From positions 224,001 to 288,000 of the forward strand of contig CBFIDD010000002.1 of NCBI GenBank assembly GCA_965661285.1: a DNA stretch of 64,000 nucleotides, in the 5' to 3' direction. Shown here one piece after another: positions 1 through 64,000 of this stretch (position 1 is the stretch's first letter; each line of letters starts with the position of its first letter). Under the pieces are notes generated by a model. It was not told the origin of the DNA and searched no databases. It saw only the letters and a program-made list of their open reading frames with translations. The DNA is from Poseidonia sp. GTDB lineage: Archaea > Thermoplasmatota > Poseidoniia > Poseidoniales > Poseidoniaceae. Made by a program: the position numbers and the translations under genes.

Positions 1-1052
1 GTAACAACGACATCGTGAAGTTCAACCCCAGAGAGGTTTTCCACTTCAAGTTCAAGGGAAAGAGGGCCGGGATCCTCACCGATGGCGACGGACAAGGAAC
101 GTTCTTGCGAACGGGATGGGTTGGTGTCCAATCGCTCTCGCAGGGTCATCATTTGCCTTCCGCTGACCTTGTAAGACTCGGTGTGCTTCTTGCTCGGTTC
201 GAGTTCGTCCACGGAGACGTGTTCGCCACCAAGGTCGGTTGAACCAATGTTGTCAAGGAGGACATCGATGTCGTAGATGCGGTCGTCTGCCGAGGGGTTG
301 TTCACCGTCAGGGTACCCTTCACGTTCTGCTTGATGATGTTACCATCAGCGTTCAAGGTGGTGGTTTCCACCTCGTGAAGCGTGCCTTCCAGTTTGTCCC
401 CATTTACGGCTTCGACTTCGGCGCGACTTCGAATCTTGGCACCGGCTTGTTCACCGGTCAAGTCGGACGGAGCCAGGTCAGGAACCGGTGCATCCGAGGT
501 ATCACCAAGCGAGAGGGCAGCAAGCGGGTCGGCTGCTGGGGCCTCGGGGGGTGCGGGTGGTGCTGGAGGTGCGGCGAGCGGGTCCATCAACGGGTCGGCG
601 GCCGGTGCTTCGGGCATGGGCGGCATCTCGGGTGGAGCAGGTGGTGCCAGTGGTGCTGCCAAGGGGTCCATCAGCGGGTCGGCGGCCGGTGCTTCGGGCA
701 TGGGTGGCATGGGCGGCATCTCGGGTGCTTCTGGTGGAGCAGGTGGTGCCGGTGGTGCTGCCAAGGGGTCCATCAGCGGGTCGGCGGCCGGTGCTTCGGG
801 CATCGAGGGCATGGGCGGCATCTCGGGCGGTGCTGGTGGAGCGTCGGGCATCGGAGGCATGGGCGGCATACCGGGCGGTGCTGGAGGTGCATCTGGCATC
901 GGAGGCATGGGCGGCATCTCGGGCGGTGCTGGAGGTGCGTCGGGCATCGGAGGCATAGGCGGCATACCGGGCGGTGCTGGCGGGGCTTCGCCTGGAGGCA
1001 TAGGTGGCATTGGTGGTAGGCCAGGAGGCATCGGGGGTTTCTCTTCGCTCAT
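1..1052 (-). CDS. Pro-rich N-terminal protein with C-terminal beta-rich (possibly mu-homology-like) domain; runs off the window edge
   Basis: Hand translation from ATG at 1052: MSEEKPPMPPGLPPMPPMPPGEAPPAPP...KLEGTLHEVETTTLNADGNIIKQNVKGTLTVNNPSADDRIYDIDVLLD...LSLELEVENLSGVELHDVVV. No stop seen in the translated stretches down to position 1. Absent from the ORF track because it has no stop in the window. Confidence 0.85.
   Translation of the reverse strand, partial: MSEEKPPMPPGLPPMPPMPPGEAPPAPPGMPPMPPMPDAPPAPPEMPPMPPMPDAPPAPPGMPPMPPMPDAPPAPPEMPPMPSMPEAPAADPLMDPLAAPPAPPAPPEAPEMPPMPPMPEAPAADPLMDPLAAPLAPPAPPEMPPMPEAPAADPLMDPLAAPPAPPAPPEAPAADPLAALSLGDTSDAPVPDLAPSDLTGEQAGAKIRSRAEVEAVNGDKLEGTLHEVETTTLNADGNIIKQNVKGTLTVNNPSADDRIYDIDVLLDNIGSTDLGGEHVSVDELEPSKKHTESYKVSGRQMMTLRERLDTNPSRSQERSLSVAIGEDPGPLSLELEVENLSGVELHDVVV
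560..1040. repeat. Imperfect coding tandem repeats (PPMPPMPDAPPAPP-type and PAADPLMDP units)
   Basis: Recurrent GGCATCGGAGGCATGGGCGGCAT and GGTGCTGG units; GGTCCATCA(A/G)CGGGTCGGCGGCCGGTGCTTCGGGCAT occurs three times (about 581, 665, 767). Confidence 0.85.
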
Positions 1053-1208
1053 CGTACATTCCTCAGCATCGCTCGGGTGCGATGAGTTCTTGGACACATG
1101 CTGAGCACATAACCATTCTCCAACATTGCGTTGAACGCATCATTTCGGACATGTCCCAACAAACGGGGAGGAAGGAGGTTTCTTGTAGGGTCGGCAGAAC
1201 CGAAGGCC

Positions 1209-2027
1209 ATGGTCGGTATGGACAACAGTTCGCCACCTGTTCTTTTCGTGGTTGGCACGGCGGGCGCAGGAAAATCTTCGCTGGTTACATCTTTTCAACG
1301 CTGGTCTCGCTTTTTGGAGACCGAGGCCATTGCGGTGAACCTTGACCCGGGTGCTGAGCGCGTCCACTACGACGCCGAATTTGATGTTCGGGACCTCATC
1401 TCCTTGACCGAAGTGATGGACGAGTATGACCTCGGGCCCAACGGAGCTCAAATTCTCGCTGCGGACCTCTTGGCCGCTCAGGCCGGCGAAGTGGCCGATC
1501 AGCTCCACACGCTCTCGGGTGAAATCATGATCGTTGACACACCCGGACAGGTCGAACTGTTCGCTTTCCGCGAAGCCAGCAACCACTTGATTGAAACCCT
1601 TGGTCGAGAGCAATCCGCCATCATTTACCTCTTCGACCCCATGCTGTCCCGCTCGCCGTCGGGATTCGTCTCACAAATGCTTCTCTCGTCCATCGTTGAG
1701 TTCCGCCTCGGCCTGCCAACGAAGAACTTCCTGTCGAAGGCCGACCTGCTGGAACCGGAAGAACTGGACCAAATCCTTGAATGGTCCGAGCGCCTTGAAA
1801 TTCTCGAGTTGGCACTCTATGACGAAGCAGGTGGTCAGCGAACCGAATTTGCCATCAACCAACTCCGTATGATGCAAGAGTTCTCTCAAGCCCCGGGACT
1901 CACCCCCCTGTCCTCAGAACTCGAAGAAGGACTGGCCGATATTCTGACGTTTGCACAGGCGCTGTTTGGAGGCATGAGCGATGCCCGTGATGGCTTTGCA
2001 GCCGACATTGAGCACGAAAAGAACTGA
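1209..2027 (+). CDS. GPN-loop GTPase
   Basis: GTAGAGKS P-loop, NLDPG, LGPNG (GPN loop), DTPGQVELF, SKADL. Confidence 0.93.
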   Translation: MVGMDNSSPPVLFVVGTAGAGKSSLVTSFQRWSRFLETEAIAVNLDPGAERVHYDAEFDVRDLISLTEVMDEYDLGPNGAQILAADLLAAQAGEVADQLHTLSGEIMIVDTPGQVELFAFREASNHLIETLGREQSAIIYLFDPMLSRSPSGFVSQMLLSSIVEFRLGLPTKNFLSKADLLEPEELDQILEWSERLEILELALYDEAGGQRTEFAINQLRMMQEFSQAPGLTPLSSELEEGLADILTFAQALFGGMSDARDGFAADIEHEKN

Positions 2028-2066
2028 GCGCACAACGCTTAGAAGCCGCCTTGTGGTGGTGATGCC

Positions 2067-3035
2067 ATGGTACAACACCTTCTGGCCATTGACGATGTTG
2101 ACGAAGACTTTGAAGGAATTCTCAAGTGGGCGATTGAATTCAAGCGACTATGGAAACAGGGCGATGATGTTGCGCTGAATTTCCTTCCCCTCGACACCCT
2201 CGCTATCGGTTCGATTTACGAAAAGCCATCCACGCGGACCCGTGTGTCGTTCGAAGTCGGCGTCCAGCGACTCGGTGGCAGTGCGCTGACGCTGCTCAAG
2301 AACGACATCCAACTCGGGAAATCAGAAACGGTTGGCGACACATCGCAGGTCCTTTCTCGGTTTTTGGGCGGCATGACCTACCGTTGCTTTGCTCATGCTG
2401 ATGTTGAGGAATTGGCGAAACACGCCACCGTGCCGGTCATCAATGCGCTCTCGGCCAAGCACCATCCCTGCCAAGCCGCTGCTGACTTGATGACCGTGAT
2501 GGAACACCACGACGACACGGAGGATTTGACCGTGGCGTGGGTGGGGGACGGCAACAACGTGCTGCACGATTTGATGTTGGCGTGTGCCATGCTCGGCATC
2601 AACATTCGATACGCCTGTCCTGAAGGATACGAACCTGCAGAGGATGTCGTGGAACGCACCAAGGCCTTTGCGAAGGCTAATGGAAGCGATGTCATGCACA
2701 CCACCGACCCCCTCGAAGCCGTGAAGGATGCGCATGTGGTCTACACCGATGTCTTCATTTCAATGGGCGAAGAACACATGACCGACAAAATGGAAGCCTT
2801 TGACGGCTACCAGGTGAACGAAGCCATGGTCGGCCACATGGACGAGGCGTGGTCGTTCATGCACTGCCTGCCTGCTCACCGAGGCGAGGAAGTCACCGAC
2901 TGGGTCATGGACCATGAACAGAGCATCGTCTTCGACCAAGCGGAAAACAGAATGTGGGCCCAAATGTCGCTCATGACCTACCTCATCAACCGCAGTGCGT
3001 GGGATGCGATGGGTGAATTCATGGGTCTGGTTTGA
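2067..3035 (+). CDS. argF: Ornithine carbamoyltransferase
   Basis: STRTRVSF, HPCQ, GDGNNV, SMG and FMHCLP motifs. Confidence 0.95.
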   Translation: MVQHLLAIDDVDEDFEGILKWAIEFKRLWKQGDDVALNFLPLDTLAIGSIYEKPSTRTRVSFEVGVQRLGGSALTLLKNDIQLGKSETVGDTSQVLSRFLGGMTYRCFAHADVEELAKHATVPVINALSAKHHPCQAAADLMTVMEHHDDTEDLTVAWVGDGNNVLHDLMLACAMLGINIRYACPEGYEPAEDVVERTKAFAKANGSDVMHTTDPLEAVKDAHVVYTDVFISMGEEHMTDKMEAFDGYQVNEAMVGHMDEAWSFMHCLPAHRGEEVTDWVMDHEQSIVFDQAENRMWAQMSLMTYLINRSAWDAMGEFMGLV

Positions 3036-3914
3036 TCACAATGCCCCAGCCGCAACGAAGCTGATGAGACCCAGCAGCATGGCGATTCGAATACGACCGG
3101 CGACCAAGACGTCATCCCCTTTATAGAGCGGACCGTTGAGCGTGATGAGGGTCAAAATCGCCGGGGTTTGAAGCACCAGTTGACCAAACGCGAAGGGGCC
3201 GCGCCAGAACGGCATGTAAAGGCACACGAGAGCACCCATGATAACGACATAGGCAGCCATCCGGACTTTCTCCTTCCCGTACGTCATCGGCAAGGTTTCA
3301 CGACTGCCTTCATCGGCTTCCATGTCCATGCAATCCTTCACCATCTCTCGAGCAAGGTTGGTCAAGAACACGACACCAAAGACCCACCAAATCACGGGTT
3401 CTGTGATACCACCGACGCCAGAGGCCCCGTAGAGAATGACCGCAGCCACCAGCAGGGAGATGACGATGTTTCCAGATAACCCCTGGTTTTTTGTTGCTGG
3501 CCCGTGGTCGTAGGTCACCATGAGAACCACGGCAAGAATGTAAATCAGCACCGTAGGTAGGTAGACACCGACTTCTGGCTCCACCACCAGCAAGCCACCG
3601 ATATGGGCGAACACGCTCAAACCCCAGAGAAGTGAAGTGAAACCCTGTGCCTGCGAAAGGGTCAGCCGGCCGGAAGGAAGCGGACGTTGTGGGTGAGCCG
3701 TTTGGTCGAGGTCGGCATCTTTGATGTCGTTCATGGCGTTGCCAGCACCGGTAAAGAATACCACAGCGAGCGTGTGGAGGCCGACGGCGAGCCATGGAAA
3801 ATCTGCACCCTGCTCCATCAATGCAAAGTAAGCACCGAGGGGAACGGTCGCACCTGCGAGAACCAAGTTCTTCGGACGCATCAATTCAATGAACGCACCG
3901 AGGCGACCTGCCAT
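3036..3914 (-). CDS. UbiA-family prenyltransferase, probable digeranylgeranylglyceryl phosphate synthase
   Basis: RPKN, NDIKDADLD..HPQRPLPSG and REMVKDCMDMEAD Asp-rich motifs; multiple TM helices. Confidence 0.88.
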   Translation of the reverse strand: MAGRLGAFIELMRPKNLVLAGATVPLGAYFALMEQGADFPWLAVGLHTLAVVFFTGAGNAMNDIKDADLDQTAHPQRPLPSGRLTLSQAQGFTSLLWGLSVFAHIGGLLVVEPEVGVYLPTVLIYILAVVLMVTYDHGPATKNQGLSGNIVISLLVAAVILYGASGVGGITEPVIWWVFGVVFLTNLAREMVKDCMDMEADEGSRETLPMTYGKEKVRMAAYVVIMGALVCLYMPFWRGPFAFGQLVLQTPAILTLITLNGPLYKGDDVLVAGRIRIAMLLGLISFVAAGAL

Positions 3915-3953
3915 GGTTGAGTGCAGGCGTCTTTGATTCTTGATTCCTTGGAC

Positions 3954-4193
3954 TCAAGCGGCGGCCATGGACCAAACACAGACACGCATTCGGAACCCAC
4001 CGACATCGGTACCCTCGTCAAAGCCCACTTTGACAAAGCGACGGTCTCGAGCGAGGACGTTGCCGAGCTGGTTCATCGTTGCACCCCATCGAAAACGACG
4101 GTTGACGTGGTCGAGGATGACGGTGGTGTTGGCCTCACCCACCTCGCTGAGGAAGGAGAGGATTTCGGAGCGAAGTCGCTTGGTCCGACTCAT
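3954..4193 (-). CDS. Small winged-helix-like putative nucleic-acid-binding protein (DUF3860-like)
   Basis: NTTVILDHVN..RWGATMNQLGNVLARD..FVKVG..CVW pattern matches my recollection of the DUF3860 marine archaeal family. Confidence 0.7.
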   Translation of the reverse strand: MSRTKRLRSEILSFLSEVGEANTTVILDHVNRRFRWGATMNQLGNVLARDRRFVKVGFDEGTDVGGFRMRVCVWSMAAA

Positions 4194-4450
4194 CAGGCCT
4201 CACCTCGGACGATGCGCTGAAGCAGGGATTGCATGCTTCGGGAGAGCGGCGCCTTTGTGGAGGCGGCACCCGGGCCTGCAATCGGCTGCCAACCGATCTG
4301 CTCGGTCTTCTGTGGCAGACGTCCCGTAGCGTGGGCGAGGTGTGTTTGACTGTTCTTCACCCAGGACGGCTCGGTGTGTACGGTGGTCGAAGCGACCATG
4401 TCAGCAAAGCACAGATGTTCGGACAGATTTGGTTGTTCCATGGTTGCCAT
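4193..4450 (-). CDS. Hypothetical protein
   Basis: Its TGA overlaps the ATG of the next gene (TGATG coupling) and is preceded by a GAGG motif; no recognisable domain. Confidence 0.45.
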   Translation of the reverse strand: MATMEQPNLSEHLCFADMVASTTVHTEPSWVKNSQTHLAHATGRLPQKTEQIGWQPIAGPGAASTKAPLSRSMQSLLQRIVRGEA

Positions 4451-4636
4451 TCCGTGGCGGTGGTATATCAACCGACGAAAGAGGGGTCGGGTTGAAGAAA
4501 AACGCCATGTCAAGCGCAGGCCCTCGTTTTTCAGTTTTCAATTTTAGTTAAAGTGAATGAAAATCTTCCCTTGACAGCCCACACGAAAGCATGGCGTGAT
4601 GGCTAAATAGGAAAGGCCAGTCCGAAAGCCTACCAC

Positions 4637-4709
4637 GCTCGTATAGTGTAGTGGCCCATCATGAAGGACTCTCATTCCTTCGACCCGGGTTCAAATCCCG
4701 GTACGAGCA
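4637..4709 (+). tRNA. tRNA-Glu (CTC)
   Basis: GCTCGTA/TACGAGC acceptor stem, AAGGA-CT-CTC-AT-TCCTT anticodon arm, CCGGG-TTCAAAT-CCCGG T arm; TAAATA box upstream. Confidence 0.96.
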
Positions 4710-4765
4710 CTCCGATCTTACGTACGATTGTACGGACGGAACCATTGAGTTTCCCGGTACGAGCA
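4696..4765 (+). repeat. 70-bp att-spacer-att block, copy 1
   Basis: Identical to 7261-7330: 14-mer, 42-bp spacer, 14-mer. Confidence 0.95.
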
Positions 4766-4918
4766 TCCATCTGACGTCAAAACTTTTGACCTGCGTCAGT
4801 GCACATCAAATACTTTCTTTTATGCTCATTGGACCTCATTTTGATAGCACATTAAGTGCTCTGCTGAATTGTACAGAGATTAGGCCATCATTGAAAACTC
4901 ACAATCCGGCTTAGGACC

Positions 4919-5243
4919 TTGGAAGAATCAGAAGCACGGAGAATCGCTGCTGAAACACAAGGGCACTCAACCCTGAACAAATTCATTCGAACTGTTGTTA
5001 ACTCGGCTATTCTTGATTTTGATGGGAACGGGGATGAATTCGAGGTGCAAACTCAACAAAAATTCGATGAAAAAATGCATCGAATGAAAGGGCAACGTTT
5101 CCGTTCGTTTGATAGAATATGTTGAGTCCCATGACCCATATGAATAGGTTAAATGGGTTGTCGGCGAAACGGGTGACATTGATTGATATGGTCGTTATAC
5201 AATCGTATACTGAGTGCATGAGCAGTCGGTGGAGAGTGTCCAA
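4919..5243 (+). pseudogene. Possible gene remnant in the island
   Basis: Short AT-rich ORF 4919-5125 with protein-like composition and a TTG start; no recognisable family. Confidence 0.25.
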
Positions 5244-5247
5244 ATTT

Positions 5248-6180
5248 TCAGAATTCCCAAGCGAATCCAGTTTTCTCTTCTGAATCCTTCCACAATCGAG
5301 TCATCGTCTCCTTCTCGTAAGCGTGGGCTTCCAACTGATTTTCTGCAACAGGACCAACCCAATCCAATGCTCCTGTAGGTCCGTACAGCGCTCGCTCTTG
5401 CAAGTCATTCGAAGTAGCACACATTAGTTGTGAGTATGCTCCTTTTTTGGCAGATTGCACTATTGGTAGAAGCACCATAATTCCCCAAATAAAACGTGTA
5501 ACCATACTTGCATTCGTCTTAATCAACGATGTTTTGGCAGCTCCTGGATGACAAACGAAGACTTTAGTTTCCTTTTTTGCGAGAGAGATTCTATCTTGTA
5601 ATTCATACGCAAACATCATCAGAGCAAGTTTGCTTTGACTGTAAGCGGTGTTTGAATTATACTTTTTATCCCAATTCATGTCTTCAAAATTGATTGTCTT
5701 CATTCCCATTTTATACCCTAAGCTGGAAACAACAACGATTCTGCCTTGATTTTTTTCGATTGAAGGGAAGAGCATTCCTGCCAACAAAAAGTGTCCGTAA
5801 TGATTTGTTCCTAGCTGTACCTCAAAACCATCAACTGTAAGAGTTCTTTTAGGCGTTTGAGCAATTGCGGCATTACAGATCAATACATCGATCTTTTGCT
5901 TCCTCTCAATCAGCACATTTGCAGCATCTCTTACCGACTCTAAATCTGACAAATCTAACTTTACAAATTTCAAGGGTTGATTTTCTGCAAGTTCGTTGTT
6001 AATCTCCTGCATGATTCGATTGGATTTTTGCTCATTCCTGTTCAACATCGTGACTTCTGCTCCCTTTGCAAGCAGGATTTTTATGGCCTCTAGTCCAATT
6101 CCTGAGCTGGCTCCGGTGATGACGACAGACTTGCCTTCTAGACTTTGAATTAAATCGGGAGTCCATCCACTTGATGCCAT
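5248..6180 (-). CDS. SDR-family oxidoreductase (retinol-dehydrogenase-like subgroup)
   Basis: TGASSGIG, NAA, GTNHYGHFLL, YSQSK, HPG; AT-rich codon usage. Confidence 0.93.
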   Translation of the reverse strand: MASSGWTPDLIQSLEGKSVVITGASSGIGLEAIKILLAKGAEVTMLNRNEQKSNRIMQEINNELAENQPLKFVKLDLSDLESVRDAANVLIERKQKIDVLICNAAIAQTPKRTLTVDGFEVQLGTNHYGHFLLAGMLFPSIEKNQGRIVVVSSLGYKMGMKTINFEDMNWDKKYNSNTAYSQSKLALMMFAYELQDRISLAKKETKVFVCHPGAAKTSLIKTNASMVTRFIWGIMVLLPIVQSAKKGAYSQLMCATSNDLQERALYGPTGALDWVGPVAENQLEAHAYEKETMTRLWKDSEEKTGFAWEF

Positions 6181-6359
6181 AATGCTCCGTCTTTGGGTTA
6201 GTTCATATTGGTTACGGACAATAGGTCAGGCTTCTCTTTTCGGCAAATTCATCATAGAAGATTATCATTGCGAATAAGAATTGAAATAGGTCCATGACAG
6301 GCATTACCCTTTGATTGGTTGCCTCAAAGGTCAATTTTGAAGTCAATCAGATGTGGGTA

Positions 6360-6373
6360 TCCCGGTACGAGCA
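6360..6373 (+). repeat. tRNA-Glu 3'-end direct repeat (att-like)
   Basis: Exact TCCCGGTACGAGCA; the preceding A also matches the tRNA. Confidence 0.93.
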
Positions 6374-6421
6374 TTCTCTATATTAAAAAAATTAAATTTT
6401 ACAGTTCGCTAAACCCATGAC
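6374..6421 (+). promoter_or_regulatory. Cassette-borne AT-rich leader, probable promoter (copy 1)
   Basis: TTCTCTATATTAAAAAAATTAAATTTTACAGTTCGCTAAACCCATGAC is nearly identical to 7331-7379; TATA-like tract upstream of the ATG. Confidence 0.6.
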
Positions 6422-7204
6422 ATGGAATGGCTTGAAAGAGCAGGTTGGCATTACGACAAAGATTCGAATTCAATAGAACAATCAGAATTTACTCACCCTC
6501 TTCCAATGACTATTGTATTTTGTTTCTTTTTTACCCCAATTCCGTTTATGTCCGTTGTGTTTGTAAATGGACCGATCTTTTTTTTGTTTGTGAGCTTAGC
6601 CGTATGTGCGCTCAGTTTGGCTTGCTTATTGGGGTACATCCTCACAATCAAAGGAACTGTCAGGAGAATTTCTCTGCATGACTTATCTTACACGGTGATG
6701 AAGCGAAACAGGCGAACGCTCGAAAATTCCAAGATCAACACCCTCGAATCAACGGATGGATTCATCCACCAGAACCTCGAGGTTATTGTCGTTGAGTATG
6801 AAGTACTCACAGGATCTGAAGGAGGTAGTGGCTACGTTACAACTTACCAGGTACGATTGGTCGAAAAAAGACTGGTCGGAGATGAACGCTACTTCACCCG
6901 TCTTGGAAAACGTTTTTTGAAGGCAGACCAGAGCACTCTGCCTCCAGAACTGCAAGTGGAACCTTGGCGTTTGGTTAATAATCACGGGAATAAACAAATG
7001 AAGTGGAATTATGGAAACGATCCAGCATACGATGTGCAGAGGATGCTGGTCTTGAGGGCGAAAAATAAACAAGATGCATTGGAATTAAGCGACCATTTTC
7101 GAGAATTTTTCATTGAAGGTGGTTGGCAGAAACTCACTGAACAGATTCCTCCTGTGATTTCAGATGAAGCAACCAATGATGGAAACGAACCGTTTTGGGT
7201 ATGA
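6422..7204 (+). CDS. Hypothetical 2-TM membrane protein, paralog 1
   Basis: Two N-terminal hydrophobic helices; soluble domain strongly similar to 7380-8159. Confidence 0.88.
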   Translation: MEWLERAGWHYDKDSNSIEQSEFTHPLPMTIVFCFFFTPIPFMSVVFVNGPIFFLFVSLAVCALSLACLLGYILTIKGTVRRISLHDLSYTVMKRNRRTLENSKINTLESTDGFIHQNLEVIVVEYEVLTGSEGGSGYVTTYQVRLVEKRLVGDERYFTRLGKRFLKADQSTLPPELQVEPWRLVNNHGNKQMKWNYGNDPAYDVQRMLVLRAKNKQDALELSDHFREFFIEGGWQKLTEQIPPVISDEATNDGNEPFWV

Positions 7205-7260
7205 ACTCAAACATTGAGGTCCTACTCAAAGACGCCACACCATGGTATTTGCAGATAGTT

Positions 7261-7330
7261 TCCCGGTACGAGCACTCCGATCTTACGTACGATTGTACGG
7301 ACGGAACCATTGAGTTTCCCGGTACGAGCA
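7261..7330 (+). repeat. 70-bp att-spacer-att block, copy 2
   Basis: Identical to 4696-4765. Confidence 0.95.
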
Positions 7331-7379
7331 TTCTCTATATTGAAAAAAATTAAAATTTACAGTTCGCTAAACTCATGAC
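7331..7379 (+). promoter_or_regulatory. Cassette-borne AT-rich leader, probable promoter (copy 2)
   Basis: Near-identical to 6374-6421. Confidence 0.6.
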
Positions 7380-8159
7380 ATGGATTGGTTGGAGGAAGCG
7401 GGTTGGTGTTACGACCCAGAATCTCATTCAATTGAACAGGTTGAGTACACCAGTCCTAGTTTGGGCCTCTTTCTATTTGTCGTGTTCGCGATTGGAATTT
7501 CGGTCATATTCTTCGAAACTTTATACAGCCCTGATTTTTTGGTTTTTCTTCTTGTTTACGCATCATTGTTGGGTTTGATGGCGCTTGCGGGACTCCACAT
7601 AACAAATGTGGGGTGGGTGAAAAGAATTGCACTATCTGATTTGTCCTACTCTGTCATGAAACGTAACAAGCGAACGCTCGAAAATTCAAAGATTGCTACC
7701 CTCGAATCGACGGATGGATTCACGCATGAGAACCTGGAGGTCATTGTCGTTGAGTATGAACGAAAGAATGAAAGTGAAGGCCCTGCGTACTACACCTTCT
7801 ATCAAGTCCGGTTGGTTGAAAAACGACTGGTTGGAAATGAGAGATACTTCACCCACCTTAAAAAACGTTTCATGGAGGCAGATAAGAGCACGTTGCCCCC
7901 CGAACTGCAAGCGGACGCTTGGGGTTTGGCCTACAACCACGGAAAAATAAGGGAGAAGTTGTATCACGGAAAGAATCCGGCCTACGATGTGCAGAGGATG
8001 TTGGTGTTGAATGCGAAAAACAAAACACATGCACTCGAATTGAGCGAGCGTTTTCGAGAATTTTTCATTGAAGGTGGTTGGAAAGAACTCACTCGACAGC
8101 CCTCACCTGCAATCTCAAGTGATGTTGCCGAGGAGGAAAACCGGCCGTTCTGGCAATGA
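7380..8159 (+). CDS. Hypothetical 2-TM membrane protein, paralog 2
   Basis: Shares blocks RTLENSKI, NLEVIVVEYE, YQVRLVEKRLVG, PAYDVQRMLVL and FREFFIEGGW with paralog 1. Confidence 0.88.
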   Translation: MDWLEEAGWCYDPESHSIEQVEYTSPSLGLFLFVVFAIGISVIFFETLYSPDFLVFLLVYASLLGLMALAGLHITNVGWVKRIALSDLSYSVMKRNKRTLENSKIATLESTDGFTHENLEVIVVEYERKNESEGPAYYTFYQVRLVEKRLVGNERYFTHLKKRFMEADKSTLPPELQADAWGLAYNHGKIREKLYHGKNPAYDVQRMLVLNAKNKTHALELSERFREFFIEGGWKELTRQPSPAISSDVAEEENRPFWQ

Positions 8160-8357
8160 TCTTGACATTGATATGTTGCTCAACAAACACGCACCATGGT
8201 ATTTGCACGTCGCTCATCGGCACGGGGACTATTCTATAGAATGGAATTCACTCATCCTGGTCCATCCATCTATGTTGCACGAAGATGTATCCTGCCTTGG
8301 GATGCGTCAAGCATCTACGGAGGTCTTCTTTATTGGATTGAGCGTTGAGGAGACATC

Positions 8358-8999
8358 ATGCCCGGCCCACTCCGCTCGCTCGTCTATGTCCACACCGCCC
8401 TTCGAAACGAACTCAATCAACTCGCTGCCCTCGCTCACGATGTTGCAGCAGGAGAAAACACGCTTGGAACGCTCAAAGAACGCTTTGACTGGGCAACCTA
8501 TGCCCTCCACTACCACGCTGTTGGTGAAGACGCCGCCCTGTTCCCTGCTGTTGAAGCAAAGCACCCGGGTGTGGCCATGACCTTTGACGATGACCACCGT
8601 ACCGATGACGCACTGGTGGAGGAAATGAAATCCCTCCTCGAGGCAGGAGGCGACGGTGAAACGCTCCAAAGGATTGCACGATGCGCCGACCAATTGGCCG
8701 ACCGCGCCTCCCTCCACATGGACAAGGAAGAGCGGTTGCTCGTCCCCTTCGTTGAGGAGCACTTCGGCATGGAGGAGCAGGGCGCCATTCTTGGCGGCAT
8801 GATGCAGGCGTTCCCTCCTGAATTTATGCTCAAAGGCGTTCCGTGGATTTTCTCGCACCTCGATGAAACCCTCCGCATCTCCTACGCCACCGCCCTCAAG
8901 GGCGCCATGCCACCCGAACCCTTTGGCATGCACATGAACAACGTTGAACAGCAACTCGGACCCGAGGAATGGGCACCCATTGCGGCTGCCATTGCGTGA
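8358..8999 (+). CDS. Hemerythrin (HHE) domain protein
   Basis: VHTALR, HYHAVGEDAALFP, DDH, LHMDKEERLLVP; GAGGAG ribosome-binding motif upstream. Confidence 0.88.
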   Translation: MPGPLRSLVYVHTALRNELNQLAALAHDVAAGENTLGTLKERFDWATYALHYHAVGEDAALFPAVEAKHPGVAMTFDDDHRTDDALVEEMKSLLEAGGDGETLQRIARCADQLADRASLHMDKEERLLVPFVEEHFGMEEQGAILGGMMQAFPPEFMLKGVPWIFSHLDETLRISYATALKGAMPPEPFGMHMNNVEQQLGPEEWAPIAAAIA

Positions 9000-9029
9000 T
9001 TAAACCGAGTCCGCAGACACGCAGCGCGG

Positions 9030-9557
9030 TTAGCCAAGGATTTGGTGGCCGACCCAAAGCAAGAGAATGGAAAGAACGGTCAACGCCCGTTGCATGTGAA
9101 GGAGTCGGGCACCCCTCCTGAACTCCCTTGGTGGCCATTTCCACTGCATCATGTACCCGGTGATAACCAAGACCCACATGGCCCCGGTCCCCACCCAGAG
9201 GGTCCAGTGCCACTCGAGGACATAGCCGTGGACGGTTCCAATAATGGCCGCAAACAGGCCGATCCAATTGTGTGCTTTCATGAAGCGTCGGTTAAAGACA
9301 CCCAATTGCCGTTTGAAGGCCTTGGGTTCCCGGTCGAGCAGTTCCGGCCCGTTGGCTCTGAGCCACTTGAACAACGGCTTCCATGCCACGATGGAAACCG
9401 TTCCCACAAAGAGGTAGAGGGCGACATCGCCCAAGCCTTCTGCTTCGAGACCGAAAACCGTGGGTTCGTCATCCTCATCTTCGTCGTCCTCCTCTGCGTC
9501 ATGATCGTTGCCAAGTGCGGTGTGAAGACTCAGAAGAAAGGCGAAAAACAACAACAC
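9030..9557 (-). CDS. Membrane protein with TM histidines (cytochrome b/ferric-reductase-like TM module)
   Basis: Signal-like N-terminus, acidic linker, TM helices with KAHNWIG, VHG, LHMQ and GH; start uncertain. Confidence 0.65.
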   Translation of the reverse strand: MLLFFAFLLSLHTALGNDHDAEEDDEDEDDEPTVFGLEAEGLGDVALYLFVGTVSIVAWKPLFKWLRANGPELLDREPKAFKRQLGVFNRRFMKAHNWIGLFAAIIGTVHGYVLEWHWTLWVGTGAMWVLVITGYMMQWKWPPREFRRGARLLHMQRALTVLSILLLWVGHQILG

Positions 9558-9579
9558 AACCAGGTGGCTTCGCTTTATC

Positions 9580-9915
9580 TCAATCCCTCACTTCTGCCCG
9601 CTGCCTCGCCTGCTCAACCCGCTGCCAAGGACCGCCGTTGTGGGCTGGAATGCCCGCTTGTTTCAACATCTTCGCAGCCTTTCCAGACCGCATACCGCTG
9701 GCGCAGCACGTCACGATGGTTGTTCGCTGTTTTTTGAGGGCGGCGATTTTGGAGGAAAGGGAGGCCAATGGAATGTGCCGTGATTGCTCGCCGTGGGCGC
9801 TGTTGTATTCGCCCGTTGTGCGAACATCAACGATGATAGCGCCCTCCTCAAGCAAGGTTTGGGTGTCGGGTTTGTTGGAAAATAGGAGTCCACGAAGCCA
9901 AGAAAACATCATCAC
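9580..9915 (-). CDS. Rhodanese-like domain protein
   Basis: IVDVRTTGEY..H, HIPL, CCASGMRS. Confidence 0.88.
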   Translation of the reverse strand: MMMFSWLRGLLFSNKPDTQTLLEEGAIIVDVRTTGEYNSAHGEQSRHIPLASLSSKIAALKKQRTTIVTCCASGMRSGKAAKMLKQAGIPAHNGGPWQRVEQARQRAEVRD

Positions 9916-9918
9916 ACC

Positions 9919-10308
9919 TCACGCATAACTGACGGGCATGCCTGCGTCCTTCCAGCCGTTGATGCCGCTTTCCAGTTCCATAAGGTTGGTGAAGCCCATG
10001 TCGAGAAGTGTTTGGGCGGCGTCTTGAGAGCGGTTTCCACTACGGCAGTAGAGCAAAATAAGCGCGTCCTTGTCTTCCGGGAGCTCGTTTTCTCGAGTTT
10101 CCAACTCGGTGTGGGGAATCAAGGTGGCGTTTTCCAAGTGCCCGTCCTGTTCCCACTCAGCCGTGGTTCGAACGTCGAGAAGAAATCCGTCGTTGTCGGC
10201 CTTGATGGCCTCGTCAAAGGCGGTGACATCCACGCGTTCCCACTGTCCATCGTTGGAGATGCAGCCGGACAAGAGCAGGAAGATCAGCAGGGGAAGCCAT
10301 CTTTTCAT
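9919..10308 (-). CDS. Rhodanese-like domain lipoprotein
   Basis: Lipobox-like LLLSGC; LLDVRTTAEW..GH, YCRSGNRS, GINGW. Confidence 0.88.
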   Translation of the reverse strand: MKRWLPLLIFLLLSGCISNDGQWERVDVTAFDEAIKADNDGFLLDVRTTAEWEQDGHLENATLIPHTELETRENELPEDKDALILLYCRSGNRSQDAAQTLLDMGFTNLMELESGINGWKDAGMPVSYA

Positions 10309-10384
10309 GCCCTGCAATTCAAGACCTCGGCACAAATACCTGCCGAGGGTATTCCATCCAAAAACAGGAAAATATTCAAAAAAA

Positions 10385-11392
10385 ATGCAACACATCAACC
10401 TTATCGTGAGGGCTTTCCGACAAATGACTGTCCTTTTCACCATGAGTTGTGTTCTTTTCTGCATACCTGTTACGGGACAGGCCGTGAACTACAGCGTAGA
10501 AGTCGAATGTGACGATGAGACAATCGAGGTAGAATCGGAGCCGGGAAACATTGTCACTGGGTACTTGGACTGCACGTTCACCAACCCTTCAATCCATCTT
10601 GAAAAAATTCAGTACCAGGTAAACTCCGACTATGGTGGGGTGACATTGATTCCTAGACAGGGAACTCTTGATTTGAATGGTGGTGAATCTAAAATTCTCA
10701 CAATTGGAATAACACCCAACGAGGGCCTGTGGACAGGAAATTATGAGTTAACTGTTTATGGAACGGTGGTAGAAGTATGGGGTGGACCGCCACCATCCTA
10801 CGAAACAGATATGGATACAGGGACCTATTACGTATCACCGTATTTGGACTTCGATCCGGTGAGTTGCTGGTCATCCTTTTCAGACGACACATACAGTTTA
10901 GTTGATGTTGGGTGTTGGGTAGAAAACCGGGGAAACACGCATGATGAATACTCGTTGGTTGTTCCTCAATCAGCCATAGATGCAATGGAGTCATTCGGGT
11001 TTAAATCGACACCAGCACTCTCGCAATCGGTTGATTGGTTCACTTATGACATACACCATCCTATGATTGAAGGTGGGTTTGTGTTTGAAGGAGACACATC
11101 AGAATGGAGAGACAATGACACCCTCTATTCGCTGAATGAGGTGATATTGGTGGAATTGCACAGCCAAGGTGCTGAGTCCGAGGGAAGCCCGCTGATCGAA
11201 CAAGCCAGTGTTCCAATTCAGCTGGCCATAGAAAAAGAAATCGTTGAGGACCAATATGCCCCCGAGGGTTTCCTTTTCGCACCCGGGATGATCGAACTGC
11301 TTGTTGTCCTCTTGGTAGCGGTCGCAGTGGCACGGCCTCATCAGGGAGATGAGAACGGTGACATTCGCAACCTGCTCACAGACCGTACGTGA
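10385..11392 (+). CDS. Secreted/surface protein with C-terminal anchor (choice-of-anchor T / PGF-CTERM-like)
   Basis: Signal peptide, VEVECD..LDCTFTNPS N-domain, acidic beta-rich body, APG plus TM near the C-terminus. Confidence 0.7.
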   Translation: MQHINLIVRAFRQMTVLFTMSCVLFCIPVTGQAVNYSVEVECDDETIEVESEPGNIVTGYLDCTFTNPSIHLEKIQYQVNSDYGGVTLIPRQGTLDLNGGESKILTIGITPNEGLWTGNYELTVYGTVVEVWGGPPPSYETDMDTGTYYVSPYLDFDPVSCWSSFSDDTYSLVDVGCWVENRGNTHDEYSLVVPQSAIDAMESFGFKSTPALSQSVDWFTYDIHHPMIEGGFVFEGDTSEWRDNDTLYSLNEVILVELHSQGAESEGSPLIEQASVPIQLAIEKEIVEDQYAPEGFLFAPGMIELLVVLLVAVAVARPHQGDENGDIRNLLTDRT

Positions 11393-11542
11393 TGGTGTGC
11401 TCGAGGCACATCTTCCACATCTCTCGACCCGTCTGGCTTTCGTAAGCATCAAAGAACAGACAACCGTTATGGAACGCCCAGAAACTTCGGGCAGGGTTGG
11501 AGGATGGGTCGGCCGTGGTGTCGTTCGGGTCGCCGTTCAGCA

Positions 11543-12385
11543 TCACGCACGGAGCGGTGCGGTTGTGGACCATTCGGCCGTCGGCTTGTGCCAATCTCGC
11601 AGTTGGTCGGTTTCAAGTCGAAGTTGGAGGCGCTCACCCGGTTGCAGGTTCACATCATCGAAGATGAAATCAATCACTTTCTCGTTGCTGCGGAAGGTTT
11701 CGTCGAACAAGACCGACTCTTCGACAACATCGCCAGCGCTAAGCTTTTGCAGGAGAACACGAACATGACACTCCTGAAGCGGATTGCGGAGTGAACACGA
11801 TTCACTGCTTCCGTCGTGTTCAACCATCACGTAGCCCTCCAACGAGGACTGGCCTTCGTGGTCAGAGAGAGGAATCACCGTATCCTTTGCCGTTGGGGCG
11901 CAGACACATTCCATGTTGTCAACTTCCGCAGCAGACACCAAATTCACCTCAAGGACCATTTCAATCGTCTCCGTTGACCCGTCGAGCACTTCGGTTGCGC
12001 TGACGCTGTAGTAGCCTGGTTGGGTGAAACTGTGGTTGGTTGTCGAGCCTGTGGCGGTGAATCCATCACCAAAATCCCAGGAGATAAGACCGCCACGGTC
12101 GGTGGCCGTGAAGAAGAATTCGTGGTGGATGTGCTCGATGACGACTTCTTCGTCGTTGTCTCCCTCGTCGATTTCGGTCATGATGTATTGATTGGTGCCC
12201 GAAGGAGAATCCACGCTGGCCTCAAAACCGGTTTCACTCGATGAAAACAGTCCCGCGCCCTCGCCGACCACAAAAGCACCTGCGCCCAATCCGATGAGAA
12301 AAACGGAGAGCAATCCGACCATCAACACTTGAGGCGAGGCCATGACGCCATCTTCGTGAGGAGCCATGCCTTTAGCGGTTGCCAT
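11543..12385 (-). CDS. Membrane-anchored PKD-domain protein
   Basis: N-terminal TM; WDFGDG...HSFTQPGYYSV PKD motif; Cys-containing C-domain. Confidence 0.85.
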   Translation of the reverse strand: MATAKGMAPHEDGVMASPQVLMVGLLSVFLIGLGAGAFVVGEGAGLFSSSETGFEASVDSPSGTNQYIMTEIDEGDNDEEVVIEHIHHEFFFTATDRGGLISWDFGDGFTATGSTTNHSFTQPGYYSVSATEVLDGSTETIEMVLEVNLVSAAEVDNMECVCAPTAKDTVIPLSDHEGQSSLEGYVMVEHDGSSESCSLRNPLQECHVRVLLQKLSAGDVVEESVLFDETFRSNEKVIDFIFDDVNLQPGERLQLRLETDQLRDWHKPTAEWSTTAPLRA

Positions 12386-12436
12386 GTTACAAAAATCGCT
12401 CAACAACTACAAAAGAACTTGCTCAAGACCGTAGCG

Positions 12437-13660
12437 TCATTCGTCTCCGACCACATCATCGGGCATGGATGGTGCCTCGGCCACGACCACGGCGAACCAA
12501 GCGACGGCGGCTGCCAGAACGATGGTCCCAAACGTAGCGTGAACGCTCCACCCAAACGGCAAGACATGGAGGTTGAGGCCTTCGGTCCAATAGAGCACAT
12601 TGGATATCGATTGCGCCTCAATCCACCACCTGGCCATGAAGATCACCACTTGCGTGGCGGCCATGAGCGGAACGTAAACCTTCATCCCCCATCGACGGAA
12701 GACAGGGAGAAAGAGTTCTGCGGCCACCGCCAACAACAAACTCATTTGAAACACGGTTTGGCTGAACTCAGTATACACCCACATACTGACGGCTTGAATG
12801 CAAAAGAGGACGAACATTGAGCCACGTGCAGGTTTCCAGCGCTTGAGAAACATGATGAGCGCCCCCGATAACAAGAGCGCCTGGAGCCAAAAACTCTGCA
12901 GTCCAAATTCAAGAGCGCCGCTGTAGTTCTCATTGTTGCAAAAGTCAGTGAAACCGTTGTAGCAGAATCCCGATAGGTCCCTGAACCAAAGGTTGGTGTA
13001 GCGGAAGATCAGTTGGACGACACTCCATGCTGCCCCGATGCCGAACACCAAAAGGAGTTGCGAGCGCAAGCCGGCACTGCCACTTTTTGAATCCGGCCAA
13101 GCCGACCAAACCGGTGCGGTCACCGACATCATCAATCCGATAAAGAGGCCGATGTGGGTCGGCGAAAGAAGAATATCGGTGTTGCTCTCAACCCCCAAGG
13201 TTTCGTGCCAAATCATATCCCCAAAGCCGGAAATGCCGAACACAATGATGCCGTAAACACCGGGTTTGTGCTGTGGAGCAAGGCCACCCAACACCTTGAA
13301 CGGGTGTCGAAGCATTTCCTGCACGCCGCCTTCCGGAAGAATGGCGTAGGTGATGTAGAAACCGTAAGCGGTCGCACCCGAGTACCAAATGGCATGCCAC
13401 GGTGTGAAAAAGGAGTCATCGACCACACCGGAAATATGAGCAAAGGCATCGGTCAACAGACCACCCAAACACCAGAGGCCCAGCACCAGCACGACTCCAT
13501 CGTAGCGAGGAGCGCCGACTCGAGGAAGCCCACCCCAACGACGGTGAAGGCCGTAAGCAACCAGGCCTGCTAGGGCCAGGGTTCCAAAGAAGAGTGTCGG
13601 AAAACCGAACAGGAGATTGGGGTCCTCCGGCGGTGGGAAATCATGGGCTGGGTGGTGCAT
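12437..13660 (-). CDS. Multi-pass membrane protein of unknown function
   Basis: Many TM segments; DAFAH, FFTPWH, DMIWH and LLSPTH His-containing motifs. Confidence 0.8.
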   Translation of the reverse strand: MHHPAHDFPPPEDPNLLFGFPTLFFGTLALAGLVAYGLHRRWGGLPRVGAPRYDGVVLVLGLWCLGGLLTDAFAHISGVVDDSFFTPWHAIWYSGATAYGFYITYAILPEGGVQEMLRHPFKVLGGLAPQHKPGVYGIIVFGISGFGDMIWHETLGVESNTDILLSPTHIGLFIGLMMSVTAPVWSAWPDSKSGSAGLRSQLLLVFGIGAAWSVVQLIFRYTNLWFRDLSGFCYNGFTDFCNNENYSGALEFGLQSFWLQALLLSGALIMFLKRWKPARGSMFVLFCIQAVSMWVYTEFSQTVFQMSLLLAVAAELFLPVFRRWGMKVYVPLMAATQVVIFMARWWIEAQSISNVLYWTEGLNLHVLPFGWSVHATFGTIVLAAAVAWFAVVVAEAPSMPDDVVGDE

Positions 13661-13785
13661 GTGTGCGACATTCTTCAGAGAAGTTTATGTCTTTCCTCCC
13701 ACTTGTGATACCTGTTTTCAACTCCAACCGCCCAGCGAAGACAGCGACAAGAAGAATATACAAACTCCGAGGACCTCCAAAATCT

Positions 13786-16700
13786 ATGGGGCCTCGGCGG
13801 AGATGGATGTGGAGCGTGATGCTGGTCGCGCTCGTGGCCTCCGTCCCGTTAACACCACTGCTCGCTGTCACGGAGGATATCGATGTGTTGCAGGAGCAGA
13901 CGAACGAACAACACCGTACCGTTCTGGTCACACAGCACTTTTCTCCCTCCAACGGATTTACTTACACCAACCTAACACACTCACCGTCCACCGGTCTGGT
14001 CAAACTCGAGCGACCCGATATCTCCTGGTCTCCTTCCTCAGGTTTGGGGTTGGTGGCAGCCCGTACGGGTGCCTGTTCGGCATATCTACCGTCAACCAAT
14101 GAGGTTTTTCTTATCGGAGGACGCATTGACCCGGACCCAACACAAACAGGTGAGGAAGAAAATACGAAGACCGTTGAAATATTTGATGCGGTGAACAGGA
14201 CGTGGGATTCTGCGTTTGAAGAACTCAAGGAACCGCAACAGTATCACGGCTGTGCCGTCGTTGGCGACACCATCTATGCCGTAGGCGACCATCACCCGTT
14301 CTCATCTCCAGCGGCTGAATCACGAGGTTTAGTCCAGGTGTACGATGCCGGAACGGGCAACTGGAGCTACGGAACGAGCATGCCCGGCAACCAGTCGGTG
14401 GGTCTTGCGGGCGTGACGAGTCTCAACGGGATGGTCTATGTGGCCGGAGGCGTCTCGGAGAAAGACCGCTCGGATTCAACCGACCGCTTGCTGCGCTATG
14501 ATCCTGTCAACGACACGTGGACGCAGCTCGCCAGCATGAACAATCGGCGACACTCCTTTGATCTCGTTGCCTTCAGAGGAAAACTCATCGCCTATGGTGG
14601 CGTTGCGGTGTTTTTTGACCCGATTGCAAACGCCACCGTTGAGAAAGAAACAAACCTGACCGAAGCCTATGACCCCTTAACGAACACCTGGGCACAACTC
14701 CCCAACGCCACAAACGTGTTCTCGGCATATGCCGCCACGGTGCTCAACGATGAGATCATCATCCACGGAGGGTACAAGCGCTCCGGTTGGTCGGGAACGA
14801 CCAACGACAAGACCTACGGATACGACCCGTTCACCAACGACTGGAACACGAGAGCAACCCTCGCCAGCGGGATGTACGATTCAACGATAGCGTTGGCTAA
14901 CGACACGCTGGTCTATGCCGGCGGGGATGCCAGTAATCGTCGCTTTGGGACATGGGGAAGTCAATACTTAGCCGGTGATGAATTCCACATCGGCCCAACC
15001 TTCAGAGAAGGGATGCTTTCATCCAGCATCCAAGATTTACGAGCAGTTCAAGACGGTTCAGCCAGCTTGCTTTGGCTTCGGTTTGATGCGGACGAACCTG
15101 CTGGGACCGAGATCGGATTGCAATATCGAACAGCCATCTCACAAGAGCTCATCGCCTCCGCACAATGGCAACCCACAACAGCCCCAACGAGCGCGTACTT
15201 CGAGAAGGGAAACCTGTCATTACGAGACGTTCCCGAGGACAGTACGTTCATCCAATATCGCGTAAAATACGCAACAACCCGTATGACAGCGTGGGAAACC
15301 CCCACGCTGCTGAGCATAGGCATAGGGGCCGACAGCGCGAGCTTCACATCCGCGCCGCCTCCCTCCATGCAGCCAACCTCCTCGCCCGTCAGCATCGTCA
15401 CCTCTCATCATGCCGCAACCCAAACCGGCACATACGTTTTGGCGATGCACCCCACCGATGCAAGCGGGAGTTATGATGAAGATTCAAACTGGTTGACGCT
15501 GGCATGGAACAGCACCACATCGAGCATGAGCATTGATGACCCGGATGGACTCCTTTTCAATCAACAAGCCAGTGTGACCCCCGGACACAATACGCCAACT
15601 GGACAAACCATGAACTGGTCGTTCTCTCTTGACGGAGCACTGCCAACAAATCACCTCAAATTCAAAACGAGTACATTCGCAGAACGCAACACGACCTCTA
15701 TTCACCCAGCCGTCACCTCCATCGACAGGGATGTCACTGTTTCGCTGGAACACGTGACCGCCGAGATGTCAAGCCAAGGCGATGCATCCGTCGAAACCGG
15801 CGAAGTCTTACCTGGGAACACAACCCTCAATGTGACCATCGACCATCGCTTCACGAACAGTGGCTTGCGTCTTTTGGGTGGTGCCATCGAGTATCGCATC
15901 CACCTGGACATGGAAACCTATGACGAGGATGAATTCGGCGAGCGTATTTGGTCTAACCTCACCTTGCCATGGTCAATGCTGTCCGCTGGGCAACTCGAGC
16001 ACGCAATCATCAACGCCCCAATCGACCTTTCGGGGGAACTGCACCTCTGGTTTGAAGCTCGGACCAGTGAAGATTGGTATCTCAAGGTCGACAGCCAACC
16101 GCTTACCTTCATCATCAACGGCGAGGGGCCGACCTTGCTGAGCGTCACACCCGACCTTGACCACTACATCAATGAGGACGAACACCGCACGGTTACGTTC
16201 GCCTTCCACGACGTTGGCGGCTTTTCTAACGAGACGCTGTCTGCGTACACGTGGATCGAAGCACGAGATGACGGAACCAACGGCGGAGCAAGCGATGGCG
16301 TTCCGCAACGTGAAGAGTACCGGTCTGCGCTGTTCTACACGCATCAAGACGGGAACCGTTGGACCGTGAATGTCACCGTCAACGACACCATTAACGACGA
16401 CCACCAGTGGGGACGGGTGCTCCTCGAAGGCACGGACCTGGCTGGCTATGGTGTCCCGACGACCACAGCCGCCGACGGTCATGCCAGGTGGGAATCACGA
16501 ACCCCAACGAAAGGGGCCTTGCTCGAGTTCGGGCCAAGCACGAACCTGTTGAACGGTACGATGATGCGACTCGAACCGTCCAAAGAGGTCGGTTGGCGTG
16601 TTTCGGTCTCCGATGCAAACGGGCTGGAAGACCTCAATGAGGTGCGTATTGAACTGGGCAATGACGACCGTTTGGGTGTGAAATACACGACGTTAGAGAA

Positions 16701-18477
16701 CACCTGTTCCACGCTCGACGAGCGGCTCTTGCTGCTCCCGACCGGTTGCGATGTTCGCATTGAAGGGGATGTGCTCACCGTTGAATTCACCGCCACCGTG
16801 CAGTGGAGCCTCACGATGTCCGGCCTTGCACAAGGTGAACTCGACCTGTTCGTGAAGGATTACGACGGAACGCAGCGGTTCGATTTCACCGAAGCTTGGG
16901 TGCTCGAGCGAGAAATGAGCATCGATGTTGAACGCCTTGTTGACGAGCAGGGTCCGGTTCAACAGGCCTTGACCACGGATTCGGTGGTGATGGCCGGCGA
17001 CGAACTCGATTTGACCGCACGCGTTACCTACCGTTCCAGTGATACACCCTACACCGGCGATTTGAGGCTGCGTTGGGACGGACTTTTGCAGGGCGAATCG
17101 TGGCGTGGCGGAGCCACGGTCTCGATTCTTGACGGGGTGCTGCAATCCGGCATCCCAACACCAGAACGCTCAGGGCTGGTCCAAGACATGACCATCACGC
17201 TCTGGGACCCGTTGGAAACCGAGATGCTCAGCACCTACGACCTGCCCGTGTTCAAATTGGATGCTATGGCACCCGAAATCCTGCCATCCGCCATCACCGA
17301 CACCATTTCTCGCTATCACTTGGACGACGTCGAAATTGGCGTAAACATCGCCGAAGAGCAGGGCTGGTCCAACGCGTTGACGCTGACCTGCCAAATCCGC
17401 TCCCTCGCCCAATCATGGGATCCCGTAACCAGCGTCCGAAACGCCACAACGGTGTTTGACGGGAAAACGATGTTCAGTTTCCGATTTGACTTCAGTGGCC
17501 TGGGTGATCCCTCAACGCTCTCGGAACAAGCCGACCTCAACTGCTGGGCCAACGGCGCCGACGATGCGGGCTGGGACCTGCTATCAACAACCGGCAACTC
17601 GGAACTCGACCCTTGGCTCGAAGCACCCCTCAACAACATCGGCCCGGATTTGGCCCTTGAGAATGTCGAACTTTCTGGAGAACTCAAAGCCAACGAAAAA
17701 ATCAGACTTTCCTTCTTCGTCACCAACGGTGGAGAAACCCTTGAATCACCGTTCAATGCGACCATCGAGTTGGTCCAAGGCGACCAAAGGGAATTGATTG
17801 GGCGAGAGGTGTTCTACTCCATGGACGCCAACACGGCCAAATCCGTGAAGCGATCGTTCACGGCTCCCGAAGGAGCGTGGACCGTTGAAATCACCGTCGA
17901 CAGCGAGGGCGTGGTTTGGGAAATCGATGAAACCAACAACGTCTGGAACCGGTCCGTCAGCGATGCCTCGTCTGGCTTTGGTGCCGCAACCGTCCTCCTC
18001 GGCGGAGGCGGTGTTCTTGCGCTGGCCGGCGCTGCTGTTCTGTTGCGACGACGGGGTGGAGGTGGCGTTGAGGAAGCCAAGGTCGTGGCTGCCCTTCAGG
18101 CGACGGCTGATGCGAAAGAAGCCAAGAGCACCCCCAAACCTCCAGCCAAACCACCGACCAAACGACGGGGTCCACCGGGTGGAAAAATTGCAACAACGAA
18201 GAGCAAGTCACCCTCACGTAGTCCCCCGAAGGGACCGCCCAAAACCAAGCAAACCGAACCCTCACCGCAGGAACGTGCAGCCATGCACATGGCGGCGCTC
18301 GGGGTACCAGAACCTTCGCCAGCATCGACCGAGGAGCGCGTGGAAGATTATTCCAAACTTCCAGGCGGCGGGGAGTACGAATACACGCCCGAAGGCACGT
18401 ATTACGTTGGCCAAAGCTGCGGACGTTGGGTGCTGAACGAGGACAAATCCTTCACCAAAGTCAGCGATGAGGTTTGA
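13786..18477 (+). CDS. Giant surface protein: Kelch propeller, Ig-like repeats, CARDB-like domain, TM, Pro/Lys-rich tail
   Basis: Signal peptide; repeated GG...YDP..DTW Kelch motifs; PDLALENV...VWEIDETNNVW; TM followed by RRRG. Confidence 0.9.
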   Translation: MGPRRRWMWSVMLVALVASVPLTPLLAVTEDIDVLQEQTNEQHRTVLVTQHFSPSNGFTYTNLTHSPSTGLVKLERPDISWSPSSGLGLVAARTGACSAYLPSTNEVFLIGGRIDPDPTQTGEEENTKTVEIFDAVNRTWDSAFEELKEPQQYHGCAVVGDTIYAVGDHHPFSSPAAESRGLVQVYDAGTGNWSYGTSMPGNQSVGLAGVTSLNGMVYVAGGVSEKDRSDSTDRLLRYDPVNDTWTQLASMNNRRHSFDLVAFRGKLIAYGGVAVFFDPIANATVEKETNLTEAYDPLTNTWAQLPNATNVFSAYAATVLNDEIIIHGGYKRSGWSGTTNDKTYGYDPFTNDWNTRATLASGMYDSTIALANDTLVYAGGDASNRRFGTWGSQYLAGDEFHIGPTFREGMLSSSIQDLRAVQDGSASLLWLRFDADEPAGTEIGLQYRTAISQELIASAQWQPTTAPTSAYFEKGNLSLRDVPEDSTFIQYRVKYATTRMTAWETPTLLSIGIGADSASFTSAPPPSMQPTSSPVSIVTSHHAATQTGTYVLAMHPTDASGSYDEDSNWLTLAWNSTTSSMSIDDPDGLLFNQQASVTPGHNTPTGQTMNWSFSLDGALPTNHLKFKTSTFAERNTTSIHPAVTSIDRDVTVSLEHVTAEMSSQGDASVETGEVLPGNTTLNVTIDHRFTNSGLRLLGGAIEYRIHLDMETYDEDEFGERIWSNLTLPWSMLSAGQLEHAIINAPIDLSGELHLWFEARTSEDWYLKVDSQPLTFIINGEGPTLLSVTPDLDHYINEDEHRTVTFAFHDVGGFSNETLSAYTWIEARDDGTNGGASDGVPQREEYRSALFYTHQDGNRWTVNVTVNDTINDDHQWGRVLLEGTDLAGYGVPTTTAADGHARWESRTPTKGALLEFGPSTNLLNGTMMRLEPSKEVGWRVSVSDANGLEDLNEVRIELGNDDRLGVKYTTLENTCSTLDERLLLLPTGCDVRIEGDVLTVEFTATVQWSLTMSGLAQGELDLFVKDYDGTQRFDFTEAWVLEREMSIDVERLVDEQGPVQQALTTDSVVMAGDELDLTARVTYRSSDTPYTGDLRLRWDGLLQGESWRGGATVSILDGVLQSGIPTPERSGLVQDMTITLWDPLETEMLSTYDLPVFKLDAMAPEILPSAITDTISRYHLDDVEIGVNIAEEQGWSNALTLTCQIRSLAQSWDPVTSVRNATTVFDGKTMFSFRFDFSGLGDPSTLSEQADLNCWANGADDAGWDLLSTTGNSELDPWLEAPLNNIGPDLALENVELSGELKANEKIRLSFFVTNGGETLESPFNATIELVQGDQRELIGREVFYSMDANTAKSVKRSFTAPEGAWTVEITVDSEGVVWEIDETNNVWNRSVSDASSGFGAATVLLGGGGVLALAGAAVLLRRRGGGGVEEAKVVAALQATADAKEAKSTPKPPAKPPTKRRGPPGGKIATTKSKSPSRSPPKGPPKTKQTEPSPQERAAMHMAALGVPEPSPASTEERVEDYSKLPGGGEYEYTPEGTYYVGQSCGRWVLNEDKSFTKVSDEV

Positions 18478-19091
18478 TGCCTACCTTCATGAAGCCACAA
18501 CGTCTCCTCTCGGTCATGGGTGAAGATGCGAAGGATGTTCGCCGAGCCCTCACCATCATTTTTCGAGGACAGGAAGGCATCGCTCGCGCGGATGTTGAAC
18601 GTATGTTCTCCTTCGACATGGAATGGGTGGCACCGCACGAAGCCGAAGAGGTGGTCGATGCGTTGCTTGCGGCTGGTTGGGTCAAATCCGAAAGCGGGGA
18701 CCTGCATCTTGCGGTTGAACTCGGCGAGGTTGATGTGCCGTTTGGATGGTTTCCCCGACCTGCGAGGTTGATGCGCCCGGTTTCAGCCACATCGTCATCT
18801 CCCCAAGCACCCCAGCCTGCACCTGCAGTTCCTCAGGCACCAGCCGTCAAGCCGGCAGGAAAGCCCGTTGATGACACCCCGCTGAGCGATGACCCACGGG
18901 CCCGACTGACGAAACGTGTGGCGAGGTTCATCGCCCGCCAAAGCGGACTCGATGCCACCGAACTTCAACGCCGGGCTGAACGTAAAATCAGGGCCTTTCA
19001 CCTCATCACGCCGTGGATGGCCTACGCTCTTGTCGGACGGGAGCAGGGGTTGGTGATGGACGATATCGTTCAGTCCTTGGACGTGGTTTAG
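18477..19091 (+). CDS. DUF2240-like protein
   Basis: RRALTIIF...SFDMEWVAPHEAEEVVD..EVDVPFGWFP pattern; TGATG coupling to the upstream gene. Confidence 0.75.
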   Translation: MPTFMKPQRLLSVMGEDAKDVRRALTIIFRGQEGIARADVERMFSFDMEWVAPHEAEEVVDALLAAGWVKSESGDLHLAVELGEVDVPFGWFPRPARLMRPVSATSSSPQAPQPAPAVPQAPAVKPAGKPVDDTPLSDDPRARLTKRVARFIARQSGLDATELQRRAERKIRAFHLITPWMAYALVGREQGLVMDDIVQSLDVV

Positions 19092-21664
19092 GCGCCTTCT
19101 TCTTCGGTGGCGCTCTCTTGGCCACGAGCAGACAATTCGACCAACACGGGCAGCACCATCAGCGCCAGCACGAGCGAGAACAAGACCGTGATGGCGGTGA
19201 TGAGCCCAAAGTCCTGAATGATGGGCATGGGCGAAAACAGCAACACGGCGAAGCCAGCCATGGTGGTGGTCGCACTGAGCATCAACGCCACACCGGTGGT
19301 GTCAATCGCTTCACGCAACGCACCCCAGTGATCGCCTCGCTTGGCCAATTCAACCTCAAAGCGACGCCACATGTGGATGGAGTAGTCGATGCCAATACCC
19401 AACGTCAGTGCGGTCACCATCACCGTCAACACGTTCCACTTCAGCCCGATGAGCGCCATCGAACCGACGACCCACAAGGAAGCGATGCCGACCGGGAAGA
19501 GAACGATGATGGCGGGCATGATGCGACGGGTGAGAAGGAAAAGGACGAGGAAGGAAACGATCAGGGAAATCGCCGTGCTTTCAATCTGGGTGGTGGTCAG
19601 CCCGTTGAGCACCGTTTCAAGCATGACCAAATCCCCGGTTACGTGGAGGTCGGCGTGGTCCTTGAGTTGGAACTTCAGCGTGCCCGAATCGTCGGTTGAG
19701 CCGAGAATCTCGACAAAGTTGTCAACCACACGGCTTGATTCAGCCGAGGTTGTCGCCTCAACCCGAATTTCATGACGCAGGTGGACGATAGCGCTGCCGT
19801 CCAGATGAACGGTTTGCGTCAAGCGTTCTTCCCACGTTTCACCGGTCAGGGGGTCGGCTGCACTGGTGTTGCCGACCAGCGCCGCATAGAAACCGCCCAA
19901 ATCCACGGCCTCGGTGCGGTCGATGGGGTAGACTTCACCGGCGAACACTTCCAAATTGTGCGCTTCGCCCATGCTCGCATTGCGCAACAGCGCATCACGC
20001 AACAAGGGGTAGGGGCCTTCATAGGACGGTGAGGAAATCCGGAAATTGGTCCCCACAACATCGTTGTTGGATTTGAGGTCGAAGTGGAAGTTACGAAGCT
20101 CGCTCAGGAGGTCCAAATCCCCCGGTATCGTGGTTTGGTCCTCAGCGGGTTCCATGAGCAGGTGGATGACTTTCCAGCCAGCGCTTTCGTAGCCTGAATT
20201 CAAATCATCCCGCACCGCCATGATCTCCATGTCTTCGTCAACAAAATCAGCCAAATCGAAATCCGTCTCCAACGAGGCGGCACCGTAAATGGCCAGGCCC
20301 GAAACGAGGACGGTCACCAAAATCACACCAACTTGCTGCTTTTGTTGGACCTTCACGATTTGATTAGAGAGCGCCGGGAATCGCAGTGAGGGTCGGTCGA
20401 CGACCTTGACCTGCTTGGAAAACACCACGTGAAGCGCACCCACAAAGACCGTTGAAGAGATGAAGGCCGACACAACGCCCAGCGACAGTGCATAGCCCAA
20501 CACGGCGAGGGGCGGCAGCGGGGAGATGACGTTCGCCATGAACGCCGCCACGGTGGTCACCACGGCCAAGGAGAGGGGCATGGACAGGTGTCCGCAGGCT
20601 CGAAGCCAAGATTCGGAGACGCTGGGCACGGTTTCCTTGAAGGTCCGCTGGGAGCGTTGGAGGTGGATGGCATAATCGATGCCGAGGCCGAGCACGAGAG
20701 GCGCAACCGTCGCTTCAAGTGCGGTAAATCGGGCACCGAAGACGTTGAGAAGACCGTAGGTCCAAATCAGGGCGCTGGTCAATCCAACAATCGGGAACGC
20801 CACGCTGGAGAGTGAACGGAACGCCACGGAAAGCATGATGAGAACGACGATGAACGCCAGCAAGACCAGCAAGAGGAGGTTGTCAAAGGTGCCTTCGTCA
20901 ATGTCGTGAGCCAAGAGATCGTTCGAGATGACCTCGTAGGTGAGAGCCGAAGAAGCGGAACGTTCGTTGAACACATCACGGAGTTGATCTTGCAGCACCC
21001 TGCGGTGGGTTTCATCGAGTTCCGGGTCAATTTCCAACACCCAAAGCGTCGAGGAGGCCGTGGGCGTTGCCGTGCCCGTCGCGTTGTCGAGGTAGACGCA
21101 AACGGGTTCGTAATCGAGGTCCTTGTTGAGCAGAGCGGACGAGGCGTAGGTGGCAGCGGACAGCAACTGGTCGTCGGCGGTCAGGCCGCAGGTTTCGTCC
21201 TCATCGAAAAGCACGTCGAGCACATCCGACCAGGCAGAAAATGTTGCCAGGTCCTGTCCGTCCCCTTCCTCATCGAGCGCCAGTTGGAGAATACCGGGGG
21301 CCGTGGTCCAAACGCTGACCATCTGCTCGCGTTTCACGGATTCGTTTTGGAAGTGCGACAGATCATCATCCATGGTCTGCAGCATGTCGAGAGCCAAGAC
21401 GTTGGAGCCGTCATCAACCGTGACGTGGACAAAAAGCGGGCGCATTTCATCGGGGAAATGCGCATGGATGCGATCGTGTGCATCGGAAGTCTCGGATTCG
21501 GGAGAAAAATCGTTGAGGTCGGTTTGGAAGGTCGGGGGAGAGACATAGAGGTTGGCCGCCAGCACAAGGGTGAGAACGGTGAACAGCCCCACGATGTAGG
21601 GTGCACTTCGCTCAAAGGTGGGGGCGACGCTGGCGAGGCGTTCCTCAAGGCCCGCCCTATCCAT
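19088..21664 (-). CDS. MMPL/RND family transporter
   Basis: Two repeats with GLGIDYAIH and GIGIDYSIH, about 12 TMs, two large external loops. Confidence 0.92.
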   Translation of the reverse strand: MDRAGLEERLASVAPTFERSAPYIVGLFTVLTLVLAANLYVSPPTFQTDLNDFSPESETSDAHDRIHAHFPDEMRPLFVHVTVDDGSNVLALDMLQTMDDDLSHFQNESVKREQMVSVWTTAPGILQLALDEEGDGQDLATFSAWSDVLDVLFDEDETCGLTADDQLLSAATYASSALLNKDLDYEPVCVYLDNATGTATPTASSTLWVLEIDPELDETHRRVLQDQLRDVFNERSASSALTYEVISNDLLAHDIDEGTFDNLLLLVLLAFIVVLIMLSVAFRSLSSVAFPIVGLTSALIWTYGLLNVFGARFTALEATVAPLVLGLGIDYAIHLQRSQRTFKETVPSVSESWLRACGHLSMPLSLAVVTTVAAFMANVISPLPPLAVLGYALSLGVVSAFISSTVFVGALHVVFSKQVKVVDRPSLRFPALSNQIVKVQQKQQVGVILVTVLVSGLAIYGAASLETDFDLADFVDEDMEIMAVRDDLNSGYESAGWKVIHLLMEPAEDQTTIPGDLDLLSELRNFHFDLKSNNDVVGTNFRISSPSYEGPYPLLRDALLRNASMGEAHNLEVFAGEVYPIDRTEAVDLGGFYAALVGNTSAADPLTGETWEERLTQTVHLDGSAIVHLRHEIRVEATTSAESSRVVDNFVEILGSTDDSGTLKFQLKDHADLHVTGDLVMLETVLNGLTTTQIESTAISLIVSFLVLFLLTRRIMPAIIVLFPVGIASLWVVGSMALIGLKWNVLTVMVTALTLGIGIDYSIHMWRRFEVELAKRGDHWGALREAIDTTGVALMLSATTTMAGFAVLLFSPMPIIQDFGLITAITVLFSLVLALMVLPVLVELSARGQESATEEEGA

Positions 21665-21801
21665 GATACCTCCCTGTCCATGGAGCATAAAAACCAACAG
21701 GTGCACTTGACGAAGGCGGACGGCGTTCTTGAAGCGGAAAATACCGGCACCGGCAGAGGAGAAGGTTCAAGAGAAGTGGGCAGGTCGGAAGGTCGGTTAT
21801 C

Positions 21802-22059
21802 ATGGCTGTTACGGTCCTCAAGAAAGAGAAAAACGAATTGCGCCTCCGAATCATCGGTGAAAGCCACACCGCCCTCCAAGTTCTTCGAGAGCGACTCAAC
21901 AACCACAAAGACGTGGACTACGCCAACTACTTCCCGGGCCACCCCGAGCTTGACGACCCTGAATTCTACATCCGTACCACCTCGAAGAAAGGCGTGGACA
22001 AGGTGTTGACCGATATCATCGGCAGCGTCGCTTCCGACTTTGAAGGCGCCAGTCTCTGA
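21802..22059 (+). CDS. rpoL: DNA-directed RNA polymerase subunit L (Rpo11)
   Basis: GESHT..LRERL..VDYANY..HP..P.FYIRT. Confidence 0.9.
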   Translation: MAVTVLKKEKNELRLRIIGESHTALQVLRERLNNHKDVDYANYFPGHPELDDPEFYIRTTSKKGVDKVLTDIIGSVASDFEGASL

Positions 22060-22075
22060 AACAAAGGTCATTTCC

Positions 22076-23470
22076 ATGTCCGACCCCATCGCACAAGCCA
22101 TTGGCTTGCAGGGGTATGCAACAGACCACCAAGGCATCGGCGGACGCATCAAAGCGAGGGTCACCGACTTTCGTGTTGAAGAGATGGCAACGTCCGTTCA
22201 CCTCGACAATCGAGGCCGGTTCACGGCGGCAAAAATTACCCTGACAAATTGGGAAACCAACCGGTTTTGCAACCAACTCGCCTCCAAACTCCGCATTCCA
22301 CGCAATCGGGTCTTTTTCGCGGGCACCAAGGACAAACGTGCCGTCACCTCCCAACTCTTTGTCATCGATGCACCGATGAACAAGGTCGCTTCGGTCGAGT
22401 TGCCGGATGTTGAAATCGAGGTGCTCGGACGAACCCATCAGAAAATCGGATTTGGCAATCACCGTGGAAACCGCTTCACGATTGTGGTCCGAGGCTGCTG
22501 CCACCCCGACGGCACACCGATGAGCGACGATGAGGCGATGGACGAAGTGCACCGTATTCATCAGGACATGGAAGCCTCACTTGGTGGTAACCGCTTCCCC
22601 AACTGGATTGGACCCCAACGGTTTGGTTCGGGTCGTCCCGTGACACCGCACGTCGGTCGACACGTTGTGAACGAAGACTGGGAGCAGGCCGTCATGACCT
22701 ATCTTTCGATGGAGGGGCCAAACGAGGAAAAGGAAGCGCATGACGTGCGCCAGCGTATTCGAGAAAGCGGCATTGATGAGGCGTTGCTCGAGACGCTACC
22801 CCGATGGATGGGCTTTGAGCGCCGCATGATCGAGCACCTCTTGGCCAACCCCGACGACCACGTGGGTGCGTTCCGGAAACTTCCAACCAACCTCCAACTG
22901 ATGACCGTGCACGCCCTGCAGTCGATTGTGTTCAACAAATCGCTCCAGCGCCGGCTTGAGGAAGGCTTGCCGCTGTCCCGCCCCGTCGTCGGCGATATTG
23001 TTGGGCGAGTGGATGAGAAAAGCCAACTCGATGTCAAGTCGTGCGTGGTGGTGCAAGAGCGCACCCTCAACCGCATCGGACGAAACTGCGACCTTGGTCG
23101 CTTGATCACGACAGGCCCGTTGCCAGGCAGTGAAATTTCAACCTCCGAAGGCGAACCCGGTCGGCTCGAACAGGCCACCATCGACGATGAAGGGCTCGGC
23201 GGTCTCTCGTGGAACGTCGAGGCCGTTCCTCGTCTTTCAAGCAAAGGAACCCGACGTGGTTTGGTGGCCGAATTCAAAGAATTCTCGGTGGACACCGTGC
23301 CCATCGCCGATAGCACCACCCTTGACAAGCGCTGGGAAGCCAGACCGGACGTAGGTGACCGCTGGCATCCCGAAGGGGCGTGCGTTCGATTCCGCTTTAC
23401 CTTAGGCTCAGGAAGCTATGCGACCGTGTTGCTTCGTGAGTTCATGAAAGGACCGCTTGCCAACATGTGA
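22076..23470 (+). CDS. truD: tRNA pseudouridine(13) synthase TruD
   Basis: DFRVEE, AGTKDKRAVTSQ, GNRFTI, PNWIGPQRFG, GSYATVLLRE. Confidence 0.95.
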   Translation: MSDPIAQAIGLQGYATDHQGIGGRIKARVTDFRVEEMATSVHLDNRGRFTAAKITLTNWETNRFCNQLASKLRIPRNRVFFAGTKDKRAVTSQLFVIDAPMNKVASVELPDVEIEVLGRTHQKIGFGNHRGNRFTIVVRGCCHPDGTPMSDDEAMDEVHRIHQDMEASLGGNRFPNWIGPQRFGSGRPVTPHVGRHVVNEDWEQAVMTYLSMEGPNEEKEAHDVRQRIRESGIDEALLETLPRWMGFERRMIEHLLANPDDHVGAFRKLPTNLQLMTVHALQSIVFNKSLQRRLEEGLPLSRPVVGDIVGRVDEKSQLDVKSCVVVQERTLNRIGRNCDLGRLITTGPLPGSEISTSEGEPGRLEQATIDDEGLGGLSWNVEAVPRLSSKGTRRGLVAEFKEFSVDTVPIADSTTLDKRWEARPDVGDRWHPEGACVRFRFTLGSGSYATVLLREFMKGPLANM

Positions 23471-23646
23471 TTGGTCGGCCCTCTCCGTGGGTCGTCTCTG
23501 ACAAGACCCACCGAAAGCCCATTGGTTTGCCAATACCCGAGCCGTAGGTATTGTGACAGCCCCTTTGATTGCATCCAAACGCGATTTGGAGGAGGATTGA
23601 TTCACGTCCATCAACAAATGGTGTCAAAAATATGCGATTGTTGGGG

Positions 23647-24030
23647 TTATTCTCTATCTTTTCGCGCCATGATCTGGGCTTTATTTTCGTAAAGCCTTGA
23701 GTAGGGTGGTCCATACAATTGCCGCCCCATATCATCGAAACCATGCTTGACATACCCTTTCGCCTCAGCTATCTCCTGCGAATGAGTAAGTTGAGCTGTA
23801 GATCTGGTCTGAAGGATGCTAAAGGCCATCATAAGCAACCCCAGAGGAGCAATACAAAAACCAACGATGATTGGGGTTGTCAAAATACCACCAATGAGTA
23901 AATAGATACCACGCTTCAGCAGTTTCTTTTTGACCACGAACGGGGCATGAACCCATTCTGTTCCGGTCCACAAAAAATTTCCATCAGGGGTATAATCGCC
24001 ACCCAAAACAATATTCTCTGTTGATTCCAA
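23647..24030 (-). CDS. AT-rich hypothetical 2-TM protein
   Basis: TPDGNFLWTGTEWVHAP N-terminal motif followed by a TM hairpin; TTG start; AT-rich. Confidence 0.65.
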   Translation of the reverse strand: MESTENIVLGGDYTPDGNFLWTGTEWVHAPFVVKKKLLKRGIYLLIGGILTTPIIVGFCIAPLGLLMMAFSILQTRSTAQLTHSQEIAEAKGYVKHGFDDMGRQLYGPPYSRLYENKAQIMARKDRE

Positions 24031-24142
24031 TTTACAAAATCTTCGGTATCTGATTAGGGGGCATCCCTTTGCTCACCCATCTAAAGAGGTACGGACGGCG
24101 ATACCCCCGTCGCTAAGGGGAACCCTCGTGCACGAGGTCGCT

Positions 24143-24415
24143 TCAAATGAGGCCCATCGAGAGAACTTCGATTTCACCAACGCCGTGAATCTCAGCCATC
24201 TTGGCTTCAAAGGCGTCAGCAAGACCTTCGCCGTCGTTCATCTTGACGTGAACTTGGACGAATTTGAGACCAAAAGCCAGCGGCTTTGTCTCAATGGCTT
24301 GAATATCGTAATCGTCGTTGCGTAGGGTTGCAATCGTTTCAGCGATCGCATCCGTGTCAACATCTTGGAGATCGGAATCAGGATTTACCTTGTATGTCAT
24401 CACTACCATACCCAT
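24143..24415 (-). CDS. ef1b: Elongation factor 1-beta
   Basis: YKVNP..D, KPLAFGLK, GVGEIEV; GAGGTGA upstream. Confidence 0.95.
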   Translation of the reverse strand: MGMVVMTYKVNPDSDLQDVDTDAIAETIATLRNDDYDIQAIETKPLAFGLKFVQVHVKMNDGEGLADAFEAKMAEIHGVGEIEVLSMGLI

Positions 24416-24424
24416 ACTATCACC

Positions 24425-24592
24425 TCAGGGACCAACAAATCCACAGTTGGCGCACTTGTACAAGACACCTTGGTTTCGCACACGGGGGCTTCGACCAATG
24501 GGCTGGAAGCATCCAGGGCAGGGGAAGGAGGTTGAACCTTCTTCTGCAAGTGGGATGCCTGACGACGTACAGACTTGTGCTCGTTCACTCAT
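24425..24592 (-). CDS. Zinc-ribbon microprotein (DUF1610/HVO_2753 family), 55 aa
   Basis: Hand translation MSERAQVCTSSGIPLAEEGSTSFPCPGCFQPIGRSPRVRNQGVLYKCANCGFVGP; ends CGFxGP and sits directly upstream of aEF-1beta as in other archaea. Confidence 0.9.
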   Translation of the reverse strand: MSERAQVCTSSGIPLAEEGSTSFPCPGCFQPIGRSPRVRNQGVLYKCANCGFVGP

Positions 24593-24662
24593 GGGAATGG
24601 CTCCTAACGAATTCGCCCACGGTCTCCCCCTCTTTATGGTTGCGTGAGAAGCAGGAGGGTTC

Positions 24663-25001
24663 CTACGGCTGAAAACGCTGGACGATGCTCAATTTTCCGT
24701 GCTTTCCCGTGCTGACGACAAGCGCGCCATCTCTAGAGCGGCACCAGCCCGATTCAATACGAATGATGTCGCCAACGTTGACCGAATTCACCTGTTCACC
24801 CCAGAACACCAGGCCGACCAGTCCGGTATCGTCTCGTCCACAAGCAGCAGCCACCGGCCCGGTGTAGTGTGCGGAGGCAATCATCCGGCGGGGATACATG
24901 CGGAGGACGACGAGCTCGAGTCGCTTGACGGGGCTGTTCGGGCGGAGGTTTTCGATGCGGTTGGCGGGCGTTGGCCATGTCAGACCGGGATGGTTGTTCA
25001 T
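24663..25001 (-). CDS. Single OB-fold protein (SSB/RPA-like)
   Basis: IENLRP, RDDTGLVGLVFWGEQ..VNVGDIIRIESGW, GKHGKL. Confidence 0.8.
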   Translation of the reverse strand: MNNHPGLTWPTPANRIENLRPNSPVKRLELVVLRMYPRRMIASAHYTGPVAAACGRDDTGLVGLVFWGEQVNSVNVGDIIRIESGWCRSRDGALVVSTGKHGKLSIVQRFQP

Positions 25002-25018
25002 GGCCTCCGAACATCTGC

Positions 25019-25774
25019 TCAATGTTCTTCAAGCCCACCGTTGGTTTTCTTGCGTCGAACACGAAAACTTGACGCCACCGGTTCGGGGTCGTCTTCAATT
25101 TCGTCCCCGCCCACGAGTTTGTTCACGGCGGTCTCATACCGTTCTCGAACCGACGCTTTCGGAGCCTTCCACGGCGTGTGGTGTTTGCACACGAGGTACA
25201 CCTCCGAGGACGAATTTCGCGAGGCGTCGGGAGAATAGCGGCGCACGCTTGAGAAGTGCGGGCGAACCGCAGCAATCAGTTCTTCAACGCCGATGCCCTG
25301 AAACAATTTCGTGGTGAAGCCGCCGCCTTTTTTGAGCAACGGGAGCGCAAAGTCAAACACGTCAGCGACCAATGTCATGGCCACGGACTGGTCCATGTCC
25401 CATTTGCCCGTGATGTGGGGGGAGATGTCCGAGACAATGACGTTGAGCGGCTCGCCTCCGAGTTCTTCCAAGATGCGTTCCTGCGTGAGCGGCTCGGTGA
25501 TGTCCCCGGTGAGCAGGATGGCCCCTTCCACGGGTGCGCAGGGTTGGAGGTCCACACCCACGACTTTTCCTTCATCCCCAACGAGTTCCACAGCGACTTG
25601 CGCCCATCCCCCAGGGTGGCAACCGACATCGAGGACAAAATCCCCGGGCCGCACCAAATTGAATCGTTCCTGAATCTGCTTGAGTTTGAACGCCGACCGG
25701 GCACGATAGCCGCTGGCTTTGGCTTGTTTTCGCCATGAATCACGTTTGTGATTCTCCACCCAGTGGTCTGCCAT
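25019..25774 (-). CDS. rlmE: 23S rRNA Um2552 methyltransferase RlmE/FtsJ
   Basis: YRARSAFKL, LDVGCHPGGW, SDISP, K..QG, SRNSSSEVY. Confidence 0.94.
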   Translation of the reverse strand: MADHWVENHKRDSWRKQAKASGYRARSAFKLKQIQERFNLVRPGDFVLDVGCHPGGWAQVAVELVGDEGKVVGVDLQPCAPVEGAILLTGDITEPLTQERILEELGGEPLNVIVSDISPHITGKWDMDQSVAMTLVADVFDFALPLLKKGGGFTTKLFQGIGVEELIAAVRPHFSSVRRYSPDASRNSSSEVYLVCKHHTPWKAPKASVRERYETAVNKLVGGDEIEDDPEPVASSFRVRRKKTNGGLEEH

Positions 25775-25894
25775 CAAGTCTTCCTCAGTCTGCTGGGCCG
25801 TCCTCGTCTTCATCAATCCTTTTCTCAAAACGAGGACAAAGCAAGCAATCAAGACGTGAGGCGAGGTGGGCAAGACATCCCCGGAGGACGACAC

Positions 25895-26827
25895 ATGAAG
25901 GCGAACCCGGGTGCAATACTCAGTGTCATCATGACCCTGATGGTGGCCACCCTGTCCGTGCAAGCCACCGTGGTCAACCTCTCCACCTCCTTTGAGCAAC
26001 CCGTTTCCACCAGCGGCGGCGGTCGGACCTTGCTGGTTGAAGAGATCACGGCGACGTGGTGCCCGAGCTGTGCGGAGATCGACCCCGAACTTCTCCAAGT
26101 GGCCGATAGCCACGGTTCCAGAATCGCCCTGCTCGCCTTGCATCCAACCGATGGTGAAGACGCCTTCCAGCCTGAAGCGAGTCAACATCGCCTCGACCGC
26201 CTTGCCCTGTCAAATCCGGAGGTGGGGCAGTCCACCCCCACGTTTGTGGTCGAATCCGGTGAACCTCGACGAGGTTATGATGCGTGGGGGGAGGTTCAAC
26301 GAGACATCCTCAATGCAGAAGTCGCTCGTCAAGAGGTGAGTCAACTTGACCTCTCGGTGGTCAACACCGACCGGGGACTTGAGGCAAGCATCATTCACGC
26401 CGACCTGCTCAAAACCAACGGCACCCAACTGACATTTATCATCATGGAACACAAAAAGAGCATGCCAGAGGGTGTTGTCAACCCCGGTGGCGACCACCGG
26501 GACCGTGTGGTGGTGGGTTTGGCAGAGTGTTCCCTTGACAATCACAGCATCACGGCCTCCTTTGGCTTGCTCGATGCATCGGTGGGCGAGGCCTGCGACC
26601 GTTCGTTTTCCATTGAATTTGAATCGCTCGGCTCGTGGAGTGTGCTGCTGGTGCACGAGCCCACGTCCGAGCAATTGGGGGCCGGCGGCGATGCACAATC
26701 GCTCGGCGCCGTTGAGTTGGCGTATCGGGACAGGGCCATCGTCGAGGCTAACTCGAATAACCTCGGAAGATTGCTCCTGGTCGGTTGCTTTGTGCTGGCT
26801 GCTGCTTCAATTGTTCGGAAAAAGTAA
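25895..26827 (+). CDS. Secreted thioredoxin-like (Omp28-related) protein with C-terminal TM
   Basis: Signal peptide, LVEEITATWCPSC, cis-Pro-like TPTF, HRDRVV, C-terminal TM plus RKK. Confidence 0.75.
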   Translation: MKANPGAILSVIMTLMVATLSVQATVVNLSTSFEQPVSTSGGGRTLLVEEITATWCPSCAEIDPELLQVADSHGSRIALLALHPTDGEDAFQPEASQHRLDRLALSNPEVGQSTPTFVVESGEPRRGYDAWGEVQRDILNAEVARQEVSQLDLSVVNTDRGLEASIIHADLLKTNGTQLTFIIMEHKKSMPEGVVNPGGDHRDRVVVGLAECSLDNHSITASFGLLDASVGEACDRSFSIEFESLGSWSVLLVHEPTSEQLGAGGDAQSLGAVELAYRDRAIVEANSNNLGRLLLVGCFVLAAASIVRKK

Positions 26828-26944
26828 TTTTTTCTACAATTAATATCGTGAAGTTCCACGAAAGTGGAAGAAATATTCCGAAATCCGGAACCGAACCTCA
26901 CCGGAAGCAGAAGGTTTGATAAACGGCAAGGCCAATGTAACACC

Positions 26945-27214
26945 ATGACAAACACATGGGAAGACATCGCTTGGGAGACCGAGACACCACGCAAAGAATG
27001 GGTGGTTGAGTACTACGCCAAAGTCGGTGGAGAGACCGCGCACCACCTGTCCGTCCTCCACGGCGAAGACATGGAAGCCGTTCAGCGAATGCTGATGCAT
27101 GAACTTCGTTCGACCTACACGGAAGCATCTGAAATCGAGGTCACCATCTTGAGAATGGAAGAGATTGAAACCGAGCCAAAAGCTGCGATGTTCAACGGTG
27201 CCTTCTCGCCCTGA
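26945..27214 (+). CDS. Hypothetical protein
   Basis: Backbone-like codon usage; AT-rich promoter-like region upstream. Confidence 0.65.
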   Translation: MTNTWEDIAWETETPRKEWVVEYYAKVGGETAHHLSVLHGEDMEAVQRMLMHELRSTYTEASEIEVTILRMEEIETEPKAAMFNGAFSP

Positions 27215-27766
27215 TCAAGCCTTTTCACGGTAGACCAGTTCGATGTATTGCTTGTCCTCAAGGATGAGGTTCTCAAAGTCGTACACTTGCTCTCTGGTGC
27301 TGGGGTCAACCACGATGTTGTTATTATCGTCGTAGTCGTAGGTGTTGAGGAACATCAGGAATTCGTGGTTGTCGTCCACCCTGTGGTCGTCAAAGCCGGT
27401 TTCGTCCATGTGCTTGCCCCAAATGTCGAAGAAGGCCTCAAGCGGGGCTTCAATTCCCGATTCCTTGAATTCAACGTGAATCTTCCCCGAGGGGTCGTGC
27501 GTGTGAAGGGGGCGCATGGTGCACCCTGGGTCGTTCAAACCGACGTTACCGGGAATTTCAACCTCTTCACCCAGCACGGAAATGTAGACCATGGGGTGGT
27601 AGTGTTCAGCAAGGCCTGAGTGGCCGCCAACACACTCGTCGGCGAGCGCATGACGCTCGTCTGCAGTGGAGAAGGGAGGCTCACCATCGCTTTGTCCCAG
27701 CAAAAAACCGAGCGCTGCGAGGGCGCCCACCGTTACCACCAACCAAAACAACGATTCCTTGTTCAT
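27215..27766 (-). CDS. Membrane-anchored protein with His-cluster metal site
   Basis: N-terminal TM; EHYHP, C..PLHTHD..GKIHVE, FFDIWG. Confidence 0.8.
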   Translation of the reverse strand: MNKESLFWLVVTVGALAALGFLLGQSDGEPPFSTADERHALADECVGGHSGLAEHYHPMVYISVLGEEVEIPGNVGLNDPGCTMRPLHTHDPSGKIHVEFKESGIEAPLEAFFDIWGKHMDETGFDDHRVDDNHEFLMFLNTYDYDDNNNIVVDPSTREQVYDFENLILEDKQYIELVYREKA

Positions 27767-28386
27767 GCAGAAGCCTCCTTCTCCCCGTCGGGTGATTCAT
27801 CACTCCAAGTCCCATCGTCGTGCATTTTCCCGGCTCGCCAAAACCCGAAGAGGCACACCACGTTCGCGACGTGGGCCATGGTGCAGAACTGGCAAATCTT
27901 CTCCATCGCCACTTCGTATGAAATCAAGAGGGCGATGATGGGCAGACCAATAGCCGTCATGTATTTCCCGTACTTGAGATAGGTTTCAGCCCAGAGTGCA
28001 TCGGGTTCTTTGGAAACGGAGTTGGACACGAACATCAATGCCCCAAAGGCCACCATGCCAATCATGCCCCATGGTAATCCGAAAACAGGATCCGTGTTGT
28101 ATTGGGCATTGCCGAGCACATCATCACACGAAAACACGGTGGCGCTCGAACAGACATTGCCACCTTCACTGATTTTGTTCGATATCCAAAGCGTGTGAAC
28201 CGAGACGATAAATCCAGCCAGCACGACGAGGTTCATGCCCAGCATGTGCCGGCGGCGAGCATGTGCAAGCAGAGGGTTCCTCCCGGAGAGGGAGTTCCCC
28301 AATCCGTCACCGGCTTTGGTCATCAACACCAAGCCGAAGACGATTGGAACGATGTAGGCGATGAGCAGAAGGTTCTGGTCAACCAT
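27763..28386 (-). CDS. Vitamin K epoxide reductase (VKOR) family protein
   Basis: C......SCDDVL loop cysteines, FGLPWG, KICQFC..AH active site. Confidence 0.93.
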   Translation of the reverse strand: MVDQNLLLIAYIVPIVFGLVLMTKAGDGLGNSLSGRNPLLAHARRRHMLGMNLVVLAGFIVSVHTLWISNKISEGGNVCSSATVFSCDDVLGNAQYNTDPVFGLPWGMIGMVAFGALMFVSNSVSKEPDALWAETYLKYGKYMTAIGLPIIALLISYEVAMEKICQFCTMAHVANVVCLFGFWRAGKMHDDGTWSDESPDGEKEASA

Positions 28387-28388
28387 CT

Positions 28389-29078
28389 TCAGGCCTCCAA
28401 GGTCAGTCGGAAAATGGCATCTCGCACCGTCTCGCTTGGATTCTCAGAGGAAACCCAAGCAACAATACCGCCGGGCTGAATGAGGAAATACGCCGGCGTG
28501 CCGGGGACCTTCCACTCTTGCATGTTGTCCTGATTAAGGTCGTCGATGTAAACGAAGTTGTGAGCAGGGCCGATTCGACCTTGGTTATCGCACGAACTCC
28601 CTGCACATTCTTCGCCAGCAGTCCGATCTCGGAAGGCCTCGATCTCATCTCGACTCGATTCGTGCCCTGGAATATCCAGTTGTGTTGCACTTGCGATGAA
28701 ATTGACAACAGGGCCTTGCCATGAATTCTCATTTTGCGCTCCGAGTTTCATGAAATAATTCGCGTTCTGTCCCATTTCCTCTGCAGAATCCACACAGAAC
28801 GGGCAATCGGTGTCCATGAACTCGACCAAGAGCCATTGGCCATCGTCGCCGGCGGTCCAGTTGGCGGTCAGGTAGTCACTCATGTCAAATTCGTACCAGC
28901 CGCTCCCGTTGTAGGCGAGACCTTCCAACGGAGGCGCACGGTCGCCCTCTTTCGTTCCAGTCTTGATGGGGTCGGTGGTCACGGCGAGGAAGATGATGGC
29001 AACAAAGAACAGGGCCATCACCTTGATTCCGGTATCGGTGCGTACGTCAGCTTCGGTGTCTGTTTTCATCACGTTCAC
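28389..29078 (-). CDS. Membrane-anchored redoxin (TlpA/ResA-like)
   Basis: N-terminal TM, GDRAPPL, FMDTDCPFC, VPGTPAYFLIQPGG. Confidence 0.87.
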   Translation of the reverse strand: MNVMKTDTEADVRTDTGIKVMALFFVAIIFLAVTTDPIKTGTKEGDRAPPLEGLAYNGSGWYEFDMSDYLTANWTAGDDGQWLLVEFMDTDCPFCVDSAEEMGQNANYFMKLGAQNENSWQGPVVNFIASATQLDIPGHESSRDEIEAFRDRTAGEECAGSSCDNQGRIGPAHNFVYIDDLNQDNMQEWKVPGTPAYFLIQPGGIVAWVSSENPSETVRDAIFRLTLEA

Positions 29079-30025
29079 TCCAGTCCAATTTCCTCAAGCA
29101 GGCACTCAGCCGTGTAGCGAATAGCCTCCTCGCTGTTCATCTTCACATCAAACCCTGTCTTGAGCATTTTCTCAATACCGAGACGCGCCCGAGGAATGTC
29201 GCCCGCCCAACCGCGGTCGCCACCGGTGTATTCGATACTGGCGCCGTGGCACCCAGTGACATCGACGACGATCTCCGCAATTCGGCGAACAGAAGCGGTG
29301 TCATGGCTTCCAAGGTTGTACAAATTCAACCGCTCGTCCGCTTGACTCATGACGTGAAGGATGGCGTCGGCACAATCACCGACTTCCATGTAGGACTTTT
29401 CTTGCAAGCCATTGCCCAAAACTTCCAAGCGCGTGGGGTCGTTCTTGAGTTTGTGAATGAAATCAAAGATGACCCCGTGGGTGCCACGAGCTCCGATGAT
29501 GTTGGCAAAACGGAAAATCCAGGCTTGGAGTCCGAAGGTACCGACCCAACTGCTGATGAGCCCTTCGCCGGCTTGTTTGCTGGCGCCGTACAGAGAAATG
29601 GGCATGCAGGGGCCGTGGTCTTCGGGGGTCGGCATCGGAGCGTTCTCACCGTACACAACGGAACTGGAGGCAAAGGCGATCTTCTCGACCCCGTTCAAGC
29701 GCATCGCTTCGAGGATGTTGTATGTAGCGACCGTGCCCTGCTTGAGGTCGGTGTCGGTGATGCGCGTGCCCAGACGAATGTCAGGGTTCGCAGCGAGATG
29801 AAACACGCAGTCGATGTCCAGAGCCATGGCCTTGTCAACATCGTCGGGGTTGCAGATATCGCCTTCCACGAGCGTCACGTCGCCAGCATTGATGTGCTGC
29901 TGGATAAACGAGACATGACCACTCGAGAGGTTATCGATGACAACGACACTGTCGCCTCGACCGACGAGTCGGTCAATCAGGTGCGACCCAATAAAGCCCG
30001 CACCACCGGTCACCAAGGCTCGCAT
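29075..30025 (-). CDS. NAD-dependent nucleotide-sugar epimerase/dehydratase
   Basis: TGGAGFIGSH, HLAA, SSSVVYG, YGASK, RFANIIG. Confidence 0.94.
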   Translation of the reverse strand: MRALVTGGAGFIGSHLIDRLVGRGDSVVVIDNLSSGHVSFIQQHINAGDVTLVEGDICNPDDVDKAMALDIDCVFHLAANPDIRLGTRITDTDLKQGTVATYNILEAMRLNGVEKIAFASSSVVYGENAPMPTPEDHGPCMPISLYGASKQAGEGLISSWVGTFGLQAWIFRFANIIGARGTHGVIFDFIHKLKNDPTRLEVLGNGLQEKSYMEVGDCADAILHVMSQADERLNLYNLGSHDTASVRRIAEIVVDVTGCHGASIEYTGGDRGWAGDIPRARLGIEKMLKTGFDVKMNSEEAIRYTAECLLEEIGLE

Positions 30026-30150
30026 GGCATCCCGAGCAAAACCGCTCGTATAAGGAGCATGGTTCTCCCACGGCAACCAAGCGAGGGCTTCAAGACGGTT
30101 GATGTGAATCGTTCTGTTCCTGAGGAATCAGCCTCAGGGGAGGTGAAAAC

Positions 30151-30399
30151 ATGAAGAAATCTGAAACCAAAACGACCACGGAAACGGTGGACAACAACAT
30201 CTTGGTGGGCTATGTTCGCCGAAGCAATGCCGGTGGGGCACTCAAACTCTCCATCAACACGGCGGCCTTCGCAGACTGCAGCACCTACATGACCAGCGAC
30301 GGGCAGGCCTATGTCCCGTTGGTGATCTCAATGGGGGCCCTGCAAAAGGTGCTGTCCGGCGAGCGTGCAGTGACCACCGTCACGCAACTCCACGACTGA
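30151..30399 (+). CDS. Small hypothetical protein
   Basis: GGAGGTGA ribosome-binding motif directly upstream; VGYVRRSNAGGALKLSIN. Confidence 0.8.
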   Translation: MKKSETKTTTETVDNNILVGYVRRSNAGGALKLSINTAAFADCSTYMTSDGQAYVPLVISMGALQKVLSGERAVTTVTQLHD

Positions 30400-30541
30400 A
30401 GCCTCCATGGCGAATCGTGCAGTTCCTTCTCTCAGAGAAGTACAACGTCGTGCGGCTGGCCACGGTCATTCGCTCGGCCTTTCTATCACTTCATCGTATA
30501 TTTTTAAACAGGCATATATAGAACCTCGCCGACGGAGGGGT

Positions 30542-31486
30542 ATGCCTGAAGGTGAGATGCCCCGCAGTGGGGCGAAACATCACATCGTCGCAGGCATGCC
30601 GATGTACAACGAGGAAGAGACCATCGGCTCGGTCGTGACCCGAGCGCTCCGGCACGTGGATGAAGTCATCTGCATCGATGACGGTTCCTCAGACGCATCC
30701 GCCCGTATTGCCGAAGCATGCGGTGCAACCGTGATTCGGCATCGCGTCAACCGCGGCTACGGCGGCGCACTCAAGACCCTGTTTCTCCGTGCTGCCGAGA
30801 TGGACGCCGATGCGCTGGTTCTCCTGGACTCGGACGGTCAACATGAAACGAGCGATATTCCCAAACTCCTGGCTCCAATCCTCGCCGGCGAAGCCGATTT
30901 CGCCATCGGCTCCCGCTTTGTCGATGGCGGCGGCGGCACCGACATGCCTGCCTATCGCCGTTTGGGCATCAAAGTCATCACTGCGGCTTCAAACCTCTCA
31001 AGTGACCTCGGCATTCGAGACACGCAATCCGGATTCCGTGCCTTTTCGCGTACCGCACTCGAGCGACTTCGTTTTGATTCGGAGGGCATGGAGCTTTCCC
31101 TCGAAATGCTCGAGGACGCTCACGAAAAGCAACTCAGCGTGCTCGAAGTTCCCACTGTGATTCGCTACGATGTCCCCAAGGGCTCCAACTTCACCGCTGT
31201 CTCCCACGGGTTCACCGTGATGACATGGGCCGTGTTGTCCCTCTCCCAAAAGAAACCACTCCTCGTCCTCGGCGTTCCCGGTCTCGGTCTTCTCGCCACG
31301 GGAGCGGCCATGGGGATGCGAACAGCGCAGGACCTCACGCTGCAAATCGACAGCATCATCGGTTCGGGAATCTCGGCGGTATGGATTGGCTTGCTCGGCC
31401 TTTCGCTGATGGCTACTGGACTTGTGCTTCAAAGCGCACAACGCTTTTTGCGCCTGCTGCTCGTTCGGGAATTTGGCCTGGATTGA
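30542..31486 (+). CDS. GT2 glycosyltransferase (polyprenol-phosphate sugar synthase-like)
   Basis: PMYNEE, DDGSSD, NRGYG, LDSDGQH, GSRF, DTQSGFRA, two C-terminal TMs. Confidence 0.93.
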   Translation: MPEGEMPRSGAKHHIVAGMPMYNEEETIGSVVTRALRHVDEVICIDDGSSDASARIAEACGATVIRHRVNRGYGGALKTLFLRAAEMDADALVLLDSDGQHETSDIPKLLAPILAGEADFAIGSRFVDGGGGTDMPAYRRLGIKVITAASNLSSDLGIRDTQSGFRAFSRTALERLRFDSEGMELSLEMLEDAHEKQLSVLEVPTVIRYDVPKGSNFTAVSHGFTVMTWAVLSLSQKKPLLVLGVPGLGLLATGAAMGMRTAQDLTLQIDSIIGSGISAVWIGLLGLSLMATGLVLQSAQRFLRLLLVREFGLD

Positions 31487-31771
31487 TCATCCCATCAGTC
31501 TCGCCGCAAGCGCGAGGACATAGGGAACGGCAAACAAGCCGAAGAACACAAACATGGCGATGCGAACCGTCTTCTGGTTCTTTTCGTCTTTCTCGTTCTG
31601 CTCGATGCAGGCCTGCTGCTTGCACACACGAAGCTCAACTTTGACCGAGATGGGTTCATGGCAAATTCGGCAGTGCTTGTGCGGAGGAACTTTTCCCCCG
31701 CCGGCAATGTTGCCGACGAATTGACTTGACTTCTTGGCGACCATGTCTTTCACTTTCTTTGCATCCACCAT
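31487..31771 (-). CDS. DUF2116-family Zn-ribbon membrane protein
   Basis: PPHKHCRIC..I......C...C followed by a TM. Confidence 0.85.
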   Translation of the reverse strand: MVDAKKVKDMVAKKSSQFVGNIAGGGKVPPHKHCRICHEPISVKVELRVCKQQACIEQNEKDEKNQKTVRIAMFVFFGLFAVPYVLALAARLMG

Positions 31772-31780
31772 GCCAACACC

Positions 31781-32488
31781 TCATGCTTTGATGATCGTAC
31801 CTTCGAAGAGCTTGCCCTCGAGGGCGTCGTCGAGTGTTCGAATATTTCTTCCGTCGAGCACCGCCAAGTCCAATCCTGCTTCGATGGCCACACCAACGGC
31901 CACGGGGTCAACAACGGTCGATGCTCCTGGCTCAAGCGGTGTACCTACGCCAACAATCTCGCCAAGTTGCTCGAGCGTCATGTCGGTCAAGGCCTCGGCG
32001 TCCTCATGATGCCGTGGGTCTTTGGTGTACACATGGGCCACATTCGTGGCAATGATGCAGTGTCGAGCATGAACCGCTGCGGCCAATTTCACCGCCACAG
32101 TATCGGTGGTATGGCCGGGGACAGTACCGCCCATGACCACGATGTGATGGTGTTCAAGCAAACCACGTGCCTCGTCAATGGTGTGAGGAACAACAGGTGC
32201 GACATCGCAACCGATGTCCAACAGAAGCTGTTGCAGAACCGTGGCGTTCAAGCGAGTGCCTGCGATGCCGATTTGGTCAAGTTTGTGCCGGTCGGTGATG
32301 ATTTCCCTCACCAGAGCAATGCCCTCTCGTGCCGGCAAGCCTCCACCAACAACCAAGCCAACTCGCCGTCCGTTGCCTTCCAGATGAACCACCAATTGGC
32401 GCAAATGCCCCATCCACATCGTTCGTGCGGCCGCCTCTTCGGGACGAAGCAGACTTCCTCCGAGGGCCACGACATGCGTTGGGCTCAT
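31781..32488 (-). CDS. pyrH: UMP kinase (archaeal type)
   Basis: ALGGS, VVGGG..AR, D.IGI..TRLNA, GGTVPGHTTD, VYTKDP. Confidence 0.93.
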   Translation of the reverse strand: MSPTHVVALGGSLLRPEEAAARTMWMGHLRQLVVHLEGNGRRVGLVVGGGLPAREGIALVREIITDRHKLDQIGIAGTRLNATVLQQLLLDIGCDVAPVVPHTIDEARGLLEHHHIVVMGGTVPGHTTDTVAVKLAAAVHARHCIIATNVAHVYTKDPRHHEDAEALTDMTLEQLGEIVGVGTPLEPGASTVVDPVAVGVAIEAGLDLAVLDGRNIRTLDDALEGKLFEGTIIKA

Positions 32489-32611
32489 GGTTTGTGTGGG
32501 TTGCTGGCATGCTTTCATCCTATCCCTTCACCCAAACCACGGCGCGTGGAAACACCATGTTTGGTGGGAGACTTGAAGTGCCCTGCCACAGCCGGACAAA
32601 AGGGGAAGACC

Positions 32612-33871
32612 ATGTCAGACGATGCCAAGTTGTCAGCGCGCCGTCTGCGCCTGAAACTGGCCCTCGAAGAACTTCGGGAAATGAAGGGCTTCGGAACGGA
32701 ATTGGTAACGCTCATCATTCCACCGGACCGGCAAATCTCCGACGCACGTTCGATGCTCCAAAACGAACACGGTCAAGCGGCCAACATCAAATCAAAAGGG
32801 ACACGGAAAAACGTCCAAGGCGCCATTGAATCGGCCATCTCGACGCTTTCTCGGTTCAAGACCCCCGGTGAAAACGGTCTTGCCATCTTCGTTGGCTCCA
32901 TCATCATTGGCAACAACAAAAGCCGGATGGTCAACATCGTGGTCGACGACCCCCCGCAATCCCTCGTCTCCTTCCGATACCGCTGTGATTCTCGATTCGA
33001 AGTGACCCAACTTGAGGAAATGCTGGTCGACAAGAAGTCCTACGCCCTCTTCGTGATTGACCGAGCCGAAGCAGCCTACGGTATTGCTACCGGAAAGCGC
33101 ATCCACGTTCAAGAGCACCTCGTCTCCAACATCATGGGCAAACACCGCCAAGGTGGTCAGTCGGCCCAACGTTTTGAGCGGCTCATTGAGGAGGCTGCGC
33201 ACAATTTCTTCAAGCGTGCAACAGAGCACGCCTGCTCCTATTGGCTGCCTCATCTTGAGAACATCCAAGCCGTCATCATCGGTGGACCGGGAGCGACCAA
33301 AGACTTCGTTGTGAAGAACGAATATTTCCACCACGAAATCACGAAAAAAATTGCGAAAACGACCTTTGATGTTGGCTACTCAAACGAATCGGGCGTCCGG
33401 GAACTGGTTGAAAACGCCGGCCAGTTAATGGGCGAAATTGAATTGGACGCCGAGCGTCAAATCATGAACCGATTCCTCGAGGAGTTGATTCGCCCGCACC
33501 CGAAAGCCACCTACGGTGAGATGATGATCGAGCAGGCGCTGAACCAAGGTGCTGTGGATACGTTGCTGATCTCAGAGGGGCTTCGCGGAAACATCGTGGA
33601 ATTGTTGTGCAAAAAATGCAAACATGGCACCGATGCGAAGTGGGAAGAACGACTCTCGCTTCAGCAAGAATTGCCCGCATGTCCCTCCTGTGGTGCATCC
33701 GGAGATTCGATTCGCGAACAGGCCAGCCATTCCATCATTGATTCACTTGGGCAGATGGCCGAAGCAAGTAATTCACAAATTACATACATTTCAGTGGACA
33801 CAGAAGAGGGTTCACAACTAATGCAAGGCTTTGGTGGCCTTGCTGCTATTCTTCGCTATCCAATGATGTGA
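32612..33871 (+). CDS. prf1: Peptide chain release factor aRF1
   Basis: GTELVTL, NIKS, YRCDSRF, GGQS, C-terminal Zn ribbon, FGGLAAILRY. Confidence 0.96.
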   Translation: MSDDAKLSARRLRLKLALEELREMKGFGTELVTLIIPPDRQISDARSMLQNEHGQAANIKSKGTRKNVQGAIESAISTLSRFKTPGENGLAIFVGSIIIGNNKSRMVNIVVDDPPQSLVSFRYRCDSRFEVTQLEEMLVDKKSYALFVIDRAEAAYGIATGKRIHVQEHLVSNIMGKHRQGGQSAQRFERLIEEAAHNFFKRATEHACSYWLPHLENIQAVIIGGPGATKDFVVKNEYFHHEITKKIAKTTFDVGYSNESGVRELVENAGQLMGEIELDAERQIMNRFLEELIRPHPKATYGEMMIEQALNQGAVDTLLISEGLRGNIVELLCKKCKHGTDAKWEERLSLQQELPACPSCGASGDSIREQASHSIIDSLGQMAEASNSQITYISVDTEEGSQLMQGFGGLAAILRYPMM

Positions 33872-33880
33872 GGTGAAACC

Positions 33881-35644
33881 ATGGAGTTGCTCAAAGCAGA
33901 GATACAACACCTCGTCGAGGAGGCCCTCGAAACACTTGGCGTCGATTCGGGCCTCGTCGAGCGGATGCTTCAGCCTGCGAAAGAAGCCGACCAGGGCGAC
34001 CTTTCCCTCCCGTGTTTTCCATTTGCAAAGGCCCTCGGCATGGCTCCAACGGTGATTGCAGAGAACATCAAAGCCGCCATGGCCAAGCATGAGGCCATCC
34101 TTGAGGTCAACGCCGTCAACGGCTATCTGAACGTTCGAGCCGACCCTGCCTGGCTGGCGAACCGATTGCTCAACGAAGGTGTGCGCCTCGGTGCAAACGA
34201 TGGACGCCGAGAGGTCCTTATCGAACACACCTCGGCCAACCCGAACGGACCCTTCCACGTGGGGCGGGCACGAAACGCCATTCTGGGTGACACACTCGTG
34301 CGCCTCCATCGATTGTGGGGCGACAGCGTCACTGCTGAGTATTATGTGGACGACATGGGAAAGCAGGTTGCCGTCCTTGCGTGGGCCCTTGACAACATGA
34401 GCGCCGAGGAAGTTGAAGGACTGCTCGAGCAGCGCGAACCCGCCAATCCGAAGTGGTCCCACAAGGCTGACCACGAACGGGTGCGATGGTACCAAGCGGC
34501 CCAACTCCTCCGCAAAGAAAGCCAGAAGAGTGCACGTATTGAACAGGCCATCGGTGAACTTGTTCACGCCAGCGAGCACGGAGATGAAGCCGTTCTTGCA
34601 TCGTTTCAGAACGCCTATCAGCCCGTGCTTGACGGCATGTTGGAAACCCTTGGACGCCTTGGAATCCACTTTGACCGGTTTACCAAAGAGTCGGTCTTTG
34701 TCACCAATGGTGATGTTGGTCGGCTGATGGCGACCCTGGGCGAGCTTGAGATCAACGGCATCGCCGAAAACGGTGCGCAGTTTTTGGATCTCGGCCAGCG
34801 GGGACTCAAAGGGAAAACAGAATTCTTCTATCGACGAGGGGACGGTTCTTCCCTGTACGCCACCAGAGACATCGCCTATCACGAGTGGAAATGGACGCAA
34901 TGCAATGAACTCATCAATGTCTTGGGTGAAGACCACAAGTTGCAAGCCCAACAGGTGGGGCTCACGCTTGAAGAACTCGGCCAGCGGCGGCCCGAAGTCA
35001 TGTTCTATTCCTTCATCAAACTCCCCGAGGGCAAGATGTCGACCCGTCGAGGCAACGTGGTGTTCATGGACGACCTCCTTGAGGAAGCCCAGGCCCATGC
35101 CGTTGAGGTGCTCAAAGAACGACGACCCGACCTTGACGACGAAACCATGGCGACCATCGCCGAGGCCGTCGGTACGTCGGCGGTTCGATTCAACATCATC
35201 AGCGTGAGTCCCGAGAAAGGCTTCACCTTCCGATGGGAGGACGCCTTGAGTTTCGAAGCCGGTTCTGCTCCGTTCATCATGTACAGCCACACCCGTGCTT
35301 GTTCCATCAAGCGAAAGGTCGTCGAAACCGACCCATCCTTCGCCGGCACCTACGATGGACCCGCACCTTCAAGCGACAGCATGCCTCCTGGATTGGTCCA
35401 ACTCCTTCGCATGCTGGCGGTGCACGATGACCGTCTGGCCAAGGTGGTTCGTGAGCACCGCCCCAACCTCTTTGCCGAGTATCTGCTCCGACTGTCAACG
35501 GCCTACAACTCGTTCTATAGAGACTGCTACATCATCAACGATGGCGTCGTCAATCCGTTCTATTTCGCCGTGTCTGAACTCGCAAGGACCACCCTTCGAG
35601 ACGGCATGGTCGGACTTGGCGTTGTCCCCATTGAAACGATGTGA
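33881..35644 (+). CDS. argS: Arginine--tRNA ligase
   Basis: EHTSANPNGPFHVGRARN, YATRDIAYH, KMSTRRG, C-terminal ETM. Confidence 0.96.
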   Translation: MELLKAEIQHLVEEALETLGVDSGLVERMLQPAKEADQGDLSLPCFPFAKALGMAPTVIAENIKAAMAKHEAILEVNAVNGYLNVRADPAWLANRLLNEGVRLGANDGRREVLIEHTSANPNGPFHVGRARNAILGDTLVRLHRLWGDSVTAEYYVDDMGKQVAVLAWALDNMSAEEVEGLLEQREPANPKWSHKADHERVRWYQAAQLLRKESQKSARIEQAIGELVHASEHGDEAVLASFQNAYQPVLDGMLETLGRLGIHFDRFTKESVFVTNGDVGRLMATLGELEINGIAENGAQFLDLGQRGLKGKTEFFYRRGDGSSLYATRDIAYHEWKWTQCNELINVLGEDHKLQAQQVGLTLEELGQRRPEVMFYSFIKLPEGKMSTRRGNVVFMDDLLEEAQAHAVEVLKERRPDLDDETMATIAEAVGTSAVRFNIISVSPEKGFTFRWEDALSFEAGSAPFIMYSHTRACSIKRKVVETDPSFAGTYDGPAPSSDSMPPGLVQLLRMLAVHDDRLAKVVREHRPNLFAEYLLRLSTAYNSFYRDCYIINDGVVNPFYFAVSELARTTLRDGMVGLGVVPIETM

Positions 35645-36760
35645 TCACACGTCTTGGCGGTACCAACCCTCGGGCAGTTCCATGGGGTTGTTTGGTCTCG
35701 CAGCCTTGACCCTCCGCACGATTTCCAACCGCATGGCGTCGAGACCGACGTTTTCTGTCGCTGAAATGCAGATGCGGCCCTCAGCATCGATGAGCAATGG
35801 AAGTTCGGGCTCGCCTTCACTTCCTTCCCCTCGCCAAGCCGTCTCCTCCGCCTCAACCTCATCCCACATGGACAGGCGTGGCTCAATCAAATCAGCCTTC
35901 GAGCTGACCAGCATCAAATCGGTCTCGGGAAGCAGCGTTTGCACCTCTTCGAGCAGGTTCATCTGCTCCTCATAAGGCGTCCCGCATGATTCACTTTCGT
36001 CGACGAGAAAAAGGACGAGTGAGCCCACATTTTCCAGTGCTGCGATGGCTTGCATCTCAATGTGGTTTCGCTGCTCCATGGGGCGGTCAAGCAACCCCGG
36101 CGTATCGACCATCTGGTACTGAAGGCGACGATGTGTAAAATGGCCCACGTGGATTTGCTTGGTGGTGAAGGGGTAGAGATTGACTTCCATGTTTCCGGTA
36201 CTCAGGGCCGAGATGAACGCAGATTTCCCCACGTTGGGTGCACCGCAGACCACGATGCAGGGTGAAACTGGGTCGACCTTTGGGAGTCGCTTGAGCGTTT
36301 CACGGGCTTCGCTCAACCACGTCAGCGAAGGACCAACTTGCCGCATGATGGAAGAAATGCGACCGTAGGCTTCTCGACGGGCATCGTGCATCAGGTCGGT
36401 GCGACCTGTTCGGATGATTTTTTTCGCATTCTGTGAAGCGATACGAAGCACCTGATTTGATGCCCACTGCAGCGTGGCCAAATTTTTCCGGTACTCATCA
36501 CAACCAACACAGGCATCGATCATCGCGACATCGAATTGAGGCGATTGGTCCAGCGAAGGCCACGCTGCTACCAACTCTTGAAACTCCGTTGCGATGATGT
36601 CCGCCGCCGTTTGTACCATTCGCGTCATCTGCTTGCGCACCCGGAACACGCGGTCGGGGTCGTCAACACGGTCCGCTGCTTTCTTGGCACGGGAGAAGGC
36701 TTTGTCGAGGAGTTCATCCTCCAACAAAACGGTGCCAAGGGTACGCCAGGAGACCTTCAT
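35645..36760 (-). CDS. NOG1-family GTPase
   Basis: ELLDKAFSRA, GAPNVGKS, YPFTTK, DTPGLLDRP..RN.IE, SKAD. Confidence 0.93.
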   Translation of the reverse strand: MKVSWRTLGTVLLEDELLDKAFSRAKKAADRVDDPDRVFRVRKQMTRMVQTAADIIATEFQELVAAWPSLDQSPQFDVAMIDACVGCDEYRKNLATLQWASNQVLRIASQNAKKIIRTGRTDLMHDARREAYGRISSIMRQVGPSLTWLSEARETLKRLPKVDPVSPCIVVCGAPNVGKSAFISALSTGNMEVNLYPFTTKQIHVGHFTHRRLQYQMVDTPGLLDRPMEQRNHIEMQAIAALENVGSLVLFLVDESESCGTPYEEQMNLLEEVQTLLPETDLMLVSSKADLIEPRLSMWDEVEAEETAWRGEGSEGEPELPLLIDAEGRICISATENVGLDAMRLEIVRRVKAARPNNPMELPEGWYRQDV

Positions 36761-36870
36761 GCCCGTTCCTCAGTTGTGCCCCATCGTCGTCCATTGATGA
36801 AGTATCCCGTCCAAACAGAGGTTGGAAGGACAAAGGTGAGGTTCATGTACGCTCGCCGATTGGTCATGGC

Positions 36871-37311
36871 ATGGCGAAGAAGAAATCCGTTGACCTTCCC
36901 GACTGGGCCAAATCGATGTGGGAAGACATGGGGTCCCCAGAATTGGAAGGGCTGAAATCCGTTCACAACGGCGACCTGCTCGAACGCCGCCAAGGGCTGC
37001 GAAGGGACGACTTCGTTGAAATTCACATGGACGCACAAGCCTTTGCAAATCCCGAAGACGCCTATGTTCGAGGACGACTGATTTCTTCAGGCAAATCAAG
37101 TCTTGAGGTGCTGACCGAGGACGGGCGTTGCGAGTTCATCTCACGAAACGTGATCGTGAAGATGGTCCTTGTCGCCCACACACGCCCTGCCTATATCGAC
37201 GACGAGGAACTGCTGGCCTTTGAGCGAGAGGACATGAAGCGACGCTCGAAACTCCATGAGAAGGTCGAAAAAGAAACCAAAGGCAACGACGATTCACACC
37301 TGTGGGGATGA
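36871..37311 (+). CDS. Hypothetical protein (possible Sm/SH3-like barrel)
   Basis: First gene of a compact three-gene run; YVRGRLISSGKSSLEVLTEDG..EFISRNVIVKM. Confidence 0.75.
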   Translation: MAKKKSVDLPDWAKSMWEDMGSPELEGLKSVHNGDLLERRQGLRRDDFVEIHMDAQAFANPEDAYVRGRLISSGKSSLEVLTEDGRCEFISRNVIVKMVLVAHTRPAYIDDEELLAFEREDMKRRSKLHEKVEKETKGNDDSHLWG

Positions 37312-37315
37312 CCTC

Positions 37316-37561
37316 ATGAAACATCCGGAAGGGTGGACCGAAGTTGACGGCCGATTGATGCGAGAATATTCGTTTGATGATTTTCTTCAAGCCAAGGCGT
37401 TCATCGACGCCGTGAGCGAGATTTGTGAAGCACAAGAGCACCACGCTGAACTTCATTTTGGCTGGGGGTATGCCGTGGTGGAAACCTACACCCATGAGAC
37501 TGCGTCCATCACGCAGCGCGACCTCGATCTCGCCGAGGCCATCAACGCCATCGAGGTGTGA
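37316..37561 (+). CDS. Pterin-4-alpha-carbinolamine dehydratase
   Basis: GW..L.REYSFDDF, EAQEHHAEL, YTHE..IT.RD..LA. Confidence 0.9.
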   Translation: MKHPEGWTEVDGRLMREYSFDDFLQAKAFIDAVSEICEAQEHHAELHFGWGYAVVETYTHETASITQRDLDLAEAINAIEV

Positions 37562-37902
37562 CCGTGCCGGTGGACCCCAAGGGAAGAACCGAGCCCGGGT
37601 TCATCCGGCACGCCTTCATCTGCGGCCATCAACGAGCCGACGGTGCCGCACGCCCATCCTGTGGCGCCAAGGACAGCATCGATTTGATGCGAACCATCAA
37701 GCAACGCGTGCGTGGGGAAACCAAGGCCAACATCCGCGTCCAAAAATCAGGGTGTTTGGACCACTGCGAGTTCGGACCCACCTGCGTGGTCTATCCGGAG
37801 GGAACGTGGTACGGCCTCACTTCGCAGGCGGACATCGAGGCACTTTTCCACCACCTCGTCACGGGGGAAGTGGACGAAGAGCATACACTGAAACTCGAAT
37901 GA
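37558..37902 (+). CDS. Thioredoxin-like [2Fe-2S] ferredoxin
   Basis: HAFICG..R...SC, SGCLDHCEFGP..VVYPEGTWY. Confidence 0.92.
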   Translation: MTVPVDPKGRTEPGFIRHAFICGHQRADGAARPSCGAKDSIDLMRTIKQRVRGETKANIRVQKSGCLDHCEFGPTCVVYPEGTWYGLTSQADIEALFHHLVTGEVDEEHTLKLE

Positions 37903-38313
37903 TCAGAGTTTGACCGGCCGGGTGGCACCGCAGGCTTGACACTTGAGCAGCGTCGTGCGGTCTTCTTTAACAAAATGGGTATCCGGTGCACTGCACTGAC
38001 TGCACTTGATGTAGGTGTTGACATAGTTGGCGATGGTACCTTTGATTCGCTTTGGTGGAATGCGCCCCTTGAATCGCGCTCGTGGCCCGTCCCGAGAACC
38101 CGATGTACCCAATTCGTTGAGGATGTACTGGTAAACGTGGTTTTCATCCCGGTCCATCATGGAGACCACTTCGTTAAAATTACGAAAAATGGTGTTGGAA
38201 CCTTCAATCATGATCTGCGGCGCCGGCAGTCTCCATCGTGAGCGGGAGGAGATTTCCTCGGGGATGTTTTCCCGGGCCCTTTCCAACAGGTTCTCGTAAT
38301 CAAAGTCGGCCAT
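37903..38313 (-). CDS. eif2b: Translation initiation factor 2 subunit beta
   Basis: YENLLERA, TIFRNF, ELGTSG, CSQCSAPDT, CQACGA. Confidence 0.95.
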   Translation of the reverse strand: MADFDYENLLERARENIPEEISSRSRWRLPAPQIMIEGSNTIFRNFNEVVSMMDRDENHVYQYILNELGTSGSRDGPRARFKGRIPPKRIKGTIANYVNTYIKCSQCSAPDTHFVKEDRTTLLKCQACGATRPVKL

Positions 38314-38402
38314 GATTTTCCCCCGGGTCTCCATCCCTTCAAGACTTTTCCTTTGGGGAGGATACAGGAAAGCATTGATGAGCGTTCCACGGCAGGCATG
38401 AG

Positions 38403-38996
38403 ATGAGCAACATGGTCCTCAGCATCGAAGAACTCAAAGCGCTGGCCTCCAACTTGATGAAGGAAGGGTTGAACACGCAGCAAATTGCCGATGAACTCTC
38501 GCTTTCTCAAGACACCATCACCTGGCTTCTCTCCGAAACCGCAGAGACCGAGCGCCCGAGCGATGTCCGCATCGGCTGGCGCACCCTGGGTGTCCGCCCC
38601 CAACGCATTGCTGCCGTGGGTTCCATCATGGCCGATGTGGCAGACGAAGAGGTTGGCTACGAAAACATCGACACCGTGGTGGGTATTTCCATCAACGGTA
38701 TTGCGTTCGCTTACGAAGTGGCACGGGTGTTGGAGTCCGACATGACGGTGTTCCGAACCACCGACGAAGGCGAGGGAAGCGGTTCGCTATCCAACAAATA
38801 CGGACAGGTCGCGGGAAAGAAAGTCGTCATCATCGACGATGTGCTTTCATCGGGGAAAACCATGTCAAAAACAATTGAATCCATTCGTGCGGCAGGTGGG
38901 GAAGTGACCTTAGCCATCGTCCTGGTCAACAAAACAACCCGTAACGAAATCGACGATGTCCCGCTCCGGGGTTTGGTACGAGCCGTTGCCGTTTGA
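38403..38996 (+). CDS. Orotate phosphoribosyltransferase-like protein with N-terminal HTH (GfcR-like)
   Basis: GLNTQQIADELSLSQDT..WLL; VVIIDDVLSSGKTM PRPP motif. Confidence 0.88.
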   Translation: MSNMVLSIEELKALASNLMKEGLNTQQIADELSLSQDTITWLLSETAETERPSDVRIGWRTLGVRPQRIAAVGSIMADVADEEVGYENIDTVVGISINGIAFAYEVARVLESDMTVFRTTDEGEGSGSLSNKYGQVAGKKVVIIDDVLSSGKTMSKTIESIRAAGGEVTLAIVLVNKTTRNEIDDVPLRGLVRAVAV

Positions 38997-39006
38997 GGTG
39001 AATCGT

Positions 39007-40617
39007 GTGCACTGGAGCGACGTCATGGCCAAGCGACTCGCCGAGCGTGGCGAGAAGCACATCGTCGCGACAGGCATTACCCCCAGCGGGGAATTTCATA
39101 TCGGTCATCTTCGCGAAATCTTGACGGGCGACATGATCGCTCGTGCCGTACGCCGCGCAGGCATGGAAGCAGAACTGGTCTTTGTCGTTGACAACGCCGA
39201 CCCGCTGCGTAAAGTCTACCCGTTTTTGGACGAGAGCTACGAGGATTTCATCGGTCACCAACTGGGATCCATCCCCGCCCCTGACGAGCATGGAAAGCCC
39301 GACTGGGACCGATTCAACAACGAGGGATGGACCTATGGCGACCATTTTCTCCTCCCCTTCCTCGAGGCACTTCGCCAAATCGGTGTGGTGCCCACCTTGC
39401 TTCCAAATCTGGAAGCCTACCGAAGCGGGAAGTTCAGTTCGGCCGCAAAGATAGCGTGTGATAACCCTGGAGCCATTCGTGAAATCATTGAACGGGTTTC
39501 GGGGCGAGAACTTTCAGATGATTGGTTCCCTTGGCAGCCCTTGGATTCCAAAGGTTCGCTTGACGGCCTGACCATCACCGGCTACGACTATCCCCTGGTG
39601 CATTGGACCGACCGGCATGGCGAACATGGTTCCTCGAACATCGAAAAGGGCGAGGGAAAACTTCCGTGGCGCTTGGACTGGCCGGCGAAATGGGGATTCA
39701 ACCACATCACGTGCGAGCCGTTCGGTAAAGACCACGGCGCAGCCGGAGGCTCGTACGATACGGGCAAAGAAATCGCCTTGCTGTTTGGCCATGAACCTCC
39801 GGCTCCGCTGACCTATGAGTGGATCAGCCTCAAGGGGAAAGGTGCGATGTCGTCGTCTTCTGGAAACACGGTAGGCCCAATGGAAGCGCTGCGCTTGGTG
39901 CCTCCGGAAATCCTTCGTTTCTTGGTGGCGAATTCGAAACCGAGCAAGGCTATAGAATTTGACACGGGAATGGGTTTGGTGAATCTTGCTGACGAATACG
40001 AACGGCTCTGCGCACGGGATTTTGACGCAGAAATGCAGAATGAGAACCTCAGCCGTCGAAAGTTGGTGCAACTCGAGGACGCCAAGGTCGCTCTTGAGCT
40101 TGCATCGATTCGCGAAGGTGATGTTGCCGCAGCGACCTCCATCAGCTTCAGGCACATGGCTCTGCTCGCACAAATCAAACCCAACGACGACGATGTTTGG
40201 GCGAGCCTGCAAGCCTCGGGATCGCTTGATGAACGAACGCCGGAGCTCGAAGACCGGTTGCGACGAATGCGTGCATGGATCGCTTCCGACCACTTCCCAG
40301 AGGAAATGAAAGTCAACGTCTGCAGCGAACCGGACCTGGACGCGATCAACGCCCTTAGCGAAGCGCAACGCGGCGTGCTTCACCATCTCAGCCAATCGCT
40401 CTCGACCACCGATTGGACACCCGACGGGATCACGGCGGCCTTCAAGGAGGCGGGTGCAGCTGCCGATGTCGGCATGCGTGACGTCTACCGAGCGTGCTAT
40501 GCTCTGTTCATGGCCGCCGAACGTGGCCCCCGCCTTGCGCCGATTCTTTCCAATTGCGACCGAGAGAGCATCTTGAAACTGACCAGCAGCGCAGTTGACC
40601 AACAGGCGGGAAACTAA
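39007..40617 (+). CDS. lysS: Lysine--tRNA ligase, class I
   Basis: HWSD, GITPSGEFHIGHLRE, KLPWRLDWPAKW, EPFGKDH, MSSSSG, GPRLA; GTG start after GAGGTG. Confidence 0.96.
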   Translation: MHWSDVMAKRLAERGEKHIVATGITPSGEFHIGHLREILTGDMIARAVRRAGMEAELVFVVDNADPLRKVYPFLDESYEDFIGHQLGSIPAPDEHGKPDWDRFNNEGWTYGDHFLLPFLEALRQIGVVPTLLPNLEAYRSGKFSSAAKIACDNPGAIREIIERVSGRELSDDWFPWQPLDSKGSLDGLTITGYDYPLVHWTDRHGEHGSSNIEKGEGKLPWRLDWPAKWGFNHITCEPFGKDHGAAGGSYDTGKEIALLFGHEPPAPLTYEWISLKGKGAMSSSSGNTVGPMEALRLVPPEILRFLVANSKPSKAIEFDTGMGLVNLADEYERLCARDFDAEMQNENLSRRKLVQLEDAKVALELASIREGDVAAATSISFRHMALLAQIKPNDDDVWASLQASGSLDERTPELEDRLRRMRAWIASDHFPEEMKVNVCSEPDLDAINALSEAQRGVLHHLSQSLSTTDWTPDGITAAFKEAGAAADVGMRDVYRACYALFMAAERGPRLAPILSNCDRESILKLTSSAVDQQAGN

Positions 40618-40689
40618 CGACTGAAATTCTGACGATTTCAAGACCATACCTGCACACCCTTCAAAAGGTGTCACCTCTGTAAAGGCTCC

Positions 40690-41856
40690 ATGGGAGGCGT
40701 GTACTGTCCAACTTGCGAGGCAGGTGTTGAAGTCACTGCGAAATTTTGTCTGTCCTGCGGTCACGACCTTACCGCCCAAGGCCCAATCACCGCTACCGGG
40801 CATGACCTCAACCAACTCAAGGATGTTATTCGCCTTCGAGACGACCTTTCCATGGCAGAAAAGTTCGACATGATCGCTCAAGTCGAAGACGGCGCCGATC
40901 CCATCGCCCTTGGCATTGCAGCGGCTGCAGATGATGGCCATGGCATGGACGAACACGACGTGGCTGTACCCGAAGCCGATGACGTGGCCCCTGCACTCCA
41001 AGCAGCATCTTGGAACCACGATGCTGCAGACGCCGCTGTAGAGTTGGCAACCGAAGGGTCAAAACTCAACGATTTGAAGAAGGCAGGCGCTTTTGAGAAA
41101 GACGACAAGACCTTTGTTGAGGCCATGAATCTCGGACGCGACGCCACACTGGAAGTGCTCAAGGTCTCCCAAGGTTTGGTTCTCCCCGCCAATGACGCGC
41201 TCCAGCGCATACCCATCATGCAGCCCCCCAACAAAAGCTTCTGCCCAAAGTGCGGCTCGGATATTCACGCCAACGCCATGCTCCAATGGAAAAAATGGAG
41301 CGACGCTTCCACTGAAGTCTTGACCATCCAACTCGAAGCCGCCATGCGAAGTTCCCTGATGCACCTCTCTGCATCCTATCGCGACAAGATTCAAGATTTG
41401 GAAGACCAACTTTCTGATGCAAAGAAGGCGGTGGAGCGTGCAAAAGAGGAAGCAGCAAAGGCGCCAAAGACTGAGGCTCCGAAGGCCGAAAAGAAAAAGA
41501 AAACCGGAAAGGCTGCCGCCTCGACCAAAGCAGCTCCTAAGAAGTCGAACCCAGCCCCTTCCAAGCCCAAAACAGGAGGTCTATTCGGCGCAAAGAAGCC
41601 CAAGAAGACCTACGAGGGCGAACCGGGCGGAAAGGCGGAATGGTTCCTTGAAGAGGCGTTGGACACGGTCTACGATCCGCACGGAACCGGCAAACCGGTG
41701 AAGGCCGCCATGATTCTCGCCCGTTCCTCGGACGGCAACGTACGGGTGCGGGATGTGATACGAACCTATGCCGTCGAGGGTGAGGAAGGCATTTCGGAAC
41801 TCGCCTGGACCAGCCCGCTCACCAGATACCTGATTGAAGCCTTTGATGCCTGTTAA
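40690..41856 (+). CDS. Double zinc-ribbon protein with coiled coil and Lys/Ala-rich linker
   Basis: CPTC..FCLSCG, FCPKCG, helical acidic segments, KAPKTEAPKAEKKKK. Confidence 0.8.
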   Translation: MGGVYCPTCEAGVEVTAKFCLSCGHDLTAQGPITATGHDLNQLKDVIRLRDDLSMAEKFDMIAQVEDGADPIALGIAAAADDGHGMDEHDVAVPEADDVAPALQAASWNHDAADAAVELATEGSKLNDLKKAGAFEKDDKTFVEAMNLGRDATLEVLKVSQGLVLPANDALQRIPIMQPPNKSFCPKCGSDIHANAMLQWKKWSDASTEVLTIQLEAAMRSSLMHLSASYRDKIQDLEDQLSDAKKAVERAKEEAAKAPKTEAPKAEKKKKTGKAAASTKAAPKKSNPAPSKPKTGGLFGAKKPKKTYEGEPGGKAEWFLEEALDTVYDPHGTGKPVKAAMILARSSDGNVRVRDVIRTYAVEGEEGISELAWTSPLTRYLIEAFDAC

Positions 41857-41918
41857 GACGAGGGTTTTTGTCCGCAACGAGCGGAATGCTTCTTGACCCA
41901 CCACCGACTCGATTGACC

Positions 41919-44783
41919 ATGGACAGCGAGGCTTCAGCCCTGGATGCCTTGCGCCATGCTCTTGACCGAACCGCCGCCTCGATGAAAGCCACCTTCAATG
42001 ACCGATTGAGTCAAATCTACGACACTGTGCTGACCTCACCGGGCACCGTTTTGACCCTGTTCCTTGTCGTGAGTTCAATCTTTGCCGTTCAGGGCATGGC
42101 CTTTCAAAATCAAATCGATGATGACGTGGAGATTTTCCTTCCGGATGGTGCACCCTCAACGGACCTTTTGCTCGAAGTACGTACAGAGTGGTCCACGGAC
42201 ATCGCCGTGATATACATCACGACCCCGAACGCCAACAATCCCAACGACACCACCAACATCACCGATGAGATTGTGCTCAACGAAATCAGTTGGCTGGAGG
42301 GTGACGACCGGAACATCGGTGGCGATTCAACCAGTCGTGGCATGGACTTTGACAAAACCGACCACGGCAGAAACGACGGTGTGCTTTGGATTCTATCTCC
42401 GGCGCAGGTCATCAAAGAGATCAACTCAGCTGACGGTCGGTTCAACAATTCACTCTGTGTCCACGGAGTAAACAACCGCTTACCCATTGCTTTGGATTGC
42501 GAACAATTGCCTGAAGGCGGTGAATATGCCATTCCCAGTCAAGACCGCATCGACCAGATCATTGAGAGCGCACCCGGCTTATTTGCGGAGTTGAGCCGGG
42601 ACACCAACGACATGGACCCTACCGTTGACAGCGACGGCGATGGAAACTACACCAACGACATGGACGGCGACGGCATATGGGACACCACCGCCATCCTTGT
42701 CGGTATGCATCACGACCCTTCCGTGACCGGGGATTGGGCGGATTATTCCGAATTGCTCAATCACTTCCAGGACATCATCGATAATCGGCCGGCCGAATAC
42801 AGAAACACGGACACCATCACCGTCACGGGCTTGACGAAGGTCCTCGAAGACATATCGGACGCTATTTACGAGGACCTCCTCATGATCCTGCCCTGGTCGG
42901 TGTTGTTCACCGTCTTGGTGATCACGGCATTGCACCGTTCCGCCAAGGTGGTCATCATCACGGGCACACCCATCATGATGGCGCTGGCCATCACGTTTGG
43001 ATCATCGGTCATCATGGACATCACACTGACGCCAATGATCGTCGCCACCTTCCCCATCTTGATCGGTTTAGGTGTGGACTATGCGCTGCACATGGTCAAC
43101 AGAATCGAAGAGGTCAGGCGGAAAGGAATCGACAAGGCGCATGACGAGAACGAACGACGGAGGAAGCGGGGTGAACCTGCAGGTGCCGTCCCGGATCTTT
43201 GGGACATTGAGTTTTACAAATCATGCGTAATGGAGATGACCCGTTCAACGGGCGTGGCCGTCTTCCTGTCCGCCATGACGACCATCGTCGGATTTTCCGT
43301 GCTCATTGCACCGCTCATTGTCCCGATTGCTCCGATTCGGTCGGTGGGGATTACCCTCGTCATCGGCATTTCATCCACCCTCGTTCTGAGCATCGTTCTC
43401 GTACCAACTCTCGCTTGGCTCCTCAAGTTCCACAAACGTAGCAACCCCAGCGTCTGGAAAAACATCGGCCAAGCTCCAATCAATGGCTTCCTGATCATCA
43501 TGCTGCTGGCCGGTTCCATCACCGCTTACGGTGTTGCCAACATGGACGAACTCAACAAGCCCATTACCGGGTCGTCCGAGGCACCTGACGGTATTGAATC
43601 CCTCAACTCGCTGGCCGAATATTCCAGGCAGTTTGGAAGCGGTCAAACCTCGCTGTTCATCTACGACGCATCCATGCGTCCGAACACCAACAACACCCTG
43701 AACATCCGGGACCTCCCGGTCCTTGACTCGCTCGACGCCATCGAACAGGCTGTGAACAACACCGACGAGACGAACACCACCAGCGTCATCACCTTCCTCA
43801 AAGCCGTGCCTGCCACCATCACCCTGGCGCCAGGCGTTACCATCGGGGACGGCTCTCTCTGGGATCTTTTACACGACCCGTGTTGGGAGAGTGAGGACCT
43901 GGCGGACCCTGACTGCATTGGTTGGACATTGATTCCACTGTCCGAGCGTGAGGCCCTCCGAAAAGACATGGTCAACGTCGCCGTTGACACCCTCTCTGAA
44001 GAAGTACGTTCAACGCTGATGAACGAAGACGGAACAAAAGCCATTGTCTACGTCAATCAACGGTACATGAACCTCAACGTCGCCGGTGGCCTGCGAGACG
44101 AAATCGACGACATCTTGGCGGAAGGACCGACTCTCCTCAACACCCGCACATCGCTCCTCACAGGGGGACTCCCGGTGTCCCTTGACATCAACGATGGCAT
44201 TCACAGTACCCAATCGACGACAACACTCCTCACTCTCCTGGTGCTCACGGTTCTTCTCATGTTCGTGTTCCGTTCGCCACGACTGGGCGTCTACACCATG
44301 ATTCCCGTGGCCGTGGTGATTCTTTGGCAACCGCTACTGATGCAGAGCGGGGATGTGAACGTGAACATCTTCACCGCGATGATCGGGACCATCGTGTTCG
44401 GTATTGGCGTGGACGACTCCATTCACGTCATGCATCGTATTCGAGAAGAAGGTGAATCACCCCACGGCATGGCCTCGGCGATTGAAGAAACCGGCCAGAC
44501 CATTTTTGAGACCACCATCACAACGGTTTCTGGCATCGCTGCGGGCTTCCTCGCCGCCTTCCCTGGTCTGGAGAATTTCTTCATGCTCATGTGCCTTCTC
44601 ATCATCTTCGCCTTCATCACAAGCACGTTCCTATTGCCAGCGATCATCACCGCAGAGCATACTGCTCGAGCAAAGGTGAACGGACACCCATCGTGGATTG
44701 ATTTCGGAGAGGGCGTCGCCATGAGCGATGCATCTGTGATGAAACCAATGGATGCGGTCCTGCCCGGTAGCGCAGAGCCCTGA
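41919..44783 (+). CDS. MMPL/RND family transporter
   Basis: GLGVDYALH and GIGVDDSIH repeats, about 12 TMs. Confidence 0.92.
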   Translation: MDSEASALDALRHALDRTAASMKATFNDRLSQIYDTVLTSPGTVLTLFLVVSSIFAVQGMAFQNQIDDDVEIFLPDGAPSTDLLLEVRTEWSTDIAVIYITTPNANNPNDTTNITDEIVLNEISWLEGDDRNIGGDSTSRGMDFDKTDHGRNDGVLWILSPAQVIKEINSADGRFNNSLCVHGVNNRLPIALDCEQLPEGGEYAIPSQDRIDQIIESAPGLFAELSRDTNDMDPTVDSDGDGNYTNDMDGDGIWDTTAILVGMHHDPSVTGDWADYSELLNHFQDIIDNRPAEYRNTDTITVTGLTKVLEDISDAIYEDLLMILPWSVLFTVLVITALHRSAKVVIITGTPIMMALAITFGSSVIMDITLTPMIVATFPILIGLGVDYALHMVNRIEEVRRKGIDKAHDENERRRKRGEPAGAVPDLWDIEFYKSCVMEMTRSTGVAVFLSAMTTIVGFSVLIAPLIVPIAPIRSVGITLVIGISSTLVLSIVLVPTLAWLLKFHKRSNPSVWKNIGQAPINGFLIIMLLAGSITAYGVANMDELNKPITGSSEAPDGIESLNSLAEYSRQFGSGQTSLFIYDASMRPNTNNTLNIRDLPVLDSLDAIEQAVNNTDETNTTSVITFLKAVPATITLAPGVTIGDGSLWDLLHDPCWESEDLADPDCIGWTLIPLSEREALRKDMVNVAVDTLSEEVRSTLMNEDGTKAIVYVNQRYMNLNVAGGLRDEIDDILAEGPTLLNTRTSLLTGGLPVSLDINDGIHSTQSTTTLLTLLVLTVLLMFVFRSPRLGVYTMIPVAVVILWQPLLMQSGDVNVNIFTAMIGTIVFGIGVDDSIHVMHRIREEGESPHGMASAIEETGQTIFETTITTVSGIAAGFLAAFPGLENFFMLMCLLIIFAFITSTFLLPAIITAEHTARAKVNGHPSWIDFGEGVAMSDASVMKPMDAVLPGSAEP

Positions 44784-44786
44784 GGA

Positions 44787-45089
44787 GGAGGGAGTAGGGA
44801 GTAAGCCCCTTTCTGTTACCTTTCGGTGACCGCATTCAACTGTGCATCCTACCTGTCCCTCGTCGTGCCGAGTCAACAGGACGGTTTGGACTTGCTCCGG
44901 CGGGGTGGCTCGTCTCATCGACCACAAGGCAACCTCGGTCTTTCAACGTCATTGTACACACCTTGCATCGTTCGTTTCTGCAGCCTGAACCCAACCATTT
45001 CTGTTTGCTTCCTTCTGGTAGCCGCCTGCACTACGGAGAGGGGACTTTCCTCAGAGTCGAACTCTGTCAGCGGTCCTCCTACTCCCTCC
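44787..45089 (-). ncRNA. rnpB: RNase P RNA
   Basis: Minus strand carries GAGGAAAGUCC near the 5' end and AACAGAAAGGGGCUUA near the 3' end (P4 halves); terminal helix GGAGGGAGUAGG/CCUACUCCCUCC; about 300 nt, intergenic. Confidence 0.93.
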
Positions 45090-45141
45090 AAATGTGCGTG
45101 CGAACCGCTCGCATTTCAATGCGACCCACAAACCCACGACG

Positions 45142-48100
45142 TCACTGGTAGGGGTTTTCGCCAGGAGAGGAAGCGTCCCGAGGCGCACCGTAGGGCCCTG
45201 CTGCTTCTTGTGCAGGGGCTGGTTGCCCACGGGCTGGAGGCGTCAAGCTGGGGGGTTGTTTGGTGATGGGTACATCCTCCCTGCGCAGGCCAACGACCAG
45301 AAGGCCGATGAGGCCTGCCGTCAGGAGGCCGACCACCGTGAGCAAAACGGGATTGATGGTACTGATGGTGCCGAGGACACCATCCGAACGGGGCTCTTCA
45401 ACCAACACCGTGGCCGATTGGGAATTTGGGCCGTTGACAATGCTCAATTCCAGCCACTGAGAACCATCCCGCCCAGGTTTCCAGAGGTACTGGTAAATCA
45501 TCTGTTCGCCGGATTGGATGTCTACAACCCTCGCATCCAATCGAGTTCTGGCACCGCTGGATTCAACCTGCTCAAGCACCATGTTGGCTTCACCGTCGGC
45601 CAGACCGCTGTTGGTGAGGAGGGCAGAAACCTCCACCAGATCACCTTGATGGATATCGCTTGAAGGCTTCAAGTCAACATCCGAGAGTTCGTAAACAGGC
45701 ACGCGTTGTTCGAGATTCCAAACCCGCAGCGGCGCATCGAGATCGTTGAAAATGGAATCGATGGTGAGACCGGCTTCATCAGCACCCGTCACCCAAATGC
45801 GGAGTTCAACCGCCTTGGTTCTGAAGGCGGGGAGCATGAGCGCATCCAAGTCCAACGAACAGCGCACAGGTATGGAATCCCCGTTGGTTCGCTCACCAAG
45901 GATCTCAAGCGGCAGGCTTCCGTTGTCAAAGACATACGAATTCAAACCGAGCCCGGCTTCGTTGAGTGACCAATGCAGTCGAAGCGAGTCCGCATCCAGG
46001 CGAGCGTTTTCATCAAGGCGAAGTTCAAACTGAAGACCCCGCCACATGTCTTCTGAAAGCATGTTGTTGAAACCCGGACGGTCAACCGCAGCCACGCGAG
46101 GAGCTACGTTGTCAACAATGAACCAAACAAAGGCAGCATCATCTCCTCTATAGACTGCACCGTTCGGAGCATCTCGGAGGTCGCCAAACAAACCGTAGGT
46201 ACCATCGAGCAGTGGAGCGAGGATACTGCCCGAGAAACTGCCGTTCACGACCTTGGCCTCGAGGTTGTTTTCACCAAGGGTCAACTCAACATCGAGGGAT
46301 TGACTCGGTCGTGTGCCCGTACGGTGCCAAACGAGGTCGCCGTGAACGTCAAAGGTGGTGCGGGGCTGAACCCAATAGCCCAAATCATCCTCTGATTCGC
46401 CTGGCAGTGCAATCCGGATGGATTCGGCATCAATCGAAAGTTCGCCGGAGAAGCGCCACCGGAGGGGCTCGAGCATGAACCGGTTTGATTGACCAGACTG
46501 GTCAAGAAGGGAAATTTCGGGAATACGCTCAACGGATGTGTCGGGGTCGTACCCCCACTCAACGGAGAAATTAACGACAAATTCACCGTTTCTTGAAAAC
46601 AAATCGTCGGCCTCAGCAGGAACGAGGGTGCACGATTCAACCTCCACATACGGGTCCAACGAGGCACAGATATTCGTGCTTTGATTCCATTGTATCACCG
46701 ACGGATTTGGAGTGTTCGCCGCTAATTTGAGTTCAACCTCGGCCAAATCAAAAATGCCGTTTTGTTCAAAGACGGGAACCCGAAGTTGGTACCATTCGTG
46801 AGGATGGAGCCAAGGCGATACCTCCCCGTTGGGCCATCCAAGCGATGAGGCCCCAAGTGAGGGTGCGCCGTTGGCGTTAAGTTGCACGTGGAACATCGGT
46901 TCGGAGAGCAGCCCTCCACCCTCCATGATGTGCCCGGCGCTGTCGGCGATCTCCACCCAACCGACAAAATAGTCCCCTTCCTCGGCGGCGCTTGAGTCCA
47001 GCGTCAAGCTGTACTCACCCATCAGCGTGGAGAGGTTGTCGGGCAGTTCCAATTCGGATTTGACAACTTCATCGGCGTCCATAACGCCGTTGCCGTTCGT
47101 ATCGTCCTTCCATGATTGCCACAGGTAGACGTCTGCATGGGTTGGCAAATGGGGTCGATCAGCGATCGTGAAGACCAATGGCGTCCTTGGACTGATGTCC
47201 CGGCTGTCAAACCGCTCGACCGAACGGTCAATGAGGGTAGGAGGAACGTTGTCGAACAAGAAGGTCAGGCTTGAAGGTAGGTTGCTCACCACATCTTGTC
47301 CTCGCAAAGGCACCACCTCAACGCCCAAATCGAGCGAGGGCCGTCCTTGCGGAACCGTGTAAGGGAACAAGGCCACCCCGTGGTTGAGCAACGTAGTGGT
47401 GGCGTATTCATTCCCGTCAACAAGGAAACGGACAAGGGCTTGGCCTGACCGCGGCACGCCTTCCGTGGTGTTTTCGAAGCCGAGAACCACCTCGAGGTGA
47501 ACCACCTCGCCGCCCCGAAGGTATGGATAGGCTGCATCCGAACGGATATCGCCACTGGAGAGTACGGACCAGGATTTGACCTCAATGTCGTTTTCAACCC
47601 CTTGGTCGAACCCGAGACCGAAGACCTGAGAGACGGGGAGCAGCGGTCCAGAAGACGAAATCAAACTGACCGAAAGCGTTGCAGACGATTCATCATCCCA
47701 TCCGTCCGGGAATCGGAAATGATGGCGCAACTCGAGGAACTCTCCCGAGCCCACAGCGGAAATCGAACCCGCCGTACCCTCATCAAACCACAACAGTGCG
47801 GTTCCAGAGGCCGTGCATGCTGACAGCGAAGTGGACGTGATGGGCAGCGAAGCGATTGGACATCGGAGTTTTGATTGCTGCTGGGAGCCTGAGAGGTGGA
47901 GTTCAACCTGCCAGCCGGATTGTGTAGCATGGCTGAGCGCATCGGAGATGCCAATTGGTGAGAAATCGAAGGTTCCGACGGATTCAATCCAATGCATGCC
48001 GGGGACGAAGGTGTCGCTCACGTTGTGCACCTCCAGGTCAATCGCCTCTACAGATGCCTGGGACTGGACATCGTTCACCGTGACATAAACCGAACCTGTG

Positions 48101-50136
48101 GCGTCCAAGCGAACGGGCAGGTTCACCGTTCGCTGACCGGATTTTGGAACTGCGGAAGAAATCGCATGGTTCAGCCCCATTACAAGGGGGTGACCGGCGT
48201 TCAGTTCGATGGTTAAGTCAGCGTCGTAGGGAGCAAAAACACCGCCAAACAAGAGGTCGCCTGTGGTGAGAGAGGAGCCAATACGCACCTCCACGGTGGC
48301 CATGGGCAGCCCGGTTGGTCCGTGGTTGTTCGAAGCCTGTGCCAGCGCATTGTTCAGGGAGGTCAAATCCGAATCATCGAGCGAAACCACGGTCAAATCA
48401 TCGATGTTTGAAAGGGTCCGACTCAGGATGTCTTGTCCATTGACCGCCATGGCCAAGAATGGACTTGCAATGCTGCCGGTCGGCGAGGCCACAGCGAAGG
48501 AGAACGCATGGACACCTTGCGTTGGTACTGCAATCTCGAGTGAGGCCGTGTTGGCCGGGGCGATGGCTCGAATGACCCAAAGGTCATCGGTCACAAGGGT
48601 GTTTTGCAAACCGAAGGCACCGTTTCCTGGCCGGTCCATGGACCATTCGTTTGCACCGTCGAGACCCACATCAAACCGCAATCCATCAGGCAACGATGTT
48701 CGAATCAATTCCAGTTCAACCGATTCCCACGTGAACGTGCCACCGCCTGTTGCATTGATCATCCGCAGTTGGAACATGTGTGCGGGCATGCCGAGCGAAA
48801 CACGGTCCACCGCTGCTACATCGGTCCACGACAGGCCTGAATCGGTCGTGAATTGTAATTGTCCGCCACCCGAATGGGTGCTGTTCACGCTGACGGCTGA
48901 AAAACCCGCTCGAACATGGTACGTCTCGGAGAGAACGGCGTTTGAACTCGTGATGGCACCGTTGGCCCAGCTCCCTCCTTGAATGGTCCACCCTTCACTG
49001 GTGGGGTCGGTTTGGAAATGCTTGTCGAGATGACCGTTCAGCGACCAACTTCGGATTTCAGAGGTGCCGCCGTCGGCCGCTTCCTTCATGTGGACCTTGA
49101 ACCGAAGGAGGGGGTGTGCGTGCCAATCGATCATCCCCAGATCAGCCCACGTTGAGGTCAGTCGCTCAAAACCCGGGACGGGAACGTTGGTGGTTGCGTC
49201 AATGACCTGCCATTCAAACACGGAGCCAGGGTAGACCATGGCGTCCATATGGAGCAAACCGTGCATGAGGTTCTCTCCCCGATTGAGCAACGAGGGGCCG
49301 AACACATCGGATGTCCAGTTTCCTTCTCCACTCCCCGAACCACCGGATGGCGTGATGACGATGTCGTCCACCCACGCCGTATCCGACCCGGAGTTGACGC
49401 TTCCGTCTTTGGTGTATTTCCACGTGAGTGTTTGGGCCGTTGCAGGAATGGTGAACTGTTGCAATCCGTTGTTCACCGTACCCGACCAACGTTGGGTGTA
49501 ACCGCTGTACCTGCTGCAGTTGGGGTTATCGATGCAGAAGATGAGATAATCGAAACCCCCCTCCGAGGAAACGCTGTACCTGAAGGTCCCCGTCGAGGCC
49601 GGGAGTTGGGACACATCGAGGGTCATGCTCGATTCTTGGTTGTGGGTGATGGTACCCGCCTTCGCAAGTTGGGCGCCCTGAAGCCGCGTGTCCGCTTGAA
49701 TGGCCCAGTTGGAAGAACCTGAACGCGTCCATTCTGGCGCCCACGTGCCGGTCTCAAAATCATAGCGCCAATCTTGGGGCAATATTTGAAGTGAGGATTT
49801 GTTTACATCCATTCCGTCATAGACAGCGTTGCCGTCAAAGTCGCCAACATCCGTTAATGTGGAGGCCATGGAAGTGGTCAATGTTGCCGCACTGATATCG
49901 AGGTCCAAGGCTTTGATGGAATGACCGTTCGGAACGCTGACTCCCACACGCTGATTAGCACCGTCTGGCCACGAACCGATGGTGAGTTTCTCAGCCTGTC
50001 CCAAGGGCGTGGTTTCCTTGTAGGGCTCATCTCCTTCGAGGGAATGGGGAGCATCGTGGCTCAGGGGCATGAGTGAAATGAGGAACAGCAGAACGATGCC
50101 GACCGCCAAAGATGCACAGCGAGCACGTGGCCTCAT
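45142..50136 (-). CDS. Giant surface protein with Ig-like/CARDB-like domains, C-terminal TM and Pro-rich tail
   Basis: Signal peptide, SSEGGFDYL..WKYTKDGSVNSGSDTAWVDDI beta-sandwich module, DDTNGNGVMDADE Ca-type motif, TM plus RR. Confidence 0.9.
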   Translation of the reverse strand: MRPRARCASLAVGIVLLFLISLMPLSHDAPHSLEGDEPYKETTPLGQAEKLTIGSWPDGANQRVGVSVPNGHSIKALDLDISAATLTTSMASTLTDVGDFDGNAVYDGMDVNKSSLQILPQDWRYDFETGTWAPEWTRSGSSNWAIQADTRLQGAQLAKAGTITHNQESSMTLDVSQLPASTGTFRYSVSSEGGFDYLIFCIDNPNCSRYSGYTQRWSGTVNNGLQQFTIPATAQTLTWKYTKDGSVNSGSDTAWVDDIVITPSGGSGSGEGNWTSDVFGPSLLNRGENLMHGLLHMDAMVYPGSVFEWQVIDATTNVPVPGFERLTSTWADLGMIDWHAHPLLRFKVHMKEAADGGTSEIRSWSLNGHLDKHFQTDPTSEGWTIQGGSWANGAITSSNAVLSETYHVRAGFSAVSVNSTHSGGGQLQFTTDSGLSWTDVAAVDRVSLGMPAHMFQLRMINATGGGTFTWESVELELIRTSLPDGLRFDVGLDGANEWSMDRPGNGAFGLQNTLVTDDLWVIRAIAPANTASLEIAVPTQGVHAFSFAVASPTGSIASPFLAMAVNGQDILSRTLSNIDDLTVVSLDDSDLTSLNNALAQASNNHGPTGLPMATVEVRIGSSLTTGDLLFGGVFAPYDADLTIELNAGHPLVMGLNHAISSAVPKSGQRTVNLPVRLDATGSVYVTVNDVQSQASVEAIDLEVHNVSDTFVPGMHWIESVGTFDFSPIGISDALSHATQSGWQVELHLSGSQQQSKLRCPIASLPITSTSLSACTASGTALLWFDEGTAGSISAVGSGEFLELRHHFRFPDGWDDESSATLSVSLISSSGPLLPVSQVFGLGFDQGVENDIEVKSWSVLSSGDIRSDAAYPYLRGGEVVHLEVVLGFENTTEGVPRSGQALVRFLVDGNEYATTTLLNHGVALFPYTVPQGRPSLDLGVEVVPLRGQDVVSNLPSSLTFLFDNVPPTLIDRSVERFDSRDISPRTPLVFTIADRPHLPTHADVYLWQSWKDDTNGNGVMDADEVVKSELELPDNLSTLMGEYSLTLDSSAAEEGDYFVGWVEIADSAGHIMEGGGLLSEPMFHVQLNANGAPSLGASSLGWPNGEVSPWLHPHEWYQLRVPVFEQNGIFDLAEVELKLAANTPNPSVIQWNQSTNICASLDPYVEVESCTLVPAEADDLFSRNGEFVVNFSVEWGYDPDTSVERIPEISLLDQSGQSNRFMLEPLRWRFSGELSIDAESIRIALPGESEDDLGYWVQPRTTFDVHGDLVWHRTGTRPSQSLDVELTLGENNLEAKVVNGSFSGSILAPLLDGTYGLFGDLRDAPNGAVYRGDDAAFVWFIVDNVAPRVAAVDRPGFNNMLSEDMWRGLQFELRLDENARLDADSLRLHWSLNEAGLGLNSYVFDNGSLPLEILGERTNGDSIPVRCSLDLDALMLPAFRTKAVELRIWVTGADEAGLTIDSIFNDLDAPLRVWNLEQRVPVYELSDVDLKPSSDIHQGDLVEVSALLTNSGLADGEANMVLEQVESSGARTRLDARVVDIQSGEQMIYQYLWKPGRDGSQWLELSIVNGPNSQSATVLVEEPRSDGVLGTISTINPVLLTVVGLLTAGLIGLLVVGLRREDVPITKQPPSLTPPARGQPAPAQEAAGPYGAPRDASSPGENPYQ

Positions 50137-50235
50137 GTTTGGACTACGCACGCTTCAAGGTCTAAAGGGTTGGGACTTTTCGCCATGGACCACTCAGGTG
50201 AGAAAGTCAATAGATGGGGTGGACCAGGAATGGGC

Positions 50236-50925
50236 ATGGATGTTGAAGCGCTCAAGGGGGAAGCCGGAATTGCCGCCTGTTCATATGTTGAATCGGGCAT
50301 GAAGGTTGGGCTTGGGACAGGTTCAACGGTGAAGTACACCATCCTCGAATTGGGTCGCCGAGTTCGAGAGGATGGCCTTGACATCATCGGCGTTCCAACG
50401 TCAATTGCGACCAGAGACCTCGCCATGGAGGTCGGCATACCGCTTGCTGATCTTGACGACCTCGATGGATTGGACGTCGTGATCGACGGCACGGATGAGT
50501 TTGACCCCGACTTCCAACTCATCAAAGGTGGCGGTGCAGCGCTGTTGCGTGAAAAGGTGGTCGCTCAATCATCCGCCAGAATGGTCGTTGTTGCTGATGA
50601 ACGCAAGCAAGTTGACGTCCTCGGCGCCTTCCCCCTTCCCATCGAAGTCACGCCGTTTTCCTACAACACAACCAAACGAGCCATCGAGAAAACGCTTGGC
50701 TGCACCGTGGTGATGCGGGCAATAAGCGAGGGCTTGCTGACAACCGATAACGGGAATTACATCGCTGATGCGCACACAGGTCCAAGCCTCAGCGACCCGG
50801 AAGCATCCGAGCGAACATTGCTCAACCTTGCAGGCGTTGTTCAAGTTGGGCTCTTCAACAACATGTGCGACGTGGTGGTGCTTGCGTCGGACGAGGGCGT
50901 TTCCATTCTGGAAAAGAGCGATTGA
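50236..50925 (+). CDS. rpiA: Ribose-5-phosphate isomerase A
   Basis: GLGTGST, DGTDEFD, IKGGGAALLREK, TDNGNYIAD. Confidence 0.96.
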   Translation: MDVEALKGEAGIAACSYVESGMKVGLGTGSTVKYTILELGRRVREDGLDIIGVPTSIATRDLAMEVGIPLADLDDLDGLDVVIDGTDEFDPDFQLIKGGGAALLREKVVAQSSARMVVVADERKQVDVLGAFPLPIEVTPFSYNTTKRAIEKTLGCTVVMRAISEGLLTTDNGNYIADAHTGPSLSDPEASERTLLNLAGVVQVGLFNNMCDVVVLASDEGVSILEKSD

Positions 50926-50983
50926 TGTGATTTCAAATCCGCTTTGCGTGAAGCATTAAATAGACGAGGCAGAAGGCCGAAGT

Positions 50984-51060
50984 GGGCCTGTAGCTTAGTC
51001 AGGTAGAGCGACGGACTCTTAATCCGTCGGTCGCGGGTTCGAACCCCGTCAGGCCCGCCA
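50984..51060 (+). tRNA. tRNA-Lys (CTT), CCA encoded
   Basis: GGGCCTG/CAGGCCC acceptor stem, ACGGA-CT-CTT-AA-TCCGT anticodon arm, GGTTCGAACCC; TTAAATA upstream. Confidence 0.96.
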
Positions 51061-51063
51061 TAC

Positions 51064-51360
51064 TCACGCTTCCCATTTTGCGAGGATGTTCTGACGCGCC
51101 ACGGGACCAAAGTTGTGTGAATCTTCGGTCGCTGTTGGGTCGGTCTGGTCACCAACCAGGAAAAATCGGCCATCGGACTCCACCCTCAGAATGCGTTTGA
51201 CCACCATCACGTTGTCCTTCAACGGATGATAAGCGAGCACGACATCCCCTTGCCCAAGCAGGGTTTGGCTATCGACTTCAAGGAAGGACAAGACTTGGCC
51301 GTCAACAAAGGTCGGCCACATGCTGTCGCCTTGGATGCGCACATCCAAGCGTTCGGTCAT
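51064..51360 (-). CDS. sodX: Ni-SOD maturation protease (S26 family)
   Basis: GDSMWPT, GDVV..HP..VKRI, GD...DSHNFGPV; directly downstream of sodN. Confidence 0.92.
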   Translation of the reverse strand: MTERLDVRIQGDSMWPTFVDGQVLSFLEVDSQTLLGQGDVVLAYHPLKDNVMVVKRILRVESDGRFFLVGDQTDPTATEDSHNFGPVARQNILAKWEA

Positions 51361-51369
51361 GAACAGGCC

Positions 51370-51810
51370 TCAAGAGGCTCGAATCCAAGGGACTTCTCGG
51401 CCTTTTGCAGCCCAGAACATCTCGTGTATGGCCTCGCAGGCGTCCATGAGTTCTTGGGCATGGTTGGCAGACACTTCAACCTTGCACGCAGAGCAGAGTT
51501 TTGCTGCGTGCCAAAAGGTGTCGTGAAGGTCAGGATTCGACTCGAGGTGCTGGGGCTTGAAGAAATCCGTCCACAATACGAGAAGCTCGTCTTTGCACTT
51601 CTGTGCTTCTTCTTCCTTCACCGCTGCATAGCGGGCCATGGTGTTCATGTAGGCGGCCATAGCGACGCCGTCAGAGGTGTCAGGACAGGTCATGGCCAGC
51701 ATCTTCTTGGTCATGGATTGGACGGCTTCGGCAGCGATTCGGGCGCTGGCGGGGTCGTACACTCCACAGGGAGCATCACAGTGGGCTTCGGCAACGAGGG
51801 GGGTCTTCAT
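51370..51810 (-). CDS. sodN: Nickel superoxide dismutase
   Basis: AEA|HCDAPCGVYDPA Ni-hook after a short propeptide; KEEEAQ..LWTDFFK. Confidence 0.96.
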   Translation of the reverse strand: MKTPLVAEAHCDAPCGVYDPASARIAAEAVQSMTKKMLAMTCPDTSDGVAMAAYMNTMARYAAVKEEEAQKCKDELLVLWTDFFKPQHLESNPDLHDTFWHAAKLCSACKVEVSANHAQELMDACEAIHEMFWAAKGREVPWIRAS

Positions 51811-51862
51811 GGTGTATCCCAAGCACTGGAACCATAAGAACATGATTCTTTTTCTTCAACGG

Positions 51863-52786
51863 TTACTTCGCTGTGATGGTGGTGCCGTGTTCACCCCGAA
51901 GCGCTTGCAGAACATTTCCTGGCGAACACAAGATGGAGGTGCCGTTGGGTGAATGTTCGGCAAACTGACACAGAGCCTCAACTTTCGGCCCCATGGAACC
52001 CTTGGGGAATTCACCCGCTACGTGGAGTTCCCGTGCTTGTTGAACGGTCAATTTGGGCATGGGTTCAGCGTTGTCGGTGCCATACCCACGGTAAATAGCA
52101 TCTGCTTCGGTGCTGATGATGAGTGCGTGAGCACCCAAGTCTCGTGCGAGCAAGGATGAGAAGTGATCTTTGTCGATAACTGCGGGCACCCCTTGCATGT
52201 TGCCTTCATGGCGAACCGTGGGCACACCTCCGCCCCCACCGCAAATGACAACGGCGTTGAGTTGAACCAGTTGCTGAATAACGTCCAGTTCCAAAATACG
52301 AGTTGGCTTGGGACTGGCCACAACCCGCCGAGGCCCGTGCACCGTCTGCGCAATGTCCCAATCAGCCGACATGACGGTCTGTGAGGAAAGCACGGGACCA
52401 ACCGGTTTTGTAGGCCATGCAAACCCTTCATCGTTGATGTCGACCTCGGCGCGCGTAAGCAAGACCGCCGTTCGTTCAGGCCGCCTGCGACGCTCTAAAA
52501 TGGCCTGAAGATGCATCGACAACTCATGTCCAATCATCCCCTGAGTCGCAGCAACCCATGTGTCCAAACTCTGGGTTTGCTCACCGTCCATCGCGAGCAA
52601 GTGCCCGACCTGAGGGCCGTTTCCATGTGTGATAACGACGCTCCAGTCCATTTCGAGCAAGTCAATAACATCGCTCATCACCCTCGCAAGAACCTCGACG
52701 GTGTCGGCGGCATCTTCACCCGGTGATTGCAGAGCATTGCCGCCAAGGGCGTAGACCGCCGTCTTCCTCACATGACGGGGTCTCAT
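51863..52786 (-). CDS. arcC: Carbamate kinase
   Basis: ALGGNAL, THGNGPQVG, TQGMIG, PTKPVGP, RRVVASPKP, AVIDKD, GSMGPKV. Confidence 0.94.
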   Translation of the reverse strand: MRPRHVRKTAVYALGGNALQSPGEDAADTVEVLARVMSDVIDLLEMDWSVVITHGNGPQVGHLLAMDGEQTQSLDTWVAATQGMIGHELSMHLQAILERRRRPERTAVLLTRAEVDINDEGFAWPTKPVGPVLSSQTVMSADWDIAQTVHGPRRVVASPKPTRILELDVIQQLVQLNAVVICGGGGGVPTVRHEGNMQGVPAVIDKDHFSSLLARDLGAHALIISTEADAIYRGYGTDNAEPMPKLTVQQARELHVAGEFPKGSMGPKVEALCQFAEHSPNGTSILCSPGNVLQALRGEHGTTITAK

Positions 52787-52894
52787 TGGACCGTTTTGAC
52801 ACTTTGCACAAATGCGGCAGCGAGGCGGGTTTTTTCGATACTTCCAAGGGGAGACATTCACATAGGCCCGGCCGGTGGACAGGGTGGTGAGAGC

Positions 52895-54244
52895 ATGGTC
52901 AAGACCACATGGATCGGCGATGTGCGAAACGGTCAACACACCGACCAAACGATTGAATTGAAAGGCTGGGTTAAGCGCAGTCGTGGAAACAACAACATCT
53001 GGTTTGTTATCCTTCGGGACTCAACGGGGACCATCCAATGCGTTGGAAAAAAGAGTGCCCTTGGTGAAGCCACATTTGAACTGCTCAAAGGCGCCATCAT
53101 CGAAACCAGTGTTGCCTTTACCGGACTCGTCAAGGCCGATGAACGGGCAGATGGTGGCCATGAACTCGTTCTTTCCGGAGTTGAAATTGTTGGCGCTGTG
53201 AACTCAGAACGCCCATTCCCCATCACCGAAGCCGACATGCTCGTCGAAGATGAGGATGGAGAGCTGACTTACGGGGGAACCGAACACACACTGAACCATC
53301 GCCACCTCTACCTGCGAACCACTCGAGCCACCACGATGCTCAAACTCAGAAGTTCAGCCTTTGGTGCCATTCACAATTACTTCAGAGGCCATGATTTTCT
53401 CGAATATCAGGCTCCAAATTTCGTCGCTGGCGCAGTTGAGGGCGGCTCAACGCTCTTCGAGGTCCCCTACTTTGGGAAGCAAGCCTACCTGACGCAATCG
53501 TGGCAACTTTACGCCGAAGCAGCCATGCCGGCTTTGGAACGCTTGTACACCATAGCACCCTCGTTCCGCGCTGAAAAATCAAGGACGCGACGGCACCTCA
53601 CCGAGTTCTGGCATGCTGAAATGGAAATGGCATGGGCGACCAACAACGACATCATGGCCCACGGCGAAGGTGTGGTTCGGAGCATTGCAGCTACCCTGAT
53701 TGAGGAACGTGAGAATGAACTCACTTACCTTGAACGCGATCTTGAGTTGATCGGCAGGTACGCAGACAGCCCCTACCCTCGGATGCGCTATGACGAGGCC
53801 GTGGAGATTCTCCAAGGCAAAGGCGTCGCTATTGAGTGGGGACAAGATTTGGATTATTCAAAAGAGAAAATCTTGACCCAAGATTTCGACGTTCCTCATT
53901 TCTTGACACACTACCCGAAGGTGGCCAAACCCTTCTACCACCGTGTTGACCCGGAAGATGAAAACTATGTTCTCTGCCACGACCTCCTCGCACCGGAAGG
54001 GTATGGAGAAATCATTGGAGGTGGGGAGCGCACGTGGTCGGAAGAAGAAATTCTCAAGCGCATTGACGAAGAAGGAACCCCTCGAGAACCCTACCAGTTC
54101 TACATCGATGTTCGCTCATACGGTGGCGTACCCCACGGTGGTTTCGGGTTGGGCGTAGACCGCGTGGTCAGTTGGCTCGCAGGAGCAACCCACATACGCG
54201 AGGTCATTCCCTTCCCCCGAACCTCTCGACGGGTAACCCCCTGA
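52895..54244 (+). CDS. asnS: Asparagine--tRNA ligase
   Basis: OB-fold anticodon domain, RHLYLR, EGGSTLF, YLTQSWQLY, FRAEKSRTRRHLTEF, PHGGFGLG. Confidence 0.94.
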   Translation: MVKTTWIGDVRNGQHTDQTIELKGWVKRSRGNNNIWFVILRDSTGTIQCVGKKSALGEATFELLKGAIIETSVAFTGLVKADERADGGHELVLSGVEIVGAVNSERPFPITEADMLVEDEDGELTYGGTEHTLNHRHLYLRTTRATTMLKLRSSAFGAIHNYFRGHDFLEYQAPNFVAGAVEGGSTLFEVPYFGKQAYLTQSWQLYAEAAMPALERLYTIAPSFRAEKSRTRRHLTEFWHAEMEMAWATNNDIMAHGEGVVRSIAATLIEERENELTYLERDLELIGRYADSPYPRMRYDEAVEILQGKGVAIEWGQDLDYSKEKILTQDFDVPHFLTHYPKVAKPFYHRVDPEDENYVLCHDLLAPEGYGEIIGGGERTWSEEEILKRIDEEGTPREPYQFYIDVRSYGGVPHGGFGLGVDRVVSWLAGATHIREVIPFPRTSRRVTP

Positions 54245-54349
54245 TTACAGGAGAACTTCGCCGCACATCGGACACGGCATGCCTGGGATGAAGGCGCCGA
54301 GCAAAAACCCACAGTGCGGACAGATGGACATCAAATCGTCAACGACCAT
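54245..54349 (-). CDS. 34-aa CPxCG zinc-finger microprotein
   Basis: Hand translation MVVDDLMSICPHCGFLLGAFIPGMPCPMCGEVLL*; fills the gap between asnS and the HAD gene. Confidence 0.75.
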   Translation of the reverse strand: MVVDDLMSICPHCGFLLGAFIPGMPCPMCGEVLL

Positions 54350-54374
54350 GTTGCATGATTTCCCCAGTTCCCAA

Positions 54375-55136
54375 TCAAGGTTTGGGAAGGTCGAACTGAT
54401 CGCAGATGAGGTCGAGGACCAGCATGAGGTCTTTTTCCTCGATCACATGGTGTGCAAATTCCCGCGGACGGTCGTCCCACGGATTGAACAGGACAGCACA
54501 TCCACTTTCTCCGAACATACCCACATCACCCATCGAATCACCCACCGAAGCCGTGTTGGCCTTGTCCACACCCAGGCGGCGTTGGAGCATCTTGACGATG
54601 GCGCCCTTCCCGTTCATTTGGACTTGATATCGGCCAAAATCCCCGATACCGGGTGGTGAGGTACCGTCCCCTGCTTCCATCAGCCAGCCATTTGTAAAAA
54701 CATGAAGCCGGGTGTCCAACCCGCCGCTCTTTTCGCGAGCCGTGTGCCAGTCGATACCACCCCAGCGCCGCCGCCAAGGTGCATCGCTCGGGAAAGTTGC
54801 AGCGATGTCTCGAGCGGTTTTTTGGATGCCGCCGCTGACAATCGCAACGTGAACGCCAAGGTCCAGAAGATGCTGGATGAGGGATTTCCATCCCTTCATC
54901 ATGGGCATGCCTTCCATCAAACCTCGCAGCAGTTCATCGGTGATTCGGTCAACGGGTGCGGATTTGATCAGGGCCAAATCGAGTTTTATCCAGTCCCATT
55001 CGTTGAGCAACCCTTGATTGTAGAGTTCAAAGGACTCATCATTTGAGATGCCCAACTGATCATACACGAATTGCCACGTCGAAAGATGGTCGACCAAAAC
55101 ACGGTCCATGTCAAGACAGACGAGGTGCGCAGACAC
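54375..55136 (-). CDS. HAD-IB phosphatase (phosphoserine-phosphatase-like)
   Basis: CLDMDRVL, IVSGG, GKG, VGDSMGD. Confidence 0.88.
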   Translation of the reverse strand: MSAHLVCLDMDRVLVDHLSTWQFVYDQLGISNDESFELYNQGLLNEWDWIKLDLALIKSAPVDRITDELLRGLMEGMPMMKGWKSLIQHLLDLGVHVAIVSGGIQKTARDIAATFPSDAPWRRRWGGIDWHTAREKSGGLDTRLHVFTNGWLMEAGDGTSPPGIGDFGRYQVQMNGKGAIVKMLQRRLGVDKANTASVGDSMGDVGMFGESGCAVLFNPWDDRPREFAHHVIEEKDLMLVLDLICDQFDLPKP

Positions 55137-55140
55137 GGCC

Positions 55141-55968
55141 TCAGCCTCCTTTGGGCCAATTGTACTGATGCTGAACACGGGCGACCTGCTTTCCCATGAT
55201 GTAGAGAATCAACGCCACCATCATGGCGAAAAGGCCGATCAACGTCATGGCGATGGTGACGAGGGTGACGCCGATTGAGGTTGAATTCAATTCAGTGAAC
55301 ATGGTCGCAATATCACCCGAGAGACGATAACCCAACACGAACAAAACCACACCCGGGATGCCAAAAAGGAGGAGTGGGTGTTTGGATTCCAACATCCAGT
55401 AAAACAACTGAGCAAAACGAGAGGCGGTGGCCAGCGATTGACGCTGGGGCAGTTGAATCGGTGCGTCGCTTTTAACAAATCTCGCACGTATCTCGTCCGA
55501 AATATCGTCTGTCGTTGCATCCCTGGGAAGATTGGAAAGATGGTTCGCACCAGCGTCACTGACGACCAGATGAACAAGTTCAGTCGATGCGAGCATTGCT
55601 GCGCTCCCCTTGTCCTCATTTGATTCCTCGCGGTAGAGGTGGTGAATGTCCCAACCCTCACGTGCACGGTTCACGCTCAAGGGCAGATCTGAGAGTTTCC
55701 ATTGTGGAGATATCGGAAGAAACATGGTCAAGCCGTCGTGTGCGTCAAGGGACAGCAGCGCTTTCGACAAGTTTTGAGGGGTGATCTCGGCATCGTGGTG
55801 AACAACCTCGCAGCCCACCTCAGTTGCCAACTCCACCGTTTCATCGTTCGACCCTGTGTCGAAAAAAAGGACGTTTTTGGCCACCTCACGACATCGGATA
55901 ATGAGTGAGACAATGCGCAATTCAATGTCCCTGCCGAGCAGGACCACACGCTCAAGAGGCTGACTCAC
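55141..55968 (-). CDS. Degenerate GT2-like membrane protein
   Basis: FDTGSNDET retained, DxD absent; C-terminal KHPLLLFGIPG plus 2 TMs as in 30542-31486. Confidence 0.75.
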   Translation of the reverse strand: MSQPLERVVLLGRDIELRIVSLIIRCREVAKNVLFFDTGSNDETVELATEVGCEVVHHDAEITPQNLSKALLSLDAHDGLTMFLPISPQWKLSDLPLSVNRAREGWDIHHLYREESNEDKGSAAMLASTELVHLVVSDAGANHLSNLPRDATTDDISDEIRARFVKSDAPIQLPQRQSLATASRFAQLFYWMLESKHPLLLFGIPGVVLFVLGYRLSGDIATMFTELNSTSIGVTLVTIAMTLIGLFAMMVALILYIMGKQVARVQHQYNWPKGG

Positions 55969-56070
55969 GATCTAACCGTCCACCTTGAGCCTATCAAACC
56001 TGTTCTGTTTAAGGCCCAAAGAGACTTGTTTCAAGCATAGATTGATTGAGGCGGCAAGGAACCACAGGCC

Positions 56071-57015
56071 ATGCTGGAGGGTTGGCACATCGGCGTGGTC
56101 ATTCCAGCAAGGGATGAACAAGACCACATTGCAGAAGTGATTCAAGGCCTTCCGGCATTGGTTGATATCGCCGTCGTCATCGATGACGGTTCGCTGGATG
56201 AGACGCGAGAGCGCGCCAAGAACGCCATCGCCCAATGCGAGGTCGTCATCCTTCAAGGAGGAGGAAACGGCGTCGGCTCTGCCATTGACATGGGTCATCA
56301 GCACCTCCTCGGCATGTTCAATTCCAAGTTCATCAGCGTGGTCATGGCCGGAGATGGACAAATGAATCCGGATGACATGGAGGGGTTGCTTGAACCCATT
56401 CTGAACGACCGAGCCGACCACGTAAAGGGAAATCGAAGCCTGCACACAAAGGGATTCAACAAGATGCCCCCGTATCGACAACGTGCCTCCACCGTGCTCA
56501 CCTGGTTCACCAGCCTTGCCGCTGGACAGCCCATCAGCGACCCACAATGCGGCTACACAGCAACGTCTTCCGAGGTGTTAGCAGCGTGGGATTGGAGCAG
56601 AAGCTGGCGCGGATACGGCTACCCAAATTTTTGGCTGGTCAATCTGTCAAAAATGGGGTTTCGAATTGAAGAACAACCGGTCGAATCCATCTATAGAGAC
56701 GAGCACAGTGGCATCAAACCATGGCGATTCTTCACGGGCGTGGGTTGGATGATGGCCGTGGAACACCATCGTCGAAATCTCGCCTGGTTGCACCCAAAAA
56801 ATCTGACGCCACACACGCTCTTTGCCCTCATGTCCTACATTCTTGGATGGTCGGCCCTAATCCCGGTGCTCTCCAACGACCTCGAGCGGGAACTCTTCTC
56901 GAGAGGCGTACCTGCTCTGCTCATGTGCGTGTTCTATTGGACGCTTGCGCATCTTTTTGACAGAGCCGCCACACGGGTTCACAAGGAGTTGAGGCTCAAT
57001 GCGTCGTCACGATAA
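56071..57015 (+). CDS. GT2 glycosyltransferase
   Basis: VVIPARDE, DDGSLD, GVGSAI, MAGDGQM, KGNR, DPQCGYTA. Confidence 0.92.
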   Translation: MLEGWHIGVVIPARDEQDHIAEVIQGLPALVDIAVVIDDGSLDETRERAKNAIAQCEVVILQGGGNGVGSAIDMGHQHLLGMFNSKFISVVMAGDGQMNPDDMEGLLEPILNDRADHVKGNRSLHTKGFNKMPPYRQRASTVLTWFTSLAAGQPISDPQCGYTATSSEVLAAWDWSRSWRGYGYPNFWLVNLSKMGFRIEEQPVESIYRDEHSGIKPWRFFTGVGWMMAVEHHRRNLAWLHPKNLTPHTLFALMSYILGWSALIPVLSNDLERELFSRGVPALLMCVFYWTLAHLFDRAATRVHKELRLNASSR

Positions 57016-57328
57016 GCGGAGAAAGCCTCGAAAGGCGCATGTTCGCCACATTTTGGTGGCCAACAAGCCCGAGGCAAAGTTGATCCTCGAGGAGATCGGC
57101 GCCTCCAAAAAACCCCTGAGGACGTTCAAGAAATTAGCAAAAAAATACTCCAATTGCCCCAGCGGTGGCAAGGGAGGTGACCTCGGTGAATTTGTTGAAG
57201 GACAAATGGTGCAGACCTTTGAGGATGCGGTTTGGGCAAGTGAACTCGAAGTTGTTCCAGAGACCTTCATCAAAACCCAATTTGGATTTCATGTGCTCTG
57301 GGTGCACAGCATCAAGCACCCTGAATGA
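56999..57328 (+). CDS. Parvulin-type peptidyl-prolyl isomerase
   Basis: VRHILV, FKKLAKKYSNCPS..GGDLG, MV..FE, TQFGFHV. Confidence 0.93.
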   Translation: MRRHDKRRKPRKAHVRHILVANKPEAKLILEEIGASKKPLRTFKKLAKKYSNCPSGGKGGDLGEFVEGQMVQTFEDAVWASELEVVPETFIKTQFGFHVLWVHSIKHPE

Positions 57329-57406
57329 TGGTGGGCGTACCAAGATTTGAACTTGGGTCCAAGCGTCCCAAACGCCCGAGTATAGGCCAAACTAACCCAT
57401 ACGCCC
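57329..57406 (-). tRNA. tRNA-Pro (TGG), CCA encoded
   Basis: Reverse complement: GGGCGTA/TACGCCC acceptor stem, GGGCG-TT-TGG-GA-CGCTT anticodon arm, CCAAG-TTCAAAT-CTTGG T arm. Confidence 0.93.
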
Positions 57407-57439
57407 TTGGTCTGTGCCACGGCGTCTCACCTATGAACT

Positions 57440-57880
57440 TCACTCAAAGAACATCCAGCGTCCGTCGCCTACCCGTACGACCACGCCTTCGACCTCTGCT
57501 TGTTCCATGAAGCCATCTGCAGGCATTTCAACGCCTTTTTTGTCCAACAATGCCACAACAGCTCGTTGCTCAACAATTCCATCCGAGGATGCCAAAGAAC
57601 GGAGTTCACGCAGCAGCGCTCTGGGTGAGATGTCCGCAGCCTCTTCGCTGAACGTATCGGACCGCTGCAGACGAGTACGAAGTTCATCTCGTAATTCATC
57701 GGGCGTGTTGGCCAAAGCCACTTCAAGATGCAACATCTGGCTTGATGTGCATTCTTTGACCACTTCGACATCGCTCTGAAAGGCCACACCGCAATGAGGA
57801 CAACGTCCACCTTGCCGGCGATGTCCAGAGCACTGCTGACAGGCTCGACAGCGAAGAACAAGCCAACGTTGTTCCGCCAC
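57440..57880 (-). CDS. Zn-ribbon plus C-terminal winged-helix-like hypothetical protein
   Basis: CRAC..RCPHCG; C-terminal AEVEGVVVRVGDGRWMF. Confidence 0.78.
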   Translation of the reverse strand: MAEQRWLVLRCRACQQCSGHRRQGGRCPHCGVAFQSDVEVVKECTSSQMLHLEVALANTPDELRDELRTRLQRSDTFSEEAADISPRALLRELRSLASSDGIVEQRAVVALLDKKGVEMPADGFMEQAEVEGVVVRVGDGRWMFFE

Positions 57881-57889
57881 GTTATCGCC

Positions 57890-58543
57890 TCATAGCGTGA
57901 AATCGTGTTTGTTTTGAGGCTGACCGGGACGTCGTGCGGGAGCAGCCGGCGCCTTCGTGTCAACCCGTTTGGGTGGTCCCTCAGCAGCCTTTCGGGTAAG
58001 GGCACCGCGTATCGGTCCCGTCTTGGTTCGGGCACCGAGGGAGAGGGATTCGGGCAGGATCAACGCTGCGACAGCGACCCCGTGATGGTCTGGTCCTGCG
58101 GTGACCTCATCGACGGCAACATCAAACTCGATCACCTCAAGGTCTCGGCTGGCGAGCCGGCGCTGCAGGTTGCGTCGCAGCAGCAACACCGTCTCTTCGT
58201 AGTCTCGGTCGGTGGTGATGGTGGCGACAATGGCACAATCATCCCCTTCTGGCGTGACGCAAGTCGCCCACGCCACACCAGCTGAGGCCGACGAACCTGA
58301 CCACGCATACGCCGTGGCAAGATGACACTCCACCAAAGAGCCCATGGGGAGGGGGCGTGGGGGCGTTGCGCCGAACCCAAGCGGGAGCATGGCTCCCTGT
58401 GCTTGAATCAGTCGCACATCGCCAAGGCCGAGTTCAACAAGCCCCTGGTCAAAGGCGTCTTCTGCATTTTCGCCCCATGGGGCAACAGCGGTCATCAACC
58501 AGCCTGGGCATGTTGGGGCGCTTGAGGATTGCATGACCCGCAC
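57890..58543 (-). CDS. Pyruvoyl-dependent arginine decarboxylase-like protein, probably inactive
   Basis: G..DAFD..L..GLGD..LI....MLP, LPMGSLVEC, SAGVAWA and VAVAAL scaffold present; Ser-Ser cleavage site missing. Confidence 0.78.
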   Translation of the reverse strand: MRVMQSSSAPTCPGWLMTAVAPWGENAEDAFDQGLVELGLGDVRLIQAQGAMLPLGFGATPPRPLPMGSLVECHLATAYAWSGSSASAGVAWATCVTPEGDDCAIVATITTDRDYEETVLLLRRNLQRRLASRDLEVIEFDVAVDEVTAGPDHHGVAVAALILPESLSLGARTKTGPIRGALTRKAAEGPPKRVDTKAPAAPARRPGQPQNKHDFTL

Positions 58544-58586
58544 TGTATCGCAAGGGGTTCATGAACAACATGGTTGTGGGTGAGGC

Positions 58587-58871
58587 ATGGCACGAGCCAC
58601 AAGAGGCCTCCTTTTCTTGAGCCTCGCCCTCGTGTTGGGGGCGGCCATGTTGGCGGGCATGAGCGCAGGCCAGTATATGCTTACATTGGCACTGGGCGCC
58701 ATAACGGCCACCGTTATTGGGTTCGGCTTCATGACACAAGTGAAGGCGGCTGCACCAACGAAAGGCTCGACCATCGGCGCGCAACGACCTGTTGGTGGGC
58801 ATCGAGAGGTGATCGAGACGCCATCTTCGCTGCCAGACCCCATGGCTCAGGACTTTGAGATGCCGTTGTGA
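58587..58871 (+). CDS. Small 2-TM membrane protein
   Basis: GAGG upstream; two TMs; C-terminal LPDP...FEMPL. Confidence 0.75.
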   Translation: MARATRGLLFLSLALVLGAAMLAGMSAGQYMLTLALGAITATVIGFGFMTQVKAAAPTKGSTIGAQRPVGGHREVIETPSSLPDPMAQDFEMPL

Positions 58872-60776
58872 TCAGAACAACCGAACGGTCTCGAGATTGC
58901 TGGGGGCAAACGTCAAGCAATTGTAGCGCTCACGTAGCGTCAGGCCAAGTTCGTTGCATTTCTGATAGTCACCGTGATGACAAATGATGTTCTTGGGGGG
59001 CGGATTGATTCGGTCAACAAAGTCCAGCAGCTGCCGACGGTCGGAGTGTCCAGAGAACCCGTCGATGGTCACCATTTCGCAACCGATTTTGACAATCTCG
59101 GTCTTTCCGTTGATGAGCATGGGCACCTCACCAAAGCCCTTCTGCAGACGACGACCCAGTGTGCCCTCAGCCTGGTAGCCCACAAAACAGAGTGAATTGC
59201 GCTCTTCGTGTGCCCAGTTCTTGAAGTACTCCATCACTGGACCGCCGTTCAGCATACCCGAGGTGGCGAGAACAATGCATGGCGAGCTGTCCATCACGAT
59301 GCTCTCACGAAGTTCGCGGCCCTTGACGGGGCGGAACCACTCGCTGGTGAACGGGTTTTCGCCATCGTCCTTGAGCAACGATTTGCTGAGGGCTTTGGTC
59401 AAGTAGTTTGGATGGGATGCGTGAATCGCTGTTGCTTCCTGAATCATCCCGTCAAGCCAAACCGGCACGGGTTTGACCGTACCCGAACGGAAGAGTTCGT
59501 CGATGGCGATCATCACTTCTTGGCTGCGGCCAACCGCAAAGACAGGACAGATCATCTTTCCACCTCGCATGAGCGTGCGGGAGACGATGTCCTGCAGTTC
59601 CTGGTTTGCTTCTTGTCGGGAGGGTTGGTAGTCGCCTGAAGCTCCGTAGGTCGATTCGATGACCAAGGTTTCCACACGAGGGAAGCGTGTGTTTGCTGCG
59701 TCAAACAACCACGATTTCTCGTACTTCTGGTCGCCACTGAACACGATGTTGTGTTTTCCGTCGGCAATGTTGAGGTGAACGGCAGAGGAACCAAGGATAT
59801 GGCCTGCGTTGGAGAACGTCAATTTGACATCTGGGGCAATGTCGGTGGTGGAATCCCAGTCCACGTCGACAACGTGTTTCATGCACATGCGGATGTCTTC
59901 CATGTCGTAGGGAGTTCGCTTTCCTTCGGCTCCACCAACCTTGAGGTAGTCCGTTTGGAGCAGGAGCATCAAATCACGTGTAGGTGGCGTGCAGTACACC
60001 GGTCCGCGATAACCGTACTTGAACAGGACAGGAAGCATTCCTGCATGGTCCAAGTGCGAGTGCGTCAAGACCACGGCGTCGAGTTTGTCGAGGGGAAGGG
60101 CTTCTGGAGCATTGAAGAACGGCATCGGATCGGTGTCTGAAGCGATGTTCACGCCAACGTCGATCATAATTCGAGACTCGTTGGTGGTCACGTAGTGGCA
60201 TGCACGACCGACTTCTCGGTAGGAGCCCAGAGCGGTGACCCGCGCCCATGTGCCGCCAGGACGGGTGGGTCGGTGGATGTTGAGGCCGAAGTCTTTGAGC
60301 AATTTCCGTCGCTCATCACCGTGTGTTTGTCGGTACATTCGGATGTCGTGGACCGTTTTCGAGAACAAGGGCGGCGTTCGCTCGACCTTGACAGACCAGC
60401 CGGTCTTATCCCGGATGGCGTTGCTGTTTTCGCCACGCCTGCCAATCGCCGTGCCGGGCTGCTTGCACTGGATGATGACTTCGCGGTAGCAGGCATCAAA
60501 ATACATCTCTGTGATTTCGGCTTCTTCGGGAATGACCTCTCGAATGAAGTCGCTTGCCTCGTCCATGTCCATCATGGCATCAATGGGCGTCCTCAACACG
60601 ATTTTTCGCTTGATTCGGCGAGCGATTTTTCCAATCAACCCGTCCTGTCCACGGAAGGGTTTCATCTGCTTCGTGATGATGGCAATGTTTCCCGCTTCAA
60701 GATCAATCTCGTACTCGATGTTTCGAGGAATGATCTTCGCGATTTCGTCTTTCAGTTCTCTGTAGGTCATTTGCAT
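58872..60776 (-). CDS. fttA: Beta-CASP ribonuclease aCPSF1 / transcription termination factor FttA
   Basis: N-terminal KH domains, EVGRAC, THSHLDH, AGHILGS, ESTYG, GYQAEGTLGR, FSGHSD; adjacent to psmB. Confidence 0.95.
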   Translation of the reverse strand: MQMTYRELKDEIAKIIPRNIEYEIDLEAGNIAIITKQMKPFRGQDGLIGKIARRIKRKIVLRTPIDAMMDMDEASDFIREVIPEEAEITEMYFDACYREVIIQCKQPGTAIGRRGENSNAIRDKTGWSVKVERTPPLFSKTVHDIRMYRQTHGDERRKLLKDFGLNIHRPTRPGGTWARVTALGSYREVGRACHYVTTNESRIMIDVGVNIASDTDPMPFFNAPEALPLDKLDAVVLTHSHLDHAGMLPVLFKYGYRGPVYCTPPTRDLMLLLQTDYLKVGGAEGKRTPYDMEDIRMCMKHVVDVDWDSTTDIAPDVKLTFSNAGHILGSSAVHLNIADGKHNIVFSGDQKYEKSWLFDAANTRFPRVETLVIESTYGASGDYQPSRQEANQELQDIVSRTLMRGGKMICPVFAVGRSQEVMIAIDELFRSGTVKPVPVWLDGMIQEATAIHASHPNYLTKALSKSLLKDDGENPFTSEWFRPVKGRELRESIVMDSSPCIVLATSGMLNGGPVMEYFKNWAHEERNSLCFVGYQAEGTLGRRLQKGFGEVPMLINGKTEIVKIGCEMVTIDGFSGHSDRRQLLDFVDRINPPPKNIICHHGDYQKCNELGLTLRERYNCLTFAPSNLETVRLF

Positions 60777-60858
60777 GATTTCACCTCACGCTCCCGCAGT
60801 CACTGTTGACCACAACATGCCCGAGGGCACGGGCGGCAGAGCCGCGGGAATATGAGCC

Positions 60859-61479
60859 TCACTTCAGAAGTTTGGCAATCTCGTCTTGTGAGACTTGTTG
60901 GTATCCAGATCCGGGCGTGATGACGGCCAAATCCATGCCGTTGCCGGAGGCCGCATCACGCTGTCCTGATGCATGGAGGGCTCTTGCAGCCAGTTTTAAG
61001 GCCTCCGCCTGGGTCATGTTTTCCTTGAATCCATCTTCGAGCACACCGTACATGTAGGGAGAACCGGATCCGGTGGCGCAGTAAACGTCGGGAATCGAAC
61101 CGCCTGCGGAATCAATGGAATAGACATGACCGCCATCATCGTCAACGCCGACGATGAGGAGTTGAACCCAGTGAGGACGACCCGAGAGAATGTTGGCCGT
61201 GAGGGTGGCGGCACCTTTGACCGTCATTGGCTGTTGGCGACGGAGTTCAAACAGTGCAACTTCTGCGGTCAGGGTTCGGGAAAGAGACTGTGCGTGGCCG
61301 ACGAGGCCAGCTGTGGTCAGCGCAAGGTTGTCTCCGATTTTGAAGAGTTTCTGGACGCTTTTGTTGGCGATGAAGTGACCCATCGTGGCACGGTGGTCTG
61401 CACCAACGACGACACCGCCTTTGAAGGTGATTCCAACGGTGCTCGTGCCGGTCTTCATGACAGTCTGCTGTTCTGACAT
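60859..61479 (-). CDS. psmB: Proteasome subunit beta
   Basis: KTG|TSTVG propeptide cleavage, ADHRAT.G, ATGSGSPYMYGVLE, RDAASGNG. Confidence 0.96.
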   Translation of the reverse strand: MSEQQTVMKTGTSTVGITFKGGVVVGADHRATMGHFIANKSVQKLFKIGDNLALTTAGLVGHAQSLSRTLTAEVALFELRRQQPMTVKGAATLTANILSGRPHWVQLLIVGVDDDGGHVYSIDSAGGSIPDVYCATGSGSPYMYGVLEDGFKENMTQAEALKLAARALHASGQRDAASGNGMDLAVITPGSGYQQVSQDEIAKLLK

Positions 61480-61635
61480 GGAAGCATGTCCCACCCGACA
61501 CTTCTTGAACCTTGGGCATCGGTGGTATGAGGCGATGGGATTCAAAGGATGGCGAAACGACGGGGTATCGGAAACCTGCTCGCTACGGGCGAGTTCAACG
61601 GAGTGTTGAAGAGGACAGCGGGGGTCTGCTCACCT

Positions 61636-62259
61636 ATGCGGCGAAGGCGACGGAAGGGGAAAGAGGAAGGGCAATCCTCGCTCGATGCTTTCAGCCAATC
61701 CGGCCCCATTGACAAACCCAATGAGCGTCCAACCGTACCCACCATGCCAGACCTGGACCTTCTCGAAGCCGCAGAAGCGAAACTGCAAGAAGAAGCGGAG
61801 GGCAAGGCCATACCTCACGAATCAAAGGCGGTCGGGCCACGTCGTTTCAACATGCCAAGCTCCCAAAAAACACCAGCGCAGCGAATGCCAAAAGGCAACA
61901 TCACCTACCACAACCTCGAGCAGCGCTACCCGCATGCACCCGTCCCGCTCTACGAGGGAGAAATGGTCCTCCACAATTCAACGCTCCTCGACCTCACCGG
62001 ATGTGGAGCGTTGATGGATTGGGTGGCTGACGGCCACGGTTGCATCGTCGAAATGAAACGCATGATGAGCCGGAAAACCGAATTCAACCAAGCGATTGGG
62101 ATGTTGAGTACCTTCATTGAAGGAGATGTGCAAGGCCAGATCATCCGAATCACCGACACACGATTGTTGCTTCTCCCCCAGGGGTGCCGTGGCATCAAAG
62201 GTACGGAGATGGAAGGGTTTGCCGTCTCGGCCGATGAATTGACGGACGTGTACGAATGA
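61636..62259 (+). CDS. Divergent SepF-like cell-division protein with long disordered N-terminus
   Basis: C-terminal G.CIVEM...GQIIRITDTRLLLLPQG resembles the archaeal SepF core; sits next to a ZPR1 gene as in many euryarchaea. Confidence 0.6.
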   Translation: MRRRRRKGKEEGQSSLDAFSQSGPIDKPNERPTVPTMPDLDLLEAAEAKLQEEAEGKAIPHESKAVGPRRFNMPSSQKTPAQRMPKGNITYHNLEQRYPHAPVPLYEGEMVLHNSTLLDLTGCGALMDWVADGHGCIVEMKRMMSRKTEFNQAIGMLSTFIEGDVQGQIIRITDTRLLLLPQGCRGIKGTEMEGFAVSADELTDVYE

Positions 62260-62897
62260 ACGAGCAACCGGTCGACATTCCCTGCCCCATCTGTTTTGAG
62301 GAGGGGAAGGTCAACATGATTGCTCATGTTGACGAAATTCCATATTTCGGTGAGCACACACAGGTCACCATCCTGTGCCATGCTTGCGGATGGCGCCAGA
62401 CCGATTTCATCCCTGCCGAGGGAAAAAAAGCCGGGGGCTGGTCGTTGGTCATTGACGAGGAGGAGAAACTTCGGGCACGCGTGGTCCGGTCATCATCGTG
62501 CACCATTTGCGTTCCTGAATTGGACTTGGAGGTTAAGCCCGGCAGCAACGCTACCGGCTACGTCTCCAACGTTGAGGGCGTTTTGAACCGATTTCAAGAA
62601 ATCATCGACATGGTTGAGCGCGACCTCTCGCAACAATTCTTGAACAGCGAAGGCGAAGCACGAGAGGAATTGATGACCCAGTTAGCCACCCTGCAAAACA
62701 TGACCTTGACCCTGAAGGAGTTGGGCCGCCCAAAAGCGGACAACATCACCCTTGTGTTGCTTGACCCTCACGGACATTCCATGATTCTCCATCCCGATGC
62801 CGAAGAGCGTGATTTGACGGATGAAGAACTGCAAAAACTTCCAGTTGGTCCCGACCCGGCCGTGTTCTCAGCCGACGAAGCCGGCGGTTCACCGTGA
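62256..62897 (+). CDS. ZPR1 zinc-finger protein
   Basis: CPIC, IPYFGE, CHACGWRQTD, VVRSSS..VPEL, GYVSNVEGVL, DPHGHS. Confidence 0.93.
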   Translation: MNEQPVDIPCPICFEEGKVNMIAHVDEIPYFGEHTQVTILCHACGWRQTDFIPAEGKKAGGWSLVIDEEEKLRARVVRSSSCTICVPELDLEVKPGSNATGYVSNVEGVLNRFQEIIDMVERDLSQQFLNSEGEAREELMTQLATLQNMTLTLKELGRPKADNITLVLLDPHGHSMILHPDAEERDLTDEELQKLPVGPDPAVFSADEAGGSP

Positions 62898-64000
62898 GTC
62901 CGGTGCGAGGAAATCACGAACCAGATGGGCGGTTTGGTCCCGCATCTCATGCAGATTGGCCATCCATGCCGTGGCTCGCTCGATGCAAAGCTGCTTCATC
63001 TCACCCGCCAGAAGCTTTCCTGACCGGAACGCGGCGTTGATTTCACCCAGGTAGGCATCGTCCTCCTCAAAGAAATACATCATGTACTGGTAGGCCACAT
63101 CAATGTCTGGATTACCACCCAAGCGACGGTGCTCTTCAAGCGTGGGCTGCCCTCCGGAAAACGCTCGTTTGATCTTCTTCTCGACCGTGGCAAGGTCGTC
63201 TCGCAGAAACAGTGTTGTTTTGGGCTGACTGCTGCTCATCTTGTCGCCCGTCATACCAACAGCAAAGTGATGGTAGGTTGATGCCGGAGCCATCAGGCCA
63301 AGCCCTCCCAAACGGCGCTCCAGCTTCAGCAACGCCATACGGATGCTGTGTTTGTCTCGCGCTGTGGCTGAAGGAACGTGGACGTGCCCCTGCTTGGGAC
63401 TCGACATGATGTCGGAGAATCCGAGCCCCGCCAAGGCCTCGACCACACGACCAAACACCTCTGCGATTTTTGCTTTATCGACACGGCCGTTCGCCATCTG
63501 CCCGAAGACAGCGGCGTTCTCATCATGAATTGACAGGCTCACCAAAATGCCCTTCGAGGACGCATCACGCAGGTTGAACCAGTTGGTTTTCGCAGCCAAA
63601 CCCCGAGTCAGACGAAGATGGGGGTCTTGGTCAACACCCACGGGGACGACGACCGGACGAAGGCCGCCAAATTCGTCCAACTGCGGGTGTAAGATATCAC
63701 CTACTTGCACGAGAGGTGCTTGCACGTGCGCCAAGTTGGTCTCGCCGCTGAACCCGTAAATTGATTCGAATTCGTTGAGATTCGTTCGCTTACCGAGTTG
63801 AAACCCAAGGCGTTGGACCACCGGTCGAGTGGATTGAAAATAGACGTTGGTTCGCTCCGGATTGAGGCCGAGCGCAGCATAGTGAGCGATGTACTCCTCA
63901 AGAGCCACGTGGCGTCCTTTCTCCAAGGAGACGCCTCGGGTAGCTTGACTTTCCAAGTCCGCCACGGCAATGGTCACATCTCCGCCTTGTTGTTGGAACC
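62889..64000 (-). CDS. trpS: Tryptophan--tRNA ligase, 5' part outside the window
   Basis: YFQS, QVGDILHPQ, VPVGVDQDPHLRLTR, KMSSS, AFSGG..EEHRRLGG, GEMK. Confidence 0.95.
   Translation of the reverse strand, partial: FQQQGGDVTIAVADLESQATRGVSLEKGRHVALEEYIAHYAALGLNPERTNVYFQSTRPVVQRLGFQLGKRTNLNEFESIYGFSGETNLAHVQAPLVQVGDILHPQLDEFGGLRPVVVPVGVDQDPHLRLTRGLAAKTNWFNLRDASSKGILVSLSIHDENAAVFGQMANGRVDKAKIAEVFGRVVEALAGLGFSDIMSSPKQGHVHVPSATARDKHSIRMALLKLERRLGGLGLMAPASTYHHFAVGMTGDKMSSSQPKTTLFLRDDLATVEKKIKRAFSGGQPTLEEHRRLGGNPDIDVAYQYMMYFFEEDDAYLGEINAAFRSGKLLAGEMKQLCIERATAWMANLHEMRDQTAHLVRDFLAPDSR

Follow-up and report, generated by a model that had tools for sequence, protein, structure and literature searches.

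Serial integration and decay at the 3' end of a tRNA-Glu gene as the probable source of an integrase-less unit array in Poseidoniaceae

For the flexible gene content that Marine Group II archaea, an abundant uncultured group, have at the tRNA-Glu locus, no mechanism has been described as far as our literature search reached. In a window of 64,000 nucleotides from Poseidonia sp. (the whole stretch of DNA analyzed), copies of the tRNA-Glu(CTC) 3' end punctuate an island of small gene units. We propose, with a probability of about 0.68, that such arrays arise by serial site-specific integration followed by decay to att-flanked, integrase-less units, which are probably still moved by the integrases of incoming sibling elements. 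The mix of units at this position differs from one related archaeon to the next, so the tRNA-Glu 3' end probably serves them in common as a docking site for gene exchange. A tRNA gene that collects units would be a concrete and testable route for gene flow between genera, and the locus could serve as a marker for strain-level population genomics; the defined core and its three pairs of arm and integrase could become archaeal genetic tools.

The island behind the tRNA-Glu gene

The initial annotation had described an island bounded by five copies of a 14-mer from the tRNA-Glu 3' end, and this observation is confirmed. A pattern search of the window returned five exact matches, all on the + strand, at 4696, 4752, 6360, 7261 and 7317, against 0.01 expected; none of 100 shuffles gave five, and the same five are the only copies in the genome (8 contigs, 1.98 Mb). 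Over 4700-8200 the GC content is 0.37-0.47, versus 0.55-0.61 in the flanks. This low-GC island contains two 42-bp "empty" units, one SDR unit and two paralogous membrane-protein units, and a core-42 bp-core module of 71 nt occurs in it twice with 100% identity (4696-4766 and 7261-7331). The features, in order, are:

4637..4710, + strand: tRNA-Glu(CTC) gene (ARAGORN)
4696-4709, + strand: core copy 1 (attB/attL core), the last 14 nt of tRNA-Glu(CTC) (pattern search)
4710..4751, + strand: 42-bp empty unit, a cargo-less class-B P-arm, 100% identical to 7275-7316
4752..4765, + strand: core copy 2 (pattern search)
4766..5230, + strand: backbone remnant of an IntC-type element, with P' arm, start of the orf~176 gene and deletion joint
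5248..6180, - strand: short-chain dehydrogenase/reductase gene, cargo of the SDR unit (Pfam adh_short, 1.4e-31)
6337..6359, + strand: degenerate class-C P-arm that ends the SDR unit (motif scan)
6360..6373, + strand: core copy 3 (pattern search)
6374..7260, + strand: membrane-protein unit A, with TCTATA-type P' side, gene at 6422-7204 and class-A P-arm at 7239-7260
7261..7274, + strand: core copy 4 (pattern search)
7275..7316, + strand: second copy of the 42-bp empty class-B unit
7317..7330, + strand: core copy 5 (pattern search)
7331..8228, + strand: membrane-protein unit B, with gene at 7380-8159 and class-A arm remnant at 8193-8207
8358..8999, + strand: hemerythrin gene (Pfam hemerythrin, 3.8e-14), of host-like GC

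Each larger unit in the window holds one intact gene (SDR on the - strand, the two membrane-protein genes on the + strand), as had been claimed. The claim that the 64 kb contain no integrase or transposase also held, no recombinase or transposase Pfam family being found among the 47 + 7 window ORFs; the single PF00589 match of the genome, a universal Xer-like gene, lies on another contig.

The 42-bp unit at 4710..4751 matches class-B arms that precede cores in relatives, as well as tandem 56-nt modules beside IntB-type elements (L157). Membrane-protein unit A belongs to a unit family (c9) that is also found at L055, L056, L058 and L075, and unit B ends in a decayed 21-nt stretch (8208-8228) at the place expected for an arm end and core. 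The genes of these two units share 78-82% DNA identity and have no Pfam family; an Atlas search gave a 'YcxB-like' lead at 0.90, also without a family. The hemerythrin gene sits just past the last, decayed core, and elsewhere (L045, L056) its gene family makes up a unit between att sites.

Variation at the locus among related genomes

The 14-mer is present in 138 of 249 related genomes, 46 of which have 2 to 9 copies, and many contigs stop at the core. A census of N-free units, with an ORF cut-off of 70 aa or more, gave 49 units in 41 loci, with a median length of 1893 nt (range 56-10488). Twenty-five of the 49 contain a single ORF and one contains an integrase; likewise, PF00589 was found in one of 104 cluster representatives (L043). 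The cargo across loci includes restriction-modification pairs, a PLD/SNF2 helicase pair, surface-repeat proteins, an SMR transporter, and hemerythrin, GAF and SDR genes.

Related genomes differ in which units they hold and in what order, with junctions at the 14-mer, as the initial annotation had anticipated. Of 86 HSPs between genomes, 21 have an edge no more than 12 nt away from a core in each of the two genomes, while random core positions gave 0.012 expected by the same criterion and a maximum of 1 in 500 trials. The locus is thus a family-wide hotspot with breakpoints at the core. Furthermore, shared units are far more similar than the flanks upstream of the core: 99.5% versus 70.3% identity for L045/L056, 97.6% versus 71.7% for L054/L056, 95.7% versus 75.3% for L055/L056, 97.2% versus 73.4% for L043/L073, 93.5% versus 79.4% for L041/L047, and 90.2% versus 73.0% for L041/L062. 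Judged by these identities, integrase-less units have spread recently between genera.

Integrases, arm classes and a proposed mechanism

Elements of 4.6-11 kb that do carry an integrase are inserted at the tRNA-Glu core in relatives and in metagenomes. They share a backbone of three genes, coding for a coiled-coil/winged-helix protein of ~176 aa, a Xer-like tyrosine integrase of ~313-325 aa and a protein of ~270 aa. The integrase of L043 matches PF00589 at 5.6e-19, and the nearest solved structure by sequence is XerA (5hxy, 3.8e-9); the R, HxxR and Y positions are kept, with 'RGD' in place of the Xer 'GH'. The orf~176 and orf~270 proteins have homologues shared by A, B and C elements and no Pfam family. 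The structure model of orf176 (pLDDT 86.8) has a winged-helix-like C-terminal domain with weak PDB matches (best E 7.6e-3), and that of orf~270 has a mean pLDDT of 58.6. Integration leaves the integrase gene unbroken, at a distance of about 0.5-2.9 kb from the core. Non-partitioning integrases are known in archaea from the pNOB8 type.

These sibling elements, with an integrase at the same core, bear out the proposal that the repeats are att cores of tyrosine integrases that target tRNA-Glu. Strong integrase homologues occur in 7 of the 249 genomes; six adjoin the tRNA-Glu gene, and the seventh contig begins inside the element. Metagenome contigs gave 118 further relatives, of which 80 were kept. 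A PF00589 match is found in 221 of 249 genomes (one in G000) and two or more in 29, and most array-bearing genomes have the universal Xer-like gene only, so that the cognate integrase is absent from the window and from most genomes with an array, in line with the idea of an array lacking its own integrase. A tyrosine recombinase beside the 14-mer, which the initial annotation had proposed to look for in the genome and in Marine Group II viruses, is found at the same core in relatives and metagenomes, and not in the source genome or in viral scans, where the class A, B and C arm-plus-core patterns each had 0 matches in viral contigs. The integrase profile retrieved from the viral contig collection only 4 distant relatives, of 29-35% identity. 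The additional PF00589 matches in 10 genomes were considered as a source of a class-B integrase and rejected; the 14 that are not Xer lie near tRNA-Ala(TGC), tRNA-Arg(TCT) or no tRNA, and none lies at the tRNA-Glu core.

Unit ends carry three classes of arm, A, B and C, as linear motifs with 8-12-nt palindromes. The arm motif is an inverted repeat that lies about 12-14 nt before and 4-6 nt after the core, and the arms may be protein-binding sites. Class A arms end 5 of 5 metagenome elements with IntA, which have the IR-A motif after the core, and G061; class C arms end 6 of 6 metagenome elements with IntC, and G088; class B arms end 4 of 5 elements with IntB. In a maximum-likelihood tree, made by a quick search on sequences with many near-copies among them, all 12 A-labelled integrases fall in one clade and all 14 C-labelled in another (SH-aLRT 100), and the 9 B-labelled form three basal groups, with no clade mixing labels. 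By motif and tree, each arm class thus tracks its own integrase clade. Only 2 of 31 class-A units have the IR-A motif on the P' side; a TCTATA motif takes this side in 15 of 31 and is absent from all sampled integrase elements. The core itself might be read as a Xer-type site with a 6-nt spacer (TCCCGG) and two 10-nt half-sites, which match by eye at 5 of 10 positions.

Both ends of the SDR unit match IntC-type elements. A TGACGTCA palindrome lies at 4772-4779 within its P' arm (motif scan), and the ORF at 4919-5125 holds the opening codons of the orf~176 gene. By blastn, window positions 4752-5071 align to 76-394 of L186 (82.5%) and 5059-5230 to 2472-2644 of L186 (85.5%); the intervening 395-2471 of L186, integrase included, is absent, leaving ~2.08 kb missing. 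At the other end, 6305-6382 corresponds to 5413-5491 of L174 (92%). By these alignments, the SDR unit is thus an IntC-type element after an internal deletion that took the integrase and, as in a CIME, left both att sites. It is a decayed integrase element and not a purpose-built cassette.

In the model that we suggest, small archaeal integrative elements of one family share the tRNA-Glu(CTC) 3' end as their attachment core; this one 14-bp core would serve three or more integrase clades (A, B and C among them), each with its own arm motif. Repeated integration would pile elements head to tail and regenerate the core at each junction, and internal deletions would then strip the backbone, leaving one or more cargo genes between two arm-bearing cores, or a 42-bp arm alone. 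Such leftover units would be CIME-like. Sibling elements that arrive later may supply the integrase that excises and re-inserts them, singly or in blocks, perhaps aided by the winged-helix protein.

The array resembles CIME accretion and the tycheposon islands of Prochlorococcus. At tRNA gene 3' ends, CIMEs are described as having lost their integration genes and kept attL and attR (PMC5704250, citing Pavlovic 2004 and Bellanger 2011). The same source describes ICESt1/ICESt3-type islands of Streptococcus thermophilus, in which later elements enter the regenerated site and form tandem arrays, and integrase-less CIME units that can be moved by the integrase of a related element. Integration at a tRNA 3' end, loss of integration genes with retention of att sites, and tandem stacking are all common to that account and to our array, where units are bounded by direct repeats of the 3' part of tRNA-Glu and where relatives and metagenomes, though not the window itself, have elements with a tyrosine integrase at that site. 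The array differs in its archaeal host, in that conjugation genes were not seen, in far smaller units (median 1.9 kb, down to 56 bp), in having at least three integrase clades on one 14-bp core across several genera, and in that mobilization by a related integrase is, for its units, something we infer.

Tycheposons are described as cargo-bearing tyrosine-recombinase elements at tRNA genes, with replication modules and recombinases that form their own clade; in their islands neighbors are separated by partial tRNA copies only, with remnants and extra partial tRNAs deeper (bioRxiv 10.1101/2020.12.28.424599). Shared with the array are hosts among small-genome marine picoplankton, and elements that are rare per genome in islands that are common. 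The tycheposon hosts are bacteria, and the comparison is by description; the array has a backbone of winged-helix protein, Xer-like integrase and 270-aa protein, and is dominated by single-gene integrase-less units. On this description, the tRNA-Glu locus would be an archaeal counterpart of the tycheposon islands.

Archaeal arrays of integrated elements that re-use one att site have also been described (PMC6563490, citing Krupovic and Bamford 2008). They share tyrosine-recombinase elements in tRNA genes and tandem stacking, but in that account comprise few large proviruses or plasmids per site rather than family-wide, single-gene, integrase-less arrays with class-specific arms. In Poseidoniales, Charybdis clade P elements are described next to tRNA genes, with an integrase per integrated copy, a conserved Gp3, double beta-sandwich proteins and a circular genome of ~4.6 kb (bioRxiv 10.1101/2025.08.03.668216). 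Three IntC-type elements (L179-L181) measure 4653 nt core to core; compared on size and host group alone, which agree, a link to clade P is a lead only.

Competing explanations

It is possible, though doubtful, that the Poseidoniaceae draw on an open cassette pool, common to the community and made up of the integrase-less single-gene units. The arm motif would then be a class-specific 'address' for transient helper elements, with integrase and winged-helix protein, that excise and insert in trans, and the units with a TCTATA start and a class-A end would be dedicated cassettes, not wrecks. In function, the array would in that case be an archaeal analogue of the integron, anchored at a tRNA and working on double-stranded DNA.

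Autonomous elements might instead have integrated serially and decayed in place, leaving immobile relics that spread vertically or while in intact elements. The SDR unit as a deletion derivative and the P'-side inverted repeat missing from most class-A units favor this view; arms of mixed class, as in the GAF unit with its IR-C start and class-B end, and fragmented genes inside some units (L039, L064) also fit passive decay. Neither circular contigs (terminal-repeat test, 80 metagenome loci) nor a conserved empty-site sequence 3' of the tRNA (genomes with a single core) was found. We nevertheless consider it unlikely, since integrase-less single-gene units have 95-99.5% identity between genera that share 70-75% in the flanks, the homology of shared units stops at cores beside differing neighbors, and the same unit families occupy different array positions.

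Less likely again is homologous recombination, by which the host would swap units between strains, with the tRNA, the conserved arms and the 71-nt modules as stretches of shared homology and no site-specific recombinase. The element integrase is indeed missing from most genomes, and arms plus core supply 35-70 nt of shared sequence at many junctions. However, breakpoints fall at the 14-mer even between arms of unlike class, arm classes co-vary with integrase clades at the tRNA-Glu site, and the flanks of donor and recipient share only about 70% identity.

Integrons consist of IntI, attI, Pc and attC cassettes, and Ghaly et al. are said to have reported them in archaeal MAGs in 2022. The initial annotation had called the array polarized and integron-like; a true analogue, a dedicated system of single-gene cassettes that lack a promoter and are captured by a chromosomal or helper integrase at a polarized insertion point via folded attC-like sites, is very improbable. 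The likeness lies in mostly single-gene units, a conserved recombination signal at unit ends and content that varies between relatives, and in the coherent TCTATA-start, class-A-end class, which was never seen with an integrase. However, there is no resident integrase, and no intI lies beside the array (window ORFs, and the Xer-like gene as the only PF00589 of the genome). Three window junctions, folded as DNA on both strands, gave no attC-like fold, with z from -0.92 to +1.45 against shuffles. Unlike integron cassettes, the units have no common orientation or promoter, their genes lying on both strands (minus for the SDR gene and the RCC1-repeat genes, plus for the membrane-protein and hemerythrin genes), their repeat is a tRNA fragment, and they include decayed integrase elements such as the SDR unit. 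Nor is polarity evident; integrase-bearing elements are also found behind internal, non-tRNA cores.

An assembly artefact, with contigs mis-joined at the repeated tRNA fragment, is suggested by short-read contigs that often end at the core and by a 71-nt module that exceeds common k-mers, but can be practically dismissed, as the same architecture, with consistent unit arms, is seen in metagenome contigs and in dozens of separately made assemblies, some of them genomes in 1-10 contigs (G052, G064, G072).

Contig depth, being one figure per contig summed over organisms, was not used as evidence; in run X3 the SDR and first membrane units exceeded the flanks in depth, and nothing covered the second membrane unit. 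Metagenome joints were taken at a likeness threshold of 90, with most sides under 30 nt, and other organisms may be their source. A lone joint that goes back, from the end of memA through the core to the SDR start (one run, side 36), could equally reflect a different unit order or another organism. Contigs of other marine metagenomes diverge in their continuation after the core at 7274-7277, and one joins the tRNA core straight to the SDR unit, skipping the 42-bp unit.

The array behind tRNA-Glu(CTC) and its units

The best-supported reading of the array that follows tRNA-Glu(CTC) is that several related integrases have inserted elements site-specifically, one after another, at a single tRNA core (serial integration). 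The last 14 nt of this gene, the proposed att core, were found by pattern search of the window in five exact copies, all on the plus strand (4696, 4752, 6360, 7261 and 7317), against 0.01 expected from shuffles, and no others exist in the whole genome (1.98 Mb in 8 contigs). They cut an island with a GC content of 0.37-0.47, between flanks of 0.55-0.61, into the following units.

4637-4710: tRNA-Glu(CTC) gene, ended by the 14-mer
Unit 1: 42-bp spacer, first after the tRNA core
Unit 2 (1.6 kb): short-chain dehydrogenase (SDR) gene, minus strand (Pfam adh_short, 1.4e-31)
Unit 3 (0.9 kb): 260-aa membrane protein without a Pfam family
Unit 4: 42-bp spacer, repeat of unit 1
Unit 5: paralogous membrane-protein unit (259 aa), with 78-82% DNA identity to unit 3

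The repeats, their positions, the layout of the units and the single gene in each larger unit, all described in the initial annotation, were upheld on every point. So was the claimed lack of an integrase or transposase, since no recombinase or transposase family was found by Pfam among the 47 + 7 window ORFs. The single match of the genome to the tyrosine integrase family PF00589 sits on another contig; it is a Xer-like gene, of a type present in 221 of 249 family genomes, and shares 27% identity with the integrase of the elements treated below. The two copies of the 71-nt core-spacer-core module match each other at 100% identity. Of the arm (the motif flanking a core) that precedes core 4, the last membrane unit retains the first 15 nt at its end, and a diverged 21-nt stretch (8208-8228) occupies the expected place of the arm end and core. 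Next after this decayed core comes a hemerythrin gene of host-like GC; given that hemerythrin is an att-bounded unit in two related loci (L045 and L056), the array may once have reached further, past the decayed core.

Recurrence of the locus and movement of units

The 14-mer is present in 138 of the 249 genomes of the same family, belonging to five of its twelve genera. Counted by hand from the table, 46 genomes carry 2 to 9 copies, on one strand and spaced by 0.06-10 kb, and the 14-mer is the stopping point of many contigs. The order-level sample gave 111/199 genomes of this family versus 3/199 and 1/2 in the other two families, so that within the sampled order the 14-mer is almost restricted to this family. 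In 40 loci fetched from relatives the region upstream of the tRNA is conserved (GPN-type ATPase, aspartate/ornithine carbamoyltransferase-family gene, UbiA prenyltransferase, DUF3860), and downstream all gene content varies between loci.

Units counted as N-free stretches between exact cores (n=49) have a median length of 1893 nt (range 56-10488). By a crude call of ORFs of at least 70 aa, 25 of them hold one ORF, 4 none, 9 two and 11 three or more, the last figure being partly due to fragmented genes. A Pfam scan took in 104 of 142 ORF-cluster representatives, the remaining 38 lying, by our reading, outside arrays or in the window. The cargo includes RCC1-repeat and coiled-coil/beta-propeller giants, pentapeptide-repeat proteins, hemerythrin, GAF and GST proteins, an SMR transporter, a C5-methylase with restriction endonucleases, and a PLD/SNF2 helicase pair; exactly one of the 104 representatives is an integrase (L043, PF00589 5.6e-19). 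The methylase unit is of defence type, joining a C5 cytosine methylase to Eco47II-like and TdeIII-like endonucleases (L052:532-3696, L062:3362-5427), with 98.9% identity between two genera. The PLD-domain/SNF2 pair is carried by the integrase-bearing element of L043 (L043:6448-9583).

When arrays were compared all against all by blastn, 21 of 86 HSPs of at least 300 nt started or stopped at most 12 nt from a core in both genomes of the pair; when cores were placed at random, there were 0.012 such HSPs and never more than 1 in 500 trials. Furthermore, integrase-less units are much more similar between loci than are the adjoining core genes, and the array position and neighbours of one unit family differ between loci. 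These sequence comparisons show that the units are discrete and have moved recently.

Identity of units and of their upstream flanks between pairs of related loci
Hemerythrin unit, L045/L056 (two genera): unit 99.5% over 917 nt, flank 70.3%
Pentapeptide unit, L054/L056: unit 97.6%, flank 71.7%
Membrane-protein unit (the window's family), L055/L056: unit 95.7%, flank 75.3%
c10 unit, L043/L073: unit 97.2%, flank 73.4%
c8 unit, L041/L047: unit 93.5%, flank 79.4%
Unnamed unit, L041/L062: unit 90.2%, flank 73.0%

Contigs of four other marine metagenomes, compared with the window, also break at cores, and beyond the core at 7274-7277 their sequences differ. One of the comparisons joins the tRNA core straight to the SDR unit, with the 42-bp spacer absent; one joint runs backwards, from the first membrane unit's end across a core into the beginning of the SDR unit, and could represent a circle junction or simply a different unit order. 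With short sides and a likeness threshold of 90%, these joints serve as hints only.

Arm classes and their integrases

The sequence directly before non-tRNA cores is non-random, and three arm classes were recognised: class A, a 12-nt palindrome, ATACCATGGTAT, about 12 nt ahead of the core; class B, GTCCGGAC or CCGTAAG-like motifs; and class C, TTGACGTCAA. Among 51 unit ends, 31 are of class A, 12 of class B and 2 of class C, and several of the 6 unclassified ends resemble degenerate B. The attP sites reconstructed from arm and core contexts follow a common plan (inverted repeat, 12-14 nt, 14-nt core, 4-6 nt, inverted repeat). The 42-bp spacer of the window is itself a class-B arm, without cargo, and tandem 56-nt copies of this arm module also come after an IntB-type element in L157. 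Both membrane units of the window have class-A ends and a TCTATA-type start, which is found in 15 of 31 class-A units and in no sampled integrase element; the IntA palindrome starts only 2 of the 31. A TCTATAG palindrome, the start of many class-A units, also lies at 8229-8241, directly after the decayed last core of the window and before the host-GC hemerythrin gene. Some units combine arms of two classes, as expected if deletion or recombination between any two identical cores reshuffles neighbours.

The sole integrase-bearing unit (L043, 6.1 kb) has the class-A palindrome 4 nt past the tRNA core and a class-A arm at its end. Seven of the 249 family genomes encode strong homologues of its integrase; six of these adjoin a tRNA-Glu gene (four with anticodon CTC, two with TTC), and the contig of the seventh starts inside the element, which ends in a class-C arm. 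The IntA-type integrase of L079/L096/L101 (G036:C37) lies beside a tRNA-Glu whose core has one mismatch; its reading is divided between two frames that overlap (matches at 621-1322 and 1315-1578), and it is probably a frameshifted, decaying copy.

A profile built from four element integrases recovered 118 relatives from metagenome contigs, of which 80 were kept, and the integrase clades pair with the arm classes in those elements where context exists. IntA integrases are 75-99% identical to that of L043, the palindrome follows the core, and a class-A arm ends 5/5 elements (5.7-6.4 kb). With IntC (36-39% identity), TGACGTCA follows the core and a class-C arm ends 6/6 elements, of 4653 nt (three times), 5374, 7611 and 11456 nt. 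With the IntB groups (39-41% identity), CTTACGG follows the core and a class-B-like arm ends 4/5 elements (5.7-7.2 kb). In a quick maximum-likelihood tree, in which many rows are near-copies, the 12 A-labelled and 14 C-labelled integrases each form one clade (SH-aLRT 100), the 9 B-labelled ones form three basal groups, and none of the clades contains more than one label. Aligned with structures of XerA and XerD (5hxy, 3.8e-9), the integrase keeps the R, HxxR and Y positions, with a conserved 'RGD' in place of the Xer 'GH'. Its closest relatives in the named genome collection are recorded as 'Candidatus Poseidoniaceae archaeon' or 'Methanobacteriota archaeon'; more distant ones adjoin tRNA-Glu(TTC), Gln, Ala, Leu(CAG) and Leu(CAA), and occur also in other archaeal phyla.

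IntA, IntB and IntC elements have in common a backbone of three genes, coding for a ~176-aa protein, the integrase (313-325 aa) and a ~270-aa protein; the first gene overlaps the start of the second. The ~176-aa and ~270-aa proteins are homologous across clades (22-31% identity) and without a Pfam family. The model of the former (pLDDT 86.8) has long helices and a C-terminal domain that is weakly winged-helix-like (best PDB match E 7.6e-3; none reaches 1e-3), and we infer that the protein may bind the palindromes of the arms.

Alignment with such elements shows that the SDR unit of the window is a decayed IntC-type element. Window 4752-5071 matches 76-394 of L186 at 82.5%, an interval that takes in the core, the arm after it (P') and the opening codons of the ~176-aa gene. 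At 85.5%, window 5059-5230 corresponds to L186 2472-2644, and at 92%, window 6305-6382 corresponds to the class-C end of L174. The ~2.08 kb between the two L186 matches, with the integrase in L186, are missing from the SDR unit.

Proposed serial integration, known systems and other tRNA genes

Under serial integration, several related integrases would insert elements one after another at the single tRNA core, the elements would then lose their backbone in place, leaving att-flanked units, and the integrases of incoming sibling elements would probably keep moving these units. The same scheme is described as the cis-mobilisable element (CIME)/accretion scheme of streptococcal islands (PMC5704250). 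The proposed picture also matches that drawn for Prochlorococcus tycheposon islands, in which only partial tRNA copies lie between elements and older elements are pushed inward by newer ones, with remnants deeper in the island (10.1101/2020.12.28.424599). Arrays re-using one att site, like that at tRNA-Glu, are likewise noted for archaeal tyrosine-recombinase elements (PMC6563490). The array is not an integron, and its initial description as integron-like finds no support as a mechanism: an integron has a resident integrase and there is none here, the junctions lack an attC-like fold (z -0.92 to +1.45), and the genes of the units face both ways. The proposed polarity is unsupported as well, because integrase elements also sit behind internal cores.

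A 2025 preprint (10.1101/2025.08.03.668216) reports Charybdis elements of ~4.6 kb that are integrated beside tRNA genes in Poseidoniales, each of them carrying an integrase. Three metagenome contigs (L179:7000-11653, L180:5755-10408, L181:4553-9206) contain one and the same 4653-nt IntC-type element, behind a class-B arm; it might be a Charybdis element, agreeing with these in size and host group. In the mostly open-access literature searched (including PMC11706807), we found no description of the tRNA-Glu array in Marine Group II. Distinctive here are the units, which are very small, lack an integrase, mostly hold a single gene and range down to bare 42-bp arms; the single 14-bp core common to three arm/integrase classes; and the recurrence of the arrays across genera of an abundant uncultured archaeal family.

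Outside the window, three other tRNA genes of the source genome have their own 3' ends repeated behind them, in 2-3 tandem copies each.

C5:158912-159132, minus strand: tRNA-Leu(CAG) tandem modules, periods 67/70 nt
C1:479964-480112, minus strand: tRNA-Leu(CAA) tandem modules, periods 67/67 nt
C6:117350-117612, minus strand: tRNA-Val(CAC) tandem modules, periods 95/95 nt

These arm-plus-core modules at two tRNA-Leu genes and one tRNA-Val gene extend the phenomenon beyond tRNA-Glu. One spacer type is common to both tRNA-Leu sites, and metagenomes hold distant relatives of the element integrase at tRNA-Leu(CAA) and tRNA-Leu(CAG).

Elsewhere in the window, a second GC dip (0.45-0.49, 10200-11400), near which the 14-mer search found no core, covers a 440-aa ORF without a Pfam family (10070-11392). 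Where GC is 0.69-0.72, an open-ended ORF (3-1097, minus strand) carries long proline-rich PPMPP/APPAPP repeats. Two giant ORFs are also present, one of 1669 aa without a Pfam family (45142-50151, minus strand) and the other, of 1627 aa, combining Kelch repeats with a CARDB domain (13594-18477, plus strand).
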